Shown here: positions 1 to 64,000 of the stretch, piece after piece
Layout: each line of letters starts with the position of its first letter
Position numbering within the stretch: the first letter of the stretch is position 1
Made by a program: the position numbers and the translations under genes
The notes under the pieces: model-generated
What the model was told of the DNA's origin: nothing
Seen by the model: the letters and a program-made list of their open reading frames with translations, nothing else
Database searches by the model: none
Source of the DNA: Escherichia coli
GTDB taxonomy: Bacteria; Pseudomonadota; Gammaproteobacteria; Enterobacterales; Enterobacteriaceae
Direction: 5' to 3' (one strand)
Assembly (NCBI RefSeq): GCF_045037415.1
Contig: NZ_CP173438.1
DNA length: 64,000 bases

Positions 1-334
1 GCGCGATTTCAGCGAAGAAGAGATTATCGCCCGCATGATGATCCCGATGGTCAACGAAGTGGTCCGCTGTCTGGAAGAGGGCATTATCGCCACTCCGGCA
101 GAAGCGGATATGGCGCTGGTCTACGGCCTGGGCTTCCCTCCGTTCCACGGCGGCGCGTTCCGCTGGCTGGACACCCTCGGCAGCGCAAAATACCTCGATA
201 TGGCACAGCAATATCAGCACCTCGGCCCGCTGTATGAAGTACCGGAAGGTCTGCGTAATAAAGCACGTCATAACGAACCGTACTATCCCCCGGTTGAGCC
301 AGCCCGTCCGGTTGGCGACCTGAAAACGGCTTAA
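1..334 (+). CDS. fadB: Fatty acid oxidation complex alpha subunit, C-terminal fragment (5' end outside window)
   Basis: ORF running in from the window edge and ending 10 bp before fadA; position matches the fadBA operon. Confidence 0.8.
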
Positions 335-1507
<1,173 letters not shown>

Positions 1508-1511
1508 CCAC

Positions 1512-1620
1512 TTGCCGGATGCGGCGTGAACGCCTTATCCGGCCCACGGTTCAGAACTTTTGTAGGCCCGATAAGACGCGGCAGCGTTGCATCGGGCACT
1601 GTTTGCCGGATGCAACGTAG
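1512..1620. repeat. REP/BIME cluster (2-3 REP palindromic units in alternating orientation)
   Basis: Sequences such as gccggatgcggcgtgaacgccttatccggcc and its inverted partner gtaggcccgataagacgcgg match the E. coli REP consensus. Confidence 0.6.
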
Positions 1621-1654
1621 AGTAATGCCACTGTATAAAGTTTTAGTTGCCGTT

Positions 1655-1685
1655 CTTCCCGCCTGTCAGGGGCGGGTTTTTTATA
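1655..1685 (+). terminator. Rho-independent terminator after fadBA
   Basis: GC stem cccgcc-tgtcag-gggcggg followed by a run of 7 T. Confidence 0.6.
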
Positions 1686-1687
1686 TC

Positions 1688-2389
1688 TCAGATAAATGCA
1701 AACGCATCGCCAAACAGGCGATCTTCCCGCGCATTACGCTCGCTGCAAAACAGGTCACGGGCAATTTTCGCCATCTCAAAACGTCCGGCAATATAGATAT
1801 CATGCTCTGCCAGCGTACCATGATCCTGCAATACCGCCGTTAACACGGTGCCAGTACGCCCACGCCAGCCCGCTTCCGGTTGTTCAACCACCGGCACCAC
1901 TTGTAGACCAGGATGCTTCAACGAAAGCGCCTCAAGCTCGCAGAGATCATACAGATGCTGCTCTTCACGCCCGCCCCAGTAAATGGTGATATCACGGTTT
2001 GGGTTACGCGCCAACGCTGTCAGCAAAATCGAGCGGGCATAAGAGAACCCGGTGCCGCCCGCAATCAAAATCATCGGACGCTCTTCATCATCGCGCAGCC
2101 ACGCTTCTCCGTGGGGAATATCGACCACGATTTGATGATCTTTGAGGATGCGGTCCATGACTGCTTTCGCGTAAAGGTTGATTTCAGAAGCGCCAATATG
2201 CAGCTCGATAAACCCTTTTTCATCTGGCGTCGAAGCCATTGAGAACGGACGTTTGTCGCGCTCATCCATCACTACCATCAAATACTGACCAGCACGAAAA
2301 GAAAAGGCCGCGTCTGGCACGATGCGGACACGATATACGGTATCCGTGATAGCTTCTACCGAGGTCACTTTACAGCTTAAGGTTGTCAT
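1688..2389 (-). CDS. fre: NAD(P)H-flavin reductase
   Basis: Translation from [14 protein letters not shown] matches Fre (233 aa); the ORF track extends 11 codons upstream to a TTG that I trimmed. Confidence 0.9.
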
Positions 2390-2434
2390 GCGCTTTCTCT
2401 GTCGGATCGATAAATAGGGCAAAACAAACGCGCA

Positions 2435-3928
2435 TCAGGCGCTTTTACCGTTGTTAAAAATAGCCAGTTCATCCCAAATGGCGTCAATATGCGCGACAAC
2501 ATCTGGATCTTTTTTGATGGGACGTCCCCATTCACGCTGGGTTTCACCCGGCCATTTATTCGTGGCATCCAGCCCCATTTTTGAACCCAGCCCGGAGACA
2601 GGCGAGGCAAAATCCAGATAATCAATAGGCGTATTTTCTACCAGAACAGTATCCCGCGCCGGGTCCATACGGGTGGTAATCGCCCAAATCACATCGTTCC
2701 AGTCGCGGGCGTTGACGTCATCATCGCAAACGATCACAAATTTAGTGTACATAAACTGGCGTAAGAACGACCAGACGCCCATCATGACGCGCTTCGCGTG
2801 TCCGGCGTACTGTTTTTTGATCGTCACTACCGCCAGACGATAAGAACAGCCTTCCGGCGGCAGATAAAAATCGACAATTTCCGGGAACTGTTTTTGCAGA
2901 ATCGGCACGAACACTTCGTTCAGTGCTACACCCAGTACCGCAGGTTCATCTGGCGGACGCCCGGTATAGGTGGAATGATAAATCGCATCTTCACGCTGGG
3001 TAATATGCGTCACGGTAAATACCGGAAAACTATCGACTTCGTTATAGTAACCGGTATGGTCGCCATACGGCCCTTCCGGCGCAGTTTCGCCTTGTTCGAT
3101 ATACCCTTCCAGCACAATCTCCGCACTGGCGGGCACTTCAAGGTCATTGGAGATACACTTCACCACTTCGGTCTTGGTACCGCGCAGCAATCCGGCAAAC
3201 GCATACTCTGAAAGCGTATCCGGAACGGGGGTGACTGCACCGAGAATCGTGGCAGGATCGGCACCCAGCGCCACAGAAACCGGGAAACGTTCGCCCGGAT
3301 GCGCCGCACACCACTCCTGATAATCCAACGCGCCGCCGCGATGCGACAGCCAGCGCATAATCAGTTTGTTTTTACCAATTAGCTGCTGGCGATAAATGCC
3401 CAGATTCTGCCGCTCTTTATGCGGGCCACGCGTTACGGTGAGCCCCCAGGTAATCAGCGGCGCGGCATCTTCCGGCCAGCAGGTCATAATGGGAATGCGA
3501 TTGAGATCGACGTCATCGCCAGAGACGATTTTTTGTTGGCAGGGTGCACCACGCAGTCGCTTTGTCGGCATGTTCAATACTTGCTTAAACTGCGGCAGTT
3601 TATCAAACAGGTCGCGGAAACCTTTTGGCGGCTCCGGCTCTTTCAGAAACGCCAATAATTTACCAACTTCACGCAGCGCCGAAACATCTTCCTGCCCCAT
3701 GCCCATCGCCACGCGCTTTGGCGTACCGAACAGGTTGCACAGCACCGGCATTGAGTAGCCTTTAGGGTTTTCGAACAACAGCGCAGGCCCACCGGCACGC
3801 AAAGTGCGGTCAGCAATTTCAGTGATTTCCAGGTGCGGATCCACCGGGAGCGTGATACGTTTTAGCTCACCCTGCTGTTCAAGCAGCGTCAAGAAGTCGC
3901 GTAAATCGTTATATTTCATGGCGTCCAT
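2435..3928 (-). CDS. ubiD: 3-octaprenyl-4-hydroxybenzoate decarboxylase
   Basis: 497 aa, full-length match to UbiD ([13 protein letters not shown]...). Confidence 0.95.
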
Positions 3929-4049
3929 TGTAGCCTCTTAATCTGCGCCCATTATACGGCGTTCATCTTTGCGATGCTGTAAATTTGTTAAATTAGCGTG
4001 AACTCTGACGGTATAACGCAAACCGGGGAATATAATTAACTTAGCGTAA

Positions 4050-5362
<1,313 letters not shown>

Positions 5363-5403
5363 CCTGTACTCCATATGACAACCGCCCTGACGGGCGGTTG
5401 AAT

Positions 5404-6180
5404 TTATTCTTCAGTTTTTTCGCTTTCTGCTTCAGCGTCGTTTTCCTCTTCCCGGTTTCGCCCTTTACCAACGTAAAAGCGTGAGAAGAAGACACCGATT
5501 TCAAACAGGCAGTACATCGGGATCGCCAACAGCGTTTGCGAGAAGACATCCGGCGGCGTCAGCAACATCCCGACAACGAATGCACCAACCAGCACATACG
5601 GGCGTTTTTTGCGTAAGTCTTCTGGCGAGGTAATCCCCATCCAGCACAGCAGCACAATTGCCACCGGCACTTCAAAGGAGACACCAAACGCCATAAACAG
5701 CGCCATAACGAAGCTTAAATAGCTCGCGATGTCGGTGGATACCTGTACCCCTTCCGGCGCGGTATTGGCAAGGAAGCCAAATGCCAGCGGAAAGACCACA
5801 AAGTAGGCGAACGCCATGCCGATATAAAACAGCAGAGAGCTGGAAACCAGCAGCGGCACCACCAGGCGACGTTCATGCTTATACAGCGCTGGGGCGATAA
5901 ACGCCCACACCTGATAGAGAATCACCGGCGCTGACAGAATCAGCGACACCATAAAGGTCAGCTTGATCGGCGTAAAGAACGGCGAGGCCACGTCGGTGGC
6001 GATCATCGTTGAACCTTGCGGCAACTGCTTGATCAATGGCGCGGATACCAGGTGATAGATGTCATTGGCGAAATAGACCAGACACAGGAATATCACGATC
6101 ACCGAGATAATGCAGTTCAGCAGACGCTTACGCAGCTCAATCAGATGCGTGATAAGCGGTTGAGTATCTTCTACAGACAT
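5404..6180 (-). CDS. tatC: Sec-independent protein translocase TatC
   Basis: 258 aa polytopic membrane protein matching TatC. Confidence 0.95.
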
Positions 6181-6182
6181 GT

Positions 6183-6698
6183 TTACGGTTTATCACTCGA
6201 CGAAGGGGAAGGTGCAGCGGTTTTCGGTTCAGCGTCCGCAGCAGGTTTTACCACCGGCTCTGGCGTGGTTTCTGGCTTCTGTTCCGGCGAACTGGCCTGC
6301 GTTTGTGCAGCAGCAGGCGTTACGCCTTCATGCACAGTTTCATTGTCTTTCACCACCGGGTTATGGATGGTGTGCGCTTCATCGCTCGCCTTTTCAGGAT
6401 CGTTTGCAACGTAGGAACGCTTCATCGACTCCGCAGCCTGGCGTAATTCATCCATCGACGCTTTCAGTTCGGGCGTCAGGTTAGTGAGGCTCGCCTTTTC
6501 AACCTTTTTCAGACTGTCCTGAAACTCCTGGAGTTTTAACTCCTGGGTCAGTTCGTTCTGCACCGTTGTCGCCAGTGAACGCAACGCACGAATCCAGCCC
6601 GCTACCGTTTTTACCGCCACAGGCAGTCGTTGCGGCCCCAGAACGACGAGGCCGATGATGAACACCAATAGCAGTTCGCTAAAACCGATATCAAACAC
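6183..6698 (-). CDS. tatB: Sec-independent protein translocase TatB
   Basis: 171 aa, N-terminal TM helix + amphipathic helix, matches TatB. Confidence 0.95.
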
Positions 6699-6701
6699 AG
6701 A

Positions 6702-6971
6702 TTACACCTGCTCTTTATCGTGGCGCTTCGCGTCTTCTGTTTTAGCCTGTTCCTGATTCGTATCCGCCTGCTTATCGGCGATAGTTTTCGCAGTAAAATC
6801 AGCATCCTGGCTGGTTTTATCCTGCTTTGGTTCATCATCGCTCATTGCTTTTTTAAAGCCTTTGATCGACGCACCAAGATCGGAACCGATGGAGCCGAGC
6901 TTTTTGGTGCCAAAAAGCAGTACAACGATGACGGCAATAATCAATAACTGCCAAATACTGATACCACCCAT
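6702..6971 (-). CDS. tatA: Sec-independent protein translocase TatA
   Basis: Matches TatA from [14 protein letters not shown] (89 aa); ORF-track extension of 14 codons trimmed. Confidence 0.9.
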
Positions 6972-7049
6972 ACATGTTCCTCTGTGGTAGATGATGATTA
7001 AACAAAGCCGCATTATACGTTACACGGCCCGCCTTGAGCGATGAAAAAA

Positions 7050-9292
<2,243 letters not shown>

Positions 9293-9305
9293 TTCCGGTC
9301 TCCTG

Positions 9306-10061
9306 TCAGAACTTATAACCACGATGCAGCGCCACAACCCCTGCCGTCAGATTGTAGTAGTCAACACTTTCGAATCCGGCATCCTGCATCATGGTTTTCA
9401 GGGTATCCTGATCGGGATGCATACGGATGGATTCTGCCAGATAACGGTAGCTGTCGGCGTCGTTCGCGACCAGTGAGCCAATACGCGGCAGCACATGGAA
9501 GGAGTATGCATCATAGGCTTTGCTCAGCGGCTCGATAATTGGCTTCGAGAACTCAAGCACCAGCAGGCGGCCGCCGGGTTTCAGCACGCGATACATTGAA
9601 CGCAGTGCTTTATCTTTGTCGGTGACGTTACGCAGACCAAACGAAATGGTGATGCAATCAAAGGTGTTATCCGGGAACGGCAGCGCCTCAGCGTTCGCCT
9701 GAACATACTCAACGTTGCCAATCACACCGATATTACGCAGCTTCTCGCGGCCCATTTTGAGCATGGATTCATTGATATCAGCAAGGACCACTTTGCCAGT
9801 TTCTCCGACCAGGCGAGAGAATTTCGCTGTCAGGTCGCCGGTGCCACCAGCCAGATCCAGCACGGTCTGCCCACGGCGTACGCCGCTGCAATCAATCGTG
9901 AATCGCTTCCACAAACGATGAATACCGAATGACATCAAATCATTCATGACATCGTATTTTGATGCCACGGAATGGAAAACGTGGGCGACCATATCCGCTT
10001 TTTGTTCCTTCGCGACGGTCTGAAAACCAAAGTGCGTCGTTTCTTGTGACTTATCCACCAT
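9306..10061 (-). CDS. ubiE: Ubiquinone/menaquinone C-methyltransferase
   Basis: 251 aa, SAM-MTase motif LDLAGGTGD, matches UbiE. Confidence 0.95.
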
Positions 10062-10155
10062 CTCAATGCCTGCTCATCAAAAAATTGTTCCAGAAGTGTA
10101 ACAGATTGGGCGTCGATGCCCTAGATTTCTACCCGGCTTAACTACCCCCAATGGG

Positions 10156-11583
10156 CTAGCGCGACTGCTGATTATATTCATCATCGCGTTGATAAGCTTC
10201 ATCATTCGGCTGCTCCGGAACCGACCGAAGTCGATACTCTTCATCCTGGCTCACCGCCTGTTCAGCCAAATCCGGATTAATCTCGCGTTTAATTTCTACC
10301 CCTAAACCGCGAAACGCTTCTGCCTGCGCCAGCACATTTCCGCGACCTGAAGAGAGTTTTTTCATTGCCTGGCGATAGTTATCCTGCGCTTTGTCGAGAC
10401 TTTGACCAATCGCGGACATGTCATCGATGAACAAACGCATCTTGTCGTACAGCTTGCTGGCACGATCGGCGATTTGCTGGGCGTTGCGGCTTTGATGCTC
10501 ATAACGCCACAGGTTGGCGATAGTGCGCAGCGCCACCAGCAGCGTAGTCGGGCTAACCAGCATGATATTGTTTTTCAACGCTTCGGTGATCAGCTCCGGC
10601 TGACGGTCAAGCGCCAGTAAAAAAGCGGGTTCAACGGGAATAAACATCAGCACGTAATCCAGAGTTCGCAGCCCCGGCAGCTGTTGATAATCTTTGCGTC
10701 CCAGCAAACGGATATGGTTACGCACCGACGCGATATGTTCCTGTAGCGCGCTTTCACGTGTGTAGTCATCTTCAGCGTTGAAATAACGTTCATAGGCAAC
10801 CAGCGTCATTTTGGCGTCGATCACCACATCTTTGCCCTGCGGCAGCCGCACGATGACATCCGGTTGCATTCGCGAACGAGTGTCGGTTTCGATACTCACT
10901 TGAGTCTGATATTCATACCCTTCACGCAGACCAGACGCCTCCAGTACGCGGGTTAGCACCACTTCGCCCCAGTTGCCCTGGGTTTTATTGTCGCCTTTCA
11001 GCGCACGCGTCAGGTTGATCGCTTCCTGGGCCATTTGCGCGTTGAGTTGCTGGAGATTGCGGATTTCGTGAGTCAGGGTATGACGTTCTTGTGCTTCTTT
11101 ACCGAAACTGTCCTGAACCTGACGGCGAAAACCGTCCAGTTGTTCACGCAACGGCGACAAAAGACTGTTCAGACTCTGGCGATTTTGCTCATCAACCCGA
11201 CGATTACTGTGTTCAAAAATACGGTTGGCAAGGTTTTCAAATTGCTCACTGAGGCGCTGTTCGCTGTTGATCATCTGGCGAATTTTATCGTCAGCGTGTT
11301 GCTGTGCGGCTTCCATCCGCGTGGTCACTTCACGCAGATCGGCCTCCAGCGAGGTGTTAATACTTTGCAGGCTGCGCACTTCGTTATTGAGCAATTCACA
11401 CTCTGCGCGCCAGTGCTCGCTTTGGGTAATTTGTTGTTTTGCCGCGCTTAACTCCGCGACCATCTCTTCACGTTCAGCTAATTGCTCGGCTTTTTGCTGC
11501 GCATGTTGATAACTGGCAAACAGCCAGCCAATTGCCACACCCACCAACGCAATGACTGCGTAAACCATGATTGAGAAATCCAC
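10156..11583 (-). CDS. rmuC: DNA recombination protein RmuC (YigN)
   Basis: 475 aa, N-terminal TM segment + long coiled-coil + RmuC nuclease-like C-terminus. Confidence 0.9.
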   Translation of the reverse strand: MDFSIMVYAVIALVGVAIGWLFASYQHAQQKAEQLAEREEMVAELSAAKQQITQSEHWRAECELLNNEVRSLQSINTSLEADLREVTTRMEAAQQHADDKIRQMINSEQRLSEQFENLANRIFEHSNRRVDEQNRQSLNSLLSPLREQLDGFRRQVQDSFGKEAQERHTLTHEIRNLQQLNAQMAQEAINLTRALKGDNKTQGNWGEVVLTRVLEASGLREGYEYQTQVSIETDTRSRMQPDVIVRLPQGKDVVIDAKMTLVAYERYFNAEDDYTRESALQEHIASVRNHIRLLGRKDYQQLPGLRTLDYVLMFIPVEPAFLLALDRQPELITEALKNNIMLVSPTTLLVALRTIANLWRYEHQSRNAQQIADRASKLYDKMRLFIDDMSAIGQSLDKAQDNYRQAMKKLSSGRGNVLAQAEAFRGLGVEIKREINPDLAEQAVSQDEEYRLRSVPEQPNDEAYQRDDEYNQQSR

Positions 11584-11702
11584 AACGCCTCCTGACGCAA
11601 CAACTTACCCGCACAAAATAGAATTGTGCTGTACAAACGTCCAGTTTGAAAGAAGTTTCCTGCGAGGCGCTACGCAAAACGATCGTTAATTTTCATTATT
11701 TT

Positions 11703-11738
11703 ATCCCATAATATGAGATGAAGTTTATATTGTGGGAT
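11703..11738. promoter_or_regulatory. Imperfect inverted repeat upstream of the IclR-family gene (candidate operator)
   Basis: atcccataatat-N12-atattgtgggat, arms one mismatch from perfect, about 60 bp upstream of the start codon. Confidence 0.3.
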
Positions 11739-11799
11739 ATATCACCTTTTCCCCACGTCATTATGTGGAACACTTCAGCAATATCATCAGGAGAAACGT

Positions 11800-12567
11800 A
11801 TGGCAGAAACCTCTTCAACCACCGCAGGCGCACAAACGTTATTACGTGGACTGGCGGTTCTTAATGCTGTTTATAACGGCTGCCATGACCTAAAAAGTAT
11901 CGGCGAGTTCACCGGCACGACCCGGAGCACAACCCATCGTTTAGTCACCGTTCTGGTGGAACAACGCTACCTGCGCCATGTCCCAACGCAGGGCTACCAA
12001 CTGGGTGCCAAACTGATCGAATTCGGTGCCAGAGCACTGGAAAGCACCTCGCTGTACGAAATTGCCCAGCCCGTTTTGCAACGCCTTGCCCGTTACACCC
12101 TGGACACCGTGCATCTGGGGATCGTTGAAGGCGACGAAGTGCTGTATCTGGAGAAGATCAACAGTCAGCGCGGGCTGGAAATGCGCTCACGCCCAGGCCA
12201 TCGCATGCCACTGGCAATCACCGGCATCGGCAAGGCATTGATCCTCAACCGAACAGAAGAAGAGTGGCGCACGCTGTTTAAGACCTGTGGTGATGAAACA
12301 AAACTGGGCGCATTTATTCAGAACATGCGTCGTTATGCCGCCAGTGGTTTTGCTTTTGATCTGGAAGAGAACGAGCCGACTATCCGTTGCGTTGCAGCGC
12401 CGGTTTACAACGCCCGGGATGAAATTGTGGCGGCTATTTCTGTCGCCAGTACCACCACGTATATGTCGCTGGCGCGTCTGGAAGAACTGGCACCTTACGT
12501 CAAATCCTGTGCAGAAGAGATATCCGCTGAACTGGGCTGGGGTAAGCACGTCCGCAAAGATAAATAA
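11800..12567 (+). CDS. IclR-family transcriptional regulator (KdgR-like)
   Basis: 255 aa; N-terminal wHTH followed by an IclR effector domain; RBS aggag 8 bp upstream. Confidence 0.8.
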   Translation: MAETSSTTAGAQTLLRGLAVLNAVYNGCHDLKSIGEFTGTTRSTTHRLVTVLVEQRYLRHVPTQGYQLGAKLIEFGARALESTSLYEIAQPVLQRLARYTLDTVHLGIVEGDEVLYLEKINSQRGLEMRSRPGHRMPLAITGIGKALILNRTEEEWRTLFKTCGDETKLGAFIQNMRRYAASGFAFDLEENEPTIRCVAAPVYNARDEIVAAISVASTTTYMSLARLEELAPYVKSCAEEISAELGWGKHVRKDK

Positions 12568-12590
12568 ACCATGATTAAAGGAAACGACTA

Positions 12591-13595
12591 ATGCCGGGAG
12601 CACCCTCATTTATTGCCCTGGACTGGGGAACGTCATCGCTTCGGGCATGGCGTTTTGGCGAATCACCAAATCCACAAGAAAAACGTGAATTCCCCTGGGG
12701 GATCATGAAATTACCCTCCCAGGCAGCAACACGTGAGGACGCTTTCCACGATACGTTTTTACGTGTCTGCGGCGACTGGCTGGCACAAACCCCATGCCCG
12801 GTACTGGCTTGCGGCATGCTCGGCAGTGCGCAAGGGTGGCAACCAGCAGCTTATTTACCTTGCCCGGTCACTCTCGAGGGTCTGGCGAAGCAGTTGACGC
12901 CTGTTATCCACCAGCAGCAGACAATGCTGCACATCATTCCTGGCGTGATTAAAGAAGGTGAAATGCCCGAAGTGATGCGTGGCGAAGAGACACAAATCTT
13001 CGGTGCTATCTCGATGGAACCGTCCCTGCAAAATGCGATCCATCAGGGTATGCCAGTGCTGATAGGCTTACCCGGCACACATGCGAAATGGGCAGTAGTT
13101 GAAAACAACACCATTACCGATTTCCGAACCTTTATGACGGGCGAGTTATTTGATGTTTTATCCCGCCATTCGATTCTCGGTGCCACCATGCATCCTGGAG
13201 ATGAACTGCACTGGGATGCCTTCACCCACGGGCTGACAGCAGCACAAGAGCATCATCAGACCGGATTATTATCGACGCTGTTTTCGACCCGTTCGCGCCT
13301 GCTGACCAGTAATCTTACGTCGTCCTCGCAGGGGGATTACCTTTCCGGATTACTGATAGGCCATGAATTATGTGGTCTGGCATCCAGTTTGCTACGTGAT
13401 TTACCCGCCACAACACCGATCGCCTTAATCGGTAGCGCAAATCTGAACAGCCGCTATTCACAAGCATTCAGCCACGTTTTTCCCGACAGACAGATACACG
13501 CCATTCCTAATGCCACTGAACAGGGATTATGGCGAATCGCCCACGCTGCCGGGTTACTGTCCACCAACGCCAGGGAATGTACCCATGCCATTTAA
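12591..13595 (+). CDS. 2-dehydro-3-deoxygalactonokinase-family sugar-acid kinase (DgoK-like)
   Basis: 334 aa; shares DgoK motifs IALDWGTS, MRGEETQ, PGTHAKW, FRTFMTGEL, LSGLLIG. Confidence 0.8.
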   Translation: MPGAPSFIALDWGTSSLRAWRFGESPNPQEKREFPWGIMKLPSQAATREDAFHDTFLRVCGDWLAQTPCPVLACGMLGSAQGWQPAAYLPCPVTLEGLAKQLTPVIHQQQTMLHIIPGVIKEGEMPEVMRGEETQIFGAISMEPSLQNAIHQGMPVLIGLPGTHAKWAVVENNTITDFRTFMTGELFDVLSRHSILGATMHPGDELHWDAFTHGLTAAQEHHQTGLLSTLFSTRSRLLTSNLTSSSQGDYLSGLLIGHELCGLASSLLRDLPATTPIALIGSANLNSRYSQAFSHVFPDRQIHAIPNATEQGLWRIAHAAGLLSTNARECTHAI

Positions 13596-14214
13596 TACGC
13601 TTTTGCAAAAAACCGGGTTAGTCGCCATTTTACGCGGCGTGAAACCGGATGAGATTGTCGCCATCGGTGAAAAACTGTACGCCGCCGGATTCCGCCTGAT
13701 TGAGATTCCTATGAACTCGCCGGAGGCGTTGCAAAGTATCAGTTTACTGCGCGACGCCCTGCCTAAGGACTGCCTGGTCGGAGCCGGAACTGTGCTTTCG
13801 GTAGAGCAGGTGGTTGCGGTTAAAGAGGCTGGGGGCCAGATTATCGTGATGCCGCATTGCGATACTGCGGTGATCCGTCGCGCCCGTGCGCTGGGTATGT
13901 ATTGTGCGCCTGGCGTCGCCACGCCCACCGAAGCCTTTACTGCCATTGAACATGGTGCTAATGCCATCAAGCTGTTCCCGGCTGAACAAATTACGCCAGA
14001 AGTTACCAAAGCCTGGCGTGCGGTTATTCCACAATCCGTTCCGATGTTACCGGTTGGCGGTATCACACCGGAAACCATGGCGCGTTATCTGAGCCACGGC
14101 GCAAACGGCTTTGGCCTCGGTTCTGCGCTATATCACCCCGGCATGACGCCAGAGCAAGTCTATGAAAATGCAGTACTGTTTATGAACGCATGGAACAATT
14201 TAAATAGCAACTAA
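13585..14214 (+). CDS. 2-dehydro-3-deoxy-6-phosphogalactonate/KDPG-type aldolase (DgoA/Eda family)
   Basis: Start chosen at MPFNTLLQ, overlapping the kinase stop by 11 bp; motifs LVAILRG, GAGTVL, KLFPA, GGITPE typical of class I KDPG/KDPGal aldolases. Confidence 0.75.
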   Translation: MPFNTLLQKTGLVAILRGVKPDEIVAIGEKLYAAGFRLIEIPMNSPEALQSISLLRDALPKDCLVGAGTVLSVEQVVAVKEAGGQIIVMPHCDTAVIRRARALGMYCAPGVATPTEAFTAIEHGANAIKLFPAEQITPEVTKAWRAVIPQSVPMLPVGGITPETMARYLSHGANGFGLGSALYHPGMTPEQVYENAVLFMNAWNNLNSN

Positions 14215-14238
14215 CTGATAAATAAGGATATAAAAGCA

Positions 14239-15213
14239 ATGATAAAACATCTTACCTTACCGAAAAAAATGGCTGCAATGGTACTTCTTGCAGGCGCTGC
14301 CCTCAGCATTGCGCCTGTACAGGCTGCCTCCTGGCCAACCAAACAGATCGAGTTAGTCGTTCCCTACGCTGCCGGAGGCGGTACGGATCTGGTTGCCCGT
14401 GCCTTTGCTGATGCCGCCAAAAACCATTTACCCGTCAGCATCGGGGTTATCAATAAACCTGGCGGAGGCGGTGCTATCGGCCTGAGTGAAATCGCCGCTG
14501 CCCGCCCTGGCGGTTACAAAATTGGTTTAGGCACGGTTGAACTGACCACCCTTCCCAGCCTCGGAATGGTGCGTTTTAAAACCAGCGACTTTAAACCCAT
14601 TGCCCGTCTGAATGCGGATCCGGCTGCTATCACAGTCCGTGCCGATGCGCCGTGGAATAGCTATGAAGAATTTATGACTTACGCCAAAGCGAATCCCGGA
14701 AAAGTACGCATTGGTAACTCAGGCACCGGAGCTATCTGGCATCTGGCGGCAGCTGCACTGGAAGACAAAACGGGCGCAAAGTTTTCTCATGTCCCGTATG
14801 ACGGCGCAGCCCCTGCCATTACAGGCCTGTTAGGCGGGCACATTGAAGCGGTTTCCGTAAGCCCAGGAGAAGTTATCAACCATGTGAAAGGCGGCAAGCT
14901 GAAGACACTGGTAGTGATGGCGGATGAGCGAATGAAAACCATGCCTGACGTCCCGACGTTAAAAGAGAAAGGCGTTGATCTCTCCATCGGCACCTGGCGC
15001 GGCCTGATTGTGTCGCAAAAAACGCCGCAGGATGTGGTGGATGTTCTGGCAAAGGCAGCAAAAGAGACGGCTGAAGAGCCTGCATTCCAGGATGCACTAC
15101 AAAAGTTGAATCTCAACTATGCATGGCTTGACGCTGCCAGCTTCCAGACCCAAATCAGCGAACAGGAAAAGTACTTTGACGAGTTGCTGACTCGCCTGGG
15201 CCTGAAAAAATAA
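14239..15213 (+). CDS. Tripartite tricarboxylate transporter substrate-binding protein (TctC/Bug family)
   Basis: 324 aa with signal peptide (AAL-SIAPVQA) and Bug-family length and composition. Confidence 0.75.
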   Translation: MIKHLTLPKKMAAMVLLAGAALSIAPVQAASWPTKQIELVVPYAAGGGTDLVARAFADAAKNHLPVSIGVINKPGGGGAIGLSEIAAARPGGYKIGLGTVELTTLPSLGMVRFKTSDFKPIARLNADPAAITVRADAPWNSYEEFMTYAKANPGKVRIGNSGTGAIWHLAAAALEDKTGAKFSHVPYDGAAPAITGLLGGHIEAVSVSPGEVINHVKGGKLKTLVVMADERMKTMPDVPTLKEKGVDLSIGTWRGLIVSQKTPQDVVDVLAKAAKETAEEPAFQDALQKLNLNYAWLDAASFQTQISEQEKYFDELLTRLGLKK

Positions 15214-15226
15214 ACCTGAGGTACGG

Positions 15227-15736
15227 TTGATGAACACAAAACAGTCTGTTGCTCAACTCGCCGTACCGCACCGCAAGCGCCTTTCATCAACGATGGTGGT
15301 GGCGCTGTTACTTTGTGTGGTTGCTGGCGCGGTGATGATTAATGCCGCTGATTTTCCAGCAACTGCCATTGAAACGGATCCCGGTGCAAGTGCCTTCCCT
15401 ACCTTCTATGCCTGTGCCCTGATTGTGCTCGCTGTCTTGCTGGTGATACGCGATCTTTTGCAGGCAAAACCAGCCTCTTGCGCCAACGCACAGGAAAAAC
15501 CGGCATTCAGGAAAACGGCAACAGGAATTGCGGCAACCGCGTTTTATATTGTGGCGATGAGCTACTGCGGTTATCTCATTACTACTCCTGTTTTCCTCAT
15601 CGTCATTATGACGTTGATGGGCTACAGGCGATGGGTACTCACACCGGGTATTGCGCTGCTGTTAACGGCAATCCTCTGGTTGCTGTTTGTCGAAGCGTTA
15701 CAGGTGCCATTGCCTGTCGGCACATTTTTCGAATAA
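15227..15736 (+). CDS. Tripartite tricarboxylate transporter small membrane subunit (TctB-like)
   Basis: 169 aa hydrophobic 4-TM protein immediately between the TctC-like and TctA-like genes. Confidence 0.6.
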   Translation: MMNTKQSVAQLAVPHRKRLSSTMVVALLLCVVAGAVMINAADFPATAIETDPGASAFPTFYACALIVLAVLLVIRDLLQAKPASCANAQEKPAFRKTATGIAATAFYIVAMSYCGYLITTPVFLIVIMTLMGYRRWVLTPGIALLLTAILWLLFVEALQVPLPVGTFFE

Positions 15737-15748
15737 CAGGGGCCAGCA

Positions 15749-17239
15749 ATGTTTGAAAGTGAACTTTTAACTCAGGGTTTTTCGACATTACTCAATAATC
15801 CTCAGGCGCTGCTGTTTGCCACTTTTGGGGTGATGCTGGGTATTGTGATTGGCGCTCTGCCTGGTCTGACAGCGACCATGGGTGTGGCGATTTTGCTGCC
15901 TTTCACCTACGGCATGGAGCCTGTTTCTGGCTTGTTGATGATTTGCGGCGTCTTTTTTGGCGGCGTCTATGGCGGTTCTATCACCGCAATTTTGCTCAAA
16001 ATTCCCGGTACGCCTGCCGCCGCAGCCACCGCCATTGACGGATATGAGCTGACGAAGCAGGGAAAAGCAGGGCTGGCATTGAGTGCCGCCACGTTCTCTT
16101 CCTTTAGTGGCGGAACGCTCAGCATTATCGTGCTGATGTTTCTCTCTCCGGTACTTGCCAGTTGGGCGCTGAAATTTAGTGCCTCGGAGTCCTTCGCCCT
16201 GGCAACCTTCGGACTGAGCATTATTGCCAGTATTTCCGGTGAGTCGCTGATTAAGGGGCTGATTGCCGGGGTTGGCGGATTGCTGATCGCAACGATAGGC
16301 CTTGATCCAATGGGCGGTTTTCCACGGTTTACAGGTGGATTTGTGGAGCTGATGAATGTGCCATTTATCCCGGTGATGATTGGTTTATTTGCTGCTTCAG
16401 AAGCATTCCGCTCTATGGAGCAAAACCAGCAAATTCGTCAGGGGGCGAAGGTGGCTATCGGCAGTCTGTTACTGCCCTGGCAAACACTACGCCGCATCGC
16501 ATTAACCATTTTGCGCTCATCAGGATTAGGGGTTTTTATCGGCATGATCCCCGGTGCGGGGGCGGATATTGCAGCTTTTGTTGCCTATAACGAAACTCGT
16601 CGTTTCAGTAAGACACCAGAAAACTTTGGTAAGGGTGAAATTAAAGCTGTGGCCTCCTGTGAGGCAGGCGCGAATGGCTGCACCGGTGGCGCATTGTTAC
16701 CTATGCTGACGCTGGGGATCCCTGGCGATGCGGTAACCGCCATCATGCTGGGCGCGTTAACGTTACAGGGAATGCAACCAGGCCCGCTGATGTTTACCGA
16801 CCACGGCGATATGGTTTATACACTGTTTGTCGGCATGATCTTCTGTTACTTCATGCTACTAGTTCTTGGACTGCTCTCTTTGAAAGTCATCGGTAATGTG
16901 GTGAAAATTCCCGGCAATATTCTCACACCGATGATCCTCGCACTTTGTGTGGTCGGGACTTATGCGTTGAACAATAGCCTTTTTGATGTTGGCATTATGC
17001 TGATTGCAGGCGTGGTGGGCTATTTCATGCAGAAAGGAGGATATCCGGCATCACCCGTAGTGCTGGCATTGATTATGGGGCCAATGGCGGAAAGTAATTT
17101 TCGCCGTGCGCTGTCGCTTTCTGGTGGGTCACTCGACTTTCTGTATACCCGACCGATCACTCTGGCATTGCTGACTCTGGCAGCCTTTACGCTACTGACG
17201 CCAATAATCCGCAAAATAATGCGTTTACGGCGTCAATAA
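15749..17239 (+). CDS. Tripartite tricarboxylate transporter large permease (TctA family)
   Basis: 496 aa polytopic membrane protein with TctA-like glycine-rich repeats. Confidence 0.8.
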   Translation: MFESELLTQGFSTLLNNPQALLFATFGVMLGIVIGALPGLTATMGVAILLPFTYGMEPVSGLLMICGVFFGGVYGGSITAILLKIPGTPAAAATAIDGYELTKQGKAGLALSAATFSSFSGGTLSIIVLMFLSPVLASWALKFSASESFALATFGLSIIASISGESLIKGLIAGVGGLLIATIGLDPMGGFPRFTGGFVELMNVPFIPVMIGLFAASEAFRSMEQNQQIRQGAKVAIGSLLLPWQTLRRIALTILRSSGLGVFIGMIPGAGADIAAFVAYNETRRFSKTPENFGKGEIKAVASCEAGANGCTGGALLPMLTLGIPGDAVTAIMLGALTLQGMQPGPLMFTDHGDMVYTLFVGMIFCYFMLLVLGLLSLKVIGNVVKIPGNILTPMILALCVVGTYALNNSLFDVGIMLIAGVVGYFMQKGGYPASPVVLALIMGPMAESNFRRALSLSGGSLDFLYTRPITLALLTLAAFTLLTPIIRKIMRLRRQ

Positions 17240-17246
17240 CTGATAT

Positions 17247-17276
17247 CGCTCCCCGAAGTTGGGGAGCGTTTTTTTA
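17247..17276 (+). terminator. Rho-independent terminator after the TctA-like gene (overlaps the udp stop)
   Basis: cgctcccc-gaagtt-ggggagcg stem followed by 8 T. Confidence 0.55.
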
Positions 17277-18038
17277 TTTCAGCAGACGACGCGCCGCTTC
17301 CACCACGATTTTCACCGCATGGCTTTCGGTTTGTTTCATCGTCTCAGCATTCGGGATCTCTTGCTGGGTGCGGTTAACGATAACCCCCGCTACCATACCG
17401 GCACGCAGGCCCTGACTTGCACACATGGTCAGCAGGGTTGCAGATTCCATTTCATAGTTCATTACGCCCATCGCCTGCCACTCTTCCATAGAACCTTTAA
17501 AGTGACGAACTACGCGACCAGAGTAAGTATCGTAACGTTCCTGACCTGGGTAGAAGGTATCAGAAGAAGCTGTCACGCCAACGTGAGTCGTCGCGCCAAT
17601 GGATTTCGCAGCTTCAACCAGCGCAGTCGTACATTCGAAATCAGCGACAGCCGGGAATTCCAGCGGTGCGAAGTGCAGGCTCGCGCCATCCAGACGAACA
17701 GACGCCGTGGTAACCAGGACATCACCCACATTAATATGCGGCTGAATAGCGCCCGTTGTACCGATACGCAGGAAGGTGCGAATGCCCAGCTGTGCCAGCT
17801 CTTCAACAGCAATAGAGGTAGACGGGCCGCCGATACCGGTAGAGCAGACGATAACAGGTTTACCATCCAGCTCTGCACGCCAGGTGGTGAATTCGCGGTG
17901 AGATGCCAGCTTAACCGGCTTATCCATCAGCGCGGCGATCTTTTCCACACGATCCGGGTCGCCAGGGACGATGGCAAGCGTAGCCCCTTGTAAATCGTTT
18001 TTAGTGAGGCCGAGATGAAAAACATCAGACTTGGACAT
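17274..18038 (-). CDS. udp: Uridine phosphorylase
   Basis: Matches Udp from [16 protein letters not shown] (253 aa). Confidence 0.95.
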
Positions 18039-18129
18039 ATACAACTCCTCTGTGAATCGGTTTAGTCAGAAGAAGCAAAAAGACACTTTACCGAAGGGTT
18101 TAACATTTTTTCGTGATACTCATCACCAT

Positions 18130-18180
18130 GACGAAAATGTGTTGCATAAATTTACCCATCAAAAGTGATGCAAATCACAT
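18130..18180 (-). promoter_or_regulatory. udp promoter region with CRP-like half-site pairs (CRP/CytR-regulated promoter)
   Basis: gtgatgcaaatcac (TGA-N6-TCA core) and a second tgtg..ttgca element upstream of udp; udp is a known CRP/CytR target. Confidence 0.4.
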
Positions 18181-18299
18181 AAATCACTCTTCATTCTGCA
18201 GGACTGCATAAAAGATGAGCCGATTCAGGCAATGTGATTTGTTGCATGCTGACTATAGTTAACATTGCGCAACATTTTTATAAGGGTACGGAGAATACC

Positions 18300-19109
18300 A
18301 TGGCAACAACACAACAATCTGGATTTGCACCTGCTGCATCGCCTCTCGCTTCGACCATCGTTCAGACTCCGGACGACGCGATTGTGGCGGGCTTCACCTC
18401 TATCCCTTCACAAGGGGATAACATGCCTGCTTACCATGCCAGACCAAAGCAAAGCGATGGCCCACTGCCAGTGGTCATTGTAGTGCAGGAAATTTTTGGC
18501 GTGCATGAACATATCCGCGACATTTGTCGCCGTCTGGCGCTGGAGGGGTATCTGGCTATCGCACCTGAACTTTACTTCCGCGAAGGCGATCCGAATGATT
18601 TTGCCGATATCCCCACGTTGCTTGGCGGTCTGGTAGCAAAAGTGCCTGACTCGCAGGTGCTGGCCGATCTCGATCATGTCGCCAGTTGGGCTTCCCGCAA
18701 CGGCGGCGATGTTCATCGTTTAATGATCACCGGATTCTGCTGGGGTGGACGTATCACCTGGCTGTATGCCGCGCATAATCCACAGCTAAAAGCCGCAGTG
18801 GCGTGGTACGGCAAACTGACGGGCGATAAGTCGCTGAATTCACCGAAACAACCTGTTGATATCGCAACCGATCTTAACGCGCCGGTTCTCGGCTTATATG
18901 GCGGCCAGGATAACAGCATTCCGCAAGAGAGTGTGGAAACGATGCGCCAGGCGCTGCGGGCAGCAAACGCGAAAGCAGAGATTATCGTGTACCCGGATGC
19001 AGAGCATGCGTTCAACGCCGATTATCGTCCGAGCTATCATGCCGAGTCTGCGAAAGACGGCTGGCAGCGAATGTTGGAATGGTTTACACAGTATGGTGTT
19101 AAAAAGTAA
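18300..19109 (+). CDS. ysgA: Dienelactone hydrolase-family protein (YsgA/DlhH)
   Basis: Start at MATTQQSGF with RBS ggag; alpha/beta hydrolase with the DLH-family GFCWGG nucleophile motif. Confidence 0.85.
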   Translation: MATTQQSGFAPAASPLASTIVQTPDDAIVAGFTSIPSQGDNMPAYHARPKQSDGPLPVVIVVQEIFGVHEHIRDICRRLALEGYLAIAPELYFREGDPNDFADIPTLLGGLVAKVPDSQVLADLDHVASWASRNGGDVHRLMITGFCWGGRITWLYAAHNPQLKAAVAWYGKLTGDKSLNSPKQPVDIATDLNAPVLGLYGGQDNSIPQESVETMRQALRAANAKAEIIVYPDAEHAFNADYRPSYHAESAKDGWQRMLEWFTQYGVKK

Positions 19110-19175
19110 CGCCATAGTCGCTAAATCTGATGATTAAGCTCACACAATTTCAACGATTTTTTTAATCTCAAAACC

Positions 19176-19272
19176 ATACAGCATCAAAAAATTTGTTGCT
19201 GTATGCCACTCTTTGACTCCCTTCACATTCGTCATCACACCACCTGCTGAATGCAAAAATTTCGTTGCTGTG
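19176..19272. promoter_or_regulatory. Two related ~20-bp motifs upstream of the isochorismatase-family gene (candidate regulator binding sites)
   Basis: atacagcatcaaaaaatttgttgctgtat (perfect 8-bp inverted arms ATACAGCA/TGCTGTAT) and the related tgcaaaaatttcgttgctgtg about 50 bp downstream. Confidence 0.3.
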
Positions 19273-19365
19273 CGGCAAACTTTTTTCCTGTTTTGTGCCG
19301 CTTTTCTCCTGAATACTCGTTCTCAGAACAACTGGATCGTTTAAACATCAGACAGGAGATTTACC

Positions 19366-20034
19366 ATGACGCAATCCATTTTTCAGGCTCAACCCTTTGA
19401 ATTACCTTTTGATCCGCGCACAACTGCACTGGTCATGATCGACATGCAGCGTGACTTTGTCGAAGCCGGGGGCTTCGGTGAGGCACTGGGCAATGATGTT
19501 TCACGGGTACGCACGGCTATCGCACCATGTACAGAGGTGCTGGCAGCCGCACGTCAAAAAGGAATTATGGTTATTCATACTCGTGAAGGCCATCGTGCAG
19601 ACTTAAGCGACTGCCCGCCAGCCAAACTGACGCGCGGCGGAAAAACCTTTATTGGTGAACCAGGACCGATGGGACGCATTCTGGTCAGAGGTGAAGCAGG
19701 TCATGACATCATTCCTGAACTGTACCCGGTGGCAGGCGAACCGGTGATTGATAAGCCTGGCAAAGGCGCGTTTTATCAAACCGACTTACATCTGATTTTG
19801 CAAAACCACGGTATCAAGACGCTGATAGTTTGTGGTGTAACAACCGAAGTTTGCGTAACCACCACCGTGCGCGAAGCAAATGATCGTGGCTATGAATGCA
19901 TTATCCCGGAAGATTGTGTCGGCTCCTATTTCCCGGAATTCCAGAAATACGCCCTCGAGATGATCAAAGCACAAGGTGCCATTTTCGGTTGGGTTACTGA
20001 TTCCAAAGCCATTATTGCAGGTCTGGAAGGCTAA
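19366..20034 (+). CDS. Isochorismatase-family cysteine hydrolase (RutB / N-carbamoylsarcosine amidase / biuret hydrolase-like amidase)
   Basis: 222 aa; family triad context D (LVMIDMQRDF), K (DKPGKGAF), C (LIVCGVTTEVCV); RBS aggag upstream. Confidence 0.75.
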   Translation: MTQSIFQAQPFELPFDPRTTALVMIDMQRDFVEAGGFGEALGNDVSRVRTAIAPCTEVLAAARQKGIMVIHTREGHRADLSDCPPAKLTRGGKTFIGEPGPMGRILVRGEAGHDIIPELYPVAGEPVIDKPGKGAFYQTDLHLILQNHGIKTLIVCGVTTEVCVTTTVREANDRGYECIIPEDCVGSYFPEFQKYALEMIKAQGAIFGWVTDSKAIIAGLEG

Positions 20035-20039
20035 CGCCG

Positions 20040-20900
20040 ATGGTACAGGTTACGCTTTGCGCATCGTCGTTGGGATATCTTTTCCCGCAGGATGAAACGC
20101 AAGATTTACGTCTACATAGCGCTTTTAAACATGCGGTAAATCTGTATTCAGACGCGGGAACATTCATCACTCTGTTGTGTGCGCAAACGTATCTGAATCT
20201 CCCTGATGCTGCCAGAGTCTGGCTACCTGAATGTTGGGACTGGCGAAGAGAGATTGCCCATTCAGATCCCATTCAGTTAACCCCAGGCTTGCTGCGGACA
20301 CCTCGATTTTGTGTGGCGCTCGATAACGCAACGCTCTGGCAGTCGCCATTTGTGGGGGGAATGCTGACACTTGAGGCATTCCCTTTGGTTTTCCAGCACT
20401 ACCCAACGATGGCATCGCAACGGCTTTTATTTTGTCTGGAGCATAACGTTCAAAGCACATTGCACCTGCCGGATAGTCTCACGCACCAGGGATTAGCGAT
20501 TATGGAGCATCCAGATGCGCTGGAACGCCAGGTGCCACAACTGATCGGCTTTGGTAAAGGCTTAACGCCCGATGGAGATGACTATTTGTTGGGCTATCTG
20601 GCAGCGCTCTGGTTATGGCAACTCCCTGCACCACTTGCCGATCATCAATACCGGTTGCAGCAGGCAATTGATCAACATGCGCACAACACCACGGATATCA
20701 GTCGTCATTATCTGGAGCGTGCGCTTCAGGGACATTTTTCAGAACCGATTTGCCAGTTACTCGCACAACTGGTTGGGAGCGCATCGGCAATGACAATCGC
20801 ATCCTGTGCAGAACAGGTCATGCAATTTGGCGCAACGTCAGGAGTAGATTGCCTTGCAGGAATGCTGCATGGCTTTCGAACCCTGAACACCATGAATTGA
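20040..20900 (+). CDS. DUF2877-like protein (YahE/YlbF-like; putative carbamoyltransferase accessory subunit)
   Basis: 286 aa ORF starting 6 bp after the amidase stop. Assignment rests mainly on length and its position directly upstream of the FdrA-like gene, as in the yahEFG and fdrA-ylbEF clusters. Confidence 0.45.
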   Translation: MVQVTLCASSLGYLFPQDETQDLRLHSAFKHAVNLYSDAGTFITLLCAQTYLNLPDAARVWLPECWDWRREIAHSDPIQLTPGLLRTPRFCVALDNATLWQSPFVGGMLTLEAFPLVFQHYPTMASQRLLFCLEHNVQSTLHLPDSLTHQGLAIMEHPDALERQVPQLIGFGKGLTPDGDDYLLGYLAALWLWQLPAPLADHQYRLQQAIDQHAHNTTDISRHYLERALQGHFSEPICQLLAQLVGSASAMTIASCAEQVMQFGATSGVDCLAGMLHGFRTLNTMN

Positions 20901-20994
20901 TTTCAACCTTTTCTCCCGTAGCCCGTTTATGGGGCTACACGGGGATGCTTTGCCCGAATTTTGCTATCGGGCGGAATGAAACAGGCGTAACAGC

Positions 20995-22554
20995 ATGAAA
21001 GTTAAATATAAAGTTTTCAGTAATCTTTATCAGGACTCAGTTTCTCTGATGCAGATTTCCGCGCAAATCAGCAAGTTGCCCGGTATTCAACAGGCCTCGG
21101 TCGTCATGGGAACGCCCAATAATCTCGAACAATTGCGCGATGCGGGTCTGGGTAACGAAATCAACGCCAGTCCCAATGATTTAGTGATTGCAGTCATGGG
21201 TGAAGAAGATATTTGCAATGAAGCACTGATACTGGCCCAGCAACGTCTGACCAGCAAACCCGATGATGAAACGGATAGTGGCATTAAAACACCGGAAAAG
21301 GTCAGCCTGGAAATGGCACTGGAAGCCGAACCCGAAGCCAACCTGGCACTCATTTCTGTACCGGGAGACTACGCCGCCGCCGAAGCAATTAAAGCGTTAA
21401 ACCTCGGAATGAACGTGATGATGTTCAGCGATAACGTCAGTATCGTGCAGGAAAAATCCATCAAAACGCTTGCCCGAGAACGTCAGCGCATCGTAATGGG
21501 ACCTGACTGTGGAACCGCCATTGTTAACGGCATTCCGTTAGGCTTCGCTAATGTGGTGAAACGCGGAGCAATTGGTGTTATTGGCGCGTCAGGCACCGGG
21601 CTACAGGAAGTGACTTGCCGAATCGACCAGCTCGGAGCGGGTATTTCTCAGGCGTTGGGAACAGGCGGACATGATCTCAGTAAAGAGATTGGTGGAATAT
21701 CGATGCTCTTCGCTTTAGATGCGCTGGCGCAAGACGATGAAACTCGCGTAATTGTGCTGATTTCAAAACCGCCTTCACCGATCGTTGCCCGGACTATTCT
21801 GGAGCGCGCCGAGGCTTGTGGAAAACCCGTGGTGGTGAATTTCCTCGGGGCGAATCCGCATGATCTGGCACGTCCCAATATCACTGCCGCCACCACACTT
21901 GCCAGCGCCGCCGACATCGCTGTGGCGTTACTGAATGCTCAGCCACTTCCGGCTGTCGAAACCGATGTACCCTGCGACGATCTCACAATGTTACAAAACG
22001 CCTGCCAGCGCCTGCCAGCCCATCGCCAGGCGATACGCGGTGTTTTCGCCGGAGGAACCTTCTGCTACGAAGCGCAACTTATCTGCCAACAAAAGGGATT
22101 CAGCGCAGCTTCCAATACGCCAGTTGCGGGTAATCGTGCTCTGGCAAATATCTGGCAAAGCGAAGATCACACGTTGATCGATATGGGCGACGATGATTTC
22201 ACCCGTGGCAAACCGCATCCAATGATCGACCCGACTCTGCGCAATCAACGTCTGCTCAACGAACTCAACGACTCACACACTGCCGTCGTGTTATTCGACC
22301 TGGTACTTGGTTATGGCGCTTCCACGACGCCTGCCAGCGAATTACTGGACCAACTTTCACACATCGACATGAATAACGCTCCGTTGCTGATTGCGCACGT
22401 TTGCGGAACGGAAGCTGATCCGCAAATACGCAGTCAGCAGATAAGCGCACTACAAAATGCAGGGGTCATCATCGCCAGCAGCAATGCACAGGCGGCGCTA
22501 TGGGCCAGCACCGTTGCACAGACTCAGTTGCAGAAAAAGGGGCTAAACGCATGA
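20995..22554 (+). CDS. FdrA-family protein (succinyl-CoA-synthetase-like fold)
   Basis: 519 aa; motifs QDSVSLM, NLALISVPGDYAA, NVMMFSDNV, MGPDCGT, GVIGASGTG, KPHPMIDPTLRNQ shared with E. coli FdrA/YahF. Confidence 0.7.
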   Translation: MKVKYKVFSNLYQDSVSLMQISAQISKLPGIQQASVVMGTPNNLEQLRDAGLGNEINASPNDLVIAVMGEEDICNEALILAQQRLTSKPDDETDSGIKTPEKVSLEMALEAEPEANLALISVPGDYAAAEAIKALNLGMNVMMFSDNVSIVQEKSIKTLARERQRIVMGPDCGTAIVNGIPLGFANVVKRGAIGVIGASGTGLQEVTCRIDQLGAGISQALGTGGHDLSKEIGGISMLFALDALAQDDETRVIVLISKPPSPIVARTILERAEACGKPVVVNFLGANPHDLARPNITAATTLASAADIAVALLNAQPLPAVETDVPCDDLTMLQNACQRLPAHRQAIRGVFAGGTFCYEAQLICQQKGFSAASNTPVAGNRALANIWQSEDHTLIDMGDDDFTRGKPHPMIDPTLRNQRLLNELNDSHTAVVLFDLVLGYGASTTPASELLDQLSHIDMNNAPLLIAHVCGTEADPQIRSQQISALQNAGVIIASSNAQAALWASTVAQTQLQKKGLNA

Positions 22555-23975
22555 ATACCTTATTTAATCAGCCTTTGAAGGTTGTGAACGCGGGACTACA
22601 CAGTTTTGCTGACAATATTCAACATGCCGGGGGAAGCGCAATTGCACTCAACTGGCAGCCACCAGCACAAGGCGATATTGACGCTGGATTGGATCTGGCA
22701 TCGTTGCTACGTCATCCCCTGGTAGAAAATGCCAACCAAATCGCCATGGCACGTTATCTCGAAGCACAGCCCGTGCTGGTGGATGTCATGCTTGCTAAAG
22801 AGGCCATTCCAGCAATGGCTGAACAAAAACGTATTTTGCACTCTGGCCCGCCGATTGCCTGGGAAGAGATGTGTGGTCCGGTAAAAGGGGCGATTATTGG
22901 TGCCATGCTGTACGAAGGTTGGGCCACCAGCCAGCAAGACGCTGAAAACCAGATAAACGCAGGCGAAATCGACCTTGCCCCTTGTCATCATTATCACGCG
23001 GTTGGCCCAATGGCAGGCATCATCAGCCCGTCGATGCCGTTATGGGTGGTAGAAAACAAAACCAACGGCCACCGTACTTTTAGCAATTTCAATGAAGGTC
23101 TGGGTAAGGTTCTCCGTTTTGGCGCCAATAACGATGAAGTTCTCAATCGTCTGGCCTGGATGCGCGATGAACTGACGCCGGCAATGAAAGCAGCAATCGC
23201 ACAACACGGCGAGCTGGAACTCAAGCCATTAATGGCGCAGGCGCTGCATATGGGGGATGAAGTTCATAACCGCAATGCTGCCGCTACCGGTTTGCTGATT
23301 AAGCGCCTGCTCCCGGCATTGCTGGCCTGCTCTCTTCCACAGGAACATATCCAGCGCGTCGTGGCATTTATCACCGGTAACGATCACTTCTTCCTCAATC
23401 TGTCGATGGCCGCCTGTAAAGCAATGATGGATGCCGCCGCCAATGTACCGTTCAGTTCAATGGTTACGGTGATGGCGCGTAACGGGGTGAATTTTGGTAT
23501 TCGGATTTCCGGTACTGGCGATCGCTGGTTCCAGGCTCCTGCCAATGCCGTTGAAGGTCTGTTCTTCCCCGGATTTGGCGTTGACGACGCTGCTGCTGAC
23601 CTGGGTGATAGCGCAATTACTGAAACCGCAGGTGTGGGTGGCTTCGCGATGGCGTCGTCTCCGGCGATCGTCAAATTTGTGGGAGGCACCCCTGCCGATG
23701 CCACCAATAACAGCCGTCGGATGCAAGCCATCACCCTCGGCGGTAACCCCGCATTTACACTTCCAGCCCTCAATTTTGCCCCCACCGCAGCAGGGATTGA
23801 TGCGCGTAAAGTGACCGATCGCGGCATTTTACCGGTCATCAATACGGGTATCGCCCACAAACAAGCGGGGGTCGGGCAAATTGGTGCCGGGATCACCACT
23901 GCGCCGATGGCCTGTTTTGTCGCCGCTGTACGTGCACTGGCGGAGATCGTCGCAAAGGAGAACCATCATGGTTAA
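22551..23975 (+). CDS. DUF1116-family protein (YlbE/YahG-like)
   Basis: Start ATG overlaps the FdrA-like stop as ATGA (translational coupling); ~474 aa, the size of YlbE/YahG. Confidence 0.6.
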   Translation: MNTLFNQPLKVVNAGLHSFADNIQHAGGSAIALNWQPPAQGDIDAGLDLASLLRHPLVENANQIAMARYLEAQPVLVDVMLAKEAIPAMAEQKRILHSGPPIAWEEMCGPVKGAIIGAMLYEGWATSQQDAENQINAGEIDLAPCHHYHAVGPMAGIISPSMPLWVVENKTNGHRTFSNFNEGLGKVLRFGANNDEVLNRLAWMRDELTPAMKAAIAQHGELELKPLMAQALHMGDEVHNRNAAATGLLIKRLLPALLACSLPQEHIQRVVAFITGNDHFFLNLSMAACKAMMDAAANVPFSSMVTVMARNGVNFGIRISGTGDRWFQAPANAVEGLFFPGFGVDDAAADLGDSAITETAGVGGFAMASSPAIVKFVGGTPADATNNSRRMQAITLGGNPAFTLPALNFAPTAAGIDARKVTDRGILPVINTGIAHKQAGVGQIGAGITTAPMACFVAAVRALAEIVAKENHHG

Positions 23976-24924
23976 GCCACTGGCTGTCGTCGCGGTTGGC
24001 GGCAATGCGCTCATTCAGGACGAGCAACGCAATAGTATTCCCGATCAATATGTTGCAGTGATGGAAAGCGTGCAGCATATCGTTGATATGGTTGAAGCCG
24101 GATGGGACCTGGTGCTAACCCACGGTAATGGCCCGCAGGTGGGCTTTATTCTGCGCCGCTCTGAACTCGCCAGTAACGAAGTTTCTCCGGTTCCACTTGA
24201 TTACGCCGTGGGTGATACACAAGGTGCAATTGGCTACATGTTCCAGAAAGCGCTGCATAACGAACTCGCTCGCCGTGGCATAAACAAACCGGTAATTGCC
24301 CTGGTGACACAAACGCGAGTCAGCCCACATGACGATGCTTTCGCCAGCCCCAGTAAACCGATTGGCGCGTTTCTCGATGAAGCAACGGCCCAACAACGCC
24401 AACAACAACTCGGCTGGACGCTGATGGAGGACGCCGGGCGTGGTTGGCGGCGTACAGTTCCCTCTCCTGCACCACTGGAAATTATTGAGCACGACACCAT
24501 CGCTCACCTGGTGCGCCAGGGATATCTGGTTATTGCCTGCGGCGGCGGCGGTATTCCGGTGGTGCGAGACGGGCAACAACTGAAAGGTGTAGAAGCCGTG
24601 ATCGATAAAGATCTGGCCTCCGCGCTGCTCGCCAGTCAGTTAGGCGCAGATCTGCTGGTGATCCCCACCGGTGTAGAAAAAGTGGCGATTAACTTTGGTA
24701 CACCACAACAACAGTGGCTCGACGCTATCAGCGTTGCCGAAGCGCAAACGCTGTTGCGGGAAGGTCAGTTTGGTGTCGGCAGTATGCAACCCAAAGTGGA
24801 AGCCATTGTTGATTTCATCAATGCCAGCCAGCAACAAGGCAAACAGGCCAGCGGCCTGATTACTTCACCGCAAACCATAAAAGCAGCCCTGGCGCATCAG
24901 AGCGGTACATGGATAACCCTTTAA
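23968..24924 (+). CDS. Carbamate kinase
   Basis: Start at MVKPLAVVAVGGNAL with RBS aaggag; carbamate-kinase motifs THGNGPQVG, CGGGGIPV, VIDKD, GSMQPK; overlaps the upstream stop by 8 bp. Confidence 0.8.
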   Translation: MVKPLAVVAVGGNALIQDEQRNSIPDQYVAVMESVQHIVDMVEAGWDLVLTHGNGPQVGFILRRSELASNEVSPVPLDYAVGDTQGAIGYMFQKALHNELARRGINKPVIALVTQTRVSPHDDAFASPSKPIGAFLDEATAQQRQQQLGWTLMEDAGRGWRRTVPSPAPLEIIEHDTIAHLVRQGYLVIACGGGGIPVVRDGQQLKGVEAVIDKDLASALLASQLGADLLVIPTGVEKVAINFGTPQQQWLDAISVAEAQTLLREGQFGVGSMQPKVEAIVDFINASQQQGKQASGLITSPQTIKAALAHQSGTWITL

Positions 24925-24940
24925 TTCTCTGGAGAACACA

Positions 24941-25330
24941 ATGACTACAACGCTTTTAGCCGTTAACGGAACGCTGATGCGCGGCCTGGAACTCAACCCA
25001 AATATGCAAAAAGCGGGCGGTATTTTTGTCCGTGAAGACCGAACTGACGCCCATTACCGGTTGTGGAGTATTAATGATCGCCATCCGGGAATGATTCGCG
25101 TGAATGAAGGAGGAACACACGTCGACGTAGAAATTTGGCAATTACCGCTGGCCAGTTTTGCCGCTCTGTTAATGAGCGAACCCGCTGGGCTGGCAATTGG
25201 CAAAATCAAACTTGCCGATGGTAGCGAAGTGCTGGGCGTACTGGCAGAAAACTGGCTGACCGAAGGCCAACGGGAAATTACAGAACTGGGTAGCTGGCGT
25301 AAATACACCGGGCATTTTCATACTGTGTAA
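24941..25330 (+). CDS. Gamma-glutamylcyclotransferase-like (AIG2/GGCT fold) small protein
   Basis: 129 aa, N-terminal LLAVNGTLMRG resembles the GGCT-fold YGSL-type motif; function inferred only weakly. Confidence 0.4.
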   Translation: MTTTLLAVNGTLMRGLELNPNMQKAGGIFVREDRTDAHYRLWSINDRHPGMIRVNEGGTHVDVEIWQLPLASFAALLMSEPAGLAIGKIKLADGSEVLGVLAENWLTEGQREITELGSWRKYTGHFHTV

Positions 25331-25355
25331 CGCGCATTTATAAAGGGAACATACT

Positions 25356-26579
25356 ATGCGTAAAAAAGAAGAGAATCTGAATACGGCATCAGGATTGCGT
25401 ATTGCCATGATTTTGCTGGGTATTGCCGTCACACCTGTGCTGTTGTCATCCTCAAGCCTCGGCAATCAACTTTCCAGCGGCAGTTTAATTAGCGTCGTAT
25501 TGTTAGGCGGCGTCATTCTGACCTTACTTTCAGCCATCACCATTAGCGTGGGAGAAAAAGCCCGCCTGCCAACGTATGGCATTGTGAAATATTCGTTTGG
25601 CGAAAAAGGGGCCATCGCCATTAACATTTTGATGGCGATAAGTCTGTTCGGCTGGATTGCCGTTACCGCCAATATGTTTGGTCATTCGGTACATGACTTA
25701 CTGGCTCAACATGGACTGGAAGTTCCACTGGCACTGTTAGTGGCGGCTGGCTGTGTCATTTTTGTCGCCTCTACGGCATTTGGCTTTGCCGTTCTGGGAA
25801 AAATTGCCCAGGTTGCCGTGCCGGTTATCGCGCTGGTGCTGTGTTACATCCTCTATGTGGCAACCCATACCGAAGTGGCAGTACCAGCGGCGATTGTGGA
25901 GATGAATACAGGTGTCGCCGTTTCCACCGTTGTTGGCACCATTATTGTGCTGGTTGCCACACTGCCTGATTTCGGTAGTTTTGTGCATAACCGCAAACAT
26001 GCGCTGATTGCCGCAGGCGTGACGTTTCTGGTTGCCTACCCTCTGCTCTACTGGGCGGGTGCAACGCCGAGCGCCATTAGTGGTCAGGGATCTTTACTGG
26101 GTGCGATGGCGGTATTCGGTGCAGTTCTGCCTGCGGCGCTGTTGTTGATTTTCGCCTGCGTCACCGGTAACGCGGGCAATATGTTCCAGGGCACGCTGGT
26201 GGTTTCCACACTGCTTACCCGCTTTCCCAAATGGCAGATTACCGTGGCGCTGGGTATCCTTTCCGCCATCGTAGGCAGTATGGATATTATGGCGTGGTTT
26301 ATTCCGTTTCTGCTGTTCCTGGGTATCGCCACGCCACCCGTTGCCGGAATTTATATCGCTGACTTTTTCCTTTATCGCCGTAATGGCTATCAAGAGTCAG
26401 TGTTAGCCCAGGAGTCACAGATTAAAGTGCTGACATTCGCAGCATGGATCATAGGCGCAGCGGTTGGCTTTATGACCGTAAAAGGCTTATTCACCCTGAC
26501 GACGATCCCTTCGGTAGACTCGATTCTGGTGGCATGTATCGCGTATGCGATTCTCAGTCGGGCAAGTCAACACCGCTAA
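25356..26579 (+). CDS. NCS1-family nucleobase/ureide permease (cytosine permease CodB-like)
   Basis: 407 aa, ~12 TM segments, size and composition like CodB/allantoin-type permeases. Confidence 0.65.
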   Translation: MRKKEENLNTASGLRIAMILLGIAVTPVLLSSSSLGNQLSSGSLISVVLLGGVILTLLSAITISVGEKARLPTYGIVKYSFGEKGAIAINILMAISLFGWIAVTANMFGHSVHDLLAQHGLEVPLALLVAAGCVIFVASTAFGFAVLGKIAQVAVPVIALVLCYILYVATHTEVAVPAAIVEMNTGVAVSTVVGTIIVLVATLPDFGSFVHNRKHALIAAGVTFLVAYPLLYWAGATPSAISGQGSLLGAMAVFGAVLPAALLLIFACVTGNAGNMFQGTLVVSTLLTRFPKWQITVALGILSAIVGSMDIMAWFIPFLLFLGIATPPVAGIYIADFFLYRRNGYQESVLAQESQIKVLTFAAWIIGAAVGFMTVKGLFTLTTIPSVDSILVACIAYAILSRASQHR

Positions 26580-26656
26580 TTCCTGGGTATACTCAGGCAA
26601 TGATTACGGCTGAATCTGGAGAGATTCAGCCACTTTACCACTGACCAGGGAGCCTT

Positions 26657-27562
26657 ATGTTCATCTCAGACGAAACGCTTCGTGTTATTCATCTGGTCGC
26701 CAGACACCAGAGCATTACCACCGCAGCCGAGCAGTTAAATAAAGTCCCTTCCGCCATCAGTTACACCATCAAGAAAGCGGAAGAGAGCCTGGGCGTTGAA
26801 CTGTTCATTCGTAAGGGACGCTATATTGAATTATCGCCAGCGGGAAGTTACTTCATCGAACATAGCAAAACTATTCTTGGCGACCTGGAAGCATTAAAGC
26901 GCAACACAGTGCTGATTCACGATGGTATTGAGCGTGAACTGACAATTGCGGTAAACAATATTATTCCTGGTGATTTGCTGGTGGCATTTATTCGAGATTT
27001 TGAACGGCAATTCACATCAACAACACTGACGGTAGATCTTGAGGTATACAACGGCTGCTGGGATGCGCTGTACAGTAAGCGTGCTGATCTGGTCTACGGT
27101 GCTCCTCATGCAGTACCAAGCAGTGAAGGCATCATTAGCGAACCGGTCGGACAAATGGAATGGGATTTTGTCGTCAGCCCACTCCACCCACTGGCAGCGA
27201 AGCGGCATCCATTAGAAAACAGTGAATTGCGTCATTATCCAGCGGTTTGTATCCGCGATACCTCCGTTAACTTCCCCCCGATGCAAGCCTGGTTGTTGGA
27301 AGGACAAAAACCCATTTTTGTTCCTGACTTCGCTACGGCAATCGCCTTAATAGAACAAAACGTCGGTATTGGTTATATTCCACATCATCTGGCATTACCG
27401 TTATTGAACAGCGGTAAATTGCTTAAAAAGCCAATGCGCGAACATAAACACGCCACCAAGTTATTTCTTGCCGCTCGTTCCGATGGTATGGGCAAAGCCT
27501 GTCAGTGGTGCATAGAATATTTAAGAAACCAGCAATTAATGACACGATTTGTATTTAATTGA
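26657..27562 (+). CDS. LysR-family transcriptional regulator
   Basis: 301 aa; N-terminal HTH (TAAEQLNKVPSAISYTIKKAEESLGVELF) plus LysR substrate-binding domain. Confidence 0.8.
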   Translation: MFISDETLRVIHLVARHQSITTAAEQLNKVPSAISYTIKKAEESLGVELFIRKGRYIELSPAGSYFIEHSKTILGDLEALKRNTVLIHDGIERELTIAVNNIIPGDLLVAFIRDFERQFTSTTLTVDLEVYNGCWDALYSKRADLVYGAPHAVPSSEGIISEPVGQMEWDFVVSPLHPLAAKRHPLENSELRHYPAVCIRDTSVNFPPMQAWLLEGQKPIFVPDFATAIALIEQNVGIGYIPHHLALPLLNSGKLLKKPMREHKHATKLFLAARSDGMGKACQWCIEYLRNQQLMTRFVFN

Positions 27563-27689
27563 CAATACAATGATAAAAATATAAGTCTTGCTTTAATTAG
27601 AGCGCCCGTTTAAATTATTTTTGTGCAGTTGACGTAATTCATGAAAATTAACCGGTCTGTTAATCATTACGTTCACTGCACACCTTCAT

Positions 27690-27761
27690 TTTTTCACACC
27701 TATCCACGCCTGAAAACTATGTTATAATCAGCACTTTCTGTCAGAATGAAATTTACTAATT
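27690..27761 (+). promoter_or_regulatory. Putative promoter of the RpiR-family gene (extended -10 TGTTATAAT)
   Basis: tgttataat about 35 bp upstream of the ATG in an AT-rich intergenic region. Confidence 0.3.
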
Positions 27762-28607
27762 ATGAATAACATAACCGTAAAAAGTCTGATTCAAAGCAAT
27801 TACCCTACACTGCATCAGGCGGAAAAAAAGGTCGCTGACTATATTCTTAGCCACGCACATGAAGTCGTGAACTATAGTGTCACTGAACTATCAGAAAAAA
27901 GCCATGCCAGTGAAGCGACTATCGTACGCACCTGTAAGAAATTAGGTTATCAGGGTTATTACCATTTAAAAATTGCATTAGCAAAAGAAGTCATTAATCC
28001 TGACAATAGCTATCCTGAAAATACCGACTTCAGCGATATAACATCTTTGGCAACCTTTTTATTAAAAAAACAGGCCGAAGATTTAATACAATCAACGCAA
28101 TTTTTTAATGCCGACGTGCTTGAGTCCATTCTCAAACTACTTGCTAATTGCGATACTATTTTCTTTTTTGCTGCCGGAAATTCAAACCCACTGGCCGTTT
28201 ATAGTGCTTATAAATTCAGCCAACTCGGATTAAAAACCGTTGTTCACGTCAGCCCGGAAATGCAAATTAATGCGGCATATTCTATGGGGAAACGCGACCT
28301 GGCGATTGGTATTTCTAACTCTGGCAGCACCAACTTAATGGTCGATATCTTTAAAGTGGTGAAAGAGCGCGGTGCCAAATCCGTTTGTATCACTAACTAT
28401 ATTAAATCTCCGTTATCAAAACTCTCCACCCATCAACTCAATACCGCGGTCAGCGATAAAATCTTCTTTGAAGCCTTCGACTCCACTCGCGTTCCGGCAA
28501 TGGGCGTTATTGATATGCTGGTGCTGTTGTTTATGTATAAAAACAAGGCGCATTACGAGAAATACCGCACCCGTGAAGAGTTTCTTGGCTCCCGTTTCAA
28601 GGGGTAA
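27762..28607 (+). CDS. RpiR/MurR-family transcriptional regulator (HTH_6 + SIS domain)
   Basis: 281 aa; N-terminal RpiR-type HTH (LSEKSHASEATIVRTCKKLGYQGY) and C-terminal SIS sugar-phosphate-binding domain. Confidence 0.8.
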   Translation: MNNITVKSLIQSNYPTLHQAEKKVADYILSHAHEVVNYSVTELSEKSHASEATIVRTCKKLGYQGYYHLKIALAKEVINPDNSYPENTDFSDITSLATFLLKKQAEDLIQSTQFFNADVLESILKLLANCDTIFFFAAGNSNPLAVYSAYKFSQLGLKTVVHVSPEMQINAAYSMGKRDLAIGISNSGSTNLMVDIFKVVKERGAKSVCITNYIKSPLSKLSTHQLNTAVSDKIFFEAFDSTRVPAMGVIDMLVLLFMYKNKAHYEKYRTREEFLGSRFKG

Positions 28608-28629
28608 AAGGTCATCCTTTCACCCCTTG
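28598..28629. terminator. Hairpin between convergent RpiR-family and transketolase genes
   Basis: caaggggtaaaagg-tcat-cctttcaccccttg inverted repeat; no clean U-tract on either strand. Confidence 0.35.
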
Positions 28630-28636
28630 TGCAGGT

Positions 28637-30634
28637 TTAGCTGTTCAGTAGCTCACGCGCCTGCGCCAGGACATTTTCCGGCGTAAAACCAAAGTGTTTG
28701 AACAACACATTCGCCGGAGCAGACTCACCAAAGCTCGTCATGCCGATCACTTTACCGTCCAGGCCCACGTAGCGTTCCCAGAATCCGGCGATGCTGGCTT
28801 CTACCGCCAGACGTTTGCGTACAGCTTTTGGCAATACCGACTCTTTGTACGCCGCATCCTGATTATCGAAACGCTCGGTACACGGCATGGAAACCACGCG
28901 AACTTTACGCCCTTCTTCCGTTAACGCTTTTGCGGCGCTGACCACTAACTCAATCTCTGAACCCGCAGAAATGAGGATCATCTCAGGCTGACCGTCACAA
29001 TCACTCAGTACATAACCACCACGCGCAATCTCTGCCAACTGTGCAGCGGTGCGCGGCTGTTGCGCCAGAGGTTGGCGCGTTAATACCAACGACGTTGGGC
29101 CATCTTTGCGCTCAATCGCCTGTTGCCAGGCCACCGCCACTTCCACCTGATCGCAACCGCGCCAGGTTTCCATATTCGGCGTCAGACGCAGCGACGCCAG
29201 TTGCTCAACGGGCTGATGTGTCGGGCCGTCTTCGCCCAGGCCGATGGTATCGTGGGTATAAACAAACACCGAGCGGATCTTCATCAGCGCCGCCATGCGC
29301 AGTGCATTACGCGCATATTCCATAAACATCAGGAAAGTACCGCCGTAAGGGATAAACCCACCATGCAGCGCAAGACCGTTCATGATGGCCGACATACCAA
29401 ATTCACGCACGCCATAGGAGATGTAATTCCCCGCCGGATTTTCTCCGGTGAAATCAACCGATTTCTGATGGCGAGTCAGGTTAGAGGGCGACAAGTCCGC
29501 CGAGCCGCCCATCAGTTCCGGCAGCATATCTGCGAAGTGATTGAGGCATTTCTGGCTAACCTGACGGGTTGCCAGCGCCGCCGGATGGGATTGCAGATCG
29601 TGCACATATTTCTGCATATTCTCGACCCAGCCAGCAGGCAAATCACCCTTCATGCGACGAGTAAACTCCGCCGCCAGTTCCGGCCACTGCTTCGCGTAGT
29701 CGGCAAACAGTGCATCCCATTCCTGTTGAACCTGCGCGCCTTTCTCGGTCGCATCCCATTCGGCATAAATTTCACCAGGAATTTCGAAAGGGGCATACGG
29801 CCATTGCAGACGTTCACGCACCAGCGCCACTTCATCTGCACCCAGCGCCGAGCCGTGGCAATCGTGGCTGTTGGCTTTATTTGGCGAACCAAAACCGATA
29901 ATCGTTTTGCAGCACAGCAGACTGGGCTTATCCGTGACGCTTTTCGCTTCACGCACCGCAGCATCTACCGCTTCTGGATCGTGACCATCAACGCCTTCAA
30001 TGACATGCCAGCCGTAGGCACGAAAACGGGCAGCCGTATCTTCAGCGAACCAGCCTTCTACGTGACCATCGATCGAAATACCGTTATCGTCCCAGATAGC
30101 AATCAGATTGCCGAGCTTCAGCGTTCCTGCAAGACCACAGGCCTCGTGGGAGATCCCTTCCATCAGACAGCCATCACCCAAAAATAACCATGTGTGATGA
30201 TCAACAATATTAAAGCCCGGTTTGTTAAATTCTGCCGCCAGCGCCTTCTCCGCAATCGCCATCCCCACCGCATTAGCTACGCCCTGCCCCAACGGGCCGG
30301 TGGTGGTTTCAACACCCGGCGTATAACCATATTCTGGATGACCCGGCGTGCGGGAGTGGAGCTGACGAAAGTCGCGAATATCATCCATCGACAGGTCGTA
30401 GCCTGTAAGATGCAGCAAAGCGTAAATCAACATGGAGCCGTGACCGTTCGACTGAACATAGCGGTCGCGGTTAAACCACTGCGGATTTTTTGGGTTATGA
30501 CGCAGGTGACGACGCCAGACCACTTCGGCAATATCCGCCATCCCCATCGGCGCGCCCGGATGACCGGAGTTCGCTTTCTGGATCGCATCAACACTTAACA
30601 TTCGGATGGCATTAGCCAGTAATTGTGAATTCAT
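28637..30634 (-). CDS. Transketolase (full-length, additional paralogue of TktA/TktB)
   Basis: 665 aa; collinear with TktA over the whole length ([15 protein letters not shown], ThDP-binding [20 protein letters not shown]) but clearly divergent from both TktA and TktB as I recall them. Confidence 0.9.
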
Positions 30635-30684
30635 ACTTCAGCTCTCTCTGTCTGGCGGGCTGAAACCAGCCCGCTAATCTCGAA

Positions 30685-32193
30685 TTAGTTAGCACAGGCC
30701 ACTGTCATTTCTGTCGGGCGCGGTCTGCTCATTACGGTTTTGATTTCGTCGCGCAGGATTTGCGATTTGCCGCCAAATATCACCTGTACACCGCCATCAC
30801 CCAGTTTCACTAAACCCGCAGCCCCCAACTCCTTCAGCCGTTTTTCATTCACTTTCTTATCGTCTACCAGCGCCAGCCTTAGGCGTGTTGCGCAGGCATC
30901 CACATCTTCGATATTGTCGAAACCACCTACTGCTTCGATGATTTGGTATGGACGTTCTTCGCGCGTTAATGTGGTTGCAACGGCAATCTCTTCATCCTCA
31001 CGCCCCGGTGTTTTCAGATTCAACTTGCGGATCAGTACCCGAAATACGGTGTAGTAAATCGCTGCATAGCCCGCGCCTGCCAGGAACACCAGATACCACG
31101 GCGTGCGGTTTGGCATAACGCCATTCAGTACGAAATCAATAAGACCGCCAGCAAAAGGATGACCAATGTGCACATTCAGGATGTTCATCAGCACAAATGA
31201 AGTGGCATATAAGAAGATGTGAATGATGTAGAGAACCGGCGCTGCAAACAAAAATGCATATTCCAGCGGCTCCGTAATCCCGGTAACAAATGTGGTCAGC
31301 GCACCGGAGAGTAAAAGGCCTTTAATCAGCGCCTTACGTTCCGGTTTTGCTTCCTGATACATCGCCAACGCGGCGGCAGGTAACGCAAACATCATGATCG
31401 GGAAACGACCTGTCATAAACAGCCCCGCCGTCAACGGAGCACCGTCGCGCAATTGGGCAAAGAACACCGGAATATCGCCCGTCACCAGTTGCCCGGATTT
31501 GGTCATGTAGTCGCCAAAGTTGTAATAAAACGGCACGTTCCAGATATGATGCAGGCCAAAAGGAATCAGCGAACGTTCGCCAACGGCGTAAATAAAGGCC
31601 GCGAAGTTCGCGTTATGTCCACTGGTCACCAGCGTTGAAAGCGACGCCAGACCTTTTTGTACCGGTATCCACAGCCACGGCAATAAATAGCCGACAATAA
31701 TTGCCGCCACAGCCGTAATAATCGGTACAAAGCGTTTTCCACCGAAGAAACCAAGAAACTGAGGCAATTCAATATTGTGGAAGCGGGTATAGAGCAGATA
31801 AACAAAGATGGCGACAATCAGACCGCCAAACACTCCCGTTTGTAACGTCGGTACCCCGAGGATCATCGCATAATCACCGTTACTGGCTGCAACGGACTCC
31901 GCAGTAATGCCAAGTTGCGTTCCCATCGTGGCATTCATGATCATGTAACTGATAATCGCTGAAAGTGATGAAGAACCATCACCTGTCAGGCCAATCACAA
32001 TACCGACACAAAACAGCAAAGGAAGGTTGGCGAAAATCAGGCCGCCGCAATTCGCCAGCAGCTCAATGTTAAATGAAATCCCGATGGCTAAAATCAAACC
32101 CGCCGCCGGAAGAATGGCGATTGGTAACATCAGAGCAGAAGAAAATTTCTGCAACTTCTTGAAGTTAAACAAGGATGTTATTTTTTTGCTCAT
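30685..32193 (-). CDS. PTS system glucose-family EIICB component
   Basis: 502 aa; EIIC membrane domain with GITEPLEY motif and C-terminal EIIB domain with the phospho-cysteine motif CATRLR. Confidence 0.85.
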   Translation of the reverse strand: MSKKITSLFNFKKLQKFSSALMLPIAILPAAGLILAIGISFNIELLANCGGLIFANLPLLFCVGIVIGLTGDGSSSLSAIISYMIMNATMGTQLGITAESVAASNGDYAMILGVPTLQTGVFGGLIVAIFVYLLYTRFHNIELPQFLGFFGGKRFVPIITAVAAIIVGYLLPWLWIPVQKGLASLSTLVTSGHNANFAAFIYAVGERSLIPFGLHHIWNVPFYYNFGDYMTKSGQLVTGDIPVFFAQLRDGAPLTAGLFMTGRFPIMMFALPAAALAMYQEAKPERKALIKGLLLSGALTTFVTGITEPLEYAFLFAAPVLYIIHIFLYATSFVLMNILNVHIGHPFAGGLIDFVLNGVMPNRTPWYLVFLAGAGYAAIYYTVFRVLIRKLNLKTPGREDEEIAVATTLTREERPYQIIEAVGGFDNIEDVDACATRLRLALVDDKKVNEKRLKELGAAGLVKLGDGGVQVIFGGKSQILRDEIKTVMSRPRPTEMTVACAN

Positions 32194-32234
32194 TTTTATT
32201 CTCCTGTAGGGTATCGAGCAAATAACGGCGACGA

Positions 32235-32804
32235 CTATTCCAGATTGGCGTGGCGCTTAAACAGTTCACTTTCCGGCGCACCACTTTCAGCAGCCATCTT
32301 CATCACTAATGCATCGGCAATCACCAGCAAAGCTTGCTCATACAACGACGCCATCGGCTGTGCCGAGCGGAAAACAGAATCTTTTTGATTTTTGGAAGGG
32401 GCATTGATTTGCACGATGACGTCGACAAACTCGGTGATAGTGGCGTGTCGATTCGTGGTTAACACCGCCACAGCGCCGCCGAGCTGACGTGCTTTTTTCG
32501 CCAGCGCCACCAGTTGTGCTGTCTCACCGGAAGCAGAAGAAACGATAAACAGATCGCCAGGCCCAAAGTTCGGCGTAATGGTTTCCGTCAGGAAGTAAAC
32601 CTCTTTTCCCATATGCATCAGGCGCATGGTGAAGGCTTTCATAGAAAAACCGGCGCGTCCCAGGCCATAGCAGAAAACGCGCTGGCTTTGCTGAATAGTG
32701 TCGATCAATTTGGTGCAGTCATCCTCACGGATAGAGTCCTTAACGAAGGTTAATTCATTGATGATCTCAGTGATGTACAGCTTTGCGTCCATTTCACACC
32801 TCAT
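32235..32804 (-). CDS. 6-phospho-3-hexuloisomerase-like SIS-domain protein (HxlB/PHI family)
   Basis: ~185 aa single SIS domain; MRLMHMG, QPMASLYEQ and C-terminal HANLE closely resemble B. subtilis HxlB. The true start may be the second Met (MDAKLYI, 12 bp in). Confidence 0.75.
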   Translation of the reverse strand: MRCEMDAKLYITEIINELTFVKDSIREDDCTKLIDTIQQSQRVFCYGLGRAGFSMKAFTMRLMHMGKEVYFLTETITPNFGPGDLFIVSSASGETAQLVALAKKARQLGGAVAVLTTNRHATITEFVDVIVQINAPSKNQKDSVFRSAQPMASLYEQALLVIADALVMKMAAESGAPESELFKRHANLE

Positions 32805-32829
32805 GAAATAATTTTCTCAAACACAAAAT

Positions 32830-32850
32830 CTCATGAAATTTTATTTCATT
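32830..32850. promoter_or_regulatory. Perfect palindrome TGAAAT-TTT-ATTTCA upstream of the PHI-PTS-transketolase operon (candidate operator)
   Basis: tgaaattttatttca about 30 bp upstream of the SIS gene start; related TGAAAT/ATTTCA copies near 32793-32810, 32865 and 32990. Confidence 0.3.
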
Positions 32851-33091
32851 CCAATGCATCAGTATGAAATGTGAAGCTAGTCACAAGAAAGATCATAGGT
32901 TGATATGTTTTTCATTAAAAAACATAGAGATATCAAGTAATTTTTAATATGTGATGGAGAGGCAGATAGAAAAAATGGCGGAAATGACGAAATTTATTTC
33001 ATGAGAAGGGAATAAAGAAGATTTTCTTAAACAGGGTATGAACTGATATCTGGAATGGTTTACGCAGTATGCTGGGAAGACGTCGCTGTAA

Positions 33092-33122
33092 TGAGAAAAG
33101 ACCGGGTGGTATTACCACCCGG
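33092..33122 (-). terminator. Rho-independent terminator downstream of metE
   Basis: ccgggtggt-att-accacccgg stem with a T-rich tract on the minus strand just after the metE stop. Confidence 0.5.
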
Positions 33123-33130
33123 TTTGGATT

Positions 33131-35392
33131 TTACCCCCGACGCAAATTCTGCGCCGCCTGCACCATGTTCGCCAGTGCCGCGCGGGTTTCTGGCCAGCCG
33201 CGCGTTTTCAGGCCACAGTCCGGGTTGACCCACAGACGCTCTGCCGGAATGCGTTTTGCCGCTTTCTTCAGCAAGGCTTCAATCCATTCCACGCTCGGTA
33301 CGTTTGGCGAGTGAATGTCATAGACGCCAGGACCGATTTCATTTGGATAATCAAACTCTTCAAACGACTCCAGCAACTCCATGTCGGAACGCGAGGTTTC
33401 GATGGTGATGACGTCTGCGTCCAACGCCGCAATCGAATCCATAATGTCGTTGAACTCGCAGTAACACATGTGAGTGTGGATTTGTGTGTCATCTTTCGCC
33501 ACGGCGGCGTTGATACGGAAAGCCTCCACGCCCCACTGGAGATAGGCATCCCAGTCGCTGCGACGCAGTGGTAAACCTTCGCGCAATGCCGGTTCGTCAA
33601 TCTGAATGATGCCAATTCCAGCGGCTTCCAGATCGGCCACTTCATCACGCAGTGCCAGCGCAATCTGTTTGGCGATGGTTTCACGGCTGACATCTTCACG
33701 CGGGAACGACCAGCAGAGAATAGTCACCGGGCCAGTCAACATCCCTTTCACCGGTTTATCAGTCAGGGATTGCGCATATTTTGCCCACTCCACGGTAATC
33801 GGTGCCGGGCGGCTAACGTCACCAATAACAATCGGTGGCTTCACGCAGCGGGAACCGTAGCTCTGTACCCAACCGTTTTGCGTAAAGACAAAGCCATCCA
33901 GATGCTCGCCAAAGTATTCCACCATGTCATTACGCTCGGCCTCGCCATGTACCAGCACATCCAGTCCCAAACGTTCCTGCTCAACAATGGCCTGCTTGAT
34001 ATGTTCCGCAATGCCCGTGCGGTAGTTATTGGCGTCGATATTACCCTTTTTAAAATCCAGACGCAGGGTACGAATCTCCGTGGTTTGCGGGAAGGAACCA
34101 ATCGTGGTGGTCGGCCACGCGGGCAGTTTAAAACGCGCACGCTGGGCTTCAGCACGCACTTCATAGACATTCGCACGCTGACTGTCCTGGGCGGTGATCG
34201 CCGCCAGACGCTTTTCTACTGCCGGATTATGTACACGAGTAGAGTGACGACGCGCCTGAATCGGAGCGCTCCACTCTGCCAGAGCTGCCGTATCACCACT
34301 GTTCAGCGCATCGCGCAGCAATGCCAGTTCATGACATTTTTGCAAGGCGAAGGCAAACCAGCTTTTCACTTCTGCATCAAGACGCGTTTCCACGCTCAGG
34401 TCGATGGGGCTGTGCAGCAGTGAGCAGGAAGATGCCACCCACAAATCACGTTTGCCGACAATGTCCTTAATTTGCGCATATTTCTCGGTAAGATCGGCGC
34501 GCCAGACGTTACGACCATTGATAAGACCCGCAGACAGCAGCCAGTCAGAAGGCAGGCGCTTGTGCAGTTCAGCAACGTCATCTTTACCATGTACAAGATC
34601 GACATGCAGACCCTGAACAGGCAGCGCAGTAATCGTGTCGAGGTTTGGCGTTACGCCTTCAAAATAGGTGGTCAGCAGCAGTTTCACCTGGCCCTGGAGC
34701 GCGTCGTAAGCGGGTTTGTATGCATCCAGCCACGCCTGCGGCAGTTCCAGCACTAGCGCGGGTTCGTCGATCTGTACCCACTCAATGCCGCGTTTCGCTA
34801 GTTCTGCCAGCACTTGCTGATAAACCGGCAGAATGTCGTTCAGCAGGCTCAGGCGATCAAACTGTTCACCTTTCACTTTACCCAGCCACAGGTAGGTAAC
34901 CGGCCCCAGCAGCACAGGTTTCACCTTGTGGCCCAGCGCCAGCGCCTCGTCCACTTCCTCCAGCAGCTGCGTCCAGGTCAGTTTGAACTGTTGGCCTTTA
35001 ACGAACTCCGGCACCATGTAGTGATAGTTGGTGTTAAACCATTTGGTCATTTCCGCTGCCGCCGCAGGTTCGCCAGTCGGTGCACGTCCACGACCAATAC
35101 GGAACAGGGTATCGATATCTACCGAACCATCGTTGTTCTGATGACGTTGCGGAACATTACCCAGCAGCAGACTGGTTGTCAGTACATGATCGTACCAGGC
35201 AAAATCGCCCACCGGCAGCAGGTCGATACCCGCTTGCTTTTGTTGATCCCAGTGACGAGCACGCAATTCACGCCCTACCGCCAGCAGTTCTTCACGCGTG
35301 GAGTTCCCCGCCCAATAACTCTCTTGCGCTTTTTTCAGCTCGCGACGCAGGCCAACGCGAGGGAAACCGAGGGTGTGATTAAGAATTGTCAT
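33131..35392 (-). CDS. metE: Cobalamin-independent methionine synthase
   Basis: 753 aa, full-length match to MetE ([23 protein letters not shown]...). Confidence 0.95.
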
Positions 35393-35422
35393 TATATGCC
35401 CCTTATGGAATTTTTAGTATTT

Positions 35423-35446
35423 AGCCGTCCAGATGTTTACACATCC
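35423..35446. promoter_or_regulatory. Tandem MetJ-box-like 8-mers in the metE-metR divergent control region
   Basis: agccgtcc agatgttt acacatcc, each 5-6/8 to the met-box consensus AGACGTCT. Confidence 0.4.
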
Positions 35447-35509
35447 ATAATTGGCGGTTACTGTATATTCCTCAAGCGCAAATTATTCATGCCGAAGTGA
35501 AGGACTTTC

Positions 35510-36463
35510 ATGATCGAAGTAAAACACCTGAAAACGCTACAAGCGTTGCGGAACTGCGGCTCACTCGCAGCCGCTGCGGCGACGTTGCATCAAACGCAAT
35601 CCGCCCTGTCTCACCAGTTTAGCGATCTGGAACAACGCCTTGGCTTCCGGCTATTTGTGCGTAAAAGCCAGCCGCTTCGCTTTACACCGCAGGGAGAAAT
35701 CCTGTTGCAACTGGCAAATCAGGTGCTGCCGCAAATTAGCCAGGCACTGCAAGCCTGCAATGAACCGCAGCAGACGCGCCTGCGCATTGCCATAGAGTGC
35801 CATAGCTGTATTCAGTGGCTGACGCCCGCATTAGAAAATTTCCATAAGAACTGGCCGCAGGTGGAGATGGATTTTAAATCGGGCGTAACGTTTGATCCGC
35901 AGCCTGCGTTGCAACAGGGCGAGCTGGATCTGGTGATGACGTCCGATATTCTGCCGCGCAGTGGCCTGCATTATTCGCCGATGTTCGACTATGAAGTACG
36001 TCTGGTGTTAGCACCTGACCATCCACTGGCGGCAAAAACGCGTATTACACCGGAAGATCTCGCCAGCGAAACGCTGTTGATTTATCCGGTGCAGCGTAGC
36101 CGACTGGATGTCTGGCGGCATTTTCTTCAGCCAGCAGGCGTCAGCCCGTCACTGAAAAGCGTCGATAACACCTTATTGTTGATTCAGATGGTTGCCGCAC
36201 GGATGGGTATTGCCGCACTACCTCATTGGGTGGTGGAGAGTTTTGAACGCCAGGGTCTGGTGGTCACCAAAACCCTGGGCGAAGGCTTGTGGAGCCGACT
36301 GTACGCCGCCGTGCGCGATGGCGAGCAGCGTCAGCCGATTACAGAAGCGTTTATTCGTTCAGCGCGCAATCACGCCTGCGATCATCTGCCGTTTGTGAAG
36401 AGCGCGGAGCGACCCACTTACGATGCACCCACAGTGAGGCCAGGATCACCAGCGCGCCTGTAA
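35510..36463 (+). CDS. metR: LysR-family regulator of methionine biosynthesis MetR
   Basis: 317 aa, matches MetR. Confidence 0.95.
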
Positions 36464-37250
36464 TAAACGTTGGCCAGTGCGGCTGTTGGTGCCAGATAGC
36501 CAGGTTTACCAGCAGCCCTGCCGGAACGTGCATATTATTCATAATGCCCAGCGTTCCGGCGTCCACCTGCGTCGCGCCGTAGTTCCACATAAAGTAGCCA
36601 ATCCCGGAAGCCACCACGCCAAGAAACACCAGAATGCCCCATTGCAACGTGGTTTGCGGCATTTTCTGCGCATTTCCCAGCAAGAACCATGCAATCACTG
36701 CCACCAGGAACGCGCCAAGATAGAACCACGCAAAGGCGTTATGCTGCGGCATCGGGCGAGTTTCCATCAGACGTTTGTAACCCACCATGCCGATGGCAAA
36801 AGTGATATTGGAGAGTTGCACCAGCAACAAGCCAGTCCAGAAATGGTCGGTGACCTGATCATAGCGAATAATCCCGGCACCAATCACCGCCAACAAGGCG
36901 CTAAAAGCATAGCCCCAGCGCAGACGGCGCTTACTCATGATGTCATAAATCAGCGTGATGTAGAGCGGCGTCAGTACGGTGAACAACAGCAGTTCAGAAA
37001 CCGTCAGGTAGAGATAGGCGCGGAAACTCAGCATATACATCACACCGAGCTGCATCGCGCCCACCAGCATATACAGGCCGACCGTTTTCAGGCTATTGCC
37101 ACGGGTACGCAGAAACGGCAGAAAAACAAGTGCCGCCAGACCAACGCGCACCAGCACCGCAAAATAGCTATCGACGTGCCCCGCAAGGTACTCGCCATAA
37201 AAGCTAAAGGAGAAGGCCCACAGAATCGTGGTGATGATAAGTAGCGCCAC
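36351..37250 (-). CDS. yigM: Inner-membrane transporter YigM (EamA/DMT family)
   Basis: 299 aa, 10-TM DMT-family protein matching YigM; 3' end overlaps metR convergently. Confidence 0.85.
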
Positions 37251-37325
37251 AATGGAAAACTCTTTGATTAACGAGTATCCATTGTAGCGAAGTATCAGGT
37301 TGACAACTGACCAAATAAAGAACGA

Positions 37326-38126
37326 TTACGATAAATAGAGCTTACGCAGATAATGCGGCACTGCGTCTTCGGCGTTAGTACCAATCACTTCCAGCTCTGG
37401 ATGCAGATCTTTCAGCCGTTGATGCGCGCTGCCCATAATGCAGCCTTTCCCCGCCATCGACAGCATTTCGGCATCGTTCATTCCATCGCCAAAGGCAATA
37501 CAATCTTGCAGGCTGTAACCCAGTTTCTTCGCTACCGCTTCCAGGGCATGGCCTTTTGAAACGCCGCCAGCCATGACTTCCAGGCAGGTTAAGGTAGAGA
37601 AACTGACATTGACGCGATCGCCCCAGCGAGCGTTAATCGCTTGCTCCAGTGGCAGAAGTTTTTCATGGGAATCGCAGGTGAAGAACACTTTGCTGACGCC
37701 TTCCGGCTCCAGCAATCCCGGCTCATACAGCGCATAATTGAACACCGCTTCTTTGAAAAAGCGCATCTCTTCCGGGCGATGGCGATTCATAAACCATTCG
37801 TCGTCGCGATAAACGTTAGTAATGATGTCCGGATTGTCGTTGACTACGCCAAACAGATCGCTGGCAATGTCGCGATCCAGGTTATGAGCAAAAATCAGGT
37901 TGCCATCCAGATCGTGAACGCGCGCGCCATTGGAGGTAATCATGTAAGACTTAATCTCCAGATTATCGCGAATTTGCCCCACATCAACGTGGTGACGACC
38001 GGTCGCAAACACAAAGTTGATGCCGCGCGCGGTGAGCAGCTTCAGAGTTTCTTTGGCGTAAGGGGATAACGTATGGTCGGGAGAAAGTAACGTGCCATCT
38101 AAATCAGACGCAACAACCTGGTACAT
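37326..38126 (-). CDS. yigL: HAD-family (Cof-type) sugar phosphatase YigL
   Basis: Matches YigL from MYQVVASDLDGTLL (266 aa); ORF-track N-terminal extension trimmed. Confidence 0.85.
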   Translation of the reverse strand: MYQVVASDLDGTLLSPDHTLSPYAKETLKLLTARGINFVFATGRHHVDVGQIRDNLEIKSYMITSNGARVHDLDGNLIFAHNLDRDIASDLFGVVNDNPDIITNVYRDDEWFMNRHRPEEMRFFKEAVFNYALYEPGLLEPEGVSKVFFTCDSHEKLLPLEQAINARWGDRVNVSFSTLTCLEVMAGGVSKGHALEAVAKKLGYSLQDCIAFGDGMNDAEMLSMAGKGCIMGSAHQRLKDLHPELEVIGTNAEDAVPHYLRKLYLS

Positions 38127-38133
38127 AAGAAAT

Positions 38134-39156
38134 TTAAACCTCTGTAGAGCGGTTTCCGCTGGGTGAGTTATGCCTGTTGAAAAAATCAACGATAGCGTGG
38201 AGCGCGACTGAGCGCATTGCGTCCTTTTCAAAAAGGATCTCATGGTACGCACCTTTAATTACCAACGGCCGTCCTCCTTCGACAGGATGGCCCGCAGCGG
38301 TGCGTAGTTCACAAAAACGGTCGTGCATGCGGTTATCCACCACGCGTTCCTCTTCAGCTTGTAAGAGAAGCGTTGGCGTGGCGTCATCACCCGCACCGGC
38401 TAACACCTGTTCGCCAGCCAGAATACTTTCGCGTACCCAATGGTAGGTCGGCCCACCGACGCGAATCGTTGGGTCATCAGCATAGAAACGTAAGTTACGT
38501 CGATATCGCTGTCTGCTGTGGGTCAGTACGTTGATAGCAAACGGCAACGCGCGCCAGCGCCCGGTGCCTATTGCATAGCCATCACGGAAACGTGGATGCG
38601 CTTCGGCCCAATTGAGGATCTGCCGTGCCATAAATGACGGCATACGAATCACGATCCCAAACATTGGCGCAGTTAGCGCAATGGCGTCACATACACCTGG
38701 ATGGCGTTGCAGAAATAATGTGGAGATCGCACCGCCCATCGAATGTGCCAGTATATAGCGTTTACGCCACGGACCGGGCTGAACCTCCTGTTGCCAGAAT
38801 GCCGCCAGATCATCAACATAATCATTAAAGCGATTAACATGCCCGAGATGTGGATCGGCTAACAGGCGACCGGAACGTCCCTGCCCGCGATGGTCGATGA
38901 TTAAAACATCAAACCCCGAATGGAACAGGTCGTAGGCCAGTTCCGCATATTTTACGTAGCTCTCAATACGCCCCGGGCAGATAACTACCACCCGGTCATG
39001 GTGCTGTGCGCGAAAACGGACAAAGCGAACCGGAATGTCATCCACACCAGTAAACTCTGCTTCATCACGCTGACGCCAGAAATCAGTCAGCGGTCCCATG
39101 GTAAAAGCAGCAAACGCGTTTTCTCTTGTTTCCCAGTCTTTTTGCTGCTGAAACAT
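38134..39156 (-). CDS. pldB: Lysophospholipase L2
   Basis: 340 aa alpha/beta hydrolase with HSMGG nucleophile motif, matches PldB. Confidence 0.9.
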   Translation of the reverse strand: MFQQQKDWETRENAFAAFTMGPLTDFWRQRDEAEFTGVDDIPVRFVRFRAQHHDRVVVICPGRIESYVKYAELAYDLFHSGFDVLIIDHRGQGRSGRLLADPHLGHVNRFNDYVDDLAAFWQQEVQPGPWRKRYILAHSMGGAISTLFLQRHPGVCDAIALTAPMFGIVIRMPSFMARQILNWAEAHPRFRDGYAIGTGRWRALPFAINVLTHSRQRYRRNLRFYADDPTIRVGGPTYHWVRESILAGEQVLAGAGDDATPTLLLQAEEERVVDNRMHDRFCELRTAAGHPVEGGRPLVIKGAYHEILFEKDAMRSVALHAIVDFFNRHNSPSGNRSTEV

Positions 39157-39266
39157 CGGGTAATCTGCCTCTTAAACCACGTAAAATCGTTTTTTTAAGC
39201 GTGCCTGACACAACGCTGCGACAGTAGCGTATTGTGGCACAAAAATAGACACACCGGGAGTTCATC

Positions 39267-39887
39267 ATGACCTTAGAATGGTGGTTTGCCTACCTGCTGA
39301 CATCGATCATTTTAAGCCTGTCGCCAGGCTCTGGCGCAATCAACACCATGACCACCTCGCTCAACCACGGTTATCGCGGCGCGGTGGCGTCTATTGCTGG
39401 GCTTCAGACCGGACTGGCGATTCATATTGTGCTGGTTGGCGTGGGGTTGGGGACGCTATTTTCCCGCTCAGTGATTGCGTTTGAAGTGTTGAAGTGGGCA
39501 GGCGCAGCTTACTTGATTTGGCTTGGGATCCAGCAGTGGCGCGCCGCTGGCGCAATTGATCTTAAATCGCTGGCCTCTACTCAATCGCGTCGACATTTGT
39601 TCCAGCGCGCAGTTTTTGTCAATCTCACCAATCCCAAAAGTATTGTGTTTCTGGCGGCGCTATTTCCGCAATTCATCATGCCGCAACAGCCGCAGCTGAT
39701 GCAGTATATCGTGCTCGGCGTCACCACTATTGTGGTCGATATTATTGTGATGATCGGTTACGCCACCCTTGCTCAACGGATTGCTCTATGGATTAAAGGA
39801 CCAAAGCAGATGAAGGCGCTGAATAAGATTTTCGGCTCGTTATTTATGCTGGTGGGAGCGCTGTTAGCATCGGCGAGGCATGCTTAA
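39267..39887 (+). CDS. rhtB: Homoserine/homoserine-lactone efflux protein (LysE/RhtB family)
   Basis: 206 aa, matches RhtB. Confidence 0.9.
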
Positions 39888-40045
39888 AACTGGAATAAAG
39901 CTCACGTAAATTAATGTGCCTCGAGAGATTGTTACATCCGCGCTCGAGGCATCTCGTAATAAGCGTAATCTGTTAATTTATTTACTATTTACTTCTCTTT
40001 GTTAGTGCCAGAATGCCGCCATATTTCACCCACGGATGATGAAAA

Positions 40046-40906
40046 ATGACGGAAGCAACGACACCACATGACGCAATCTTTAAGGCTTTTTTATCCCGAC
40101 CAGAAACGGCCCGTGACTTTATTGAAATTCATCTGCCGCCTTCTTTAGTTAAACTCTGCAATCTTGATACGCTCCATCTCGAGTCCAGCAGTTTTGTAGA
40201 GGAAAACCTACGCCAGTATTACAACGACGTACTTTATTCAGTAGAGACGACGAAAGGGTGCGGATATATCTATGTGTTGATTGAGCATCAAAGTTCACCT
40301 GATGAAAATATGGCGTTCCGTATGCTTCGCTATGCTATTGCCACCATGCAGCGGCATCTTGAAGCGGGACATGATTATCTGCCTCTGGTGATCCCCATTC
40401 TTTTTTACCAGGGAAAGCGTAGCCCATATCCATGGTCAACAAACTGGCTCGATGGTTTTCCGGATCCGGACATTGCACGCGATCTCTATTTTCATGCTTT
40501 TCCGCTGGTTGATATTACGCTAATTCCTGATGACGAAATCATGCAACACCGCAGCATGGCCGCCTTTACGCTGGTACAGAAGCATATCCGTCAACGGGAT
40601 ATGACAACGCTGTTAGATAAGTTATCCCGCTTAATGATTCTGGGGCAGATGAGCGGACAGCAAATACGCATGTTGATAAACTACATGGCGCTGGTAGGTG
40701 AAGCACAGGATGTACGAACATTAGTACATGGTCTGGCACAACGAGTGCCTCAACAAGGAGAGGAACTGATGACTTTAGCGGAAGAACTTCGGCGCGATGC
40801 CCTTCTCAATGTCGCAAAAGCCATGCTACAGCGTGGCTTTGATTTGCAGTTGATTATGGAAATGACCGGGCTTTCTCAGGAAGACCTTTATCAATTGCAA
40901 TCCTGA
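40046..40906 (+). CDS. Rpn-family recombination-promoting nuclease (YhgA-like, PD-(D/E)XK)
   Basis: 286 aa; N-terminus MTEATTPHDAIFKAFL and the D...VLIEHQS nuclease core are characteristic of Rpn/YhgA proteins. Confidence 0.75.
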   Translation: MTEATTPHDAIFKAFLSRPETARDFIEIHLPPSLVKLCNLDTLHLESSSFVEENLRQYYNDVLYSVETTKGCGYIYVLIEHQSSPDENMAFRMLRYAIATMQRHLEAGHDYLPLVIPILFYQGKRSPYPWSTNWLDGFPDPDIARDLYFHAFPLVDITLIPDDEIMQHRSMAAFTLVQKHIRQRDMTTLLDKLSRLMILGQMSGQQIRMLINYMALVGEAQDVRTLVHGLAQRVPQQGEELMTLAEELRRDALLNVAKAMLQRGFDLQLIMEMTGLSQEDLYQLQS

Positions 40907-40909
40907 TGT

Positions 40910-40940
40910 TATTCCCCCTGATAGCGTATCAGGGGGGAAG
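40910..40940. terminator. Hairpin between convergent rpn-like and rhtC genes
   Basis: ttccccctgata-gcg-tatcaggggggaa inverted repeat directly after the rpn stop and before the rhtC stop. Confidence 0.4.
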
Positions 40941-40943
40941 CGC

Positions 40944-41564
40944 TTAACGCGAAATAATCAAATGAATGCCAAATCCGGCAAATAACGCCCCGGCAAAACC
41001 ATCAATCCACTTCGCCAGACGTTGATAACCACAGCGCATTTGCGGCAGAGCAAACAGGCTGGCAACGACGGTAAACCACGCCAGTGTTTCGACAATAATC
41101 AACGCGAAAATGCCCCAGCGTTCGGTGGTGCCGACATTATCACCGACAAACAGCGAGAACACCGAACCAAAGTAGATAATCGCTTTAGGATTCGCGAGAT
41201 TGGTCAGTAAGCCCTTAAGAAAACTGCGCCCGCTTTTCGCCAGTTCGACTTGTGGCGCAGGGGCAGAAACAACCTCTTTTTTCAGTGCACCACGTAGCAT
41301 CTGGTAACCCATCCAGCAGAGATACAGGCCACCGCCCACCATAATCAGCGTATGCAGCCAGGCCATTTTTTCGATAATCAAATGTAGGCCAAGCAACGCA
41401 ATCCCAGCCCAAACCATTACGCCGCAGGTAATGCCCAGCACGCCCATCATCGCTTCTTTACGGGAACGACTAACAGCGGTCTGAGATACAAAAAAGAAAT
41501 CGGGACCGGGGCTCATAAGCGCCACAATGTGCACCATGGCGACGGTGAGGAATAACATCAACAT
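40944..41564 (-). CDS. rhtC: Threonine efflux protein (LysE/RhtB family)
   Basis: 206 aa, matches RhtC. Confidence 0.9.
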   Translation of the reverse strand: MLMLFLTVAMVHIVALMSPGPDFFFVSQTAVSRSRKEAMMGVLGITCGVMVWAGIALLGLHLIIEKMAWLHTLIMVGGGLYLCWMGYQMLRGALKKEVVSAPAPQVELAKSGRSFLKGLLTNLANPKAIIYFGSVFSLFVGDNVGTTERWGIFALIIVETLAWFTVVASLFALPQMRCGYQRLAKWIDGFAGALFAGFGIHLIISR

Positions 41565-41628
41565 ACATTAGACTCGCGGGGGGAAACGTTTACGGAGTCT
41601 TCATCCTGGCACTTTTTTATGCTGCTGA

Positions 41629-43458
41629 CTACTCTTCGTCGTCACCATCGACATGCGCACGAATCAGCGCCATAAACGGTTTGCCAAAGCGTTCCAGCTT
41701 GCGCATACCAACGCCGTTAACGCTGAGCATTTCGCTGGCGGTGATCGGCATCTGTTCAGCCATCTCAATCAAGGTAGCGTCGTTAAACACCACGTACGGC
41801 GGGACATTGCTTTCATCGGCAATCGATTTACGCAGTTTGCGTAATTTGGCGAACAGTTTGCGATCATAGTTGCCGCCGAACGATTTCTGCATCGCTTTCG
41901 GTTTGAGCGCCACGATACGCGGCACGGCAAGTTGCAAAGAGGATTCGCCGCGCAGCACCGGACGCGCAGCCTCTGTCAGTTGTAGGGCAGAATGCTGGGC
42001 AATATTTTGCGTCACCAGGCCGAGGTGAATCAGCTGGCGGATCACGCTCACCCAATGTTCATGGCTTTTATCACGGCCCATGCCATAGACTTTCAGTTTG
42101 TCATGACCATAGTCGCGGATACGCTGATTATTAGCACCGCGAATCACTTCCACCACATAACCCATCCCAAACCGCTGATTCACACGACCAATGGTGGAAA
42201 GGGCAATCTGCGCATCGGTTGAACCATCGTACTGTTTTGGCGGATCGAGGCAGATATCGCAGTTCCCGCACGGCTCCTGACGCCCTTCGCCAAAATAGTT
42301 CAGCAATACCAAACGACGGCAAGTTTGCGCTTCAGCAAACGCGCCCATCGCATTGAGTTTATGACGTTCGATATCCTGCAACTGCCCCTGCGGCTTCTCT
42401 TCCAGACAACGGCGCAGCCACGCCATATCAGCCGGATCGTAAAACAGCATCGCTTCCGCGGGCAGGCCATCACGCCCGGCGCGTCCAGTTTCCTGATAAT
42501 AGGATTCGATATTGCGCGGAATATCAAAATGCACCACGAAGCGAACGTTAGGCTTGTTGATGCCCATGCCGAACGCCACCGTCGCCACCACAATTTGCAG
42601 GTCATCGCGCTGGAATTTTTCCTGCACATCAGCGCGAACATTATTTTCCAGCCCGGCATGATAGGCCGCCGCGCTAATTCCCTTGCTTTGCAGGCGCGCA
42701 GCGGTGTCTTCTACTTTCGCACGACTATTACAGTAAATAATCCCCGACTTACCGCGTTGTTCCTGTACATAACGCATCAACTGATCGAGCGGTTTGAATT
42801 TCTCCATCAGCATGTAGCGAATATTCGGACGGTCAAAACTGCTGATTTGAATCAGCGGATCGTTCAGCCCCAGCAGGCGCACGATATCCTGGCGCGTGGT
42901 GTCATCGGCTGTGGCAGTCAGCGCCATAAACGGCAGCGTCGGAAAACGCTGACGCAGCTGACCGAGGGCAGCGTATTCCGGGCGGAAATCGTGACCCCAT
43001 TGGGAGATACAGTGCGCCTCATCAACGGCTAATAACACCGGATTCCAGTGCGCCAGATGCTCAAGAAAGTTATCCAGCATCAGGCGTTCCGGCGCGATAT
43101 AAAGCAGGCTGATTTGCCCGGTGCGACAGCCTGTCATCACTTCAAGTTGCTGCTCGCGGGTTTGCGTCGAGTTAAGGCACGCCGCCGCCACGCCGTTGGC
43201 TTGCAGTTGATCTACCTGATCTTTCATCAACGAAATCAGCGGTGAGACAACCACGGTAAGGCCGTTTAGCAATAAGGCAGGGATTTGATAGCAAAGGGAT
43301 TTTCCGCCACCAGTGGGCATGACGACCAGGCAATCGCGACCGGAAAGTACGGTGTCGATAATCTCTTCCTGGCCGGGGCGAAACTGTTGGTAGCCAAAGG
43401 TTTCTTGTAAAACCTGTTTAGCTCCGGACTCCAGATTCAACACTTCCGCCTGCGCCAC
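41629..43458 (-). CDS. recQ: ATP-dependent DNA helicase RecQ
   Basis: 609 aa from the GTG at 43458 (the ORF track starts 2 codons upstream); DEAH helicase, RQC and HRDC regions match RecQ. Confidence 0.9.
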
Positions 43459-43477
43459 ATTCACCCCGATTGCCTGA

Positions 43478-43507
43478 AATAAAAACAGGCGCTATTTTCA
43501 GCGCCTG
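43478..43507 (-). terminator. Rho-independent terminator downstream of pldA
   Basis: On the minus strand: caggcgct-gaaaat-agcgcctg followed by tttttattt. Confidence 0.6.
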
Positions 43508-43582
43508 CGCGAGAAACTGCAATGCTTTTAGTCTCTGAGAGGGTAATCCTGGATGCTGGATTCCAGATTTGCCAACCATTCA

Positions 43583-44452
43583 TCAAAACAGGTCGTTTAG
43601 CATAACTCCCACACCAACGCGGGTCTGGTTGAAGTTATAGTCGATGAGCGATTCGCCGTAACCGCTGTAAACCTGAGTATAAAGGCGCACATGTTTGGTG
43701 ATCGGGTAGCTTAAGCCTAACTCCGCGCCGCCGTAACCGGTGTTCCAGTTGTACTGCCCTTTCGCGCTCAGTACCGCATCACCGAGGTGATAGCCGATTT
43801 TAAGCTGGTAGTAACCCATATATTTGGTGATGTCCGGGTTATCGTCCGTATTCCCCACCACATACCACGGCTTCACCTCTACCAACCAGTTACCGTTTTC
43901 TGCCATCAGGCGGGTATAAAGGCGGTTCCAGCTGCGGGAAGTCGGGTCTGAACGCCCGTTTGAGTCGTGGTTGTAGCCCATTTCCACATCGCGCAGCGTC
44001 CAGCCAGCAAAGTTGTAATCCGTGGCAAAACCGAGGAACAATTGCGGTTCGTAGTTAGTTTCACGAAACGGTGATGACTCATCGCTATTAGAAAGCTGCC
44101 ACCAGGATTTCTGTGTGTAGGAGGCGCCCAGTACAGAGTTTGGCCCCAAAATCCCACGCCACAGCGGAAACGCCAGGCTCAACTGGAACTTTACTTCATC
44201 CTTACGCGCGTTTTCCGCCCAGTCGTAACTGGCAATCGCTTCTTTATTCAGATCGCTGGTTTGGGTGTAGATGATGTAGTTGGTGTCATAAGGATAAAGG
44301 GTGAACGGATTGTCATGCTCCTGCAGCATATTGGCGATAATACTGCCACGCACCGCTGGCGCGTCATGCACCTCTTTCACCGTTGCCTCTTGTGCATATA
44401 CTGCCATAGGCAACATAAACACCGGCAACAACCAGCCCTGCAGAGTCCGCAT
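43583..44452 (-). CDS. pldA: Outer-membrane phospholipase A
   Basis: 289 aa with signal peptide, matches PldA. Confidence 0.95.
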   Translation of the reverse strand: MRTLQGWLLPVFMLPMAVYAQEATVKEVHDAPAVRGSIIANMLQEHDNPFTLYPYDTNYIIYTQTSDLNKEAIASYDWAENARKDEVKFQLSLAFPLWRGILGPNSVLGASYTQKSWWQLSNSDESSPFRETNYEPQLFLGFATDYNFAGWTLRDVEMGYNHDSNGRSDPTSRSWNRLYTRLMAENGNWLVEVKPWYVVGNTDDNPDITKYMGYYQLKIGYHLGDAVLSAKGQYNWNTGYGGAELGLSYPITKHVRLYTQVYSGYGESLIDYNFNQTRVGVGVMLNDLF

Positions 44453-44616
44453 CGCTCGTGTTCTCCGTAACGAATTATTGATAAGGTGAATATTTTTCTG
44501 CGGGCTATTTTACATACTTAACTCCATAGCCGTTAGTTATCCCTTCCTAAAGTAGAAACCAACAATAAATAAGCATAAAATCAACATTTCATTAACTAAT
44601 GAAGTGTAAGGATGTT

Positions 44617-45084
44617 ATGTCTGCCGTACTGACCGCTGAACAAGCCCTCAAATTAGTGGGTGAGATGTTTGTTTATCACATGCCATTTAACCGCGCATTG
44701 GGGATGGAACTGGAGCGTTACGAAAAAGAGTTCGCACAGCTGGCCTTTAAAAATCAGCCGATGATGGTGGGCAACTGGGCGCAAAGCATTTTACACGGCG
44801 GGGTCATTGCGTCGGCGCTGGATGTCGCCGCAGGTCTGGTGTGCGTGGGAAGTACCTTAACCCGCCACGAAACCATCAGTGAAGATGAACTACGCCAGCG
44901 GCTATCGCGGATGGGGACCATTGATCTTCGCGTCGATTATCTGCGCCCAGGCAGAGGAGAGCGTTTTACTGCTACCAGTAGCCTGTTGCGTGCAGGCAAT
45001 AAAGTCGCCGTCGCCCGCGTTGAATTACACAATGAAGAACAGCTTTATATTGCCAGTGCCACCGCCACCTATATGGTAGGTTGA
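44617..45084 (+). CDS. yigI: Hotdog-fold acyl-CoA thioesterase YigI
   Basis: Matches YigI from [14 protein letters not shown] (155 aa). Confidence 0.85.
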
Positions 45085-45135
45085 AGACATAAAAGCAGGT
45101 AAACTGCTGTTACCAATTAAAAATGAGTATTCCCG

Positions 45136-46026
45136 ATGGATGCAAAACAAACGCGGCAGGGCGTATTACTCGCTCTTGCCGCTTATTTTATTTGGGGTAT
45201 TGCGCCAGCGTACTTCAAACTGATTTACTACGTGCCCGCCGATGAGATCCTGACGCATCGCGTGATCTGGTCGTTTTTCTTTATGGTGGTGCTGATGAGC
45301 ATTTGCCGCCAGTGGTCCTATTTAAAAACGCTGATTCAGACGCCACAGAAAATTTTTATGCTGGCAGTCTCTGCCGTGCTGATTGGTGGCAACTGGCTAC
45401 TGTTTATCTGGGCGGTGAACAATCACCATATGCTGGAAGCGAGCCTTGGTTACTTTATTAACCCACTGGTGAACATTGTGCTGGGGATGATTTTCCTCGG
45501 CGAGCGATTCCGCCGGATGCAATGGCTGGCGGTGATTCTGGCGATTTGTGGCGTGTTGGTTCAGTTGTGGACTTTTGGTTCACTGCCGATCATCGCGCTG
45601 GGGCTGGCGTTTAGTTTTGCTTTCTACGGCCTGGTGCGCAAGAAGATTGCTGTTGAAGCGCAAACCGGCATGTTAATCGAAACTATGTGGTTGCTGCCCG
45701 TGGCGGCGATTTACCTGTTTGCTATTGCCGACAGCTCAACCAGTCATATGGGGCAAAACCCGATGTCGCTGAATTTACTGCTGATCGCCGCCGGTATTGT
45801 CACCACCGTGCCACTGTTGTGTTTTACTGCAGCTGCGACACGCCTGCGTCTCTCAACGTTAGGCTTTTTCCAGTACATTGGTCCGACGCTGATGTTCCTG
45901 CTGGCTGTGACGTTTTATGGTGAAAAACCGGGTGCCGATAAGATGGTGACTTTCGCCTTTATTTGGGTGGCGCTGGCAATTTTTGTGATGGATGCGATTT
46001 ATACGCAGCGTAGAATTTCCAAATAA
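45136..46026 (+). CDS. rarD: EamA/DMT-family transporter RarD
   Basis: 296 aa, 10-TM, matches RarD. Confidence 0.9.
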   Translation: MDAKQTRQGVLLALAAYFIWGIAPAYFKLIYYVPADEILTHRVIWSFFFMVVLMSICRQWSYLKTLIQTPQKIFMLAVSAVLIGGNWLLFIWAVNNHHMLEASLGYFINPLVNIVLGMIFLGERFRRMQWLAVILAICGVLVQLWTFGSLPIIALGLAFSFAFYGLVRKKIAVEAQTGMLIETMWLLPVAAIYLFAIADSSTSHMGQNPMSLNLLLIAAGIVTTVPLLCFTAAATRLRLSTLGFFQYIGPTLMFLLAVTFYGEKPGADKMVTFAFIWVALAIFVMDAIYTQRRISK

Positions 46027-46120
46027 AAAATAAATATATTCTGAAAAAATATGCCTGCTCTTGCATAAGAGCGGGAATATTGCCATGCTAACGAAATTCT
46101 TACACAAGGATGTAAAATTA

Positions 46121-46501
46121 ATGTTGCGTATATTTATTCCAACATCTAAAGGCAGAATTTCCAGACGCCGCTATATATTTTCATTTATTTTTACAAATCT
46201 AATTTGTATCTTACTTATTTCTTTTTTTTCCAATGCCGGGGCTGGTTTCTTTGTTATAACATCTACCATTCTTTTACATTATCTCGTTATCAACATGAAT
46301 TGCCAACGACTCCGGGATAGTGGTTTTACTTATATAAAAACTTATATTTTTAGTACATTAGTAGTCTATATCATTTCTTTCATCATCATGGTTGCTGAGC
46401 ATTTTGACTGTTCTGGCAATGGTTCGATGATTTTTTTGATTTGTTATTTTTCCACCTTTGGCATGTTAGTTCTTGCCCCCACTGATTCCCCCCGTAAATA
46501 A
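46121..46501 (+). CDS. yigG: DUF805-like inner-membrane protein (YigG)
   Basis: AT-rich ORF; start chosen at [18 protein letters not shown] to give 126 aa (the ORF track starts 20 codons earlier). Confidence 0.55.
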
Positions 46502-46515
46502 TTAATGGAGATTTT

Positions 46516-46896
46516 ATGAGTAAGGATTATATGGCAGATGGCTCATTAACTGAAAAGTGGAAGTACCGCTTTTCGTTTTATGATGAACATGGCTTCCCTG
46601 GATTTTGGGGTGCAAGCCCAGAATATAAACAAGCATTAAAAGGATTAAACACAAGGCAAAAGATAATAATTAGAACAAATGTTATTGCTTTTTTCTTCTC
46701 GTGGGTCTATTTATTTGTATTGGGTTTATGGAAGAAGGCTATTGTTGTTCTATTCCTGGCGATATTTTCTTTAATTTTTGGTTACATGATTGGCTATAAT
46801 GTATTTGGATTCATTATCGCCGCTTATGTTTCATACAATACCAACAGATGGTTCTATGAAAAAGAAGTAAAAGGTATTCATACCTGGAGCCTTTAA
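46516..46896 (+). CDS. yigF: Small inner-membrane protein YigF
   Basis: 126 aa, 2 TM helices, RBS gga-g upstream; position as in K-12. Confidence 0.55.
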   Translation: MSKDYMADGSLTEKWKYRFSFYDEHGFPGFWGASPEYKQALKGLNTRQKIIIRTNVIAFFFSWVYLFVLGLWKKAIVVLFLAIFSLIFGYMIGYNVFGFIIAAYVSYNTNRWFYEKEVKGIHTWSL

Positions 46897-46902
46897 ATAA
46901 TC

Positions 46903-46940
46903 GGTGGCTTAGCCAGGCTAAGCCACCGTTCTCGTTTTTT
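46903..46940. terminator. Bidirectional terminator between yigF and corA
   Basis: ggtggcttagcc-agg-ctaagccacc stem followed by gttctcgtttttt. Confidence 0.6.
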
Positions 46941-47889
46941 ACAGCCAGTTCTTCCGCTTAAAGTACAGATACGGTGCCAGGCCCGCGAGGATCATAAAGA
47001 TAATCGCGCCTGGGTAGCCGAAGCTCCACTTCAGTTCCGGCATAAACTCAAAGTTCATCCCGTAGCTGGAAGCGACCAGCGTCGGTGGCAGGAACACCAC
47101 GGATACCACCGAGAAGATTTTGATGATGCGGTTCTGCTCGATATTGATAAAGCCCATCGCCGCCTGCATCAGGAAGTTCACCTTCTGGAACAGGGATTCG
47201 TTATGCGGCAGCAGGGATTCGATATCTCGCAGGATTTCACGCGCCTGCTCCAGTTGCCCACCCGGTAAGCGTGCTTTACGTACCAGGAAGTTGAGCGCGC
47301 GCTGGGTATCCATCAGACACAGGCGAACTTTCCAGCCGATATCTTCCAGTTCCGCCAGCGTGGAGAGCGCCTCGTCGTACTCATCGCCCTGATGCCCTTC
47401 CATAATTACCCGGCTCAACTGCTCCAGGTCGCTGTAGATATTTTCAATTTCATCTGCCAACTGTTCGATTTTGGTTTCGAACAGATCCAGCAGCAGCTCG
47501 TAGGCGTTACCGTCCACCATTGACTGGCTACGGGCACGCATACGATACAGACGAAAAGCGGGCAGTTCACGCTCACGCAGAGTAAACAGACGACCATCAC
47601 GGATGGTAAATGCCACAGTGGAGTTACCGGCGTGATCTTCCGCATCTTCAAAGAAGAAGAAGGAGTGAATATGCAGGCCGTCATCGTCTTCAAAGAAACG
47701 TGCCGATGCTTCGATGTCTTCCAGTTCCGGGCGGGTTGCCAGGCTCTGGCCAAGTTCAGATTGTACGCGCAGTCGCTCGTCGTCGTCCGGTTCGACAAGA
47801 TCAATCCATACTGCATTTACAAGGGGTTGTGACTCTTCGACTTCCAGCCGGGTCAGTCGGTTATTTTCCAGTTGAAATGCGCTCAGCAT
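46939..47889 (-). CDS. corA: Magnesium/cobalt transport protein CorA
   Basis: Matches CorA from [15 protein letters not shown] (316 aa), including the GMN motif ([11 protein letters not shown]). Confidence 0.9.
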
Positions 47890-48258
47890 GACCGGGACTC
47901 CCAATGCTTAAAATATCGGACAGTTCGGTGGGCACACAGAAACAAATTGGGTTTCAGACCATTAAACAGCCTGACTCAGCGCGACGGGAAAAATTGAGGT
48001 CGCTGACAACCGCTAAGGCTATCAGCAAAAAGGGATAGCCTTAGGAGTTGATCCTGGATGACAGGATAGTGAGCCAGTATCTACTGGGTGTGTCCAAGGC
48101 GAATGTCCTCTTAGAGTGATCGTGCGCGCATGTTACGCCAGCAAAATTTTGCCGTCAACACGCAACAGAACACCACAGAACAATAGTTGAACTTCGCGCT
48201 TTTTGGTACTCGTCAAGGTCGCTAACAGGATAAAAAAATCCCACATTCAGGGCCTATA

Positions 48259-49023
48259 ATGGCGCATCGGCTATTCATTGGTAAAGGAATGATCACCTTG
48301 AATCTCAAACGGATTTTTCTCACCCTCACCTTACTTCCCTTGTTTGCTGTTGCCGCTGATGATTGCGCACCCTCAGATCCGACGCTGACCGTACAGGCGT
48401 ATACCGTTAATCCTCAAACAGAGCGGGTGAAAATGTACTGGCAAAAAGCCAATGGCGAAGCGTGGGGAACGTTACATGCGCTGCTGGCGGATATTAATAG
48501 TCAGGGTCAGGTGCAGATGGCGATGAACGGCGGCATCTATGATGAAAGCTATGCGCCGCTCGGTTTGTACATCGAAAACGGTCAGCAGAAGGTGGCGTTA
48601 AATCTCGCTTCAGGTGAAGGGAATTTCTTTATTCGCCCTGGCGGCGTGTTTTATGTCGCGGGAGATAAAGTCGGCATCGTTCGTCTGGATGCCTTTAAAA
48701 CCAGTAAAGAGATTCAGTTTGCGGTGCAGTCAGGGCCATTGTTGATGGAAAACGGTGTAATTAATCCGCGTATTCATCCCAACGTCGCCTCACGTAAAAT
48801 TCGTAACGGTGTTGGGATTAATAAACATGGGAACGCCGTGTTTTTGCTGAGCCAGCAGGCGACAAATTTTTATGATTTTGCCTGTTATGCCAAAGCGAAA
48901 CTGAACGTTGAGCAGCTGCTTTATCTTGATGGCACAATTTCACATATGTATATGAAAGGCGAGGCAATCCCGTGGCAACGCTATCCTTTTGTCACCATGA
49001 TTTCCGTCGAGCAGAAAGGTTAA
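48259..49023 (+). CDS. yigE: DUF2233-family secreted protein YigE
   Basis: 254 aa with N-terminal signal-like hydrophobic segment, matches YigE. Confidence 0.8.
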   Translation: MAHRLFIGKGMITLNLKRIFLTLTLLPLFAVAADDCAPSDPTLTVQAYTVNPQTERVKMYWQKANGEAWGTLHALLADINSQGQVQMAMNGGIYDESYAPLGLYIENGQQKVALNLASGEGNFFIRPGGVFYVAGDKVGIVRLDAFKTSKEIQFAVQSGPLLMENGVINPRIHPNVASRKIRNGVGINKHGNAVFLLSQQATNFYDFACYAKAKLNVEQLLYLDGTISHMYMKGEAIPWQRYPFVTMISVEQKG

Positions 49024-49105
49024 ACATTGTACACTCGAGGAGGCCAGACAAACTGGGGCTGGCTACACAGCTGGAAAATCATCAGATAAATGAAGGGAAA
49101 CAAAA

Positions 49106-50008
49106 ATGAAAAAAACGCTCGCAACATTATTTTTATTAACCTGTCTGGGGTCATCATCCGCTTATGCGGATAACGCTTTGATTTTACAAACGGATTTTAG
49201 CCTGAAAGATGGTGCCGTCTCGGCGATGAAAGGGGTCGCATTCGGTGTTGACCATAATCTTAAAATCTTTGATTTAACACACGAAATTCCACCGTATAAC
49301 ATCTGGGAAGGCGCTTATCGCCTGTATCAGACTGCCAGTTACTGGCCGCAAGGTTCGGTGTTTGTTAGCGTGGTCGATCCAGGTGTTGGTACAGACCGTA
49401 AATCGGTAGTGCTGAAAACCAAAAACGGTCAGTACTTCGTTTCACCAGATAACGGTACGCTCACGTTGGTGGCGGAATCGCTGGGTATTGAGAGCGTCCG
49501 GCAAATCGATGAAAAAACCAACCGTCTGAAAGGTTCCGAAAAGTCATATACCTTCCATGGTCGTGATGTATATGCCTACACCGGTGCGCGTCTGGCTTCC
49601 GGGGCGATCACGTTCGAGCAGGTGGGGCCAGAGCTTCCTGCAAAAGTTGTCGAACTTTCTTATCAGAAAGCCAAAGCAACAAAAGGTGAAGTGAAGGGCA
49701 ATATCCCGATTCTCGATATTCAGTACGGCAACGTCTGGAGCAATATCAGCGACGAGTTGCTGAATCAGGCAGGAATCAAACTCAACGACACGTTGTGTGT
49801 GACCATTTCCGAAGGTTCCCAGCAAAAATACGCAGGGAAAATGCCGTATGTCGCAAGCTTCGGCGATGTGCCGGAAGGCCAGCCGATGGTGTATCTGAAC
49901 AGCTTATTGAATGTTTCCGTGGCGCTGAATATGGATAATTTCGCGCAGAAACATCAGGTTGCGTCTGGTGCTGACTGGAATATTGATGTGAAGAAGTGCG
50001 CTAAGTAA
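49106..50008 (+). CDS. DUF62 / SAM hydroxide adenosyltransferase-family protein with N-terminal signal peptide
   Basis: 300 aa; signal peptide MKKTLATLFLLTCLGSSSAYA; DUF62 N-terminal motif LILQTDFSLKDGAVSAMKGVAFGV. Confidence 0.65.
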   Translation: MKKTLATLFLLTCLGSSSAYADNALILQTDFSLKDGAVSAMKGVAFGVDHNLKIFDLTHEIPPYNIWEGAYRLYQTASYWPQGSVFVSVVDPGVGTDRKSVVLKTKNGQYFVSPDNGTLTLVAESLGIESVRQIDEKTNRLKGSEKSYTFHGRDVYAYTGARLASGAITFEQVGPELPAKVVELSYQKAKATKGEVKGNIPILDIQYGNVWSNISDELLNQAGIKLNDTLCVTISEGSQQKYAGKMPYVASFGDVPEGQPMVYLNSLLNVSVALNMDNFAQKHQVASGADWNIDVKKCAK

Positions 50009-50017
50009 GGTGCTGAT

Positions 50018-50049
50018 GCCGGATGCGGTGTAGCGCACCGCATCCGGCA
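50018..50049. repeat. REP element
   Basis: gccggatgcggtg-tagc-gcaccgcatccggc palindrome between the DUF62 gene and the uvrD 3' end. Confidence 0.6.
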
Positions 50050-50062
50050 ACGGAATCGTAAA

Positions 50063-52225
50063 TTACACCGTCTCCAGTCGGGCGTAAGCCGCCACCAGCC
50101 ATTTAATACCCTGGCCCTGGAATGCCACCTGCAAACGGCTATGCTCGCCGCTGCCTTCCATATTGACGATGGTGCCTTCACCAAACTTAGCGTGGCGTAC
50201 GCGCTGGCCGAGCTTGTAGCCGCTGTCGTTCTCGACCATCGGCGTCCCCATACGCTGATGGCTGACCGGGCGGCTTACCGTGGCGCGCAGGCGCACCTCT
50301 TCCACACACTCTTCCGGCAACTCACCGATAAAGCGCGACGGGCGATGGTAAACCTCTTTGCCATATAGACGGCGGGTTTCCGCGTAGGTCAGCGTCAGTT
50401 TCTGCATCGCGCGGGTTACGCCAACGTAGGCCAGACGGCGTTCTTCTTCCAGACGCCCGCCTTCATCTAGCGACATCTGGCTTGGGAACATGCCCTCTTC
50501 CATACCAACGATAAACACCTGCGGGAATTCCAGACCTTTCGCCGAGTGTAGCGTCATCAACTGCACCGCGTCCTGCCAGGTATCCGCCTGCCCCTCGCCC
50601 GCTTCCAGCGCCGCATGGGAGAGGAATGCCTGCAGCGGCATTAAATCTTCGTCTTCTTCGTTGTAGCTGAACTGGCGCGTTGCCGTCACCAGTTCCTCTA
50701 AGTTTTCGATACGCGTCTGACCTTTTTCGCCCTTCTCCTGCTCGTACATGGTGCGCAGGCCGGAGTCTTTAATTACCCGGTCAGTCTGTACATGCAGCGG
50801 CATATCGGCAGTTTCCTGCGCTAAGGCGTCGATCAGCTCCATAAACCGCTGTAAGGCGCTGGCAGCACGTCCGGCGAGGGCTTTTTCCTGCAACAGTTCA
50901 CGACATGCCTGCCAGAGTGTTAACTGGCGATCTCGCGATGTCTGACGTACCACGTCCAGCGTCCGGTCACCAATACCCCGCGTTGGCGTATTCACCACAC
51001 GCTCAAAGGCCGCGTCGTCGTTGCGGTTGGCAATCAGGCGCAGATACGAGAGCGCATCTTTGATTTCCTGGCGTTCGAAGAAGCGCATCCCGCCGTAAAT
51101 ACGATACGGCATACTCGCCTGCAATAACGCCTCTTCCAGCACACGCGACTGGGCGTTGCTGCGGTAGAGAATGGCGCACTCAGCGAGCGCCCCGCCGTTG
51201 TCCTGCCAGGTTTTGATGCGATTAACCACAAAACGCGCTTCGTCGAGTTCGTTAAAAGCGCAATAAAGGGAAATCGGCTCACCGTCCGCGCCATCGGTCC
51301 ACAGTTTTTTACCCAAACGCCCGTTGTTGTTTTCAATCAGGGCGTTCGCGGCGCTCAGAATATTGCTGGTAGAGCGGTAGTTCTGCTCCAGACGGATAGT
51401 TTCAGCACCGGGGAAATCATTGAGGAAACGCTGAATATTCTCCACCTGCGCTCCGCGCCAGCCGTAGATTGACTGATCGTCATCGCCAACGATCATCACT
51501 TTGCCGGTATCGCCCGCCAGCAGGCGGATCCACGCATACTGAATGTTGTTGGTATCCTGGAATTCGTCCACCAGGATATTGGTAAACCGTTCGCGATAGT
51601 GCTGAAGGATATGCGGCTTGTTAAGCCACAACTCGTGAGCACGTAGCAGCAGCTCGGCGAAGTCCACCAGGCCCGCGCGGTCACACGCTTCCTGATACGC
51701 CTGATACACCTTCTGCCAGGTCTGCTCCACCGGATTACCGTAGCTCTGAATATGATGCGGACGCAGCCCCTCATCTTTCTGGCTGTTGATGTACCACATT
51801 GCCTGACGCGGCGGCCACTGCTTCTCGTCGAGATTCATCGCCTTGATCAAACGCTTAAGCAGACGTAGCTGGTCTTCACTGTCGAGGATCTGGAAATCCT
51901 GCGGCAGGTTGGCGTCCATATGGTGCGCACGCAGCAGGCGGTGCGCCAGCCCGTGGAAGGTGCCGACCCACATACCGCCCTGGCTAGTGCCCATCAGTTG
52001 CCCGATACGATGACGCATCTCCGCCGCCGCTTTGTTGGTAAACGTCACCGCCATAATCGAATACGGCGAGCAGTTTTCCACGCTCATCAACCAGGCGATA
52101 CGATGCACCAGTACGCGCGTCTTACCACTGCCCGCGCCCGCCAGCACCAGAAGGTTGCTGCGTGGCGCGGCCACCGCTTCGCGCTGTTTGTCATTAAGGC
52201 TGTCGAGCAGGTAAGAAACGTCCAT
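50063..52225 (-). CDS. uvrD: DNA helicase II
   Basis: 720 aa from MDVSYLLDSLNDKQREAV (the ORF track extends 62 codons upstream); Walker A AGAGSGKT. Confidence 0.95.
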   Translation of the reverse strand: MDVSYLLDSLNDKQREAVAAPRSNLLVLAGAGSGKTRVLVHRIAWLMSVENCSPYSIMAVTFTNKAAAEMRHRIGQLMGTSQGGMWVGTFHGLAHRLLRAHHMDANLPQDFQILDSEDQLRLLKRLIKAMNLDEKQWPPRQAMWYINSQKDEGLRPHHIQSYGNPVEQTWQKVYQAYQEACDRAGLVDFAELLLRAHELWLNKPHILQHYRERFTNILVDEFQDTNNIQYAWIRLLAGDTGKVMIVGDDDQSIYGWRGAQVENIQRFLNDFPGAETIRLEQNYRSTSNILSAANALIENNNGRLGKKLWTDGADGEPISLYCAFNELDEARFVVNRIKTWQDNGGALAECAILYRSNAQSRVLEEALLQASMPYRIYGGMRFFERQEIKDALSYLRLIANRNDDAAFERVVNTPTRGIGDRTLDVVRQTSRDRQLTLWQACRELLQEKALAGRAASALQRFMELIDALAQETADMPLHVQTDRVIKDSGLRTMYEQEKGEKGQTRIENLEELVTATRQFSYNEEDEDLMPLQAFLSHAALEAGEGQADTWQDAVQLMTLHSAKGLEFPQVFIVGMEEGMFPSQMSLDEGGRLEEERRLAYVGVTRAMQKLTLTYAETRRLYGKEVYHRPSRFIGELPEECVEEVRLRATVSRPVSHQRMGTPMVENDSGYKLGQRVRHAKFGEGTIVNMEGSGEHSRLQVAFQGQGIKWLVAAYARLETV

Positions 52226-52280
52226 TGGCACCGCCGCGTAAAAATAGGTTGGGCGGAGAAGCGCAACGCCCTCCGCCAAA

Positions 52281-52300
52281 AAGCTGGGTATATATACAGA
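52281..52300 (-). promoter_or_regulatory. LexA (SOS) box of the uvrD promoter
   Basis: Minus-strand atCTGTatatatacCCAGct, i.e. CTGT-N8-CCAG, one mismatch from the CTGT-N8-ACAG consensus, about 55 bp upstream of the uvrD start. Confidence 0.6.
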
Positions 52301-52308
52301 TTTGCTGA

Positions 52309-53025
52309 TTATATCAGCGAGGTCAGAGATGCCAACCGGGAAATTTCCAGATGCGGCAGTAAACGGCTGTCCCAGGTTTGCATCAGATCGCCATTTTCCG
52401 GTCTGATCCAACAGGCCTGCATTCCGCTGCGAATTGCCCCACCCACGTCAGTGGTGAGATCGTCCCCGACATGTAAGATCTCGCCGATCGGCACGTTGAG
52501 TTTTTCCGCCGCCAGGAAGTACATATCGCTGAACGGTTTTGAGCGCCCGTGCGGGCCAGCGCGCAGCACAAACTCAAAATAATCCCCCAAACCAAACAGT
52601 TCCGGCTGGGCGTTACCGTTGGTGATCGCCACCAGCGGCCATTTCTTCGCCAGCTGTTTTAAGGTGTCGTGGGTTTGCTGCGGGACGTCGATCCGGCTGC
52701 GCCATTTGGCAAAGTTGATCATTGCTGCATGTGCGCCTGCACTGGCTTCTTCGGCACTCAGCCCGGCGTCGAGCATCGCTTGTTCAATCGAACGAAAACG
52801 CCAGCGCGTCACGTCGTGATAAATCTCAGGTTCCGCTTCCCGTACCGCCTGGCGCAGGCGTTGCAGATCTTCATTCTGGAAGCTGCGCAGCGCCGGATGA
52901 TAATTTTGCACAAAGGTAAGCGCCTCTCGCTCGGTGCGCAAAATCACCGGACGGTTATCGTAAAGGGTATCATCCAGGTCAAAGGTGAGCGCCGAGATGC
53001 GCCCCAAAGGCCGGTAAAAACGCAT
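52309..53025 (-). CDS. yigB: HAD-family phosphatase YigB
   Basis: 238 aa, HAD motif I (LTFDLDDTL), matches YigB. Confidence 0.85.
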
Positions 53026-53921
53026 TATTTCCCCCGTTTGGCGCGTGGATGCGCCGCATCGTACACCGAGGCAAGGTGTTGAAAATCAAGATGAGTATAG
53101 ATTTGCGTGGTGGAGAGGTTGGCATGACCCAGCAGCTCCTGCACACCACGAAGATCGCCGCTCGACTCCAGCATATGGGTAGCGAACGAGTGACGTAATT
53201 TATGCGGGTGAACGTGATTATTCAGCCCTTGTTTTATGCCCCATTCGGCAAAGCGTTTCTGCACATTACGCGCGGAGATGCGTTTGCCCAGTTTCGACAG
53301 AAAAAGCGCGTCGTCTTCGCTACCAAACAGGTCGCGCAAATCAAGCCAGTGCTCAATCCACGCCACGGCGTTGCGACCAATCGGCAGGCGGCGCTCTTTG
53401 CTGCCTTTTCCCATCACCCACACTTCGCCAGACTCCAGGTCGAGGTGTTTGATATCGAGCCCCACCAGCTCGGAAAGACGCAGACCCGCGCCGTACATCA
53501 CTTCCAGCATTGCCCGATCGCGCACGGCGAGGGGATCGTTGATATCAATATCCAGCAGCCGATTCATATCATCGACGTCGATGTTTTTCGGCAGATGACG
53601 CGGCGCTTTCGGTGCCGAAACACCTTTCGCCGGGTTAGCTTTGAGTTCATTCTGGCTGACCAGCCAGTCAAAAAAGCTACGTAGCGCAGAAAGCCGTAAC
53701 GCCAGACTTGCAGCTCCCAGCCCTTTACGGCGACTGCGTACAGCAAAATTACGCACCATCGTCACATCACATTGCTGCCAGCTTTGCAGGCCGTTTTCGC
53801 TGGCAAAATGGATGATCGCCTCAAGCTGTCGCTGGTAGTTAAGCAGGGTTATCGGGCTAAGCTGGCGCTCCACGCTCAGATAACGTAGGTAGCGTTCTAC
53901 ATCGGTGTGTAAATCGGTCAT
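53025..53921 (-). CDS. xerC: Tyrosine site-specific recombinase XerC
   Basis: 298 aa, matches XerC (C-terminal [10 protein letters not shown]...[14 protein letters not shown] with catalytic Tyr). Confidence 0.95.
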
Positions 53922-54625
53922 ACGCGTTCAATCCAACGCGCCAGAAGCTCCGGCAACATCAGCGCAATTTCATGAAGTAACTGCGTTCCCTGCCCTTGTT
54001 GATAGTGACTGGCATCGCGACTGGTAAACAGCACAACCCCCAAATCAGCATCGCTTCCCAGCATCGACATCGCCACCGATCCCACCGCTTTCGCTTCCGG
54101 TAGCACCACCAGCAGCTCCGGTCCGTTAAGCGGTCCCAGATAGTGCTGTTCCTGCCCCAGACGCTGAATACGCAGCGGTTCGAAAGACTGACGGCTTAAT
54201 GCCAGATGAGTGTGGTTCGACGGCGCACCTAAGCGCCAGCGATCTGGAAACAGGCGCAGACTCGCACCTGCCAGGCCGAGATCGCGCGCCCAGCGGTGAA
54301 AGCGCATCAGCATATCATCGAGACTGCTGGCGGCGGTGAGACTGCGCTGCAGGTAGAGTAGACGATAAAACAGGCCTTCGTTGGCGATAGCCTGTTCCAT
54401 CAACAACGCCATGTTCTCTTCCAGAACATGAATATGATTACGTGCGCGGGCCATGTGCCACTCGACCAACGAAACGGTGCCGCGTACCGGATGCGGCACA
54501 CGTATCGCTTCTACTGCGCGCGCATTGCGGATAAAAAACTCAGGATTTTTAATCAGATAATCGACAACCGCCCGGTCATCAAGCTCCGTGAGTGTTTCCT
54601 GCAGTTCTTCCCCTGGTTGCTTCAT
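53918..54625 (-). CDS. yigA: DUF484-family protein YigA
   Basis: 235 aa, 4-bp overlaps with both xerC and dapF as in the dapF-yigA-xerC-yigB operon. Confidence 0.8.
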
Positions 54626-55446
54626 AGATGAATAAATCCGTCGTAGACATGTACCGCCGGGCCAGTCATATATAACGGGTGACCCGGACCTTTCCAGGCG
54701 ATATCAAGACGACCGCCAGGGAGTTCCACGCGTACTTCTTCGGCCAGCAAACCTTGCTGAATCCCTACCGCCACCGCCGCACACGCGCCGCTGCCGCAGG
54801 CCTGGGTTTCTCCTGCCCCACGCTCATAAACGCGTAAACGAATATGCTCGCGCTTAACCACTTGCATAAAACCGATATTGGCGCGCTCCGGAAAACGTTC
54901 GTGGCTTTCCAGAACAGGACCAAGCGTTTCTACCGCCGCAGTATCAACATCATCAACCTGAATCACGCAGTGCGGATTTCCCATCGACACCACGCCGCAT
55001 AAGATTGTCTGCTCGGCGGCGCGCATAATATAGGTCTTTTCCGCTTTGTTAGCGCGAAATGGCACGGCAGAAGGTTCGAAGTTGGGTTCGCCCATATTGA
55101 CGCGGACCAGATCATCATCGGTGACGGTCAACACCATCCGTCCGTTGGCGGTGCTGACGCGGATATCGCGCTTATTGGTCAGCCCTTTCAGGCGCACAAA
55201 ACGGGCAAAGCAGCGCGCACCGTTGCCGCACTGCGCTACTTCACTGCCATCAGCATTGAAAATGCGATAGTGAAAATCCAGTTCCGGATCATACGGTGGC
55301 TCAACCACCAGCAGCTGGTCAAACCCTATCCCCAGGTGCCGATCCGCCAGGCGACGAATCAGCTCCGGTGAAAAAAAGACATTCTGCGTTACCGCGTCGA
55401 CGACCATAAAATCGTTGCCAAGGCCATGCATTTTCGAGAACTGCAT
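54622..55446 (-). CDS. dapF: Diaminopimelate epimerase
   Basis: 274 aa from [17 protein letters not shown]; catalytic Cys motifs GNGARC and CGSGACA. Confidence 0.95.
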
Positions 55447-55482
55447 CATTTACTCCAATCACGCGGGTACAGAAACTGACTT

Positions 55483-55686
55483 TTAGTAATTCACCTGGGA
55501 TGGACCATCGCCAGTGGCGCGGTCGTTTTTGTCCGGCACCGTGGATTGCGTTTGCGTCTCTACCGGTTTGGTCGGCGGCGGTGCGTTTTTATCTGCAGGC
55601 GGGAAATAGAGCGGACCTTTCAGACCGCAGCCCGTCAGGCTGAAGAGAGTAAGTAATACAGTGAGTGCCTTAAACACGTTTTTCAT
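55483..55686 (-). CDS. yifL: Small lipoprotein YifL
   Basis: 67 aa with lipobox LTGC, Pro-rich tail. Confidence 0.8.
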   Translation of the reverse strand: MKNVFKALTVLLTLFSLTGCGLKGPLYFPPADKNAPPPTKPVETQTQSTVPDKNDRATGDGPSQVNY

Positions 55687-56155
55687 TATGGATTGCCTGT
55701 AAAGTTCATCGCTTTCTGCTTTCTATCATCGCAGGAGAAGGCGTAAAAGCAAGCGTTTAGCGACTCTTTATGAAGTCTGAAAAGTGAGGAAATGCTGCGA
55801 GTATAACGCTTACTCGTGGCGATTTATGTTTTGCTGGTAGTTTCGTGATCGGCACCTCGCGCCAGGATGGCTTTATGCACTATCGCAATGTGGTTTGTTT
55901 ATTGTCTTGTTCGTTGTTCTTATCATCGGCATGGGGATGTCGGCTTGATGAGCCGGAACATAATATTTACCAGAAACAGGGAAAAGGCGTGGTGTATTTG
56001 CGCCCTTATGAAAAGACCAATCTTTCGCTATATAGAGATATTATTATTCCGGTGACGGATGAATCATGCCGGAACGCAGCAGCAGACGGGCAAACTTTGA
56101 AGCCCTGACCCCATGCCGCTATACTGCCGCCATCACTTAAAAACAGGATACAACA

Positions 56156-56476
56156 ATGAACGACAGTGAATTTCATCGCCTGGCTGATCAACTGTGGCTG
56201 ACCATTGAAGAACGTCTGGACGACTGGGATGGCGACAGCGATATCGACTGTGAAATCAACGGCGGTGTACTAACCATTACCTTTGAGAACGGCAGCAAAA
56301 TCATTATCAACCGCCAGGAACCACTGCACCAGGTATGGCTGGCAACCAAACAGGGCGGCTACCATTTTGATCTGAAAGGCGATGAGTGGATTTGCGATCG
56401 CAGCGGCGAAACCTTCTGGGATTTGCTGGAACAGGCGGCGACGCAGCAGGCGGGAGAAACCGTCAGTTTTCGTTAA
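56156..56476 (+). CDS. cyaY: Frataxin homologue CyaY
   Basis: 106 aa acidic protein, matches CyaY. Confidence 0.9.
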
Positions 56477-56478
56477 GA

Positions 56479-56514
56479 GCTAATGCCGGATAAGCCTCGC
56501 TTTCCGGCATTAGC
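56479..56514. terminator. Bidirectional hairpin between convergent cyaY and cyaA
   Basis: gctaatgccgga-N12-tccggcattagc inverted repeat between the two stop codons. Confidence 0.5.
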
Positions 56515-56515
56515 A

Positions 56516-59062
56516 TCAAGAAAAATACTGCTGCAACAGCGGCGCGTCATGCTCCTGATTGGCAGGTGGCATGTTACCGATAGATTTGGTGCGAAACGGA
56601 ATCACCTGTTCACGACCATCAACCTTCACAATCTGATAGAACTGCGGCAGGTTGAAGTTGATGAAGCTTGAGCCGTAGGTGAAACGGTCGTGCGAAGACG
56701 AGTAGAAGCGACTGACGTCACGCACCAGTTCCTCTTTGCTGCCTTCGCAGTGGTGATACACCTCAACCCGGTTGCTTTCGTCGAGAATGTAGATATTAAA
56801 GCCATTCTCGTCTTGCGTTTCTTCGAAGAAGAACTGGATGATCCCTTCGCTGGCAAAGCCGTCCACCACCGCCGGTAATTTGACGTGATTGGTTTCAACC
56901 TGCACTGACAGGCCGTGCAGTTTGTTATGCGAAATAGCGCCATAAAACTCGATGGCGTTTTCCAGTTTCTGTACCGATACATTCAGCCGTTCGAAGAACA
57001 AGCCCCAGGTTTGACCGGAGACGCGCAGCGCCTTGAAGCGCCCGGTTTCCTGGCGGGTGCTGGAAAGACGCAGTTCAATACACTCAGAAACCAGTTGCTG
57101 CACGCGAGTACGGATTAACCCGCGCAGATGCTGGCTATAACAGAAGACTTCCACGCTATCTGGCGGTGCGGCGTCCTGATGCATTTTGCCGAGAATAGTT
57201 TTCAGGGCTTCGATCATCGATTGCTCGCCGTTGAAGTGCAGCGTACGCACTTCGTTCCACGAGTTGCGATACAGCAGGTCAACGCTACCCACCAGGCAAT
57301 TTTGATTCTCGCCAAAGCTGAAGACATCCAGCTTACGGAAATCAAAATGCACCACCTGATTGCGGAAGGCTGCCGTCGGGTCATATTCCAGGTTAACGAT
57401 AATCGCCAGATGGCGGATCTCACACGGGCTGTAGAGCGCCTTCGGTGTCGGTGCAGGTAAGCGCAGCGGGAAATGGTGCGACACGTCTGCGACCATCTCC
57501 TGCAACTTAGGCAAATCGACAATGCCGTTACCTTTAATATACAAACGGGTGCGAGAGGTCAGCAGGCCGTTAAACCATGCCCACGCCACCAGTTTATTCA
57601 GGTAGCGATTATATTCCAGCGGCTGATGGCTGATGATTGACTCAATATTTGGCGCGCGGTTATACAGATACCAACCTGAACGGTTGGCGCGGCCCGGCGG
57701 TACATAAATAAAGGTCAGATTCGGTTCCGAGAGATCGGGCGAAATCTGCGGGTTTACCAGCGTCACTTTACCCGGTAATGCTTCAAACGCGGCGTACAGT
57801 TTACGTGTCAGCACGCCGATATCCTGCGGGCTGGCGGAGACGCTAAGGTTATTGCGGCGCGCAAAGCGGATCAGATTACGGTAGCTCTGCATCATTGCGT
57901 CGAGCAGCTCGTTGTGCGCCTCACGCACCTGATCTATCTTCCAGTTAGCGCGGTTATCGAGCATTGCCAGACGAGCTTCGTCCCAACCCCACTCGCTCAC
58001 TAACTGGCTCAACACTGCGCGACGCCAGCCTACACAGGCGCGTTCACGGCTGAGCTTTTCGCACACTTTTAAATAGAAGCAGCGACGCACTAAATCCAGA
58101 CGGGTGAAATCTTCAATCGCCGTCAGGTATTCAGTAACACGCTCCAGCATCATGCAGTACGGGTCGAGGCCAAACGATACAATCTCGCCGTCGTGCAAAC
58201 GCTGTTTGATATCTTTCGCCAGCAGACGTGGGTTCGGGTATTCCCAGGAATAGGCTTCCAGCAGCAGTGTTTTCAGCACCGCTTTGTATGGGGAATCGAT
58301 ACTCTTGTAGAGCTGCCAAAGGCTGGCACCAAAGTACTCTTCAGCAGAAAGCGAGCTTAAGCCACCAAGATCCAGCCATTCATTTGGCGTCAGCACGCCC
58401 TGCGCGTAAAGCGTCATCACATAGTCGTCGTAATGCTCTTCTTCGTCGCACGGCACCATATTCCACAGAATACGCTTACCGGCGAGACGCACGGCGGTAC
58501 GATAAAATTCGTCAAGCAGCAGTATATGCTGGGTGGAGCCACAATCTTCGCCCCCCAGGCTGCCGCTTTCATTATGACGGAAGCGGTTTTCATCAATCAG
58601 GAAGAAGCTGACTTCCACACCCAGCGAGGCGGCCCAGCTTTCCAGCAGACTACATTTACGTTGTAGCAACTGGCGCTCTTCGCTATCGAGCCAGGATTGA
58701 TGACAGACCCAGATATCCAGGTCAGAGGAACAACTTTGCCCTACGGACGAGGTGCTGCCCATGGTGTATACACCAGTAATTGGAAGCTCACCTTTCGGTG
58801 GGTCCTGTACTGACATTCCACGATACAGTTCAAGCTCGTTCAGGTAGTGGCGTTGAGTTTCATCAGGCGTGTAAAGGCAAATGCCTTTGGGAACGTTACC
58901 ATCAAGGTAACCCGGCATTAGCGGATGGTGATAGTGCAACAATGTCGGCAGTAGACTGTAGACCTGTTGGAATGCAGGCCCCATAGCAGCAAGCGCGCGA
59001 TCCACACGCAATTGATTTATGGCATCCAGTCTCTGTTTCAGAGTCTCAATATAGAGGTACAA
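56516..59062 (-). CDS. cyaA: Adenylate cyclase (class I)
   Basis: 848 aa, matches CyaA; non-ATG (TTG) start as in K-12. Confidence 0.95.
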
Positions 59063-59448
59063 GACGTATCGCCTGATTTGCTACCCGTCATGACTGTGAT
59101 TCCGCCAACATCAACGGTAACACGCGGCATTCGGGATATTTCGTATGTCAAAGGTAACCGTTACCACTTTTCGCGCCTGGTTTTTTTAGTTTCACGACGA
59201 AAAAATGGTCTAAAACGTGATCAATTTAACACCTTGCTGATTGACCGTAAAGAAAGATGCGCTACATACAAGTGTAGCACCGTTTATTCTCTGTAAATTC
59301 CTTATTACGAAGGCTCAAAGCGCCTGTCAGGATCCACTGCCCGACCTCATTTTACGGTTTGCGCAGGCGTCTACGTTTCACCACAACACTGACATCGCTC
59401 TGGCAAGGATGTTAGGATGGACCACGGATGATAATGACGGTAACAAGC

Positions 59449-60390
59449 ATGTTAGACAATGTTTTAAGAATTGCCACACGCCAAAGCCCACTTGCACTCT
59501 GGCAGGCACACTATGTCAAAGACAAGTTGATGGCGAGCCATCCGGGCCTGGTCGTTGAACTGGTACCGATGGTGACGCGCGGCGATGTGATTCTTGATAC
59601 GCCGCTGGCGAAAGTAGGCGGAAAAGGCTTATTTGTTAAAGAGCTGGAAGTCGCGCTCCTCGAAAATCGCGCCGATATCGCCGTACATTCGATGAAAGAT
59701 GTGCCGGTTGAATTCCCGCAAGGTCTGGGGCTGGTCACTATTTGCGAGCGTGAAGATCCTCGCGATGCATTTGTGTCCAATAACTATGACAGTCTGGATG
59801 CGTTACCGGCAGGCAGTATCGTCGGGACGTCCAGTTTACGTCGCCAGTGCCAACTGGCTGAACGCCGCCCGGATCTGATTATCCGCTCCCTGCGCGGCAA
59901 CGTCGGCACTCGCCTGAGCAAACTGGATAACGGTGAATACGATGCCATCATTCTTGCCGTAGCCGGACTAAAACGTTTAGGTCTGGAGTCCCGCATTCGC
60001 GCCGCGTTGCCACCCGAGATTTCTCTTCCGGCGGTAGGGCAAGGTGCGGTGGGCATTGAATGCCGCCTTGATGATGCACGCACTCGCGAGCTGCTCGCCG
60101 CGCTGAATCACCACGAAACTGCACTGCGTGTTACCGCCGAACGCGCCATGAATACCCGTCTCGAAGGCGGATGTCAGGTGCCAATTGGTAGCTACGCCGA
60201 GCTTATTGATGGCGAAATCTGGCTGCGTGCGTTGGTCGGCGCGCCGGACGGTTCGCTGATTATTCGCGGTGAACGCCGCGGTGCGCCGCAAGATGCCGAA
60301 CAAATGGGGATTTCGCTGGCAGAAGAGCTACTGAATAACGGCGCGCGCGAGATCCTCGCTGAAGTCTATAACGGAGACGCCCCGGCATGA
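59449..60390 (+). CDS. hemC: Porphobilinogen deaminase (hydroxymethylbilane synthase)
   Basis: 313 aa from [19 protein letters not shown] (the ORF track starts 7 codons upstream). Confidence 0.9.
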
Positions 60391-61127
60391 GTATCCTGGT
60401 CACCCGCCCGTCTCCCGCAGGAGAAGAGTTAGTGAGCCGTCTGCGCACACTGGGGCAGGTGGCCTGGCATTTTCCGCTGATTGAGTTTTCTCCGGGTCGA
60501 CAATTACCGCAACTTGCTGATCAACTGGCAGCGCTGGGAGAGAGCGATCTGTTGTTTGCCCTCTCGCAACACGCGGTTGCTTTTGCCCAATCACAGCTGC
60601 ATCAGCAAGATCGTAAATGGCCCCGACTACCTACTTATTTCGCCATTGGACGCACCACCGCGCTGGCACTACATACCGTAAGCGGACAGAAGATTCTCTA
60701 CCCACAGGATCGGGAAATCAGCGAAGTCTTGCTACAATTACCTGAATTACAAAATATTGCGGGCAAATGTGCGCTGATATTACGTGGCAATGGCGGTCGT
60801 GAGCTAATTGGGGATTCCCTGACGGCGCGCGGTGCTGAGGTCACTTTTTGTGAATGTTATCAACGATGCGCAATCCATTACGATGGTGCAGAAGAAGCGA
60901 TGCGCTGGCAATCCCGCGAGGTGACGACGGTCGTTGTTACCAGCGGTGAAATGTTGCAGCAACTCTGGTCGCTGATCCCACAATGGTATCGTGAGCACTG
61001 GTTACTACGCTGTCGACTATTGGTCGTCAGTGAGCGTTTGGCGAAACTCGCCCGGGAACTGGGCTGGCAAGACATTAAGGTCGCCGATAACGCTGACAAC
61101 GATGCGCTTTTACGGGCATTACAATAA
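60387..61127 (+). CDS. hemD: Uroporphyrinogen-III synthase
   Basis: 246 aa, 4-bp overlap with hemC, matches HemD. Confidence 0.9.
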
Positions 61128-61148
61128 CTCTCATAACAGGAAGCCATA

Positions 61149-62354
61149 ATGACGGAACAAGAAAAAACCTCCGCCGTGGTTGAAGAGACCAGGGAGGCCG
61201 TGGACACCACGTCACAACCTGTCGCAACAGAAAAAAAGAGTAAGAACAATACCGCATTGATTCTCAGCGCGGTGGCTATCGCTATTGCTCTGGCGGCGGG
61301 CGTCGGTTTGTATGGCTGGGGTAAACAACAGGCCGTCAATCAGACTGCCACCAGCGATGCCCTGGCTAACCAACTTACGGCACTGCAAAAAGCCCAGGAG
61401 AGCCAAAAAGCCGAGCTGGAAGGCATTATCAAGCAACAAGCTGTACAGCTTGAGCAGGCGAATCGTCAGCAAGAAACGCTGGCAAAACAGCTGGATGAAG
61501 TCCAACAAAAGGTCGCCACCATTTCCGGCAGCGATGCTAAAACCTGGCTGCTGGCCCAGGCCGATTTTCTGGTGAAACTCGCCGGACGGAAGCTGTGGAG
61601 CGATCAGGACGTCACGACCGCTGCAGCGTTGCTGAAAAGTGCAGACGCCAGCCTGGCGGATATGAATGACCCGAGTCTGATTACCGTTCGCCGGGCAATT
61701 ACCGATGATATCGCCAGCCTTTCTGCGGTATCGCAGGTGGATTATGACGGTATCATCCTTAAGCTTAATCAGCTTTCAAATCAGGTAGATAATCTGCGTC
61801 TGGCCGATAATGACAGCGATGGTTCGCCGATGGATTCCGACGGTGAAGAGCTTTCCAGTTCCATCAGCGAATGGCGTATCAATCTGCAAAAAAGCTGGCA
61901 GAATTTTATGGACAACTTCATTACGATTCGCCGTCGTGATGACACTGCCGTACCGCTGTTAGCGCCAAATCAGGATATCTATCTGCGCGAAAATATCCGC
62001 TCTCGCCTGCTGGTCGCAGCACAAGCTGTACCGCGTCACCAGGAAGAGACTTATCGCCAGGCGCTGGAGAACGTCTCCACCTGGGTACGTGCTTACTACG
62101 ATACTGATGATGCCACCACCAAAGCGTTCCTCGACGAGGTGGACCAGTTAAGCCAGCAAAATATCTCGATGGATCTTCCGGAAACCCTGCAAAGCCAGGC
62201 GATGCTGGAAAAATTGATGCAGACCCGCGTGCGTAACCTGCTGGCACAACCGGCAGCAGGGACAACGGAAGCTAAACCTGCACCTGCACCTGCACCTGCA
62301 CCTGCACCTGCACCGCAAGCTGATGCTCCGGCAGCCGCGCCGCAAGGAGAATAA
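61149..62354 (+). CDS. hemX: HemX-family membrane protein (putative uroporphyrinogen-III C-methyltransferase)
   Basis: 401 aa; N-terminal TM helix, coiled-coil, C-terminal Pro-Ala repeat. Confidence 0.85.
62277..62312 (+). repeat. Perfect hexanucleotide tandem repeat (cctgca)x6 inside hemX, encoding (Pro-Ala)6
   Basis: Read directly from the sequence: cctgcacctgcacctgcacctgcacctgcacctgca. Confidence 0.9.
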
Positions 62355-62356
62355 CC

Positions 62357-63553
62357 ATGCTAAAAGTGTTATTGCTCTTTGTGTTGCTGATTGCGGGGAT
62401 CGTGGTTGGCCCGATGATTGCCGGCCATCAGGGTTACGTGCTGATCCAGACCGACAACTACAATATTGAAACTAGCGTCACGGGCCTCGCGATTATTTTG
62501 ATTCTGGCGATGGTAGTGCTGTTTGCCATTGAGTGGCTACTGCGGCGAATCTTCCGCACAGGCGCGCACACCCGTGGGTGGTTTGTCGGACGTAAGCGTC
62601 GCCGTGCACGTAAGCAGACCGAACAGGCGCTGCTGAAACTGGCGGAAGGCGATTATCAGCAAGTTGAAAAGCTGATGGCGAAAAATGCCGATCACGCTGA
62701 ACAACCGGTGGTGAACTATCTACTGGCAGCCGAAGCCGCGCAACAACGTGGTGATGAAGCACGCGCCAACCAACATCTGGAACGCGCAGCGGAGCTGGCC
62801 GGCAATGACACCATTCCGGTAGAAATCACCCGTGTACGTCTGCAACTGGCCCGTAATGAAAACCATGCAGCACGTCACGGCGTTGATAAGCTGCTGGAAG
62901 TTACGCCACGCCATCCGGAAGTATTACGTCTGGCGGAACAGGCGTATATCCGCACAGGGGCATGGAGTTCGCTGCTGGATATCATCCCATCAATGGCGAA
63001 AGCCCATGTTGGTGATGAAGAACATCGTGCAATGCTGGAACAACAGGCATGGATTGGCCTGATGGATCAGGCGCGTGCCGATAACGGTAGCGAAGGTTTG
63101 CGTAACTGGTGGAAAAACCAAAGCCGGAAAACGCGTCATCAGGTGGCCTTGCAGGTGGCAATGGCGGAACATCTTATTGAGTGTGACGATCATGATACTG
63201 CCCAGCAAATTATCATCGACGGCCTGAAACGCCAGTATGACGATCGCCTGCTGCTGCCGATCCCGCGTCTGAAAACCAATAATCCGGAACAGCTGGAAAA
63301 AGTGCTGCGCCAACAGATCAAAAACGTGGGCGATCGCCCGCTGTTGTGGAGCACACTGGGTCAGTCGCTGATGAAACACGGAGAATGGCAGGAAGCATCG
63401 CTCGCCTTCCGCGCAGCGCTGAAACAACGTCCGGACGCCTACGATTACGCATGGCTTGCCGACGCGCTGGACAGACTGCACAAGCCGGAAGAAGCCGCAG
63501 CGATGCGTCGCGACGGTTTGATGCTAACGTTGCAAAACAACCCACCGCAGTAA
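62357..63553 (+). CDS. hemY: HemY-family TPR membrane protein
   Basis: 398 aa, 2 N-terminal TM helices + TPR-like repeats, matches HemY. Confidence 0.9.
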   Translation: MLKVLLLFVLLIAGIVVGPMIAGHQGYVLIQTDNYNIETSVTGLAIILILAMVVLFAIEWLLRRIFRTGAHTRGWFVGRKRRRARKQTEQALLKLAEGDYQQVEKLMAKNADHAEQPVVNYLLAAEAAQQRGDEARANQHLERAAELAGNDTIPVEITRVRLQLARNENHAARHGVDKLLEVTPRHPEVLRLAEQAYIRTGAWSSLLDIIPSMAKAHVGDEEHRAMLEQQAWIGLMDQARADNGSEGLRNWWKNQSRKTRHQVALQVAMAEHLIECDDHDTAQQIIIDGLKRQYDDRLLLPIPRLKTNNPEQLEKVLRQQIKNVGDRPLLWSTLGQSLMKHGEWQEASLAFRAALKQRPDAYDYAWLADALDRLHKPEEAAAMRRDGLMLTLQNNPPQ

Positions 63554-63555
63554 TC

Positions 63556-63588
63556 TATATCGCCTCGTTCAGGGGCGATATTTTTTTA
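63556..63588 (+). terminator. Rho-independent terminator of the hemCDXY operon
   Basis: atatcgcc-tcgttcagg-ggcgatat stem followed by 7 T. Confidence 0.6.
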
Positions 63589-63602
63589 CAAGGATGTCAA
63601 AC

Positions 63603-64000
63603 ATGCGCACACCGTCCCGCTATATTTTCCGCTTACCATCACATGAAATTAATCCTTTTCGGGCAACGCTCTTGCTGATTTTGTTGATATGTGCCGTTCT
63701 GGCTGGCGTAAGTTGGCTGATTCTGTCCTTCGTACGTACAGGCAATACATTCATCTTCTGGTTAACACTTTTTATTGGGTATCTGATAGCCATTGCGAAG
63801 CAGGAAAAAATCAAGCTCATCGAGAAGCGCCAGATTATGGCTGATAAACGTCAGGGACTTTCCATTTGTCAGTTCGCACGCCAATTTTCCCCCCACACCG
63901 TAGATACATGGGTGATTCGGGCTGTGTGGAATACCTTACAAGGAAACGGCTATATCGATTATCCATTACCACTGAAAGCCAGTGATAAACTGGACGATGA
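63603..64000 (+). CDS. Hypothetical membrane protein, 5' part only (ORF runs off the window end)
   Basis: ATG at 63603 opens a stop-free frame of at least 132 codons (MRTPSRYIFRLPSHEINPFRATLLLILLICAVLAGVSWLILSFV...), with two predicted TM helices then a charged soluble region. It is not in the ORF track because no stop is reached. Confidence 0.3.
   Translation, partial: MRTPSRYIFRLPSHEINPFRATLLLILLICAVLAGVSWLILSFVRTGNTFIFWLTLFIGYLIAIAKQEKIKLIEKRQIMADKRQGLSICQFARQFSPHTVDTWVIRAVWNTLQGNGYIDYPLPLKASDKLDD

Follow-up and report, generated by a model that had tools for sequence, protein, structure and literature searches.

The window is the whole 64,000-nucleotide stretch of Escherichia coli DNA that was analysed. 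Between rmuC and udp it carries six ORFs, all on the plus strand, which form a single operon (Table 1). The same six genes were called by RefSeq PGAP in a genome identical to the window. It had been predicted from the sequence that rmuC and udp are adjacent in K-12 and that about 5.5 kb intervenes here. Sequence comparison bore this out: the interval is 5,600 bp (window positions 11680-17279) versus 47 bp in K-12, so the cluster does not sit there in K-12 under other names. In J53, a K-12 derivative, the two genes lie 140 bp apart. The predicted gene content, namely an IclR regulator, a DGOK kinase, a DgoA-type aldolase and tctC-tctB-tctA, was likewise recovered by ORFs, profile matches and PGAP, which placed the kinase (PF05035) and the aldolase (NF006600) in the expected rather than in unrelated families. 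Gaps between the genes were 12-24 nt except for the predicted 11-nt overlap of kinase and aldolase. A terminator scan returned one strong terminator only, 3' of tctA, with its hairpin in the place of K-12's own udp terminator and overlapping the udp stop codon; Udp ends in ...RRLLK in the window versus ...RRLL in K-12. As predicted, ORFs, PGAP and BLAST revealed neither a DgoD-like dehydratase nor a DgoT-like MFS permease gene in the six-gene block. No paper on the rmuC–udp locus was found in a literature search.

Table 1. Genes and sequence features from rmuC to udp, with positions in the window.
Feature	Position	Strand	Evidence and remarks
rmuC, left flank	10156..11583	-	NCBIfam NF007686, 1064 bits; PGAP; divergent from operon
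Left junction and regulatory region	11680..11799	+	K-12 similarity stops at 11679
IclR-family regulator, first operon gene	11800..12567	+	NCBIfam, PGAP
2-keto-3-deoxy-hexonate kinase, DGOK family, 334 aa	12591..13595	+	PF05035, 7e-89, full length
Class I aldolase, KDPGal (DgoA) type, 209 aa	13585..14214	+	NF006600, 320 bits vs cut-off 207
TctC/Bug-type periplasmic solute-binding protein, 324 aa	14239..15213	+	PF03401, 3.5e-55
TctB small membrane subunit, 168 aa	15230..15736	+	PGAP; PF07331 on E. fergusonii orthologue, 96% identical
TctA large permease subunit, 496 aa	15749..17239	+	PGAP; PF01970 on E. fergusonii orthologue, 100% identical
Intrinsic terminator hairpin CGCTCCCCGAAGTTGGGGAGCG then T-run, and right junction	17247..17279	+	Terminator scan, sequence comparison
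udp, right flank	17274..18044	-	NCBIfam NF008383, 530 bits; convergent with tctA

Enzymes, transporter and regulatory region

The kinase was just 35% identical to K-12 DgoK, and the aldolase just 46% identical to K-12 DgoA. Identities were 47-48% (kinase) and 59-60% (aldolase) to enzymes of Acidovorax and Burkholderia, the kinases of which lie in galactose/galactonate clusters. In a quick neighbour-joining distance tree, both enzymes of the block grouped with these betaproteobacterial enzymes and were nearer to them than DgoK and DgoA of K-12 are. The aldolase keeps the catalytic residues Lys126, Glu37 and Arg14. Two stereo-determining sites have been described for such aldolases (PMC4915726), and both are of the KDPGal type here (Val154 and the beta1 sequence LVAIL); Val154 was found in every aldolase paired with a DGOK kinase in the alignment. 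The Acidovorax and Burkholderia De Ley-Doudoroff clusters are the nearest kinase and aldolase relatives outside the cassette family described below, and that of Burkholderia also starts IclR-DGOK-aldolase. They differ in their surroundings: the Acidovorax genes adjoin a DgoD-type MR_MLE dehydratase, and those of Burkholderia a sugar ABC system, SDRs and an aldose epimerase. With their sugar ABC transporters, sugar dehydrogenases and mutarotase, these clusters would therefore start from a neutral sugar and not from an imported acid.

Like dgoRKADT, the block has overlapping genes for a DGOK kinase and a KDPGal-type class I aldolase, predicted to carry out the last two steps and to yield the same products, pyruvate and D-glyceraldehyde-3-phosphate. 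Unlike dgoRKADT, which has the DgoD dehydratase, the DgoT MFS permease and the GntR-type DgoR, it has an IclR regulator and a binding-protein-dependent tripartite transporter (TTT). Both systems occur in one genome: a complete dgoRKADT operon was found about 160 kb from the block in the genome identical to the window. The enzymes of the block appear redundant because the host already owns DgoK and DgoA.

Salmonella TctCBA and Bordetella BctCBA, which are under two-component system control, share the three components and the tctC-tctB-tctA order, whereas the gene layout indicates that the TTT of the block is co-transcribed with an IclR regulator and sugar-acid enzymes. Both of those systems carry citrate (PMC5812351). 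The TctC of the block starts with an apparent signal peptide (ending ...APVQA). Its nearest solved structure was 4X9T, a TctC homologue of Polaromonas sp. JS666 that matched across the full mature length (E 6e-99) and was crystallised apo, with the ligand listed as unknown (PMC5812351). Next came 25HK (E 1e-63), the TTT-C of the alginate locus of Vibrio sp. C42, which binds unsaturated alginate oligosaccharides (PMC13390454). BugD, the nearest Bug structure, was far more remote (E 8e-48). Seven of the 11 proposed ligand-contact residues of TTT-C are identical in E. coli TctC. The proposed specificity residues Gly24, Gly183 and Thr225 are kept as Gly48, Gly210 and Thr252. The two proteins differ markedly in their second carboxylate-binding loop, which reads GNSGTGAIWH in TctC. 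As is proposed for the block, the Vibrio TTT serves sugar-acid catabolism and not tricarboxylates, but its locus holds lyases, KdgF, DehR, KdgK and Eda, whereas lyase and reductase genes are missing from the E. coli block.

Upstream of the regulator gene we found an operator-like inverted repeat, TATCCCATAATAT-N12-ATATTGTGGGATA (11702-11739), and a CRP-like sequence, TGTGG-N6-TCACC (11731-11746). The arrangement ATCCCATATAT(N)GGGAT...TATATTATGGGAT followed by TGTGn-N6-TCACC is kept 5' of the regulator gene at six enterobacterial loci, and both elements are putative binding sites. The top NCBIfam matches of the regulator were BhcR (143 bits) and KdgR (130 bits, against a model cut-off of 275 bits), neither reaching its cut-off; in its orthologues, Pfam recognises HTH_IclR and IclR_C domains. 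A motif scan detected no canonical KdgR box near the operon.

Distribution and related cassettes

Of the 5426 complete E. coli genomes, 1452 (27%) carried the block, ST131 and BL21(DE3) among them; all six ORFs were intact in these 1452, and identity was mostly at least 99%. A cassette at the identical rmuC|udp site was found in E. fergusonii, Buttiauxella, a K. indica-like genome and Phytobacter, and the divergence of TctA and TctC across genera was about that of the housekeeping flanks. We found no tRNA, integrase, IS element, flanking repeat or GC shift at the block. The original prediction that the block was inserted between rmuC and udp was therefore not upheld. Because the site is shared and marks of mobility were not found, the block is probably ancestral in Enterobacteriaceae and was probably lost from K-12 and most E. 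coli lineages. Nor does its spread through E. coli and several other genera agree with the view that the pairing of enzymes and transporter is unusual in this family.

More than 25 loci of Proteobacteria and Firmicutes place a TctC orthologue next to a kinase and an aldolase for keto-deoxy-hexonates. The nearest orthologues lie in the same regulator, kinase, aldolase and TctCBA cassette in about 20 proteobacterial loci. Kinase, aldolase and binding protein stay linked in Alpha-, Beta- and Gammaproteobacteria as well as in Firmicutes, although the enzymes do not belong to the same families throughout. In Firmicutes (Brevibacillus and three other loci) the kinase is of the PfkB KDG type and the aldolase of the Eda type; the binding protein of Brevibacillus shares 67% identity with E. 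coli TctC. In some Paenibacillus/Bacillota loci the TctC orthologue directly adjoins KdgT. BLAST identified no DgoD-like dehydratase in any of the more than 25 loci from the two phyla, and the clusters of five Pfam-annotated loci held no dehydratase of any kind. Regulator, TTT, kinase and aldolase without a dehydratase recur in Phytobacter, Brenneria, K. oxytoca, Pseudoroseomonas and others. This recurrence supports direct uptake of a 2-keto-3-deoxy-hexonate, and the original proposal that an already dehydrated sugar acid is imported fits it.

Proposed function and alternatives

On balance, we favor the view that the block is a catabolic operon, complete in itself and induced by its substrate, for a free 2-keto-3-deoxy sugar acid with six carbons, the enzymes indicating 2-keto-3-deoxy-D-galactonate (KDGal). 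For ligand, direction of flux and regulation, gene content and residue conservation suggest the following. Periplasmic TctC would capture the acid and pass it to the TctBA secondary transporter, the DGOK-family kinase would phosphorylate the imported acid at C6, and the aldolase would split the product into pyruvate and D-glyceraldehyde-3-phosphate. The IclR protein may control the operon from the conserved upstream operator, probably with cAMP-CRP. A dehydratase would be dispensable because the substrate enters already dehydrated. The logic is that of the KdgR regulon (kdgT, kdgK, eda), in which a dehydrated 2-keto-3-deoxy-hexonate is taken up, phosphorylated and cleaved under IclR-family control. 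However, the genes of that regulon are scattered in K-12, whereas those of the block lie together. The permease KdgT has only one component, KdgK belongs to the PfkB kinases, and Eda is of the 4S (Thr161) type. The low score of the regulator against the KdgR model and the lack of a detected KdgR box also set the block apart.

KDGal, KDG and a uronate-derived precursor are all possible ligands. As to the C4 epimer, the enzyme family, the stereo-determining residues and the distance tree point to KDGal, whereas accessory genes of the relatives point to KDG or uronate products. The foremost alternative, which we regard as unlikely, is that the transporter brings in a uronate-derived compound that bacteria set free as they break down alginate, pectin or glycosaminoglycans; a 4,5-unsaturated monouronate and the open forms of it, DEH and DKI, are candidates. 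In E. coli, KDG would be made from the imported compound by the core KduI/KduD or by a different reductase, and the enzymes of the block would use KDG and KDPG despite their Dgo-like ancestry. An SDR in 13 of the about 20 proteobacterial cassettes, with about two-thirds identity to DEH reductases A1-R and A1-R' (E 7e-106 over 256/258 residues), is in line with this, as are DhuD/DhuI-like genes 3' of the Photobacterium pectinilyticum cassette, KduI/KduD/KdgT adjoining the Azospirillum cassette, KduI within one Firmicutes cassette, the KDG-type enzymes of Firmicutes and the three specificity residues shared with 25HK. Yet no reductase or isomerase was found in the E. coli cassette or any syntenic enterobacterial cassette, no canonical KdgR box was detected near the operon, both stereo determinants of the aldolase are of the KDPGal type, and both enzymes cluster with De Ley-Doudoroff enzymes. 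By our own stereochemical derivation, moreover, reduction of natural DEH or DKI leads to KDG or L-KDGal and in no case to D-KDGal.

Somewhat less probable again is that the transporter takes up D-galactonate or a related aldonate with high affinity. Core DgoD would dehydrate this acid in trans, and the block would serve as a second entry into the De Ley-Doudoroff lower pathway, with a kinase and an aldolase of its own for the last two steps. The dgoD gene is indeed present in 5020 of the 5426 E. coli genomes, the genome identical to the window has it too, no dehydratase was seen in the 17-kb locus retrieved for the Burkholderia galactose cluster, and an SMP-30/gluconolactonase-type protein encoded in the cassettes of nine relatives would suit conversion of lactone to aldonate. 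But intracellular galactonate would de-repress dgoRKADT and make the kinase and aldolase of the block pointless, a DgoD-like dehydratase was found in none of the more than 25 cassette loci, and in Firmicutes binding proteins of the same clade go with a KDG-type kinase and Eda, again with no DgoD-like dehydratase found.

It is very improbable that the TTT moves a carboxylate of an unrelated kind, for example a di- or tricarboxylate, and lies next to the kinase and aldolase genes without functional meaning, or that the operon is a decaying, functionless relic in E. coli: characterised TTT substrates are chiefly di- and tricarboxylates (PMC5812351), strain KA0011 has an IS1 within tctA, strain HS-02 keeps an 81%-identical remnant and about 73% of E. 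coli genomes miss the block, but the many intact copies, the flank-like conservation of TctA and TctC and a cross-phylum linkage hard to explain without a common substrate argue against it.

Two observations speak against the favored reading. The A1-R/A1-R'-like SDR of the relatives would yield KDG and, like the KduI/KduD or DhuD/DhuI-like genes of some of them, mismatches a KDGal-type aldolase; and the enzymes of the block look redundant beside the host's DgoK and DgoA.

Gene content and junctions of the block

The original prediction placed a keto-deoxy sugar-acid module, with an 11-bp overlap between kinase and aldolase, and a TctCBA transporter at the rmuC-udp junction. This gene content was confirmed by six ORFs, the overlap was borne out by their coordinates, and J53, a K-12 derivative, has just 140 bp between rmuC and udp. 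The same six genes were found in the RefSeq (PGAP) annotation of a genome 100% identical to the window.

Features at the rmuC-udp locus (window coordinates)
Feature	Position	Strand	Remarks
rmuC	10156-11583	-	left flank, divergent from operon
IclR-family regulator	11800-12567	+	ORF; first gene of block
DGOK-family kinase, 334 aa	12591-13595	+	ORF; PF05035
KDPGal-type aldolase, 209 aa	13585-14214	+	ORF; overlaps kinase by 11 bp; NF006600
tctC	14239-15213	+	ORF; PF03401
tctB	15230-15736	+	ORF; PGAP
tctA	15749-17239	+	ORF; PGAP
terminator hairpin	17247-17268		followed by T-run, just past tctA
udp	17274-18044	-	right flank, convergent with operon

When the junction was compared with K-12, similarity stopped at window position 11679 and restarted at 17280, leaving 5,600 bp here versus 47 bp in K-12, where the cluster is absent. 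The 47 bp contained K-12's own udp terminator, which in island-bearing genomes is replaced by another hairpin common to tctA and udp. The right-hand boundary coincides with the stop codon of udp (17274-17282), so that Udp carries an extra C-terminal Lys in island-bearing genomes, ending ...RRLLK* versus ...RRLL* in K-12. The gaps among the six genes were 12-24 nt, apart from the one overlap, and a terminator scan identified the hairpin after tctA as the sole strong terminator. Based on these short gaps, the overlap and the single terminator, the six genes, regulator first, look like a single operon. Neither the DgoD dehydratase, the DgoT permease nor the GntR-type DgoR was found in the block by ORFs, PGAP annotation or BLAST, in agreement with the predicted lack of a dehydratase and an MFS permease. 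Since all three are missing, the block does not belong to the dgo operon family, whose canonical version occupies another position in the same genome.

An inverted repeat, TATCCCATAATAT-N12-ATATTGTGGGATA, was located upstream of the regulator gene at 11702-11739. Aligning the upstream regions of six enterobacterial loci revealed a conserved block, ATCCCATATAT(N)GGGAT...TATATTATGGGAT, then TGTGn-N6-TCACC, and we read these conserved elements as a putative IclR operator and a putative CRP site. The regulator scored 129.7 bits on the KdgR model against a cut-off of 275, and a KdgR-box pattern search gave no match near the operon, its two matches elsewhere being at chance level. By this profile score and box search, the block would lie outside the KdgR regulon. 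The closest system in function is K-12 kdgT-kdgK-eda under KdgR, through which a keto-deoxy acid enters directly. The block differs from it in using DGOK and DgoA-type enzymes (a DGOK rather than a PfkB kinase, and Val rather than Thr161 in the aldolase), a tripartite tricarboxylate transporter (TTT) and an IclR regulator of its own, with all the genes in a single operon.

Kinase, aldolase and binding protein

The family assignments made from the sequence alone held on profile search. The kinase matched the DGOK profile PF05035 over its full length (i-Evalue 7.4e-89, model positions 1-281 of 281), TctC matched PF03401 at 3.5e-55 in a direct profile scan, and the aldolase scored 319.9 bits on the NCBIfam KDPGal-aldolase model NF006600 (cut-off 207) and 135.7 bits on the Eda model TIGR01182, below the cut-off of 156. 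By BLAST against the K-12 proteins, the kinase was 35% identical to DgoK over 315 residues (E 2e-45) and the aldolase was 46% identical to DgoA. The N-terminal DWG(S/T) motif was conserved in the kinase (ALDWGTSSLRAW aligned to AIDWGSTNLRAW of E. coli DgoK), and alignment with DgoA indicated that the Schiff-base Lys126 and the Glu37 proton relay were kept in the aldolase. The chemistry of this kinase and aldolase pair is textbook.

The substrates of such aldolases are KDPGal and KDPG, the phosphates of 2-keto-3-deoxy-D-galactonate (KDGal) and its C4 epimer (KDG). Two sites, Val154 (not Thr) and β1 Ala11-Ile12 (not the Pro-Val found in KDPG aldolases), influence stereoselectivity, as experiments have demonstrated (PMC4915726). 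At the first the island aldolase reads PVGG, so that Val fills the Val154/Thr161 position, and at β1 it reads LVAIL. These two sites tilt stereoselectivity without fully fixing it. Across all loci compared, Val occurred in every aldolase paired with a DGOK kinase, and Thr in all five aldolases whose partner is a PfkB kinase, whether confirmed or inferred; at one more Thr-aldolase locus no adjoining kinase was identified. Both island enzymes clustered, in neighbour-joining trees, with enzymes of Acidovorax and Burkholderia that come from galactonate or galactose clusters and that were nearer to them than K-12 DgoK and DgoA. The Acidovorax genes adjoin a DgoD-type MR_MLE dehydratase, and those of Burkholderia adjoin a sugar ABC system, short-chain dehydrogenases (SDRs) and an aldose epimerase.

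All three TTT components, TctC, TctB and TctA, were present and adjacent. The TctB (PF07331) and TctA (PF01970) domains are recorded on E. fergusonii orthologues 96-100% identical, and PGAP gives the same names in E. coli. As read from the sequence, the N-terminus of TctC (MIKHLTLPKKMAAMVLLAGAALSIAPVQA/AS) resembles a Sec signal peptide. The nearest solved relative of TctC was 4X9T of Polaromonas (E 6e-99), an apo structure with its ligand listed as unknown in a TTT review (PMC5812351). The second-nearest was 25HK (E 1e-63), the TTT-C of Vibrio sp. C42, which binds unsaturated alginate oligosaccharides (PMC13390454). Seven of the 11 proposed TTT-C contact residues were identical in E. coli TctC, and the three residues said to set specificity were all kept (Gly48, Gly210 and Thr252, E. 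coli numbering). The TTT family already includes substrates other than tricarboxylates (PMC5812351; PMC13390454), with systems known or predicted for galactarate/glucarate in Halomonas (PMC5812351) and for alginate oligosaccharides in Vibrio (PMC13390454). For TctCBA, the gene context argues for a sugar acid as the probable cargo over a tricarboxylate such as citrate.

Relatives of the cassette and the proposed imported substrate

Since the binding protein should set the substrate, relatives were gathered via TctC by scanning one genome per species, with additional contig look-ups, and their loci were annotated by BLAST against a reference set and with NCBIfam. TctC orthologues at least 57% identical led to the IclR-DGOK-aldolase-TctCBA cassette in ~20 diverse proteobacterial loci, including those of Rhodoferax, Azospirillum, Skermanella, an Acetobacteraceae bacterium, Mangrovicoccus, Brenneria, K. 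oxytoca, Photobacterium pectinilyticum and Spirabiliibacterium. Among Firmicutes (Brevibacillus, a Psychrobacillus MAG, Paenisporosarcina and Geomicrobium), the same TctC clade and TctBA lay beside an IclR regulator, with a PfkB KDG-type kinase and an Eda-type aldolase; the Brevibacillus binding protein was 67% identical to E. coli TctC. KdgT directly followed the TctC orthologue in Paenibacillus and a Bacillota MAG. BLAST found no DgoD-like dehydratase in any cassette locus compared, and no dehydratase of any kind lay within the cluster in the five Pfam-annotated loci. As annotated, the shared core of the loci is regulator, TTT, keto-deoxy-hexonate kinase and aldolase, as would be expected of a system whose imported molecule is already a 2-keto-3-deoxy-hexonate. 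The proposal that an already dehydrated 2-keto-3-deoxy acid is taken up is plausible, and is now better supported by the ~20 proteobacterial and the Firmicutes cassettes without a DgoD-like dehydratase.

Additional enzymes usually accompanied the core outside the Enterobacteriaceae. An SDR was added in 13 of the ~20 proteobacterial cassettes, matching A1-R and A1-R', the DEH reductases of Sphingomonas, at E 7e-106 (about two-thirds identical by eye), and an SMP-30/regucalcin-like protein was added in nine. Non-enterobacterial loci with such additions were L006 (6512-7288, 13184-14098), L008, L011-L017, L019, L022-L024, L026 and L041, while both were absent from Enterobacteriaceae cassettes. 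Assignment of the accessory SDR as a De Ley-Doudoroff sugar dehydrogenase was rejected, the Burkholderia SDRs being only 29% identical to it against the A1-R/A1-R' match at E 1e-103 to 1e-106. The Photobacterium cassette was followed by an SDR near the gluconate 5-dehydrogenase/KduD models and a PRK09273-family protein, a pair that we take to resemble streptococcal DhuD/DhuI. In Azospirillum, KduI, KduD and KdgT neighbour the cassette, and KduI lay inside one Firmicutes cassette. The combination of a DEH-reductase-like SDR, an SMP-30-like protein and a KDPGal-type aldolase matches no described pathway. In K. oxytoca (locus L009, 5079-7258) the cassette occupies another chromosomal site. Upstream of it is a divergent pair, in which a second and very distant DGOK paralogue (26% identical) is joined by an Fe-dependent alcohol dehydrogenase, and downstream is a second IclR gene.

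It is possible that TctCBA imports D-galactonate and that DgoD works in trans, given that megablast with K-12 dgoD matched 5020 of 5426 E. coli genomes and that the genome identical to the window has a full dgoRKADT operon. Such import would however be unparsimonious, in that galactonate would induce DgoK and DgoA regardless, and no DgoD-like dehydratase was ever found alongside the cassette. An unrelated carboxylate as cargo, or a decaying relic, is argued against by cassette linkage conserved across phyla and by intact, well conserved genes. About 400 of the 5426 complete E. coli genomes had no megablast match to K-12 dgoD.

Enterobacteriaceae cassettes lack the SDR and SMP-30-like accessories. 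For E. coli, direct import of a keto-deoxy acid is the simplest reading, and the enzyme evidence favours KDGal. Evidence for KDGal comes from the DGOK-family kinase, the aldolase passing the KDPGal model and failing that of Eda, its Val and LVAIL sites, and the tree position of both enzymes. Evidence for KDG or a uronate product comes from relatives, namely the A1-R-like SDR, the SMP-30-like protein, the DhuD/DhuI-like pair, and the KduI, KduD and KdgT neighbours. We derived the stereochemistry of the open uronate-derived forms DEH and DKI, and found that reduction of DEH leads to KDG and reduction of DKI to L-KDGal, neither giving D-KDGal; a uronate route to D-KDGal was thereby ruled out on paper. 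As for the mismatch between SDR and aldolase in the relatives, either the Dgo-like pair may accept KDG/KDPG or the accessory enzymes may do something undescribed.

Distribution, origin and significance of the locus

The complete block was found in 1452 of 5426 complete E. coli genomes (~27%), mostly at 99% identity or above, and the other genomes with a match showed the flanks alone. O25b:H4-ST131 strains carried it at 100% identity, and the window is therefore ST131-like; O18 and APEC O2:K1 strains, strain Seattle 1946 and BL21(DE3) (ECD_RS19455-19480) were also carriers. The cassette occupies the identical rmuC-udp site in E. fergusonii, Buttiauxella warmboldiae and a K. indica-like genome. 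These three and E. coli have rmuC, unlike Phytobacter massiliensis, in which the cassette adjoins udp and rmuC is missing between ubiE and the cassette (locus L004, 7302-7590). Between genera, TctA was 86-91% and TctC 79-88% identical, a divergence about that of ubiB, rmuC and ysgA. The kinase (48-59%), aldolase (59-67%), regulator (64-72%) and TctB (52-65%) evolved faster. Two degraded states of the locus were observed: strain HS-02 (locus L089, 4889-6300) has an unannotated ~1.3 kb remnant, 81% identical to the island 5' end, beside a truncated udp pseudogene, and strain KA0011 (hits H1/H21) has IS1 within tctA.

Scans of the block detected no tRNA, no Rfam family and no flanking direct repeat, PGAP annotates no mobility gene in it, and its GC of 0.47-0.56 was similar to the flanks. 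Given this lack of mobility marks and of a composition shift, and the synteny in E. fergusonii, Buttiauxella, the K. indica-like genome and Phytobacter, a mobile island was rejected, and the original description of the module as inserted did not stand. Nor is the block as unusual as was suggested, being present in over a thousand E. coli genomes and in other genera. Synteny at rmuC-udp across genera, the flank-like divergence of TctA and TctC, and the remnants argue for a locus of long standing in Enterobacteriaceae and for a deletion in K-12, not an insertion in this strain.

The accessory operon is real, widespread and uncharacterised so far. Searching by function, gene, accession, strain and locus tag, we found no publication on the E. 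coli locus in a search outside which most subscription journals lie, and earlier work may exist; one RNA-seq table has a UTI89-type tctA, classed as strain-specific, with mild down-regulation. The operon is missing from K-12-based pathway charts because the reference strain K-12 lacks it, and its carriers include pandemic ST131, other extraintestinal lineages and BL21(DE3). The practical stakes are modest, in that core genes already supply the kinase and aldolase activities. If the function holds, the operon would offer keto-deoxy sugar acids a route of entry that depends on a binding protein and is presumably of high affinity, would be relevant to cross-feeding with polysaccharide degraders and to how E. 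coli lineages differ in niche, and would give a ligand class to a widespread TTT binding-protein clade whose solved member, 4X9T, has no known ligand. We consider the broadest reading improbable. It holds that in this cassette E. coli has its first TTT system of physiological relevance, which scavenges free keto-deoxy sugar acids (KDGal, KDG or their 4-deoxy-5-keto-uronate precursors) with high affinity from gut polysaccharide degraders or the host and opens to lineages such as ST131, ST95, ST73 and E. coli B a nutrient niche closed to K-12-like strains, and that the wider family (DEH-reductase-like SDR, SMP-30-like protein and KDGal-type kinase/aldolase) is an undescribed dehydratase-free route into the lower De Ley-Doudoroff pathway.

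A second accessory block, of ~13.4 kb and in two parts, was observed between ysgA and metE (window ~19366-32792), genes that directly adjoin in K-12/J53. Its first part encodes a cysteine hydrolase, an AllH-like protein, FdrA, YlbE, carbamate kinase, an allophanate-hydrolase-related protein, a cytosine permease and a LysR regulator, and its second an RpiR regulator, a transketolase, a PtsG-like IIBC component and HxlB. BL21(DE3) carries just the first part.

Follow-up and report, generated by a model that had tools for sequence, protein, structure and literature searches.

In E. coli K-12, oxalurate (H2N-CO-NH-CO-COO-) undergoes phosphorolysis by AllFGH (PMC11326118). A hydrolytic route begins with the triuret hydrolase TrtA, for which the activity of the Herbaspirillum enzyme on biuret is about 1e-5 of that on triuret and that on other amides tested is at most 0.3% (PMC7948467). 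On comammox Nitrospira contigs without the carboxybiuret decarboxylase gene trtB, allFGHK adjoins trtA/biuH/atzF (PMC12625717). The tkt1 genomic island of APEC O1 and phylogroup B2 ExPEC was described by Li et al. in 2012 (PMC3349570) and is equal to GR29 of BEN2908 (PMC12928451). In the former work tkt1 alone was characterised and eight ORFs were left hypothetical, while in 2026 the same ORFs were tied to carbamate and nitrogen metabolism and, loosely, to Rut-type nitrogen scavenging (PMC12928451).

The window analysed here, a whole stretch of 64,000 nucleotides of E. coli DNA (contig NZ_CP173438.1, assembly GCF_045037415.1), carries an insert between ysgA and metE, all of which is the published tkt1 island of B2 ExPEC (PMC3349570). 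The site and the ORFs (APECO1_2632-2643) are the same as in APEC O1, except that three small ORFs adjoining metE in APEC O1 and Nissle are missing from the window. The original prediction placed eight co-directional, tightly packed genes at 19110-27562, at a site where K-12 has ysgA directly beside metE. In K-12 MG1655 the two genes are indeed 39 bp apart and the eight genes are absent. All eight ORFs were confirmed on the + strand at 19366-27562, with intergenic distances between -8 and +94 bp; the first part of the predicted span, 19110-19365, is non-coding promoter DNA, and the insert between ysgA and metE extends beyond 27562 to comprise 12 genes. The eight family assignments all hold (NCBIfam, Pfam), and the proteins, with 26-49% identity, are paralogous to the products of K-12 yahEFG-yahI and allFGHK and distinct from them. 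The features are as follows.

19110-19365, + strand: non-coding promoter/operator region of the operon (alignment of upstream regions)
19366-20034, + strand: isochorismatase-like cysteine hydrolase of TrtA (triuret hydrolase) type (structure and residue comparison)
20040-20900, + strand: AllH-like (DUF2877) subunit (Pfam AllH PF11392, E 5.4e-27)
20901-20994, + strand: spacer from the allH-like to the allF-like gene, with two stable hairpins (RNA fold)
20995-22554, + strand: AllF/FdrA-like subunit, succinyl-CoA-synthetase-like fold (NCBIfam FdrA subfamily; Pfam CoA_binding and Ligase_CoA)
22551-23975, + strand: AllG-like (DUF1116) subunit (Pfam AllG PF06545, E 1e-98)
23968-24924, + strand: carbamate kinase (NCBIfam TIGR00746 arcC equivalog; PRK12352)
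24941-25330, + strand: 129-aa allophanate hydrolase (AH) C-domain (GGCT-fold) protein, the same as CFT073 c4763 (identity to PDB 5C5Z)
25356-26579, + strand: NCS1-family permease, putative substrate importer (NCBIfam cytosine permease match below cutoff)
26657-27562, + strand: LysR-type regulator, presumed activator of the operon (NCBIfam PunR/AllS matches)
27762-32804, mixed strands: remainder of the tkt1 island, a separate sugar-phosphate module (RefSeq annotation), with the next four genes taken from the RefSeq annotation of the identical locus
27762-28607, + strand: RpiR regulator
28637-30634, - strand: tkt1 transketolase
30685-32193, - strand: ptsG-like PTS IIBC
32235-32792, - strand: hxlB, 6-phospho-3-hexuloisomerase
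33131-35392, - strand: metE

The RpiR-tkt1-ptsG-like-hxlB genes form a sugar-phosphate module distinct from the eight-gene operon. The latter is real and mobile, and is self-contained as had been proposed: one syntenic block recurs in 71 of the 80 species loci, which come from several bacterial phyla, as well as on plasmids, and in no case together with the tkt1 sugar genes, no homologues of which were found beside the eight-gene module in the 80 other loci. Among E. coli genomes, the sugar module is present in 1133 and the eight-gene module in 1554. FdrA-like genes lie beside the hydrolase gene in the 71 loci, together with genes for an AllG-like protein (69 loci), carbamate kinase (63 loci) and the AH-C homologue (55 loci), and no second isochorismatase-like hydrolase was found in these 71; the LysR regulator is syntenic in 48 of the 80. 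In Citrobacter, Buttiauxella and E. coli E69 the module is the sole insert at the ysgA-metE junction. It is also carried by 82 conjugative plasmids (the single one examined was IncFIB/IncFIC), the listed carriers of which are mostly chicken and pig isolates. B2 ExPEC are enriched for the module (PMC3349570), and the complete cluster is present in the genome of E. coli Nissle 1917.

The predicted isochorismatase-family membership of the hydrolase was confirmed; the protein is not RutB-like. Among solved structures, Herbaspirillum TrtA (6XIX; E 5e-80, 271 bits) ranked first, and it is also the closest characterised relative with 58% identity; next came BiuH (6AZO; E 8e-69, 235 bits, 53% identity), with RutB far behind (E 4e-29, 105 bits). 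Against the NCBIfam models the hydrolase scored 276 for BiuH, under the cutoff of 370, and 112.9 for RutB (E 1.6e-32), also below the cutoff (378), and a RutB-like identity was rejected. The catalytic triad D26/K130/C163 and the binding residues F31/E74/K133/Q203 are kept, and all six sites that discriminate TrtA from BiuH, as defined in PMC7948467, are of TrtA type (F37, N43, A135, E161, Y188 and I206). The signature FN[A/S]EYI is kept in all 80 hydrolase relatives. This clade is unusually conserved, with 80-87% identity across proteobacterial classes, and given this conservation and the identity of only 58%, its specificity could differ from that of the assayed TrtA. Two sister orthologues at 68-71% identity (L070 and L079) are without FdrA genes, and sit with true BiuH (410 and 424 bits, cutoff 370) plus urease/urt or full-length AtzF.

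As to the transferase subunits, the FdrA-like protein matches the NCBIfam FdrA subfamily (496.5 bits, cutoff 433) and is 42% identical to YahF and 40% to AllF. The AllG-like protein, the start of which overlaps the FdrA-like stop by 4 bp, is 49% identical to AllG and 46% to YahG. The AllH-like gene is the least conserved of the module, being missing from 14 of the 71 related loci, and its product shows 26% identity to YahE and 33% to AllH over part of its length. Neighbour-joining placed the TrtA-linked AllG-like proteins of Proteobacteria, Actinobacteria and Chloroflexi in a clade of their own with K-12 AllG and YahG outside, and the FdrA/AllG/AllH proteins represent a third clade beside K-12 AllFGH and YahEFG. 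The carbamate kinase exceeded the cutoffs of both TIGR00746 (366.2 bits, cutoff 358.25) and PRK12352 (377.6, cutoff 266), and is 49% identical to YahI and 39% to AllK.

The 129-aa protein is 100% identical to PDB 5C5Z. It has homologues in the C-domains of the AH structures 4GYR and 4ISS, and its alignment covers residues 497-619 of the Granulibacter enzyme and 508-637 of the Kluyveromyces enzyme. Only the last 125 or so positions of the NCBIfam AH models are matched, and the scores of 104.7 and 99.2 are far under the cutoffs of 487 and 511. G10, G15, T35, Y39, P49, E64, W66, G87, E103, W119 and R120 are common to the 129-aa protein and the AH C-domains. In contrast to AH, however, the protein is stand-alone without the amidase-signature N-domain, and its strongly conserved family has invariant polar residues of its own and Leu in place of His in the GxH motif (AH 'GAHLSG'). 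The catalytic role of the C-domain is debated in the AH and AtzF literature. For the permease, the NCBIfam cytosine permease model gave E 1.7e-42 and 145.7 bits, below the cutoff of 326, and its identity as a CodB equivalog was rejected. In loci without the NCS1 permease, an AzgA/NCS2-like nucleobase-type permease adjoins the hydrolase, and one or the other type was detected in 65 of the 71 loci.

The promoter region includes a TCACA block at 19140, two GCAAAAATTTnGTTGC-like boxes (19182-19201 and 19252-19270) as candidate LysR sites, a putative CRP site TTTGACTCCCTTCACA (19212-19227, 1 mismatch) and a -10-like AATACT (19312-19317). When 19 upstream regions (about 10 Enterobacterales genera plus the plasmid copy) were aligned, these blocks proved to be conserved. 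The original prediction of a fermentative pathway is not borne out: no FNR or ArcA site was found, the conserved promoter has a CRP-like site, and the one phenotype of relevance, the growth of Nissle on biuret described below, was measured aerobically. The best NCBIfam matches of the LysR regulator are PunR (288 bits, cutoff 345) and AllS (215 bits, cutoff 372), and the identity to YahB is 34%. The spacer at 20901-20994 folds with -34.2 kcal/mol (z = -2.5), and its second hairpin is kept in Buttiauxella and Budvicia.

From gene content, homology, the active-site signature, synteny and distribution, we infer the enzymatic steps and the substrate, and give about an even chance to the operon catabolising a linear oligomer of urea, with triuret as the likeliest substrate and biuret as a possible further one. 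The NCS1 permease would import the compound, and the TrtA-type hydrolase would take off one terminal amide as ammonia, converting triuret to 1-carboxybiuret. The AllF/AllG/AllH-type carbamoyltransferase would then move the terminal carbamoyl group onto phosphate, the likeliest reaction being carboxybiuret + Pi -> carbamoyl phosphate + allophanate, and the same chemistry may next act on allophanate or, alternatively, biuret. Carbamate kinase would convert carbamoyl phosphate and ADP to ATP and carbamate, the latter decomposing to NH3 and CO2. The AH-C homologue probably deals with an unstable N-carboxy intermediate, as decarboxylase or accessory subunit, and the LysR protein would activate the operon from the conserved promoter also bearing the CRP-like site. 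The phosphorolytic module would in effect stand in for the hydrolytic steps that BiuH and AtzF (or urease) perform in the known route for triuret, and a urease-negative bacterium would gain nitrogen and substrate-level ATP. The predicted route of import, amide hydrolysis, carbamoyl transfer and ATP formation remains the most economical reading, now sharpened by the TrtA-type amidase and the AH C-domain homologue.

The triuret reading is supported by the closeness of the hydrolase to TrtA together with the catalytic, binding and discriminating residues. The presence of BiuH, AtzF or urease with the sister orthologues, as against FdrA genes elsewhere, points to displacement by the module, and the linkage of a single AllG-like clade to TrtA-type hydrolases suggests co-evolution. 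Oxalurate has close N-acyl-urea analogues in carboxybiuret, allophanate and biuret, in agreement with the use of these three by an AllFGH-like transferase. Marine alphaproteobacterial MAGs carry the TrtA-type hydrolase and FdrA/AllG/carbamate-kinase genes plus full-length allophanate hydrolase without BiuH, which, with the Nitrospira gene sets, argues for allophanate as a product. The nucleobase-type permease (NCS1 or AzgA-like) beside the hydrolase is consistent with transport of such a substrate. As regards ecology, triuret is described as a constituent of human urine and a product of urate oxidation (PMC7948467), and the module is, as given above, enriched in B2 ExPEC and carried by conjugative plasmids. 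Finally, Nissle 1917, which has the cluster, grew on biuret as nitrogen source (Biolog PM3, aerobic) while K-12, which lacks it, did not (PMC7924626), in favour of triuret or biuret use. Against this, the phenotype concerns biuret, a poor TrtA substrate, and thousands of other genes differ between Nissle and K-12; commercial biuret contains about 1% triuret. No AH-C homologue is present in 16 of the 71 loci, the protein is without the His conserved in AH C-domains, and AllH, absent from some loci as noted, is needed for K-12 oxamic transcarbamylase activity. Since E. coli is without BiuH, AtzF and urease, full mineralisation would depend wholly on the predicted transferase steps.

The leading alternative, itself unlikely, is the catabolism of a different acyl-urea or ureido amide, with oxaluramide, a parabanate derivative, a malonuric or hydantoin-derived amide, or another urate/pyrimidine oxidation product as candidates. 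The hydrolase would then yield an N-carbamoyl carboxylate such as oxalurate, to be phosphorolysed by the AllFGH-like enzyme as K-12 oxamic transcarbamylase does. The 40-49% identity of the AllF/G/H-like proteins to the proven oxalurate enzyme, the resemblance of the regulator to AllS and PunR, the nucleobase/ureide type of the permeases and the separation of the hydrolase clade from the assayed TrtA all agree with this, as does one locus (L068) where the surroundings of the module include two amidases and a gene resembling that of the ureidoglycolate dehydrogenase AllD; given this dehydrogenase, the FdrA system there could be a true oxalurate enzyme. However, the active-site shell is identical to that of TrtA down to the second-shell residues by which triuret specificity is set, TrtA has at most 0.3% activity on the other amides tested, and the AH-domain partner and AtzF co-occurrences indicate uret/allophanate chemistry. 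Moreover, the E. coli module contains no AllD or ring-opening enzyme.

Rut-type pyrimidine nitrogen scavenging, which was suggested for GR29 in view of identities of 32% with RutB and 26.5% with CodB (PMC12928451), assumes CodB-like import, production of carbamate by a RutB-like amidase, and processing of the carbamate by carbamate kinase and FdrA. The RutB model does match the hydrolase, but the much higher TrtA and BiuH scores make this improbable, as do the lack of a RutA-like ring-opening monooxygenase or any other rut gene in the module or the 80 related loci, and the spontaneous decomposition of carbamate, for which a transferase is unnecessary. Still less probable is urea use in place of urease, by way of allophanate degraded by the AH-like protein. 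Structurally c4763 is an AH C-domain homologue, cited as 'replacing the urease function' (PMC7558591), and in Rahnella and at one further locus the module has genes for a urea ABC transporter upstream of it; yet neither urea carboxylase nor the AH N-terminal amidase domain is present in the module or island, the 129-aa protein is a C-domain only, and urt linkage was detected in only 4 of the 71 loci. The biosynthetic direction, in which carbamate kinase would make carbamoyl phosphate for carbamoylation of an imported compound, is the least credible: the reactions of carbamate kinase and oxamic transcarbamylase can each be reversed in vitro (PMC11326118, PMC9843812), but a catabolic amidase and an importer are tightly linked to the module, its promoter bears a CRP-like site, biosynthetic partner genes are absent, and the equivalent place in sister loci is taken by the hydrolytic BiuH/AtzF genes.

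Compared with the known systems, the operon shares with K-12 AllFGH and AllK of the allantoin locus the same three families (FdrA/AllF, DUF1116/AllG and DUF2877/AllH) beside carbamate kinase, and the same expected chemistry, N-acyl-urea phosphorolysis to carbamoyl phosphate and ATP (PMC11326118, PMC9843812). It differs in belonging to a separate clade (33-49% identity), in gene order, the allH-like gene being first, in loss of AllH-like in about 20% of related loci, in the CRP/LysR-like promoter without an FNR or ArcA site detected, and in the linked genes, which are those for an NCS1 permease, a TrtA-type amidase and an AH-C homologue where the allantoin locus has allB/C/D/E. K-12 yahEFG-yahI-yahJ has the same order of DUF2877, FdrA-like, DUF1116 and carbamate kinase genes, and likewise a hydrolase and a LysR regulator (YahB). 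The identity is, however, 26-49%, YahJ is a metal-dependent amidohydrolase-superfamily protein instead of an isochorismatase-like cysteine hydrolase, and the yah cluster has the ankyrin protein YahD and neither AH-C homologue nor permease. With the hydrolytic TrtA-(TrtB)-BiuH-AtzF pathway of Herbaspirillum and Rhizobium (PMC7948467), the operon shares the first enzyme, with identical catalytic, binding and specificity residues, and one AtzF domain. In contrast to that pathway, it is without BiuH, the AtzF amidase domain and the ABC nucleoside-type transporter, and an AllFGH-like transferase and carbamate kinase take the place of the downstream steps, by which the module would conserve energy as ATP and not just release ammonia.

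Eight open reading frames occupy positions 19366-27562 (+) of the window, with spacers or overlaps of −8 to +94 bp, and this stretch is 100% identical to several E. coli chromosomes, SK1144 among them. The gene calls of the original prediction were right, and each family assignment was confirmed by NCBIfam/Pfam. As it had also proposed, the products are, by sequence comparison, paralogues of the K-12 yah and all systems and not the same genes, with identities of 26-49%.

Genes of the module in order, as annotated by RefSeq at the identical SK1144 locus, with identity of the window proteins to K-12 proteins
Cysteine hydrolase (19366-20034, +)
DUF2877 protein (AllH-like): 26% to YahE, 33% to AllH (partial)
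FdrA (FdrA-like): 42% to YahF, 40% to AllF
DUF1116 protein (AllG-like): 46% to YahG, 49% to AllG
Carbamate kinase: 49% to YahI, 39% to AllK
'Allophanate hydrolase-related protein' (24941-25330, +; a stand-alone homologue of the allophanate hydrolase C-terminal domain, AH-C)
'Cytosine permease' (NCS1 family)
LysR regulator: 34% to YahB

The eight genes had been described as an insert between ysgA and metE, which are neighbours in K-12. The K-12 arrangement is correct (metE and ysgA are 39 bp apart in MG1655), and the site and the genes stand, but the insert is larger, since the LysR gene is followed by an RpiR regulator, a transketolase, a ptsG-like PTS IIBC and hxlB before metE (33131-35392) is reached. 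This insert is the already known tkt1 genomic island, which was reported from APEC O1 in 2012 and is shared by most APEC, UPEC and NMEC of phylogroup B2 (PMC3349570): it lies between ysgA and metE, carries tkt1, the PTS IIBC, a sugar isomerase and regulators, and also includes the yahEFG-like, carbamate kinase and isochorismatase ORFs. At this locus the window is 100% identical to ST131-type genomes. The island is among the most consistent markers of B2 ExPEC, and most of its genes have been without function for more than 10 years. In a 2026 genome paper the module ORFs were given as uncharacterised, with speculation on Rut-like nitrogen scavenging (PMC12928451), and our literature searches found no functional study of the eight-gene cluster.

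Among complete E. coli genomes, the eight-gene module was detected in 1554 of 5426 and the sugar part of the island in 1133. The eight genes stand alone between ysgA and metE in E. coli E69, two Citrobacter and one Buttiauxella species, and at a second Buttiauxella locus ysgA is found on the near side of the module. When one genome was scanned for each GTDB species, 319 relatives of the hydrolase were obtained; the best 80 were analysed with 10-kb flanks, gene content being determined by tblastn and ORF clustering. Near the module, tkt1, ptsG and hxlB were absent from all of these best 80 loci; because they are never syntenic with the module elsewhere, the sugar genes were rejected as a functional part of the operon and are placed outside it. 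Copies of the module (window 19352-27541), about 94.6% identical, were also found on 82 conjugative plasmids, and the plasmid-bearing isolates, among the matches listed, came mostly from chicken, pig and human. The plasmid examined, pSA186_2 (NZ_CP022731.1, IncFIB/IncFIC), carries the eight-gene module alone (locus L085, 7012-15190), adjoining an iron ABC transporter and a bacteriocin immunity gene.

At least two versions of the island exist: the window holds a 327-bp gap between hxlB and metE (32805-33130) while Nissle 1917 (locus L089, 6582-8941) and APEC O1 have three extra small ORFs there, which in Nissle include a tssD pseudogene. A second strain-specific islet, absent from K-12, lies between rmuC and udp (11800-17239) and encodes an IclR regulator, proteins similar to 2-dehydro-3-deoxygalactonokinase (KDPGal kinase) and KDPGal aldolase, and a TctCBA tripartite tricarboxylate transporter. 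It was mentioned without characterisation in PMC3349570.

Conservation of the 256-bp region upstream of the module (19110-19365) extends across genera and to the plasmid copy. The conserved blocks comprise two GCAAAAATTTnGTTGC-like boxes as candidate LysR sites, a −10-like AATACT and a CRP-like site TTTGACTCCCTTCACA. These promoter motifs are kept on the plasmid, even though its nucleotide homology with the chromosome starts just 14 bp before the hydrolase start codon. The CRP-like site alone was retained from the motif scan because of its conservation between genera, the NAC and generic LysR patterns being too degenerate to be meaningful. Within the allowed mismatches, no FNR, sigma-54, ArcA or PurR motif was found in the upstream region, and the Rfam scan of 18000-33500 gave no riboswitch above threshold. 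A fluoride-riboswitch match at 23007-23082 (−), antisense within the AllG-like coding sequence, was rejected as almost certainly due to chance (20.2 bits against a gathering threshold of 34, E 0.09). The generic promoter and terminator scan was uninformative, as the sites were no more numerous than in shuffled sequence. Thus a specifically anaerobic role, or the fermentative one of the original prediction, finds no support in FNR, ArcA or sigma-54 motifs or in a riboswitch; the mechanistic outline of that prediction otherwise stands, narrowed to substrates predicted to be of the triuret/biuret type.

The best solved relatives of the hydrolase are Herbaspirillum TrtA (6XIX, E 5e-80), the biuret hydrolases 6AZO and 6XJM (about 1e-68) and, at a great distance, RutB (4e-29), and scripted alignment gave 58% identity to TrtA and 53% to BiuH. 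According to Tassoulas et al. (PMC7948467), TrtA and BiuH have the catalytic triad and all first-shell residues in common and differ in the second shell (F35, N41, A134, E160, Y187 and I205 in TrtA; Y, Y, S, D, T and V in BiuH), and the activity of TrtA on triuret exceeds that on biuret about 10^5-fold. In the window hydrolase the triad D26/K130/C163 aligns with D24/K129/C162 of TrtA, and V158-T159, predicted to form the cis-peptide, with V157-T158. The substrate-binding residues F31, E74, K133 and Q203 correspond to F29, E72, K132 and Q202 of TrtA, the last being contributed by the partner subunit (PMC7948467), and are kept in 81-82 of 82 locus homologues. All six second-shell sites are of the TrtA type (F37, N43, A135, E161, Y188, I206), the same columns in Rhizobium BiuH reading YYSDTV, and the TrtA signature FN[A/S]EYI is kept in every hydrolase of the best 80 of 319 relatives. 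NCBIfam holds a model for BiuH only and none for TrtA; since the hydrolase scores below the BiuH equivalog cutoff (NF050097, 276.4 bits against 370) and its signature is TrtA-type, not BiuH, the name 'biuret hydrolase' would be a misannotation. The RutB equivalog score is also below cutoff (TIGR03614, 112.9 bits against 377.95), and the locus annotation holds no rut genes near the module. Clustering with biuH and atzF in the TrtA style was not observed in the module, which has neither a second isochorismatase-like hydrolase nor AtzF, and both genes are likewise missing beside the hydrolase in the FdrA-linked loci (71 of the best 80 of 319). The hydrolase is thus TrtA-type as judged from its residues, and specificity for triuret is predicted.

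The following genes are predicted to encode an AllFGH-type carbamoyltransferase, as FdrA, AllG (PF06545) and AllH (PF11392) family proteins are encoded together by adjacent or overlapping genes. The FdrA-like protein scored 496.5 bits with the NCBIfam FdrA subfamily model (cutoff 433) and contains Pfam CoA_binding and Ligase_CoA domains, and the DUF2877 and DUF1116 proteins matched Pfam AllH (E 5e-27) and AllG (E 1e-98), respectively. The profile alignment of the FdrA-like protein to SucD ends at residue 239, ahead of the His246 loop in which a SucD-type phosphohistidine would be placed. The kinase adjoins the transferase as in the AllFGH family, its start overlapping the AllG-like stop by 8 bp, and it exceeded both the arcC equivalog cutoff (TIGR00746, 366.2 bits against 358.25) and that of PRK12352 (377.6 against 266). 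The permease did not reach the cutoff for CodB (PRK11017, 145.7 bits against 326) and is assigned to NCS1 at the family level only; its identity to CodB is 26.5% (PMC12928451). The allH-like/allF-like intergenic spacer (20901-20994) folds into two stable hairpins (−34.2 kcal/mol, z = −2.5), the second of which (GCCCGAA...TTCGGGC) is kept in Buttiauxella and Budvicia; they could be an element for mRNA processing or stability, or for translational control.

Hydrolase homologues of 80-87% identity occur in Enterobacterales, Vibrionaceae, Shewanella, Pasteurellaceae, Neisseriales, Burkholderiales, Xanthomonadales and others, and the taxa analysed include Mycobacterium/Mycolicibacterium, Chloroflexi MAGs, the alphaproteobacterium Pseudovibrio and a Desulfotomaculum MAG. 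Within the best 80 of 319, an FdrA-like gene lies beside the hydrolase at 71 loci, accompanied by AllG-like (69), carbamate kinase (63), AllH-like (57) and AH-C (55) genes and by a permease at 65 (NCS1 at 49, AzgA/NCS2-like at 17); a LysR gene is present at 48 of the 80. A second isochorismatase-like hydrolase was detected at only two of the best 80 loci, both without FdrA-type genes: at L079 the additional enzyme is a true BiuH (424 bits), accompanied by a full-length allophanate hydrolase, and at L070 it is a true BiuH (410 bits), accompanied by urease and a urea ABC transporter but not by AtzF. The TrtA-type proteins of these two loci are 68-71% identical to the window hydrolase. The combination of similar first enzymes with either hydrolytic steps or FdrA/AllG/AllH plus carbamate kinase indicates classical module displacement.

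Some loci of the survey depart from this arrangement. The AllH-like gene is absent from 14 of the 71 FdrA-positive loci among the best 80 of 319, all six mycobacterial ones included (L006, L012, L019, L038, L040, L044, L053, L060, L067, L071, L072, L074, L076 and L082). AllH has been reported as required for the oxamic transcarbamylase activity of K-12, and in the paralogous system of the module the AllH-like protein is either dispensable or supplied in trans. At L068 (3947-17261), L075 and L084, hybrid loci of marine alphaproteobacterial MAGs, a full-length allophanate hydrolase gene is divergent from the TrtA-type hydrolase gene, which is followed by an AzgA-like permease and then FdrA/AllG/carbamate-kinase genes; an AllD-like dehydrogenase and two amidase-signature enzymes are encoded upstream at L068. 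A urtABCDE-like urea ABC operon lies directly upstream, about 3-10 kb from the hydrolase, in Rahnella spp. and an Enterobacterales isolate (L022, L026, L027, L028), which may hint at urea as a product or related substrate or may be a coincidence. The L010 contig (CACSKA010000007.1, 'Chryseobacterium sp. 18061', labelled Bacteroidota) encodes the seven better-conserved module proteins at 72-89% identity and an AllH-like protein at 43%, with upstream sequence closest to Buttiauxella izardii, and the assembly is probably mislabelled or contaminated.

The AH-C protein has the same sequence as PDB 5C5Z (CFT073 c4763) and is a homologue of allophanate hydrolase C-terminal domains. It is a C-domain only, 129 aa long and lacking the amidase-signature N-domain of AtzF/DUR1,2, and with full-length models it scored 104.7 and 99.2 bits (cutoffs 487 and 511), compared with 839 and 823 bits for the full-length AtzF of L079 and L068. 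AH-C is highly conserved over 56 orthologues and has many structural residues in common with the C-domains, with Leu replacing the His of the GxH motif, and its own invariant polar residues are N9, R14, N19, N21, E32, D46, H48, R53, E80 and K88. A yeast study reportedly proposed the C-domain as a decarboxylase of N-carboxycarbamate, and a catalytic role of this domain is said to have been questioned in work on bacterial allophanate hydrolase and AtzF. By analogy, AH-C may act on an N-carboxy intermediate as a decarboxylase or a chaperone, this being the weakest part of the model.

K-12 AllFGH converts oxalurate and Pi into carbamoyl phosphate and oxamate (PMC11326118). Carboxybiuret, allophanate and biuret are N-acyl-ureas of the oxalurate type, and formation of carbamoyl phosphate from them is proposed by this analogy. 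In the proposed pathway, the new paralogous AllFGH-type transferase would take the place of BiuH and AtzF, and ATP would come from carbamate kinase by substrate-level phosphorylation, whatever the conditions. The phosphorolytic step favoured is that from carboxybiuret to allophanate, because of two sets of loci. Three marine alphaproteobacterial MAGs combine the TrtA-type hydrolase and an FdrA-like protein with full-length allophanate hydrolase and no BiuH, and in two of them, whose loci extend far enough, AllG-like and carbamate kinase genes are also present; comammox Nitrospira contigs carry trtA, biuH, atzF and allFGHK, while the carboxybiuret decarboxylase gene trtB is absent (PMC12625717). 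In the E. coli-type module, allophanate could then either be phosphorolysed again, giving carbamate, or be decarboxylated to urea. The authors of PMC12625717 read the Nitrospira allFGHK as an oxalurate pathway; the co-location recurring in Nitrospira, ammonia-oxidising archaea and the taxa of our survey argues for a direct functional link. We give triuret/biuret catabolism via carbamoyl phosphate, taken as a whole, an even chance of being correct. It is unlikely that a different acyl-urea amide feeds the same chemistry.

A phenotype in agreement with triuret/biuret catabolism is available for Nissle 1917, which carries the complete cluster, with carbamate kinase and AH-C under the same accessions as in SK1144. 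In Biolog PM3, Nissle 1917 grew on biuret as nitrogen source and K-12 did not (PMC7924626). The link between the cluster and growth is correlative: commercial biuret contains about 1% triuret, and the two strains differ widely. The highly expressed arcC of Nissle (PMC11610980) was rejected as the module kinase because it belongs to the arginine deiminase island.

Eight genes of the tkt1 island are thus given a specific, testable predicted role, ATP-yielding catabolism of triuret or biuret via carbamoyl phosphate, and the hypothesis lends itself unusually well to testing, as both substrates and coupling enzymes can be obtained. If true, it would explain the strain-specific use of biuret as nitrogen source by Nissle 1917. 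From a product of urate oxidation that occurs in urine and in uricotelic birds, a urease-negative pathogen would gain nitrogen as well as ATP, tying ExPEC/APEC fitness to oxidised urate products. The route would span Enterobacterales, Vibrionales, Burkholderiales, mycobacteria and Chloroflexi, mobilised in E. coli to the B2 ExPEC chromosome and to conjugative IncF plasmids like the one examined.

In comparison with known systems, the module differs from K-12 AllFGH in orthology and in linkage to allantoin genes: the identities to AllF, AllG and AllH (33-49%) are similar to those to YahEFG, and no all genes are annotated in the module. The AllG-like proteins of TrtA-linked loci form one clade with K-12 AllG and YahG outside, indicating a third orthologous group of the transferase family. 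Somewhat short of an even chance is our estimate that the module represents a new phosphorolytic 'carboxybiuret (or allophanate/biuret) carbamoyltransferase' within a hitherto unrecognised energy-conserving triuret/biuret route that bypasses BiuH, AtzF and urease and is widespread and mobilised in E. coli. If so, triuret/biuret-type compounds would be a third substrate class for the recently defined AllFGH transcarbamylase family, and the hydrolytic biuret/allophanate pathway known from the degradation of triazines and fertiliser impurities would have an energy-conserving alternative.

Follow-up and report, generated by a model that had tools for sequence, protein, structure and literature searches.

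The stretch of DNA analyzed in this study, referred to as the window, covers 64,000 nucleotides of an Escherichia coli chromosome, in which an accessory island starts directly after the stop codon of ysgA. The first eight genes of the island all run in one direction (+), and they are separated from ysgA by an island-specific promoter region of 256 nt, which holds the two elements named E1 and E2 here (Table 1). The resulting operon (19366-27562) mixes a BiuH-like hydrolase, AllF/G/H-like carbamoyltransferase subunits (FdrA, DUF1116, and DUF2877), a carbamate kinase, and an NCS1 permease. It also includes an allophanate-hydrolase-related protein of 129 amino acids that resembles the C-terminal domain of allophanate hydrolase, and it ends with a gene for a LysR-type transcriptional regulator (LTTR). 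The gene content suggests an uncharacterized pathway for a biuret- or allophanate-like ureide, with ATP as a possible yield via carbamoyl phosphate. The gene set of the operon was kept from Enterobacterales to Mycobacterium. A literature search found no regulatory study of the island; one paper lists "GR 29 metE..ysgA" with hypothetical functions and is silent on regulation. Additionally, a second accessory block was observed at 13510-17239, between rmuC and udp. Judged by its counterpart in strain SK1144, this block includes an IclR regulator, 2-dehydro-3-deoxygalactonokinase and aldolase paralogs, and a tripartite tricarboxylate transporter.

The promoter region, together with the eight-gene cluster, was present in 1499 of the 5426 complete E. 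coli genomes (~28%), and 1494 of the copies of the region were at least 99% identical. Its carriers include BL21(DE3), ST131, and LF82. Among the same 5426 genomes, those that lack the island had no counterpart of the region.

Table 1. Coordinates of genes and regulatory features in the window; start-site positions are predicted.
Feature	Position	Strand	Description
udp	17274-18044	-	
ysgA	18234-19109	+	followed directly by the island
Promoter region	19110-19365		256 nt, between ysgA and the eight-gene cluster
Upstream CRP-like box	19129-19144		GATGATTAAGCTCACA; two mismatches to TGTGA-N6-TCACA (8/10)
A/T block	19148-19168		conserved CAACGATTTTTTTAAT; centre ~32 bp upstream of E1
E1, putative distal operator	19175-19205		31-bp palindrome, centre 19190; ~-135 from predicted start
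CRP-like site	19212-19227		TTTGACTCCCTTCACA; 9/10 consensus positions; centre 29.5 bp from E1 and 39.5 bp from E2
E2, putative proximal operator	19248-19272		TGC-N9-GTT plus GCTGT; centre 19259; ~-65
Degenerate motif copy	19275-19292		GCAAACTTTTTTCCTGTT; ~25 bp past E2, ~-40; conserved AAA..TT..CTGT columns
Predicted sigma-70 -10 hexamer	19312-19317	+	AATACT; from conservation; TATACT, TATAAT, or TAAAAT in orthologs, equally far from the proximal site
Predicted transcription start (~19325)	19324-19326	+	conserved CAG; from the alignment and the -10 spacing
Cysteine hydrolase, first operon gene	19366-20034	+	closest family BiuH (biuret amidohydrolase) at 276 bits, cut-off 370
DUF2877, FdrA, DUF1116, carbamate kinase, allophanate-hydrolase-related protein, NCS1 (cytosine-permease-like) transporter	20040-26579	+	
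LysR-type regulator (LTTR), last operon gene	26657-27562	+	proposed binder; nearest families PunR and AllS

A preliminary description of this DNA had reported two related elements with inverted arms upstream of the first gene. The sequences it listed were found where it had placed them, with ATACAGCA (19176-19183) and TGCTGTAT (19197-19204) 13 nt apart and tgcaaaaatttcgttgctgtg at 19252-19272. The inverted arms, however, were confirmed for E1 only, where the palindrome is larger than had been claimed. E1 reads CATACAGCATCAAA-AAA-TTTGTTGCTGTATG, with 14-nt arms that include one mismatch, and it carries two CAGCAwC half-sites around ATC-N9-GTT. E2 is a poor palindrome with one strong half-site (GTTGCTG), and it is instead a direct repeat of the right half of E1, where 17 of 21 bases are identical in the best register (CATCAAAAAATTTGTTGCTGT aligned with ATGCAAAAATTTCGTTGCTGT). 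In this register, the centres of E1 and E2 are 69 bp apart rather than the ~75 bp first proposed. The elements lie 94-190 nt before the ATG of the first gene (19366).

Neither the E1 palindrome nor the E1/E2 repeat is expected by chance. Arms of at least 14 nt with at most one mismatch were absent from all 500 dinucleotide shuffles of the intergenic region, in which the longest arm was 13 nt, and the 17/21 direct repeat was attained in three of 500 such shuffles. The whole window contains six distinct palindromes of E1 quality, compared with 0.37 expected in shuffles, and the other five are G+C-rich. A BLAST search placed E1 in island carriers only, with a single copy per genome. Because of this distribution, E1 is not a dispersed (REP-like) repeat, and the end of a mobile element was ruled out on the same grounds.

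For the comparative analysis, one genome per species was scanned with the cysteine hydrolase, and 80 loci were obtained. The hydrolase was very well conserved, and it was followed by the same gene set in most of the 80 loci. The cluster and a linked LTTR ortholog were kept across Enterobacterales, Vibrionales, Burkholderiales, Neisseriales, and others. The LTTR ortholog was found at the operon end in Enterobacterales, Burkholderiaceae, and Xanthomonadales, upstream and co-directional in Vibrionaceae, Shewanella, and Pasteurellaceae, and divergent in Neisseriales.

Unseeded, randomly started motif discovery in 58 orthologous upstream regions returned one motif, sCAGCAwCrAAAwwTTTTGm, with the core ATC-N9-GAT, which was recovered in front of the orthologous operon in gamma- and beta-proteobacteria alike. 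When a matrix that excluded E. coli was applied to the 128,000 positions of the window, the top three matches were E1 (20.9 and 19.9 bits in its two orientations) and E2 (20.2 bits), followed by an intragenic match of 14.6 bits. The matches outside E1 and E2, at 62489, 45976, and 47111, were all within coding regions at no more than 14.6 bits and were dismissed. A matrix built from 23 non-Enterobacterales sites only gave an identical top three, which argues against a mere lack of divergence time as the source of the similarity.

Across all loci, the 400 nt that precede the hydrolase gene contained matches of at least 13 bits at 63 times the density seen elsewhere. Of the 47 cluster-bearing loci with a linked LTTR, 44 carried the motif, as did 2 of the 23 that lack such a regulator (Fisher p = 1e-12). 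Both figures are uncorrected for phylogeny and partly circular, because the matrix was trained on one site per contributing locus of the LTTR-positive group. The loci compared include Caballeronia/Burkholderia both with and without the regulator. Exceptions were observed in both directions: L010 and L019 have the motif and no LTTR inside the 20-kb locus, and three loci have an LTTR yet only a weak motif. The spacer upstream of the LTTR gene itself (26580-26656) had no motif match of at least 9 bits, and an autoregulatory site before this gene was rejected for that reason.

Additional copies of the motif were observed in some lineages. In Neisseriales (L059, L060, L061, and L071), the cluster is split in two operons, the other of which has a second strong copy of 20-23 bits in front of it, ~1160 nt upstream of the hydrolase start (around 8834 in L060). 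This copy lies just past the divergent LTTR gene and before two AzgA-like purine permease genes, which are followed by fdrA and DUF1116, an arrangement that hints at a nucleobase-related substrate. Similarly, four loci of the Rahnella group (L020, L024, L025, and L026) have an extra copy of 20.5-20.9 bits, located ~8.9-9.3 kb downstream of the hydrolase start. In L024, this copy (around 18913) follows the LTTR gene by ~830 nt. It also lies ~410 nt before a gene for a LysE/RhtB-like transporter, which may be an additional member of the regulon.

Variant clusters were found in L055, L056, and L057 (Kosakonia/Phytobacter and an uncultured betaproteobacterium), where the LTTRs carry VPTA[LV]SYTVHK. 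Operators in Kosakonia and Phytobacter follow a CCTCA...TGAGG pattern, and the site in the betaproteobacterium, GGCTCA, is weaker at 8 bits. The plasmid version of E2 described below likewise reads CCTCA. These clusters possibly represent a specificity variant.

A second copy of the eight-gene cluster was identified on ~118 E. coli plasmids. Between the plasmid and chromosomal clusters, coding sequences share 92-97% nucleotide identity and internal spacers 99-100%, and the plasmid promoter (L002 11979-12235, NZ_CP160109.1) is only 65% identical to 19110-19365 of the window. The LTTR sites of the plasmid promoter are degenerate, with no match of at least 8 bits and a 1-nt insertion in E2. Among the orthologs, a recognition helix with VPSTISYTL (A33T, I38L) is unique to the plasmid LTTR. 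As judged from these sequences, the pattern could reflect either a promoter replacement or a co-variation of regulator and operator.

An alignment of 14 Enterobacterales upstream regions was highly diverged except for discrete conserved blocks. In order, these were TCACA (19140-19144), an A/T block at ~19158, E1, TTTGA-N6-TCACA, E2, AAA..TT..CTGT (19277-19291), the -10 hexamer, and CAG. With the motif matrix, the A/T block reaches 9-14.5 bits in some orthologs and stays under 8 bits in E. coli; in Serratia and Rahnella, it resembles a weak third copy, 32 bp from the distal site. In nearly all lineages from E. coli to Burkholderiales, 51-53 nt separate the centre of the proximal site from the beginning of the -10 hexamer downstream, and for E2 the distance is 53 nt. 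Counted from a start at ~19325, E2 would be centred at -65, the degenerate motif copy at -40, the CRP-like box at -105, and E1 at -135. The degenerate copy overlaps a weak -35 region and resembles an activation-binding site.

LTTR-activated promoters typically have a recognition-binding site near -65 and an activation-binding site near -35/-40. Given the predicted start, the same layout was found here, with a strong site at about -65 and a weaker copy at about -40 over a poor -35. The start site is one that we infer, because a simple consensus promoter scan called no promoter on the + strand at the predicted -10; an uncalled promoter with a poor -35 is expected if the promoter depends on an activator. 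In terms of the T-N11-A core, the ortholog consensus is ATC-N9-GAT/GC, with the final A in 43% of the sites. The E. coli sites depart from the strict rule (E1 has ATC-N9-GTT and E2 has TGC-N9-GTT), and the dyad symmetry of E1 is clear. No -10-like hexamer was found 53 nt downstream of E1, in a stretch that is length-variable among orthologs, and a second promoter served by E1 was therefore rejected. The promoter is also bracketed by a 12-nt inverted repeat of 92% complementarity (TCTGATGATTAA at 19126-19137 and TTAAACATCAGA at 19341-19352). This repeat may be a chance match, and its downstream arm is missing from the plasmid copy.

The conserved blocks include two CRP-like boxes, and the TCACA of the upstream box was invariant in the 14 Enterobacterales orthologs. 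In the window, only four sequences match TGTGA-N6-TCACA with at most one mismatch, and 12 of 100 shuffles reached as many; the match at 19212-19227 alone is not statistically remarkable within the window. A perfect TGTGA-N6-TCACA (32870-32885) belongs to the second half of the island, with ptsG-like and hxlB genes nearby, and a one-mismatch sequence (18164-18179) lies between udp and ysgA, upstream of udp. A CRP-like box occurs in most Enterobacterales and Vibrionaceae-type loci, at 29.5-30.5, 39.5-40.5, or 50.5-51.5 nt before the proximal site. Among these loci, the box was missing in L004, L006, L010, L012, L016, and L021-L023, and the beta-proteobacterial loci showed no comparable conserved and phased box. 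The taxonomic range of cAMP-CRP control fits this distribution.

The spacing between the centres of the distal and proximal sites fell into classes of 69-71 bp (14 loci), 79-81 bp (five loci), and 100-103 bp (seven loci). Since the classes differ by approximately whole helical turns, the helix faces are conserved and the absolute distances are not. The phasing supports some face-dependent interaction, without identifying which one.

In searches against known regulator families, the LTTR scored 288 bits for PunR (cut-off 345) and 215 bits for AllS. With an identity of 34% to the PunR of K-12, it is a PunR paralog and not a PunR ortholog. Its recognition helix reads KVPSAISYTIKK, with KVPSAISYT(I/V)KK in almost all orthologs, and the corresponding helices are RVPSAVSYTVRQ in PunR and KTTATISYRIK in AllS. 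AllS, the second-best family match, is an LTTR that activates the allF operon of K-12 (fdrA-ylbE-ylbF-ybcF), where it binds, along with the global regulator ArcA, at -203 to -144 relative to the start codon (PMC12535856). The two systems are alike in their carbamoyltransferase subunits of the FdrA/DUF1116/DUF2877 type and their carbamate kinase, and they would also share activation by an LTTR that binds far upstream together with a global regulator. They differ in the recognition helix and in the co-regulator, which is ArcA for allF and would be CRP here. The allD-allF intergenic region of K-12 had no match with the cluster matrix, and an AllS-type site common with the paralogous allF operon was rejected on this basis.

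On the comparative evidence, E1 and E2 are probably operators of the LTTR encoded last in the same operon. The earlier suggestion of a site pair for a regulator, possibly the LysR protein of the cluster, thereby gained support from the motif shared among orthologs, its co-occurrence with the LTTR, the -65 position, and the PunR-like core. Against these operators stands the plasmid cluster, which is maintained despite its degenerate sites. The most serious alternative is possible cross-binding by PunR, an LTTR present in all E. coli, such that the sites would mainly be bound by another regulator of similar specificity, most plausibly this housekeeping protein, and the cluster LTTR would act elsewhere or be redundant. 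The PunR operator, TsttwTCAAwAwwwTTGaaGGCA, which footprinting had predicted, was verified by ChIP-exo, fluorescence polarization, and EMSA (PMC8376909). Compared with its validated core, TCAAwAwwwTTGa, E1 reads TCAAAAAATTTGT (core TCAA-N5-TTGT), with one departure at the last position, and E2 reads GCAAAAATTTCGT, a partial match. The recognition helices of the two regulators are nearly identical, and the PunR operator accounts for the two best matches of the cluster matrix in the 10-kb punR locus of K-12. The motif is thus of the type read by the PunR-like subfamily. However, the flanks are CAGCA and TGCTG here versus Tsttw and aGGCA in the PunR operator, the elements lie upstream of the hydrolase operon and not between divergent punR and punC, the cluster matrix gives the PunR operator 13 bits versus 20-21 bits for E1 and E2, and the motif follows the linked LTTR among the cluster-bearing loci. 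The distinct flanks and the much higher scores of E1 and E2 argue for the cluster's own regulator, and binding mainly by PunR is considered unlikely.

Three further explanations were considered. E1 lies 66 nt past the stop codon of ysgA, and its RNA folds into a 13-pair hairpin, with a folding z-score of -3.4 for the 141-nt region, as would be fitting for a terminator or stabilizer at the 3' end of the ysgA transcript to which the likeness of E2 is incidental. However, the stem is A/U-rich, no U-tract follows it, and no terminator was called. In the 14 orthologs, 59.7% of the cells pair, versus a shuffle expectation of 59.1% (222 of 500 shuffles were as high), which indicates that the sequence is conserved and not the pairing. 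Furthermore, E1 was kept where the upstream gene differs from ysgA, and the same motif occurs in the non-palindromic E2. An intrinsic terminator or a structured ysgA 3' RNA was rejected for want of a U-run, covariation, and a terminator call, and the hairpin reading as a whole is very improbable. A known RNA family or riboswitch in the leader was likewise rejected, as no family of Rfam 15 came near its gathering score (the best were 19.8 bits versus 49 and 17.1 versus 45). The nitrogen-responsive regulator offered in the preliminary description, either NtrC with sigma-54 or NAC, would suit an operon that, from its gene content, plausibly frees ammonia from a ureido compound, and the arms are loosely GCA/TGC. 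Pattern scans of 19110-19365 nevertheless lent it no consensus for sigma-54, NtrC, or NAC: TGGCAC-N5-TTGCW was absent with up to three mismatches, ATA-N9-TAT was absent, the sole NtrC-like match has four mismatches, and the promoter has a conserved -10 of the sigma-70 type. The scans used generally known consensus sequences for sigma-54, NtrC, NAC, FNR, ArcA, and PurR, none of which had a convincing match, and global nitrogen control through these elements is extremely improbable. Lastly, the likeness of E1 and E2 might be the functionless remnant of a local duplication or a chance product of A/T-rich intergenic DNA, given that the spacer is a low-complexity A/T run and that the plasmid copy tolerates degenerate versions. 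This explanation is hardly credible: the shuffling tests oppose chance, and different classes of Proteobacteria keep the elements at fixed distances from the -10.

With E1 and E2 read as operators of the cluster LTTR, a mechanism can be proposed. E2, ~65 bp upstream of the predicted start, would serve as the recognition-binding site, and the degenerate copy at ~-40 would serve as the activation-binding site. Because the latter overlaps the poor -35, the weak sigma-70 promoter (AATACT) would depend on the regulator, which would activate rather than repress. E1, which is fully symmetric and probably of higher affinity, would be a distal site in helical register with E2. Since 69 bp is too long for one LTTR tetramer on straight DNA, a second regulator molecule is proposed at E1. 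CRP bound at the box between E1 and E2 would probably bend the DNA, such that the E1-bound regulator could cooperate with the promoter-proximal complex, and this input would add catabolite control. The role given to E1 is a conjecture. A full higher-order complex, in which two operators of a PunR-like LTTR spaced whole turns apart (70, 80, or 101 bp) flank a CRP site at a constant offset of 29.5 bp from the distal one and cooperate through its bend under the control of substrate and cAMP, is put forward tentatively and seems more doubtful than probable.

The proposed promoter resembles several known systems in part. Classical LTTR promoters with sites at -65 and -35/-40 include those of BenM/CatM, CbnR, and AtzR. 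The operon analyzed here shares with them a proximal site at ~-65, a weaker copy ~25 bp further on, a linked regulator gene, and a -10 of the sigma-70 type. In contrast to these promoters, it has an extra and more symmetric putative distal operator ~70 bp further upstream and an intervening CRP-like box. Combinations of an LTTR with CRP are found in E. coli at tdcABC (TdcA, CRP, and IHF) and dsdXA (DsdC and CRP), where a pathway-specific LTTR site and a CRP site likewise lie upstream of a catabolic operon. The difference is that the putative CRP box here is at ~-105, between two LTTR sites. Among single regulators, PunR (YdhB) of K-12 is similar in its A/T-centred interrupted palindrome with the core TCAA-N5-TTGA, in its helix with VPSA[IV]SYT, and, as proposed here too, in activating from upstream of the promoter (PMC8376909). 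In contrast to the two phased sites and the copy near -40 observed here, a single 23-bp operator was reported for PunR (PMC8376909). Moreover, punR is divergent from its target, which is a purine transporter, whereas the present regulator gene is at the 3' end of a catabolic operon.

An operator pair of the PunR type before this operon was previously undescribed, and the LTTR switch itself is of an ordinary kind. The analysis provides a first regulatory model for a widespread and uncharacterized accessory operon, and it links an unstudied PunR-like LysR regulator to a DNA motif. The model predicts a start at ~19325 and an input from CRP, and the promoter offers a ready reporter for finding the inducer and hence the pathway's substrate. 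Phase-dependent cooperation is likewise open to a direct test through the whole-turn spacing conserved between the operators. If the ureide reading of the gene content is true, the operon would be a third paralogous system in E. coli besides all and yah. If the higher-order complex is also true, a substrate signal and cAMP would jointly control a possibly ATP-yielding, biuret- or allophanate-like ureide pathway in E. coli B, ST131, and other lineages.

Follow-up and report, generated by a model that had tools for sequence, protein, structure and literature searches.

In Escherichia coli K-12, the allFGHK genes (fdrA-ylbE-ylbF-ybcF) encode the oxamate carbamoyltransferase AllFGH and the catabolic carbamate kinase AllK (PMC11326118, PMC9843812). 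When His-AllF is purified, untagged AllG accompanies it in similar amounts, whereas AllH is sub-stoichiometric and loosely bound (PMC11326118). The same strain carries an uncharacterised paralogue of this system, yahEFG-yahI. The degradation of triuret and biuret follows the sequence TrtA-(TrtB)-BiuH-AtzF (PMC7948467), and in ammonia oxidisers the collocation of biuH/trtA, allFGHK and codB was read as two separate pathways (PMC12625717). As regards the translation of closely spaced genes, termination-reinitiation coupling was found at four of five native E. coli pairs with a spacing of -4 (Huber et al. 2019, PMC6728339); it is distance-dependent and is lost once the spacing exceeds ~20 nt (Huber et al. 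2023, PMC10666635). The commonest gene spacings in E. coli are, in decreasing order, -4, -1 and -8, and ~24% of all unidirectional pairs lie within -8..+6 (PMC10666635).

The DNA analysed here is a 64-kb stretch of an E. coli chromosome, hereafter the window, in which an accessory operon (19366-27562) lies between ysgA and metE. The operon is present in 1554 of 5426 complete E. coli genomes (~29%) and at 129 plasmid places, conjugative plasmids included. Its genes encode, in this order, a TrtA-like hydrolase, DUF2877, FdrA and DUF1116 proteins, a carbamate kinase, an AH_C protein, an NCS1 permease and a LysR regulator (Table 1), the AllH-like (DUF2877) gene beginning 5 bp after the hydrolase gene. 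The FdrA-like protein scores 496.5 with NCBIfam PRK06091 (cutoff 433) and the kinase 366.2 with TIGR00746 arcC (cutoff 358.25) and 377.6 with PRK12352; the permease reaches 145.7 with the NCBIfam cytosine permease model, under the cutoff of 326. Orthologs of the DUF1116 protein with 72-88% identity occur in many Proteobacteria, and the LysR regulator is kept with the cluster in Serratia, Edwardsiella, Paraburkholderia and Silvimonas. A search of the literature returned no experimental work on either this island or yahEFG.

Judging from sequence identities of ~40-49%, the core of the operon is a paralogue of the AllFGH oxamate carbamoyltransferase and of the AllK carbamate kinase. It shares with allFGHK the same four families (FdrA/AllF, DUF1116/AllG, DUF2877/AllH and carbamate kinase), a co-directional arrangement with very short junctions and, by analogy, the expected phosphorolysis of an N-carbamoyl compound to carbamoyl phosphate followed by ATP formation. 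In contrast, the identity is only ~40% for FdrA and 48% for DUF1116 (YlbE/AllG), the gene order is H-F-G-K instead of F-G-H-K, the junctions measure +94/-4/-8 instead of +9/+10/-4, and the FdrA/DUF1116 boundary is located ~45 residues earlier. The operon of the window is moreover accessory and also plasmid-borne, is outside the allantoin regulon and not beside the all genes (allECD), and is linked to the TrtA-like hydrolase, AH_C, NCS1 permease and LysR regulator genes. Since the identity amounts to 40-48% only and the ysgA/metE context includes a TrtA-like hydrolase, the oxalurate substrate should not be transferred to this paralogue.

The yahEFG-yahI cluster resembles the operon by its order, DUF2877-FdrA-DUF1116 and then the kinase, by its tight junctions (-11, -1) and by YahG (46% identical to the DUF1116 protein), which retains the N-terminal segment of the latter. 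It differs in its sequences (42-49% identity), in its kinase gene, 421 bp off across yahH, and in its partner, the amidohydrolase YahJ instead of a cysteine hydrolase, without AH_C gene or permease. The triuret/biuret pathway has in common with the window a TrtA signature, the AH_C domain (allophanate hydrolase C-terminal domain) and an NCS1 permease, whereas an AllFGH-like transferase and a kinase take the place of BiuH and of the amidase-domain AtzF. A similar collocation with allFGHK-like genes is observed in Nitrospira and AOA (PMC12625717).

Table 1. Coordinates of the genes, overlaps and signals discussed in the text (positions in the window)
Feature	Position	Strand	Basis and remarks
DgoK-like (12591-13595)/DgoA-like (13585-14214) overlap, 11 bp	13585-13595	+	Separate accessory operon; sequence, PGAP
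Cysteine hydrolase, isochorismatase family, TrtA-like, first gene	19366-20034	+	Pfam Isochorismatase, 165.6 bits
AllH-like (DUF2877) gene	20040-20900	+	Pfam PF11392 AllH, 95.6 bits (cutoff 25); PGAP DUF2877
DUF2877-fdrA-like spacer, 94 bp	20901-20994	+	Two hairpins, GTAGCCC/GGGCTAC and GCCCGA/TCGGGC; sequence
FdrA/AllF-like gene, 519 aa	20995-22554	+	CoA_binding + Ligase_CoA (Pfam); PRK06091
Shine-Dalgarno-like AAGGGG	22537-22542	+	Within fdrA-like 3' end, 8 nt before DUF1116 ATG; sequence
ATGA stop/start overlap	22551-22554	+	fdrA-like TGA, DUF1116 ATG; sequence and PGAP coordinates
AllG-like (DUF1116) gene, 474 aa	22551-23975	+	Pfam PF06545 AllG, 329.6 bits (cutoff 27)
Shine-Dalgarno AAGGAG	23955-23960	+	Within DUF1116 3' end, 7 nt before kinase ATG; sequence
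DUF1116/carbamate kinase overlap, 8 bp	23968-23975	+	Sequence and PGAP
Carbamate kinase gene, 318 aa	23968-24924	+	TIGR00746 arcC, PRK12352
Stand-alone allophanate-hydrolase C-terminal-domain (AH_C) protein, 129 aa	24941-25330	+	Pfam PF21986, 141.6 bits
NCS1-family permease, annotated 'cytosine permease'	25356-26579	+	Pfam Transp_cyt_pur
LysR-type regulator, island end	26657-27562	+	Pfam HTH_1 + LysR_substrate

The first-pass annotation had reported that the DUF1116 gene overlaps the FdrA-like stop in an ATGA arrangement and that the kinase gene starts 8 bp before the DUF1116 gene is finished, and in both cases the sequence and PGAP agree. In gcATGAatacc, the DUF1116 ATG occupies 22551-22553 and the FdrA-like TGA 22552-22554, while in ccatcATGGTTAAgcc the kinase ATG is found at 23968-23970 and the DUF1116 TAA at 23973-23975. 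The chromosome of E. coli SK1144 is 100% identical here, and its NCBI PGAP annotation gives the same coordinates for starts and overlaps. The DUF1116 N-terminus is kept from residue 1 as M-x-x-L-F-x-Q-x-L-x-V-x-N-x-G-L in YahG as well as in orthologs that are 59-97% identical, the N-terminus of the kinase, MVKPLAVVAVGGNAL, is conserved, and lineages without overlap still encode the same N-termini. It is thus barely credible that the overlaps are annotation artefacts and that the genes really start elsewhere without overlapping, even if further candidate codons exist for DUF1116 (an ATG at 22500, a TTG at codon 9 and a GTG at codon 12) and the DgoA-like gene could begin without overlap at TTG 13603. 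Several orthologs carry an in-frame stop 1-6 codons 5' of their homologous ATG, both for DUF1116 (L011, L041, L018, L020, L033, L040 and L030) and for the kinase (L041, L007, L011 and L026), so that a longer form of either protein is impossible there. For this reason the ATG at 22500, which would open a 491-aa ORF with an extension not common to homologues, is unsupported. Starting DUF1116 at codon 9 or 12 would discard conserved N-terminal residues, and a start at GTG codon 31 of the kinase would delete the GGNAL motif. Downstream starts, which had been named as the finding that would contradict the overlaps, are therefore at odds with the conserved residues; both overlaps, -4 and -8, are real, and the start codons are the correct ones.

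The 11-bp overlap that had also been claimed between the DgoK-like and DgoA-like genes is likewise borne out by sequence and PGAP: in acccATGccatttAAtacg, the DgoA-like ATG is located at 13585 and the DgoK-like TAA at 13593-13595. The alignment with the aldolase profile PRK09140 begins at residue 4 of the DgoA-like protein, alignments with family profiles beginning at residues 3-4 for kinase and aldolase alike, and family-profile positions would be lost with a start at TTG 13603. The dgoK and dgoA genes of K-12, which encode sequential enzymes, overlap as well, by 17 bp.

Overlaps of this kind are not above background. In the window they are observed at 8 of the 46 co-directional adjacent pairs, and at 8 of the 23 pairs less than 30 bp apart; xerC/yigA/dapF, which encode unrelated proteins, and hemC/hemD belong to the same class. 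Since this is the commonest way in which bacterial operon genes join, the overlaps alone say little. A check of their conservation in homologous clusters had been proposed, and as such they are not conserved: the FdrA and DUF1116 genes overlap in 31 of 69 homologous loci, the DUF1116 and kinase genes in 21 of 48, and the K-12 allFGHK junctions differ as stated above. The spacings of the two junctions, -4/-8 in E. coli, are -4/-4 in Edwardsiella and Serratia, the nearest orthologs, +11/-4 in Budvicia and +10/+19 in the close orthologs of Burkholderia and Caballeronia. In distant loci the start was taken, by a heuristic of our own, as the one nearest to the aligned N-terminus with a bonus for a Shine-Dalgarno (SD) motif, so that the distance given for a single junction may carry an error of a few codons. 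The overlaps are an evolutionarily labile detail; conservation extends to adjacency, order and short spacing. A spacing within -8..+10 is found at 45 of 69 FdrA-DUF1116 and 32 of 48 DUF1116-kinase junctions, that is in about two thirds of the loci as compared with the ~24% of E. coli pairs (within -8..+6) mentioned above, which suggests selection for tight spacing.

The configuration studied by Huber et al. is present in the window, as read from the sequence alone: co-directional genes, ATGA and 8-nt overlaps, and an SD motif embedded in the 3' end of the preceding gene. In a plasmid-borne variant (L002), AAGGAG replaces the AAGGGG preceding DUF1116. A ribosome terminating at the -4 or -8 junction could reinitiate on the next gene with the aid of the embedded SD motif; from these standard compact junctions we infer that the synthesis of the FdrA-like, DUF1116 and kinase proteins is probably coupled in part. 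Because each downstream gene has an SD of its own, the AAGGAG of the kinase at 7 nt being strong, de novo initiation could nevertheless dominate, as it does at the -4 pair bioB/bioF, which is uncoupled (PMC6728339). The folds of the junctions (-99..+30) are no stabler than those of shuffled sequences (z 0.19, 0.49 and -0.46), so that the junctions (z 0.19, 0.49) give no sign of an SD occlusion that would enforce coupling.

Such data would also fit overlaps that are neutral by-products of stop and start turnover, the amounts of each protein being set by its own SD and individual initiation rate. The well-spaced SD motifs, the ordinary RNA structure, the example of bioB/bioF and the overlaps between unrelated genes of the window all speak for this possibility, as do the free drift of the junctions among close orthologs and the DUF1116 C-terminal tails, which differ in length and sequence. 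We hold it to be rather unlikely all the same: four of the five native -4 pairs proved to be coupled (PMC6728339), and the tight spacing in some two thirds of the 69 and 48 loci exceeds what is usual in E. coli (PMC10666635).

The overlaps leave no room for a promoter or terminator, and matches to consensus promoters and terminators within 19000-27900 are at or below the shuffled expectation. A scan of the operon with Rfam returned two sub-threshold matches only (E 0.053 and 0.76). Between the DUF2877 and fdrA-like genes, the chain of tight junctions is broken by the 94-bp spacer, whose fold has a z-score of -1.66 (9 of 200 shuffles fold equally well). This spacer measures 33-146 bp in the orthologs of Enterobacterales and Burkholderiales and -4 in many distant loci. 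It contains no Rfam family and its sequence is poorly conserved across genera (37% mean column identity); within the limits of so poor an alignment, its hairpins recur at similar places.

From the overlaps, the first-pass annotation had argued for a fixed stoichiometry and for a multi-subunit enzyme feeding carbamate kinase. The former does not follow, as coupling alone does not set a 1:1 ratio and each of the two downstream genes carries an SD of its own. The enzyme itself is consistent with the paralogous AllF, AllG and AllH, a three-gene enzyme feeding AllK (PMC11326118), but the overlap is a weak argument for a complex, given that only 30.4% of E. coli pairs spaced -8..+10 encode subunits of heteromeric complexes (PMC10666635) and that unrelated genes overlap in the window. 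Furthermore, the overlapping trio (FdrA-like, DUF1116 and kinase) is not the set of enzyme subunits (FdrA, DUF1116 and DUF2877): the chain omits DUF2877, beyond the 94-bp spacer, and includes the kinase, the next enzyme in the pathway and not a known subunit, and so does not map onto a three-subunit enzyme.

Carbamoyl phosphate is chemically labile, and this counts in favour of a larger assembly, reflected by the overlap chain, in which the transferase would channel this compound to an integral kinase. The DUF1116-kinase junction is as tight as the FdrA-DUF1116 junction, the kinase gene directly follows DUF1116 in 48 of the examined loci, and kinase::AH_C fusions in L013 (Mycolicibacterium) and L037 (a Burkholderiales MAG) show that the kinase does gain covalent partners in the pathway. 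Such an assembly remains improbable, since AllFGH was purified and is active without AllK (PMC11326118), the kinase gene of K-12 follows allH and not allG in allFGHK and is remote in the yah cluster, and sequential enzymes that form no complex, such as dgoK/dgoA and hemC/hemD, often overlap. Neither FdrA-DUF1116 nor DUF1116-kinase fusion genes, nor any fusion of the kinase to FdrA, were found among 80 loci.

A physical unit of FdrA and DUF1116 is better backed by the co-purification of AllF and AllG and by a shifting gene boundary than by the overlaps. An FdrA homologue is present in 75 of the 80 genome loci with DUF1116 and lies directly upstream, with a measurable junction, in 66 of them. 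The FdrA-like protein aligns to residues 11-492 only of K-12 FdrA (40% identity), and residues 511-544 of the latter are homologous to residues 9-42 of the DUF1116 protein of the window (BLASTP E 1e-5 for this short match of 34 residues). Positions 508-544 of the NCBIfam model also match this N-terminal segment (E 5.7e-5), which is missing from K-12 YlbE. By sequence homology, a segment of ~35 residues thus forms the N-terminus of DUF1116 here, while the all operon of K-12 has it as the FdrA C-terminus. On these several grounds, a physical unit of FdrA and DUF1116 is very probable. Taken as a whole, an explanation that combines compact junctions, labile overlaps, partial coupling and an FdrA/DUF1116 unit appears to us the probable one.

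The hydrolase encoded by the first gene has TrtA (6XIX/6XJE) as its best solved relative, with 271 bits against 231-235 for BiuH and 105-113 for RutB, and is 58% identical to TrtA, a characterised enzyme, and 53% to BiuH. In the alignment it possesses the catalytic D, K, C triad and the equivalents of the substrate-binding Lys132 and Gln202. At six positions that discriminate TrtA from BiuH, taken from PMC7948467, it is of the TrtA type in all six cases (F35, N41, A134, E160, Y187 and I205), where BiuH 6AZO has Y, Y, S, D, T and V. Assignment to BiuH was rejected, the NCBIfam NF050097 equivalog giving 276.4 bits, under the cutoff of 370; so was a RutB or pyrimidine-related function (suggested in PMC12928451), given a RutB score far below those of TrtA and BiuH. 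Neither biuH nor an amidase-type atzF is annotated in the 64-kb window, where the AH_C domain is only found stand-alone.

A tentative reading, possible though on balance doubtful, is that the operon provides a phosphorolytic, ATP-yielding route for triuret-derived ureides and not a second oxalurate system. The TrtA-like hydrolase would yield carboxybiuret; the AllHFG-like enzyme would then transfer the terminal carbamoyl of carboxybiuret and/or allophanate, which are close analogues of oxalurate (H2N-CO-NH-CO-X), to phosphate, the kinase would convert carbamoyl phosphate into ATP and AH_C would deal with the N-carboxy leaving group. This route would stand in for the hydrolytic steps of BiuH and AtzF, and tight coupling from FdrA through DUF1116 to the kinase would keep transferase and kinase matched, sparing the labile carbamoyl phosphate.

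Short stop/start overlaps being the default junction of bacterial operons, and these being already visible in public annotation, the overlaps as originally stated matter little. The gene starts of an uncharacterised accessory operon are now well supported, the FdrA/DUF1116 pair, and not the trio named at first, behaves as the conserved unit, and the gene boundary migrating between paralogues provides sequence-level support for a physical complex. The consistent TrtA-type hydrolase and AH_C partners lead to a testable substrate hypothesis, namely triuret, carboxybiuret or allophanate, for a cluster that almost one in three sequenced E. coli carry and that also occurs on conjugative plasmids. 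If the phosphorolytic route is real, it would open to urease-negative and often extraintestinal E. coli a product of uric-acid oxidation reported in human urine.

The overlapping genes belong to an operon that is an uncharacterised paralogue of the oxamate carbamoyltransferase and carbamate kinase system encoded by allFGHK in E. coli K-12. It lies in an accessory island inserted between ysgA and metE, listed as 'GR 29' of ExPEC strains in a 2026 comparative paper (PMC12928451). The 8.3-kb stretch surrounding the overlaps is 100% identical to the chromosome of E. coli SK1144, and window coordinates correspond 1:1 to the annotated SK1144 record (PGAP). Of 5426 complete E. coli genomes, 1554 contain this stretch, and it turns up in an additional 129 plasmid places. 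Conjugative plasmids (IncK2/Z and others) from E. coli and Klebsiella bear variants of the cluster that are 90-96% identical; flanking the copy on plasmid pLH50-c-A are IS66 and IS3 elements, a copy of the astA toxin gene and a truncated LysR gene. A further accessory block (27762-32792) adjoins the island and holds a plus-strand RpiR-family regulator and minus-strand genes for a second transketolase, a ptsG-like PTS IIBC component and the 6-phospho-3-hexuloisomerase (hxlB). Another insertion (11800-17239), between rmuC and udp, contains an IclR regulator, a DgoK-like kinase, a DgoA-like aldolase and a TctCBA tripartite tricarboxylate transporter, which together resemble an operon for importing and breaking down an acidic sugar. 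The DgoK-like kinase matched no NCBIfam model at E 0.001.

Genes of the island, as assigned by domain searches
Gene	Coordinates	Strand
Cysteine hydrolase	19366-20034	+
DUF2877/AllH-like	20040-20900	+
FdrA/AllF-like	20995-22554	+
DUF1116/AllG-like	22551-23975	+
Carbamate kinase	23968-24924	+
Stand-alone AH_C (allophanate-hydrolase C-terminal domain)	24941-25330	+
NCS1 permease	25356-26579	+
LysR regulator	26657-27562	+

The three overlaps reported in the first-pass annotation are borne out by the sequence, with the same PGAP coordinates: the ATGA shared by the FdrA-like and DUF1116 genes (22551-22554), the 8 bp between the kinase ATG at 23968 and the DUF1116 TAA at 23973-23975, and the 11 bp between the DgoA-like ATG at 13585 and the DgoK-like TAA at 13593-13595. 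The possibility that the true starts are downstream codons failed on three counts, namely a conserved N-terminus, upstream stops and loci without overlap, and the overlapping starts stand. YahG and orthologs with 59-97% identity (Enterobacterales, Burkholderiales, Neisseriales, mycobacteria and others) share the DUF1116 N-terminus (M-N-x-L-F-x-Q-x-L-x-V-x-N-x-G-L) from its first residue onwards. A longer protein is precluded by an in-frame stop 1-6 codons 5' of the homologous ATG in Silvimonas, Budvicia, Cupriavidus, Sutterella and other loci, which rules out an alternative DUF1116 ATG at 22500. Loci where the genes do not overlap (e.g. Burkholderia, +10) still encode the same N-terminus, so the FdrA reading frame does not account for its conservation. 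The kinase begins with the canonical N-terminus MVKPLAVVAVGGNAL, and initiation at the next possible in-frame codon would remove the GGNAL motif. NCBIfam profiles match the kinase from residue 3 onwards and the DgoA-like aldolase from residue 4.

The overlaps themselves are ordinary and were already visible in public annotation. Eight of the 46 co-directional adjacent pairs annotated by PGAP in the whole window overlap, all eight being found among the 23 pairs less than 30 bp apart (8/23): ubiB/ubiJ (-4), dgoK-like/dgoA-like (-11), fdrA-like/DUF1116 (-4), DUF1116/kinase (-8), yigB/xerC (-1), xerC/yigA (-4), yigA/dapF (-4) and hemC/hemD (-4), where negative values denote overlap and positive values spacing in bp. 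The products of several such pairs are unrelated, and the overlaps of the operon do not exceed the background of the window. The convergent genes metR (35510-36463, +) and bioP (36351-37250, -) are annotated with an overlap of 113 bp, unusually long for such a pair. In most prokaryotic groups about 15% of co-directional pairs overlap (PMC6728339); in E. coli the commonest spacing is -4, followed by -1 and -8, and the range -8 to +6 covers 707 of 2987 unidirectional pairs (PMC10666635). Subunits of heteromeric complexes account for 30.4% of E. coli pairs at -8 to +10 vs 6.8% of those at more than 20 nt (PMC10666635); overlap thus increases several-fold the odds that two proteins form a complex, which nonetheless remains the less probable case.

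Conservation of the junctions was assessed in 80 loci, taken from contigs (one genome per species) that gave a DUF1116 alignment; in these loci, homologues of the eight window proteins were located and starts were picked by alignment to the window N-termini. The FdrA to DUF1116 junction, available in 69 loci, is overlapping in 31 (-4 in 22, -1 in five, -8 in three, -11 in one) and within -8 to +10 bp in 45. The corresponding figures for DUF1116 to kinase are 21 overlaps in 48 loci (-4 in 18, -8 in two, -1 in one), with 32 within -8 to +10 bp. Spacing already varies among close orthologs: the two junctions measure -4 and -8 in the E. coli chromosome and plasmid copies, -4 and -4 in Edwardsiella and Serratia, +11 and -4 in Budvicia, and +10 and +18 or +19 in Burkholderia and Caballeronia. 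With the exception of one Amphibacillus locus, the 8-bp overlap is confined to the E. coli lineage. In K-12, the yahE-yahF-yahG junctions are -11 and -1, with the kinase gene yahI 421 bp off, and those of the characterised allF-allG-allH-allK genes are +9, +10 and -4. Judging from these alignments, gene order and very short spacing are kept across loci, not overlap itself.

The SD-like motifs AAGGGG, 8 nt ahead of the DUF1116 ATG, and AAGGAG, 7 nt ahead of the kinase ATG, are both well spaced. In E. coli, termination-reinitiation has been shown experimentally where an overlap is combined with an internal SD, with four of five native pairs coupled and coupling gone beyond a spacing of ~20 nt (PMC6728339, PMC10666635); partial coupling can therefore reasonably be inferred. 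Terminating ribosomes would plausibly reinitiate from the FdrA-like gene to DUF1116 and on to the kinase; DUF1116 and the kinase could also each initiate independently. RNA folded from -99 to +30 around each start showed no more structure than shuffled controls did (z 0.19 and 0.49), and promoter, terminator and Rfam scans added nothing. The FdrA-like ATG has no good SD ahead of it. The 94-bp spacer that separates it from DUF2877 (20901-20994; fold z -1.66) contains two hairpins, GTAGCCC...GGGCTAC and GCCCGA...TCGGGC, and a hairpin occupies a similar place in Edwardsiella and Budvicia. This spacer measures 33-146 bp in Enterobacterales and Burkholderiales orthologs and is replaced by a -4 overlap in many distant loci; its role could be in processing, stability or attenuation.

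The overlaps had also been read as evidence that the FdrA-like, DUF1116 and kinase proteins are made in fixed stoichiometry, as would suit a multi-subunit enzyme feeding carbamate kinase. Fixed stoichiometry of the three is unsupported; a multi-subunit enzyme is probably right for FdrA and DUF1116, by evidence other than overlap. The chain of overlaps omits DUF2877 and takes in the kinase, so that a three-subunit enzyme is not delineated by it. The homologue search of the loci detected no DUF2877 in mycobacterial operons, which apparently lack it and read hydrolase-FdrA-DUF1116-kinase::AH_C, joined by -4 overlaps. In the paralogous AllFGH system, His-tagged AllF brings down a comparable amount of untagged AllG; AllH is present at sub-stoichiometric levels, and tagging AllH alone leads to loss of AllF and AllG (PMC11326118). 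An FdrA homologue is present in 75 of the 80 DUF1116-holding loci and directly upstream in 66. Furthermore, paralogues differ in where the boundary between the two genes lies. Alignment of the window FdrA-like protein (519 aa) to K-12 FdrA (555 aa) covers only residues 11-492 of the latter. Residues 511-544 of K-12 FdrA show homology to window DUF1116 residues 9-42 (BLASTP E 1e-5); positions 508-544 of the NCBIfam FdrA model independently match DUF1116 residues 6-42. This N-terminal segment is missing from K-12 YlbE, and the C-terminal tail of K-12 FdrA has its counterpart in the N-terminal ~45 residues of YahG and of the window DUF1116. The shifted boundary is seen between window 22551-22680 and the 3' end of K-12 fdrA (L004:7211-7312). 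A segment that is a tail in one system and the head of the neighbour in another is expected of two polypeptides acting as one unit.

On sequence grounds, the first gene is assigned as a cysteine hydrolase of the TrtA (triuret hydrolase) type. Its best solved relative is Herbaspirillum TrtA (6XIX/6XJE; 271 bits, 58% identity), vs 231-235 bits and 53% identity for the biuret hydrolase BiuH. All six positions reported to tell TrtA from BiuH (PMC7948467) carry the TrtA residue (F35, N41, A134, E160, Y187 and I205). These residues and a score below the curated BiuH cutoff (276 vs 370) speak against a BiuH-type identity, and the RutB-like identity proposed previously (PMC12928451) was rejected at 105 bits for RutB vs 271 for TrtA. 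The TrtA signature or a near variant is displayed by 35 of 36 hydrolases adjoining FdrA-DUF1116-kinase in other loci of many phyla, the kinase also being present in 34 of 35 loci with such a hydrolase; the sole BiuH-type gene, in a Nitrospira locus, is several kb away. AH_C is free-standing in the window, 16 bp from the kinase gene (23968-25330), and fused to the kinase in proteins of ~450 aa in Mycolicibacterium (L013:7434-8798) and a Burkholderiales MAG (L037:7422-8765). A 2025 paper described the collocation of trtA/biuH, allFGHK and codB in comammox and archaeal ammonia oxidisers and assigned it to two adjacent pathways (PMC12625717). An attractive alternative is a single pathway, in which the TrtA-like hydrolase would supply an oxalurate-like ureide (carboxybiuret, allophanate), the AllHFG-like enzyme would phosphorolyse this ureide and the kinase would then harvest ATP.

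Follow-up and report, generated by a model that had tools for sequence, protein, structure and literature searches.

Which sugar is served by an Escherichia coli operon that joins a sugar phosphotransferase (PTS) permease to an HxlB-type isomerase and a transketolase is the question raised by positions 27563–33130 of the 64-kb stretch of DNA analyzed here (the window). This region has a MurR/RpiR gene on the plus strand, convergent with a minus-strand operon that encodes a SIS-domain isomerase, a PTS EIICB and a transketolase (Table 1). The open reading frames are those of the original prediction and the NCBIfam matches agree with it. Family assignments were made with NCBIfam equivalog models judged against their curated cut-offs; in the profile search that had been suggested, the HxlB, PTS-IIBC-glcB and transketolase models all score above these cut-offs, and the PDB matches point to the same families.

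Table 1. Positions of genes and sequence elements in the window.
Feature	Position	Strand	Description
MurR/RpiR-family regulator gene (HTH_6 + SIS)	27762..28607	+	281 aa open reading frame, convergent with the operon
Inverted repeat, candidate bidirectional terminator	28600..28627		12-nt arms, 92% complementary, 4-nt loop; putative function
tkt1, full-length transketolase, last gene of the operon	28637..30634	-	665 aa; TIGR00232, 1008 bits (cut-off 682)
Glc-family PTS EIICB, without EIIA domain	30685..32193	-	502 aa; TIGR02002, 607 bits (cut-off 592)
HxlB-type single-SIS-domain isomerase, first gene of the operon	32235..32792	-	185 aa; TIGR03127, 205 bits (cut-off 160)
Second, degenerate operator-like site	32804..32816	-	GAAAAT-T-ATTTCA; putative, overlaps ribosome-binding region
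Perfect palindrome, candidate RpiR operator	32834..32848		TGAAAT-AAA-ATTTCA; overlaps likely -10/start region
Perfect CRP consensus	32870..32885		TGTGA-N6-TCACA; putative site from sequence
Island/backbone junction	~33047		within feature 33047..33123 (-); island-free E. coli genomes match query 5485-5568 only, i.e. window 33047-33130
metE intrinsic terminator	33123-33101	-	hairpin of 10 pairs (7 GC), then T-run
metE	33131-35392	-	open reading frame

The open reading frame of the isomerase gene is at 32235–32804 (minus strand). Translation most likely begins at the ATG at 32792, since this ATG has a GAGG Shine-Dalgarno sequence, the orthologues are all about 185 aa in length and the PGAP call is identical. 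The intergenic gaps in the operon are 41 and 50 bp and neither contains a hairpin. Co-transcription of the three genes, as proposed, is very probable. The inverted repeat sits in the 29-bp gap between the converging ends of rpiR and tkt. The operon had been placed directly upstream of metE; in the direction of transcription it is downstream of metE, and the metE terminator lies between them and insulates the operon.

The locus is already known: it makes up the right, sugar-handling half of the “tkt1 genomic island” between ysgA and metE. The island was reported in 2012 in APEC O1 and B2 ExPEC (Li et al. 2012, BMC Microbiol 12:51, PMC3349570), and other listings give it as Region IVb (ABU strain 83972) and GR29 (BEN2908). 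The RefSeq context of a 100% identical copy agrees with the gene order in Table 2 of PMC3349570. The published order is also found here, i.e. sugar isomerase, PTS IIBC, tkt1, two regulators, permease, carbamate kinase, yahG/F/E-like genes and isochorismatase; locus and site are the same and there is no structural difference. Island-free E. coli genomes have ysgA joined to metE. RefSeq labels the operon genes hxlB/ptsG/tkt, and the cassette is intact at at least 95% identity in 1134 of 5426 complete E. coli genomes. Few accessory markers of phylogroup B2/ExPEC are more consistent than the island, which ST131-type clinical strains and Nissle 1917 also carry. Could this be a well-characterised sugar operon under another name? 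The locus does have a name, but its biochemistry is uncharacterised. The prior literature deals with tkt1 only; the SIS, PTS and RpiR genes appear there as uncharacterised (PMC3349570). New in this analysis, and not mentioned in the papers on the island that were consulted, are the cross-phylum cassette, the CRP and operator sites and the connection with a second enzyme module, all described below.

The SIS-domain protein is a genuine member of the HxlB/PHI family, as had been proposed. It is 40% identical to B. subtilis HxlB, matches the PDB entries 1M3S and 1VIV (E = 3e-39), and scores 138 bits against B. subtilis YckF (1M3S). A KpsF/GutQ-type fragment is ruled out as its identity (20 bits only). 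The original prediction also held that there is no hexulose-phosphate synthase (HPS) and thus no RuMP module; with B. subtilis HxlA as query, tblastn (E ≤ 1e-3) gives no HPS homologue in the 64-kb window and none in the 11 related loci searched. PHI activity on D-arabino-3-hexulose-6-P is a prediction, and the substrate may be a keto-sugar of the 3-hexulose type, as had been proposed.

The EIICB score is just over the cut-off of its glucose-specific model, and plain glucose is therefore a possible substrate. The conserved motifs GLHHIW (213), GITEP (305) and the EIIB Cys motif DACATRLR (432) are intact, and near-identical proteins carry PF02378 and PF00367. The sequence is 44% identical to K-12 PtsG (PMC12928451), and among characterised proteins Firmicute PtsG/GamP are nearest to it. 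The EIICB belongs to a clade of its own, marked by the specific motif TGDIPVFF. None of 80 generic ptsG loci (≤53% identity) has SIS or GFO/AP/Abh neighbours, and the sole transketolase-like match among them, a partial one to TkC, lies at the edge of one locus (L017).

Tkt1 has the N, Pyr and C domains in full length. It shares 69% identity with TktA and 65% with TktB, and is the third full-length transketolase paralogue that had been proposed. All 21 TktA catalytic and cofactor residues compared are kept, including the ThDP- and Mg-binding ones (among them H26, H66, H100, D155, N185, H261, R358, S385, E411, H461, D469, H473 and R520). Arabinose-induced Tkt1 did not rescue BJ502, a K-12 tktA mutant, on arabinose; this is the sole Tkt1 activity experiment in the available part of the paper, where neither an enzyme assay nor an expression control accompanies it (PMC3349570). 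The result argues against ordinary transketolase activity unless expression failed. In the same study, tkt1 deletion gave no carbon-source defect in phenotype microarrays (PMC3349570), which is expected if TktA and TktB are redundant with it.

The regulator shows family-level NCBIfam matches only (HexR 107, PRK11337 105 and AlsR 95 bits), which span residues 2–279, and its orthologues carry PF01418 and PF01380. As no equivalog cut-off is reached, sequence comparison assigns it to the MurR/RpiR family but to none of the named members HexR, AlsR and MurR. Orthologues with 42%–76% identity adjoin the cassette in Klebsiella, Serratia, Sebaldella, an enterobacterial contig (L005) and a further locus (L004).

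Palindromes of the form TGAAAT-N3-ATTTCA had been described in the plural. One exact copy is present in the 64 kb, and the second copy (~32804–32816) is degenerate. In a four-species upstream alignment E. coli, L005, Klebsiella and Serratia all keep the core of the palindrome, GAAAnAnnATTTCATGA, and the degenerate site is also a conserved block, reading TGAAATATTATTTCT in Serratia. The CRP site is the only zero-mismatch consensus in the window, and the upstream regions of all four Enterobacterales share its TGTGA...CAC core.

Conservation of the four-gene cassette reaches across phyla, with representatives in Klebsiella, Serratia, Enterococcus, Sebaldella, Rhodococcus and Glutamicibacter. The SIS-PTS-TK-RpiR cassette is found in Klebsiella (L089), L005/L006, Sebaldella (L003), L004 and Enterococcus (L091), with identities of 61%–87% for the PTS, 46%–80% for the SIS and 42%–76% for the RpiR proteins. 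The comparative check on co-occurrence shows that the SIS, PTS and TK genes recur together with RpiR in distant bacteria. The PTS, SIS and RpiR proteins are orthologous between hosts, but the transketolase is not: three types have been recruited, a gamma-proteobacterial full-length, a split N+C and an actinobacterial full-length type. This speaks for generic transketolase chemistry as the pathway's requirement. In Enterocloster (L092) the SIS gene is paired with a split transketolase behind an ABC transporter. Homology with Klebsiella spans exactly 27759–32853, i.e. the four genes and the promoter; dN is 0.07–0.16 and dS is saturated, and purifying selection acts on the cassette.

A second, uncharacterised module lies next to the cassette in half of the loci, consisting of a Gfo/Idh/MocA dehydrogenase (GFO), a TIM-barrel epimerase (AP), an alpha/beta-hydrolase (Abh) and a glycerate kinase (GK). 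Klebsiella L089 has SIS-PTS-Tkt-RpiR followed directly by GK-Abh-AP-GFO and an SgrR-like regulator, and SIS-PTS-GFO-AP-Abh is a single operon in Rhodococcus and Glutamicibacter. The module is absent from all 5426 E. coli genomes. E. coli may therefore run only part of an ancestral pathway. The four-gene form without the module is also found in Enterococcus, Sebaldella and L005/L006.

From the observed gene identities, order, conservation, regulatory motifs and catalytic residues we infer, with about even confidence, that the operon is a self-contained and horizontally mobile catabolic cassette, catabolite-repressed and RpiR-controlled, for a glucose-like sugar that bears a carbonyl. A heptose or heptulose, or a 3-keto or rare ketohexose, would be the likely candidates. 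The EIICB, charged by host EI, HPr and presumably Crr, would import the sugar and phosphorylate its terminal primary hydroxyl. The isomerase would then shift the carbonyl, probably in the direction of a 2-ketose phosphate with a free C1 hydroxymethyl, a reaction of the type 3-hexulose-6-P to fructose-6-P. Tkt1, dedicated yet mechanistically ordinary, would move C1–C2 onto an aldose phosphate, so that all carbon enters the non-oxidative pentose phosphate pathway (PPP). Transcription would start from a CRP-dependent promoter and would be blocked by the (divergent-family) RpiR repressor, bound at the palindrome that covers the -10/start region, as long as no sugar-phosphate of the pathway occupies the SIS domain of the repressor. 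The attenuation in chickens of a tkt1 transposon mutant (PMC3349570) speaks for this proposal. It counts against it that fructose-6-P as the isomerase product would make a dedicated transketolase unnecessary.

The cassette shares an HxlB/PHI-family isomerase with the RuMP pair hxlA-hxlB of B. subtilis and methylotrophs. Unlike that pair, it is without HPS and HxlR, and the isomerase is coupled to a PTS permease, a transketolase and RpiR. With murR-murQ-murP (N-acetylmuramic acid) and other RpiR-controlled phosphosugar operons (alsR/rpiB-als) it has in common a MurR/RpiR regulator with a SIS sensor, an EIIA-less Glc-family EIIBC and a SIS-domain enzyme acting on the PTS-made 6-phosphate. However its SIS enzyme is PHI-type and no etherase (MurQ model 20 bits only), its PTS is PtsG-like (MurP 42 bits), and a transketolase is added. 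PTS operons with their own, often split, transketolase are the Gram-positive ascorbate ula/sga clusters and the Listeria pentitol PTS operons, where the carbon of the PTS sugar must enter via the non-oxidative PPP, as is proposed for the cassette. The PTS family there is L-Asc or Gat, whereas it is Glc in E. coli, and the E. coli cassette is without lactonase, decarboxylase, epimerase and polyol-phosphate dehydrogenase.

An extra permease for glucose (or glucosamine) is another, rather unlikely, explanation for the EIICB; the transketolase and isomerase would then raise non-oxidative PPP capacity and supply nucleotides, aromatic precursors and LPS heptose during growth in blood or urine. This agrees with the glucose-specific IIBC model and the Firmicute PtsG/GamP relatives, with the resemblance of Tkt1 to canonical transketolase, and with the ExPEC association of the island, where a tkt1 transposon mutant was attenuated in chickens in a signature-tagged-mutagenesis screen (PMC3349570). 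However the specialised enzymes always accompany the TGDIPVFF clade across phyla, the ordinary ptsG loci are without such neighbours, a PHI-type isomerase has no role in glucose catabolism, and a dedicated RpiR sensor is present. The linkage to the second module in Klebsiella and actinobacteria, together with the absence of that module from E. coli, would also fit a truncated remnant of the larger pathway, now non-functional or acting on a side product only. This is improbable, as the four-gene form stands alone in other hosts too, all four genes of E. coli are intact, purifying selection acts on them and 1134 genomes retain them, and conservation extends to the promoter, CRP site and operator.

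If the operon served to handle formaldehyde, or as a reverse RuMP shunt, the PHI homologue would act together with promiscuous HPS activity of host KGPDCs (SgbH/UlaD), interconverting fructose-6-P with ribulose-5-P and formaldehyde, the pentoses being recycled by transketolase. In favour of this are the HxlB equivalog score of the SIS protein, which exceeds the cut-off, the adjacency of PHI and transketolase genes in the RuMP clusters of methylotrophs, and the weak HPS activity of KGPDCs. The shunt is nevertheless very improbable: HPS homologues are missing as noted above, canonical plasmid hxlB has hxlA immediately upstream together with an HxlR regulator, and a PTS permease with an RpiR sugar-phosphate sensor makes no sense for formaldehyde. 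It is just as improbable that Tkt1 does not function as a transketolase and has its role in the nitrogen metabolism of dipeptides (Pro-Ala, Phe-Ala), as Li et al. (2012) proposed. In that work the tkt1 deletion lost the two dipeptides as nitrogen source and regained them with pBAD-tkt1, which, with the failure to complement BJ502 on arabinose, speaks for such a role (PMC3349570). Against it, a defect in 2 of 760 wells is weak evidence, a peptide-related domain is absent, the identity to TktA and the catalytic, ThDP- and Mg-binding residues are retained, and tkt1 lies within a sugar PTS operon that recurs across phyla with other transketolase types.

The preferred reading, a catabolic cassette for a carbonyl-bearing sugar, can tentatively be extended. 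The cassette may be the minimal form of a cross-phylum rare-sugar pathway in which a specialised Glc-family PTS feeds a PHI-type isomerase and then one of three interchangeable C–C cleavage routes. These would be transketolase (E. coli, Enterococcus, Sebaldella), Gfo/Idh/MocA plus TIM-barrel plus alpha/beta-hydrolase leading to glycerate (Klebsiella, actinobacteria), and class II aldolase (L187). The rare sugar might be, e.g. a heptose/heptulose or 3-keto sugar from other microbes or the host, and its use may aid the extraintestinal fitness of B2 E. coli. The identity of the sugar would explain niche adaptation of a major pathogen lineage and, for the many genes of non-methylotrophs that are annotated “hxlB”, would provide a function other than RuMP. 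It would also open the dehydrogenase/epimerase/hydrolase/glycerate-kinase pathway that is tied to the same transporter in Klebsiella and actinobacteria.

The locus displays a three-gene series on the minus strand, which encodes a SIS-domain protein of the 6-phospho-3-hexuloisomerase (PHI, HxlB) type, a PTS EIICB permease and a transketolase (Tkt1), and an RpiR-type regulator gene that converges upon it; the ORF map agrees with the original prediction in this arrangement. Neighbouring genes of the series are separated by only 41 and 50 bp, and no hairpins were found in these gaps. The three genes are very probably co-transcribed, as had been proposed. The SIS gene most likely starts at its second ATG, since GAGG precedes this codon and the resulting 185 aa product matches all orthologues and the RefSeq annotation. 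The operon had been placed upstream of metE, but it lies downstream of that gene, and a strong terminator after the metE end insulates it. Beyond metE, at positions 35510-37250, the convergent 3′ ends of metR and bioP (yigM) overlap by ~113 bp, as they do in the RefSeq annotation.

Features of the cassette and of the adjoining metE gene
Feature	Position	Strand	Basis or remark
MurR/RpiR regulator gene, 281 aa	27762-28607	+	ORF map
Inverted repeat, 12-nt arms			occupies the 29 bp between the 3′ ends of tkt and rpiR
Transketolase gene (tkt1), 665 aa	28637-30634	-	ORF map
PTS EIICB gene, 502 aa	30685-32193	-	ORF map
SIS protein gene	32235-32804 as listed; likely functional start 32792	-	ORF map
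Degenerate repeat of the palindrome	about 32816-32804		over the ribosome-binding region
Palindrome TGAAAT-AAA-ATTTCA, candidate operator	32848-32834		sole exact copy in 64 kb
Predicted CRP site TGTGA-N6-TCACA, perfect consensus	32885-32870		sole zero-mismatch match in 64 kb
Strong intrinsic terminator	33123-33101	-	directly after the metE end
metE	33131-35392	-	ORF map

All three enzymes pass the cut-offs of curated NCBIfam models, and the components named in the original prediction are upheld. The SIS protein scores 205 bits with the HxlB/PHI model (cut-off 160), EIICB 607 bits with PTS-IIBC-glcB (cut-off 592) and Tkt1 1008 bits with the transketolase model (cut-off 682). The SIS protein is not a KpsF/GutQ fragment, as that model gives only 20 bits. 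The regulator is assigned to MurR/RpiR at the family level only. EIICB displays the EIIB cysteine motif and the GLHHIW and GITEP motifs of EIIC but has no EIIA domain, and by inference would depend on Crr. The G+C content of the cassette is a mosaic: rpiR (27500-28500) and the SIS gene with its promoter (32500-33000) have 35%–41%, and the tkt and PTS genes (28500-32000) have 48%–56%, mostly 52%–56%.

When the upstream sequences of the SIS gene in E. coli, locus L005, Klebsiella and Serratia are aligned, three conserved blocks emerge from otherwise divergent DNA, namely the predicted CRP site, the palindrome and its degenerate repeat. The palindrome overlaps a plausible −10 element, TAAAAT, and is a putative binding site of the RpiR protein. 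More than one such palindrome had been predicted, but there is one exact copy, together with the degenerate repeat. The predicted layout is that expected for a catabolite-repressed operon under an RpiR-type repressor. No conserved operator was found upstream of rpiR, and no Rfam families were matched within 27000-33600.

Li et al. 2012 (PMC3349570) described the locus as the "tkt1 genomic island", located between metE and ysgA. The original prediction is supported in part: it holds for the components, the co-transcription and the exclusion of a RuMP module, but had not recognised this published island, and its claim on the substrate is unproven. In genomes without the island ysgA is joined directly to metE and only the last 84 query bases match, which places the island edge at about position 33047. 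The block is 100% identical to that of many RefSeq E. coli chromosomes, where PGAP names the genes hxlB, ptsG, tkt and "MurR/RpiR family". Of 5426 complete E. coli genomes, 1134 carry a single copy of the three-gene operon at an identity of at least 95%, Nissle 1917 and APEC strains among them. In strain R11 (NZ_CP107155.1), otherwise 100% identical, IS1 interrupts the transketolase gene (the copy of 28637-30634); the match is split in two there, at an annotated IS1 transposase.

The island was discovered via a signature-tagged mutant that was out-competed in chicken organs, and it is carried by 85%–99% of B2 APEC, UPEC and NMEC isolates (PMC3349570). The same region is Region IVb in the list for the ABU strain 83972 and GR29 of BEN2908, where the SIS_PHI, PTS and RpiR genes were tabulated as uncharacterised in 2026. 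A characterised system of PHI, PTS and transketolase was looked for in the literature, as were the locus tags; only island papers were found, with no biochemical characterisation of the locus. The locus is already known and annotated.

The left half of the island (19366-27562, plus strand) is a separate module. Its enzymes and related proteins are a cysteine hydrolase/isochorismatase, AllH-like, FdrA and YlbE-like proteins, carbamate kinase and a protein related to allophanate hydrolase. A transporter resembling cytosine permeases and a PunR/AllS-like regulator of the LysR type (288 bits, below the cut-off of 345) complete the module. This looks like a nitrogen-heterocycle or oxamate/carbamate catabolic set, and the nitrogen-source phenotype reported for the island might have more to do with it than with tkt1. 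Upstream of udp, at about 13560-17240 (from locus L001:1-3677), there is a second small islet, with genes for a 2-dehydro-3-deoxygalactonokinase, a KDPGal aldolase and a TctABC-type tripartite tricarboxylate transporter. Its counterpart in Li et al. (PMC3349570) is the "5-kb islet between udp and rmuC".

Outside E. coli, identity among the PTS relatives falls steeply to about 50%–57%, which is the level of Firmicute PtsG/GamP. The motif TGDIPVFF is found in 21 of the 120 relatives listed, at 52%–87% identity, and is absent from the other 99. The neighbourhoods of PTS relatives and SIS orthologues were compared at about a dozen loci. The order SIS-PTS-Tkt with a convergent RpiR gene is found in L005/L006 and in Klebsiella pneumoniae (L089), and the DNA of E. 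coli and Klebsiella is homologous over exactly 27759-32853, i.e. the four genes and the promoter, with an identity of 74.5%. In Sebaldella (L003) and Enterococcus (L091) the series is SIS, a split transketolase, Tkt(N) and Tkt(C), PTS and RpiR. Pairwise identities across hosts are 61%–87% for PTS, 46%–80% for SIS and 42%–76% for RpiR; these proteins are therefore orthologous.

In several hosts a second module accompanies the PTS/SIS genes, consisting of a Gfo/Idh/MocA dehydrogenase (GFO), an AP_endonuc_2 TIM-barrel protein (AP), an alpha/beta-hydrolase and in some cases a glycerate kinase. The module forms an operon of its own next to the cassette in Klebsiella and Serratia (L089:15593-20558; L002:3177-9138), where the GFO, AP, hydrolase and glycerate kinase genes are accompanied by an SgrR-like regulator. 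Rhodococcus (L008, module at 10061-12818) and Glutamicibacter (L090, module at 12782-15530) display a GntR regulator, SIS, PTS(EIICBA), (HPr, EI), GFO, AP, hydrolase and (full-length Tkt). Locus L007 (module at 12170-16108) has PTS, GFO, AP, hydrolase, glycerate kinase and ROK, and locus L004 (module at 4605-7332) has AP, GFO, hydrolase, SIS, split Tkt, PTS, RpiB, EIIA and RpiR. Two non-homologous glycerate kinase families occur among these loci. The AP protein is ketose-3-epimerase-like and the hydrolase enol-lactonase-like. No NCBIfam equivalog or close PDB relative was found for the module; its remote PDB relatives are inositol dehydrogenases, DgpA and 3-oxoadipate enol-lactonase.

Other loci depart further from the E. 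coli arrangement. Enterocloster has SIS and a split transketolase downstream of an ABC transporter, along with kinases and an aldolase. In L187 (2337-6096) and L188 (266-4025), RpiR, an aldolase of the class II FBP type and a cupin of the lyxose-isomerase type come after a same-clade PTS of 59% identity; they replace SIS and transketolase and may be a third way of processing a possibly related sugar phosphate. A metagenome search with a degenerate TGDIPVFF pattern gave 93 stretches, of which 20 were real and all E. coli-like, with no new diversity. No PTS orthologue of at least 60% identity was found on plasmids, and the SIS matches there are canonical hxlAB-type genes.

Tkt1 has 83%–87% identity to the cassette transketolases of Klebsiella and L005, versus 69% to TktA and 65% to TktB (TktA and TktB share 76%), and is therefore a separate, old lineage. 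All 21 TktA residues checked, a set based on the E. coli TktA structures, are conserved in Tkt1. They include ThDP/Mg residues (D155, N185, I187, E411, F434, F437 and Y440 among others) and substrate residues (H26, H66, H100, H261, R358, S385, H461, D469, H473 and R520). At positions where TktA and TktB agree, the substitutions common to the Tkt1 clade, K359Q, A360V, A383S, S463T, S519T and N522P, cluster beside the phosphate-binding residues R358, S385, H461 and R520 (P = 0.002 in a post hoc test; P = 0.06 with all substrate-contacting residues). This is a lead only; the clade could differ in which phosphate ends of substrates it prefers.

The constant core of these loci is most likely a specialised Glc-family permease and a PHI-type isomerase, controlled by a repressor that senses phosphosugars. 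Their partner varies but most likely always cleaves C-C bonds, as a transketolase, as a class II aldolase or as an alpha/beta-hydrolase with a pathway ending in glycerate. The transketolases of these hosts are of three unrelated types, recruited independently, therefore the pathway would need ordinary transketolase chemistry. The substrate of the transketolase would be a 2-ketose phosphate whose C1 hydroxymethyl group is free, and a PHI-type isomerase makes such a product from a 3-ulose phosphate. In the proposed scheme the PTS would take up and phosphorylate a glucose-like, carbonyl-bearing sugar, the isomerase would convert it to the transketolase donor, and all carbon would enter the non-oxidative pentose phosphate pathway. 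We give this general scheme of uptake, isomerisation and transketolase entry an even chance of being correct. The main counter-evidence is a single published plate assay in which complementation by Tkt1 was negative (PMC3349570), which conflicts with a fully conserved active site. As the tkt1 mutant still has TktA and TktB, its negative phenotype array is uninformative.

As to the sugar, a seven-carbon compound is an attractive candidate, since a hexose giving plain fructose-6-P would need no dedicated transketolase and since sedoheptulose-7-P is a natural transketolase donor whose carbon would all pass through the enzyme; a 3-keto or rare ketose is the other option. 1,5-Anhydroglucitol was set aside, as it offers no carbonyl for the isomerase in hosts with the four genes only. 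Glucosylglycerate would explain the glycerate kinases, but E. coli, Enterococcus and Sebaldella are without the dehydrogenase and lyase. Ascorbate-like lactones were set aside for the wrong PTS family and the lack of a decarboxylase.

A redundant glucose permease with a booster of the pentose phosphate pathway would suit the Glc-family permease and the intact Tkt1 active site, and is unlikely. A contig search based on seven aligned orthologous PTS proteins was drawn to generic EIIC peptides and gave ordinary ptsG loci, without cassette-PTS orthologues; 80 of these (≤53% identity) served as a negative control, and none (0 of 80) has SIS, RpiR-orthologue or GFO/AP/hydrolase neighbours, the sole transketolase-like match being a partial TkC at the edge of one locus (L017). 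The cassette being a functionless remnant of a larger Klebsiella-type pathway would suit the absence of the second module from every complete E. coli genome, and is quite doubtful: all four genes give dN of 0.07-0.16, with dS saturated, against the Klebsiella cassette, so that judged from sequence the proteins look functional. A formaldehyde or reverse-RuMP shunt would employ the PHI-type isomerase and is highly improbable. No homologue of 3-hexulose-6-phosphate synthase (HPS) was found in the window or in 11 related loci, and for this reason the RuMP pathway was set aside, in line with the original prediction; a canonical hxlB, unlike the cassette SIS gene, lies directly behind hxlA and an HxlR-type regulator. 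Dipeptide metabolism, set beside a core of sugar permease and phosphosugar isomerase, is equally improbable.

The biochemistry of the locus appears to be a new variant among PTS catabolic operons under RpiR control, in which PHI is unusually paired with a transketolase and which has a wider, uncharacterised family behind it. The locus represents an orphan pathway that is tractable and of clinical relevance, and not a new kind of system.
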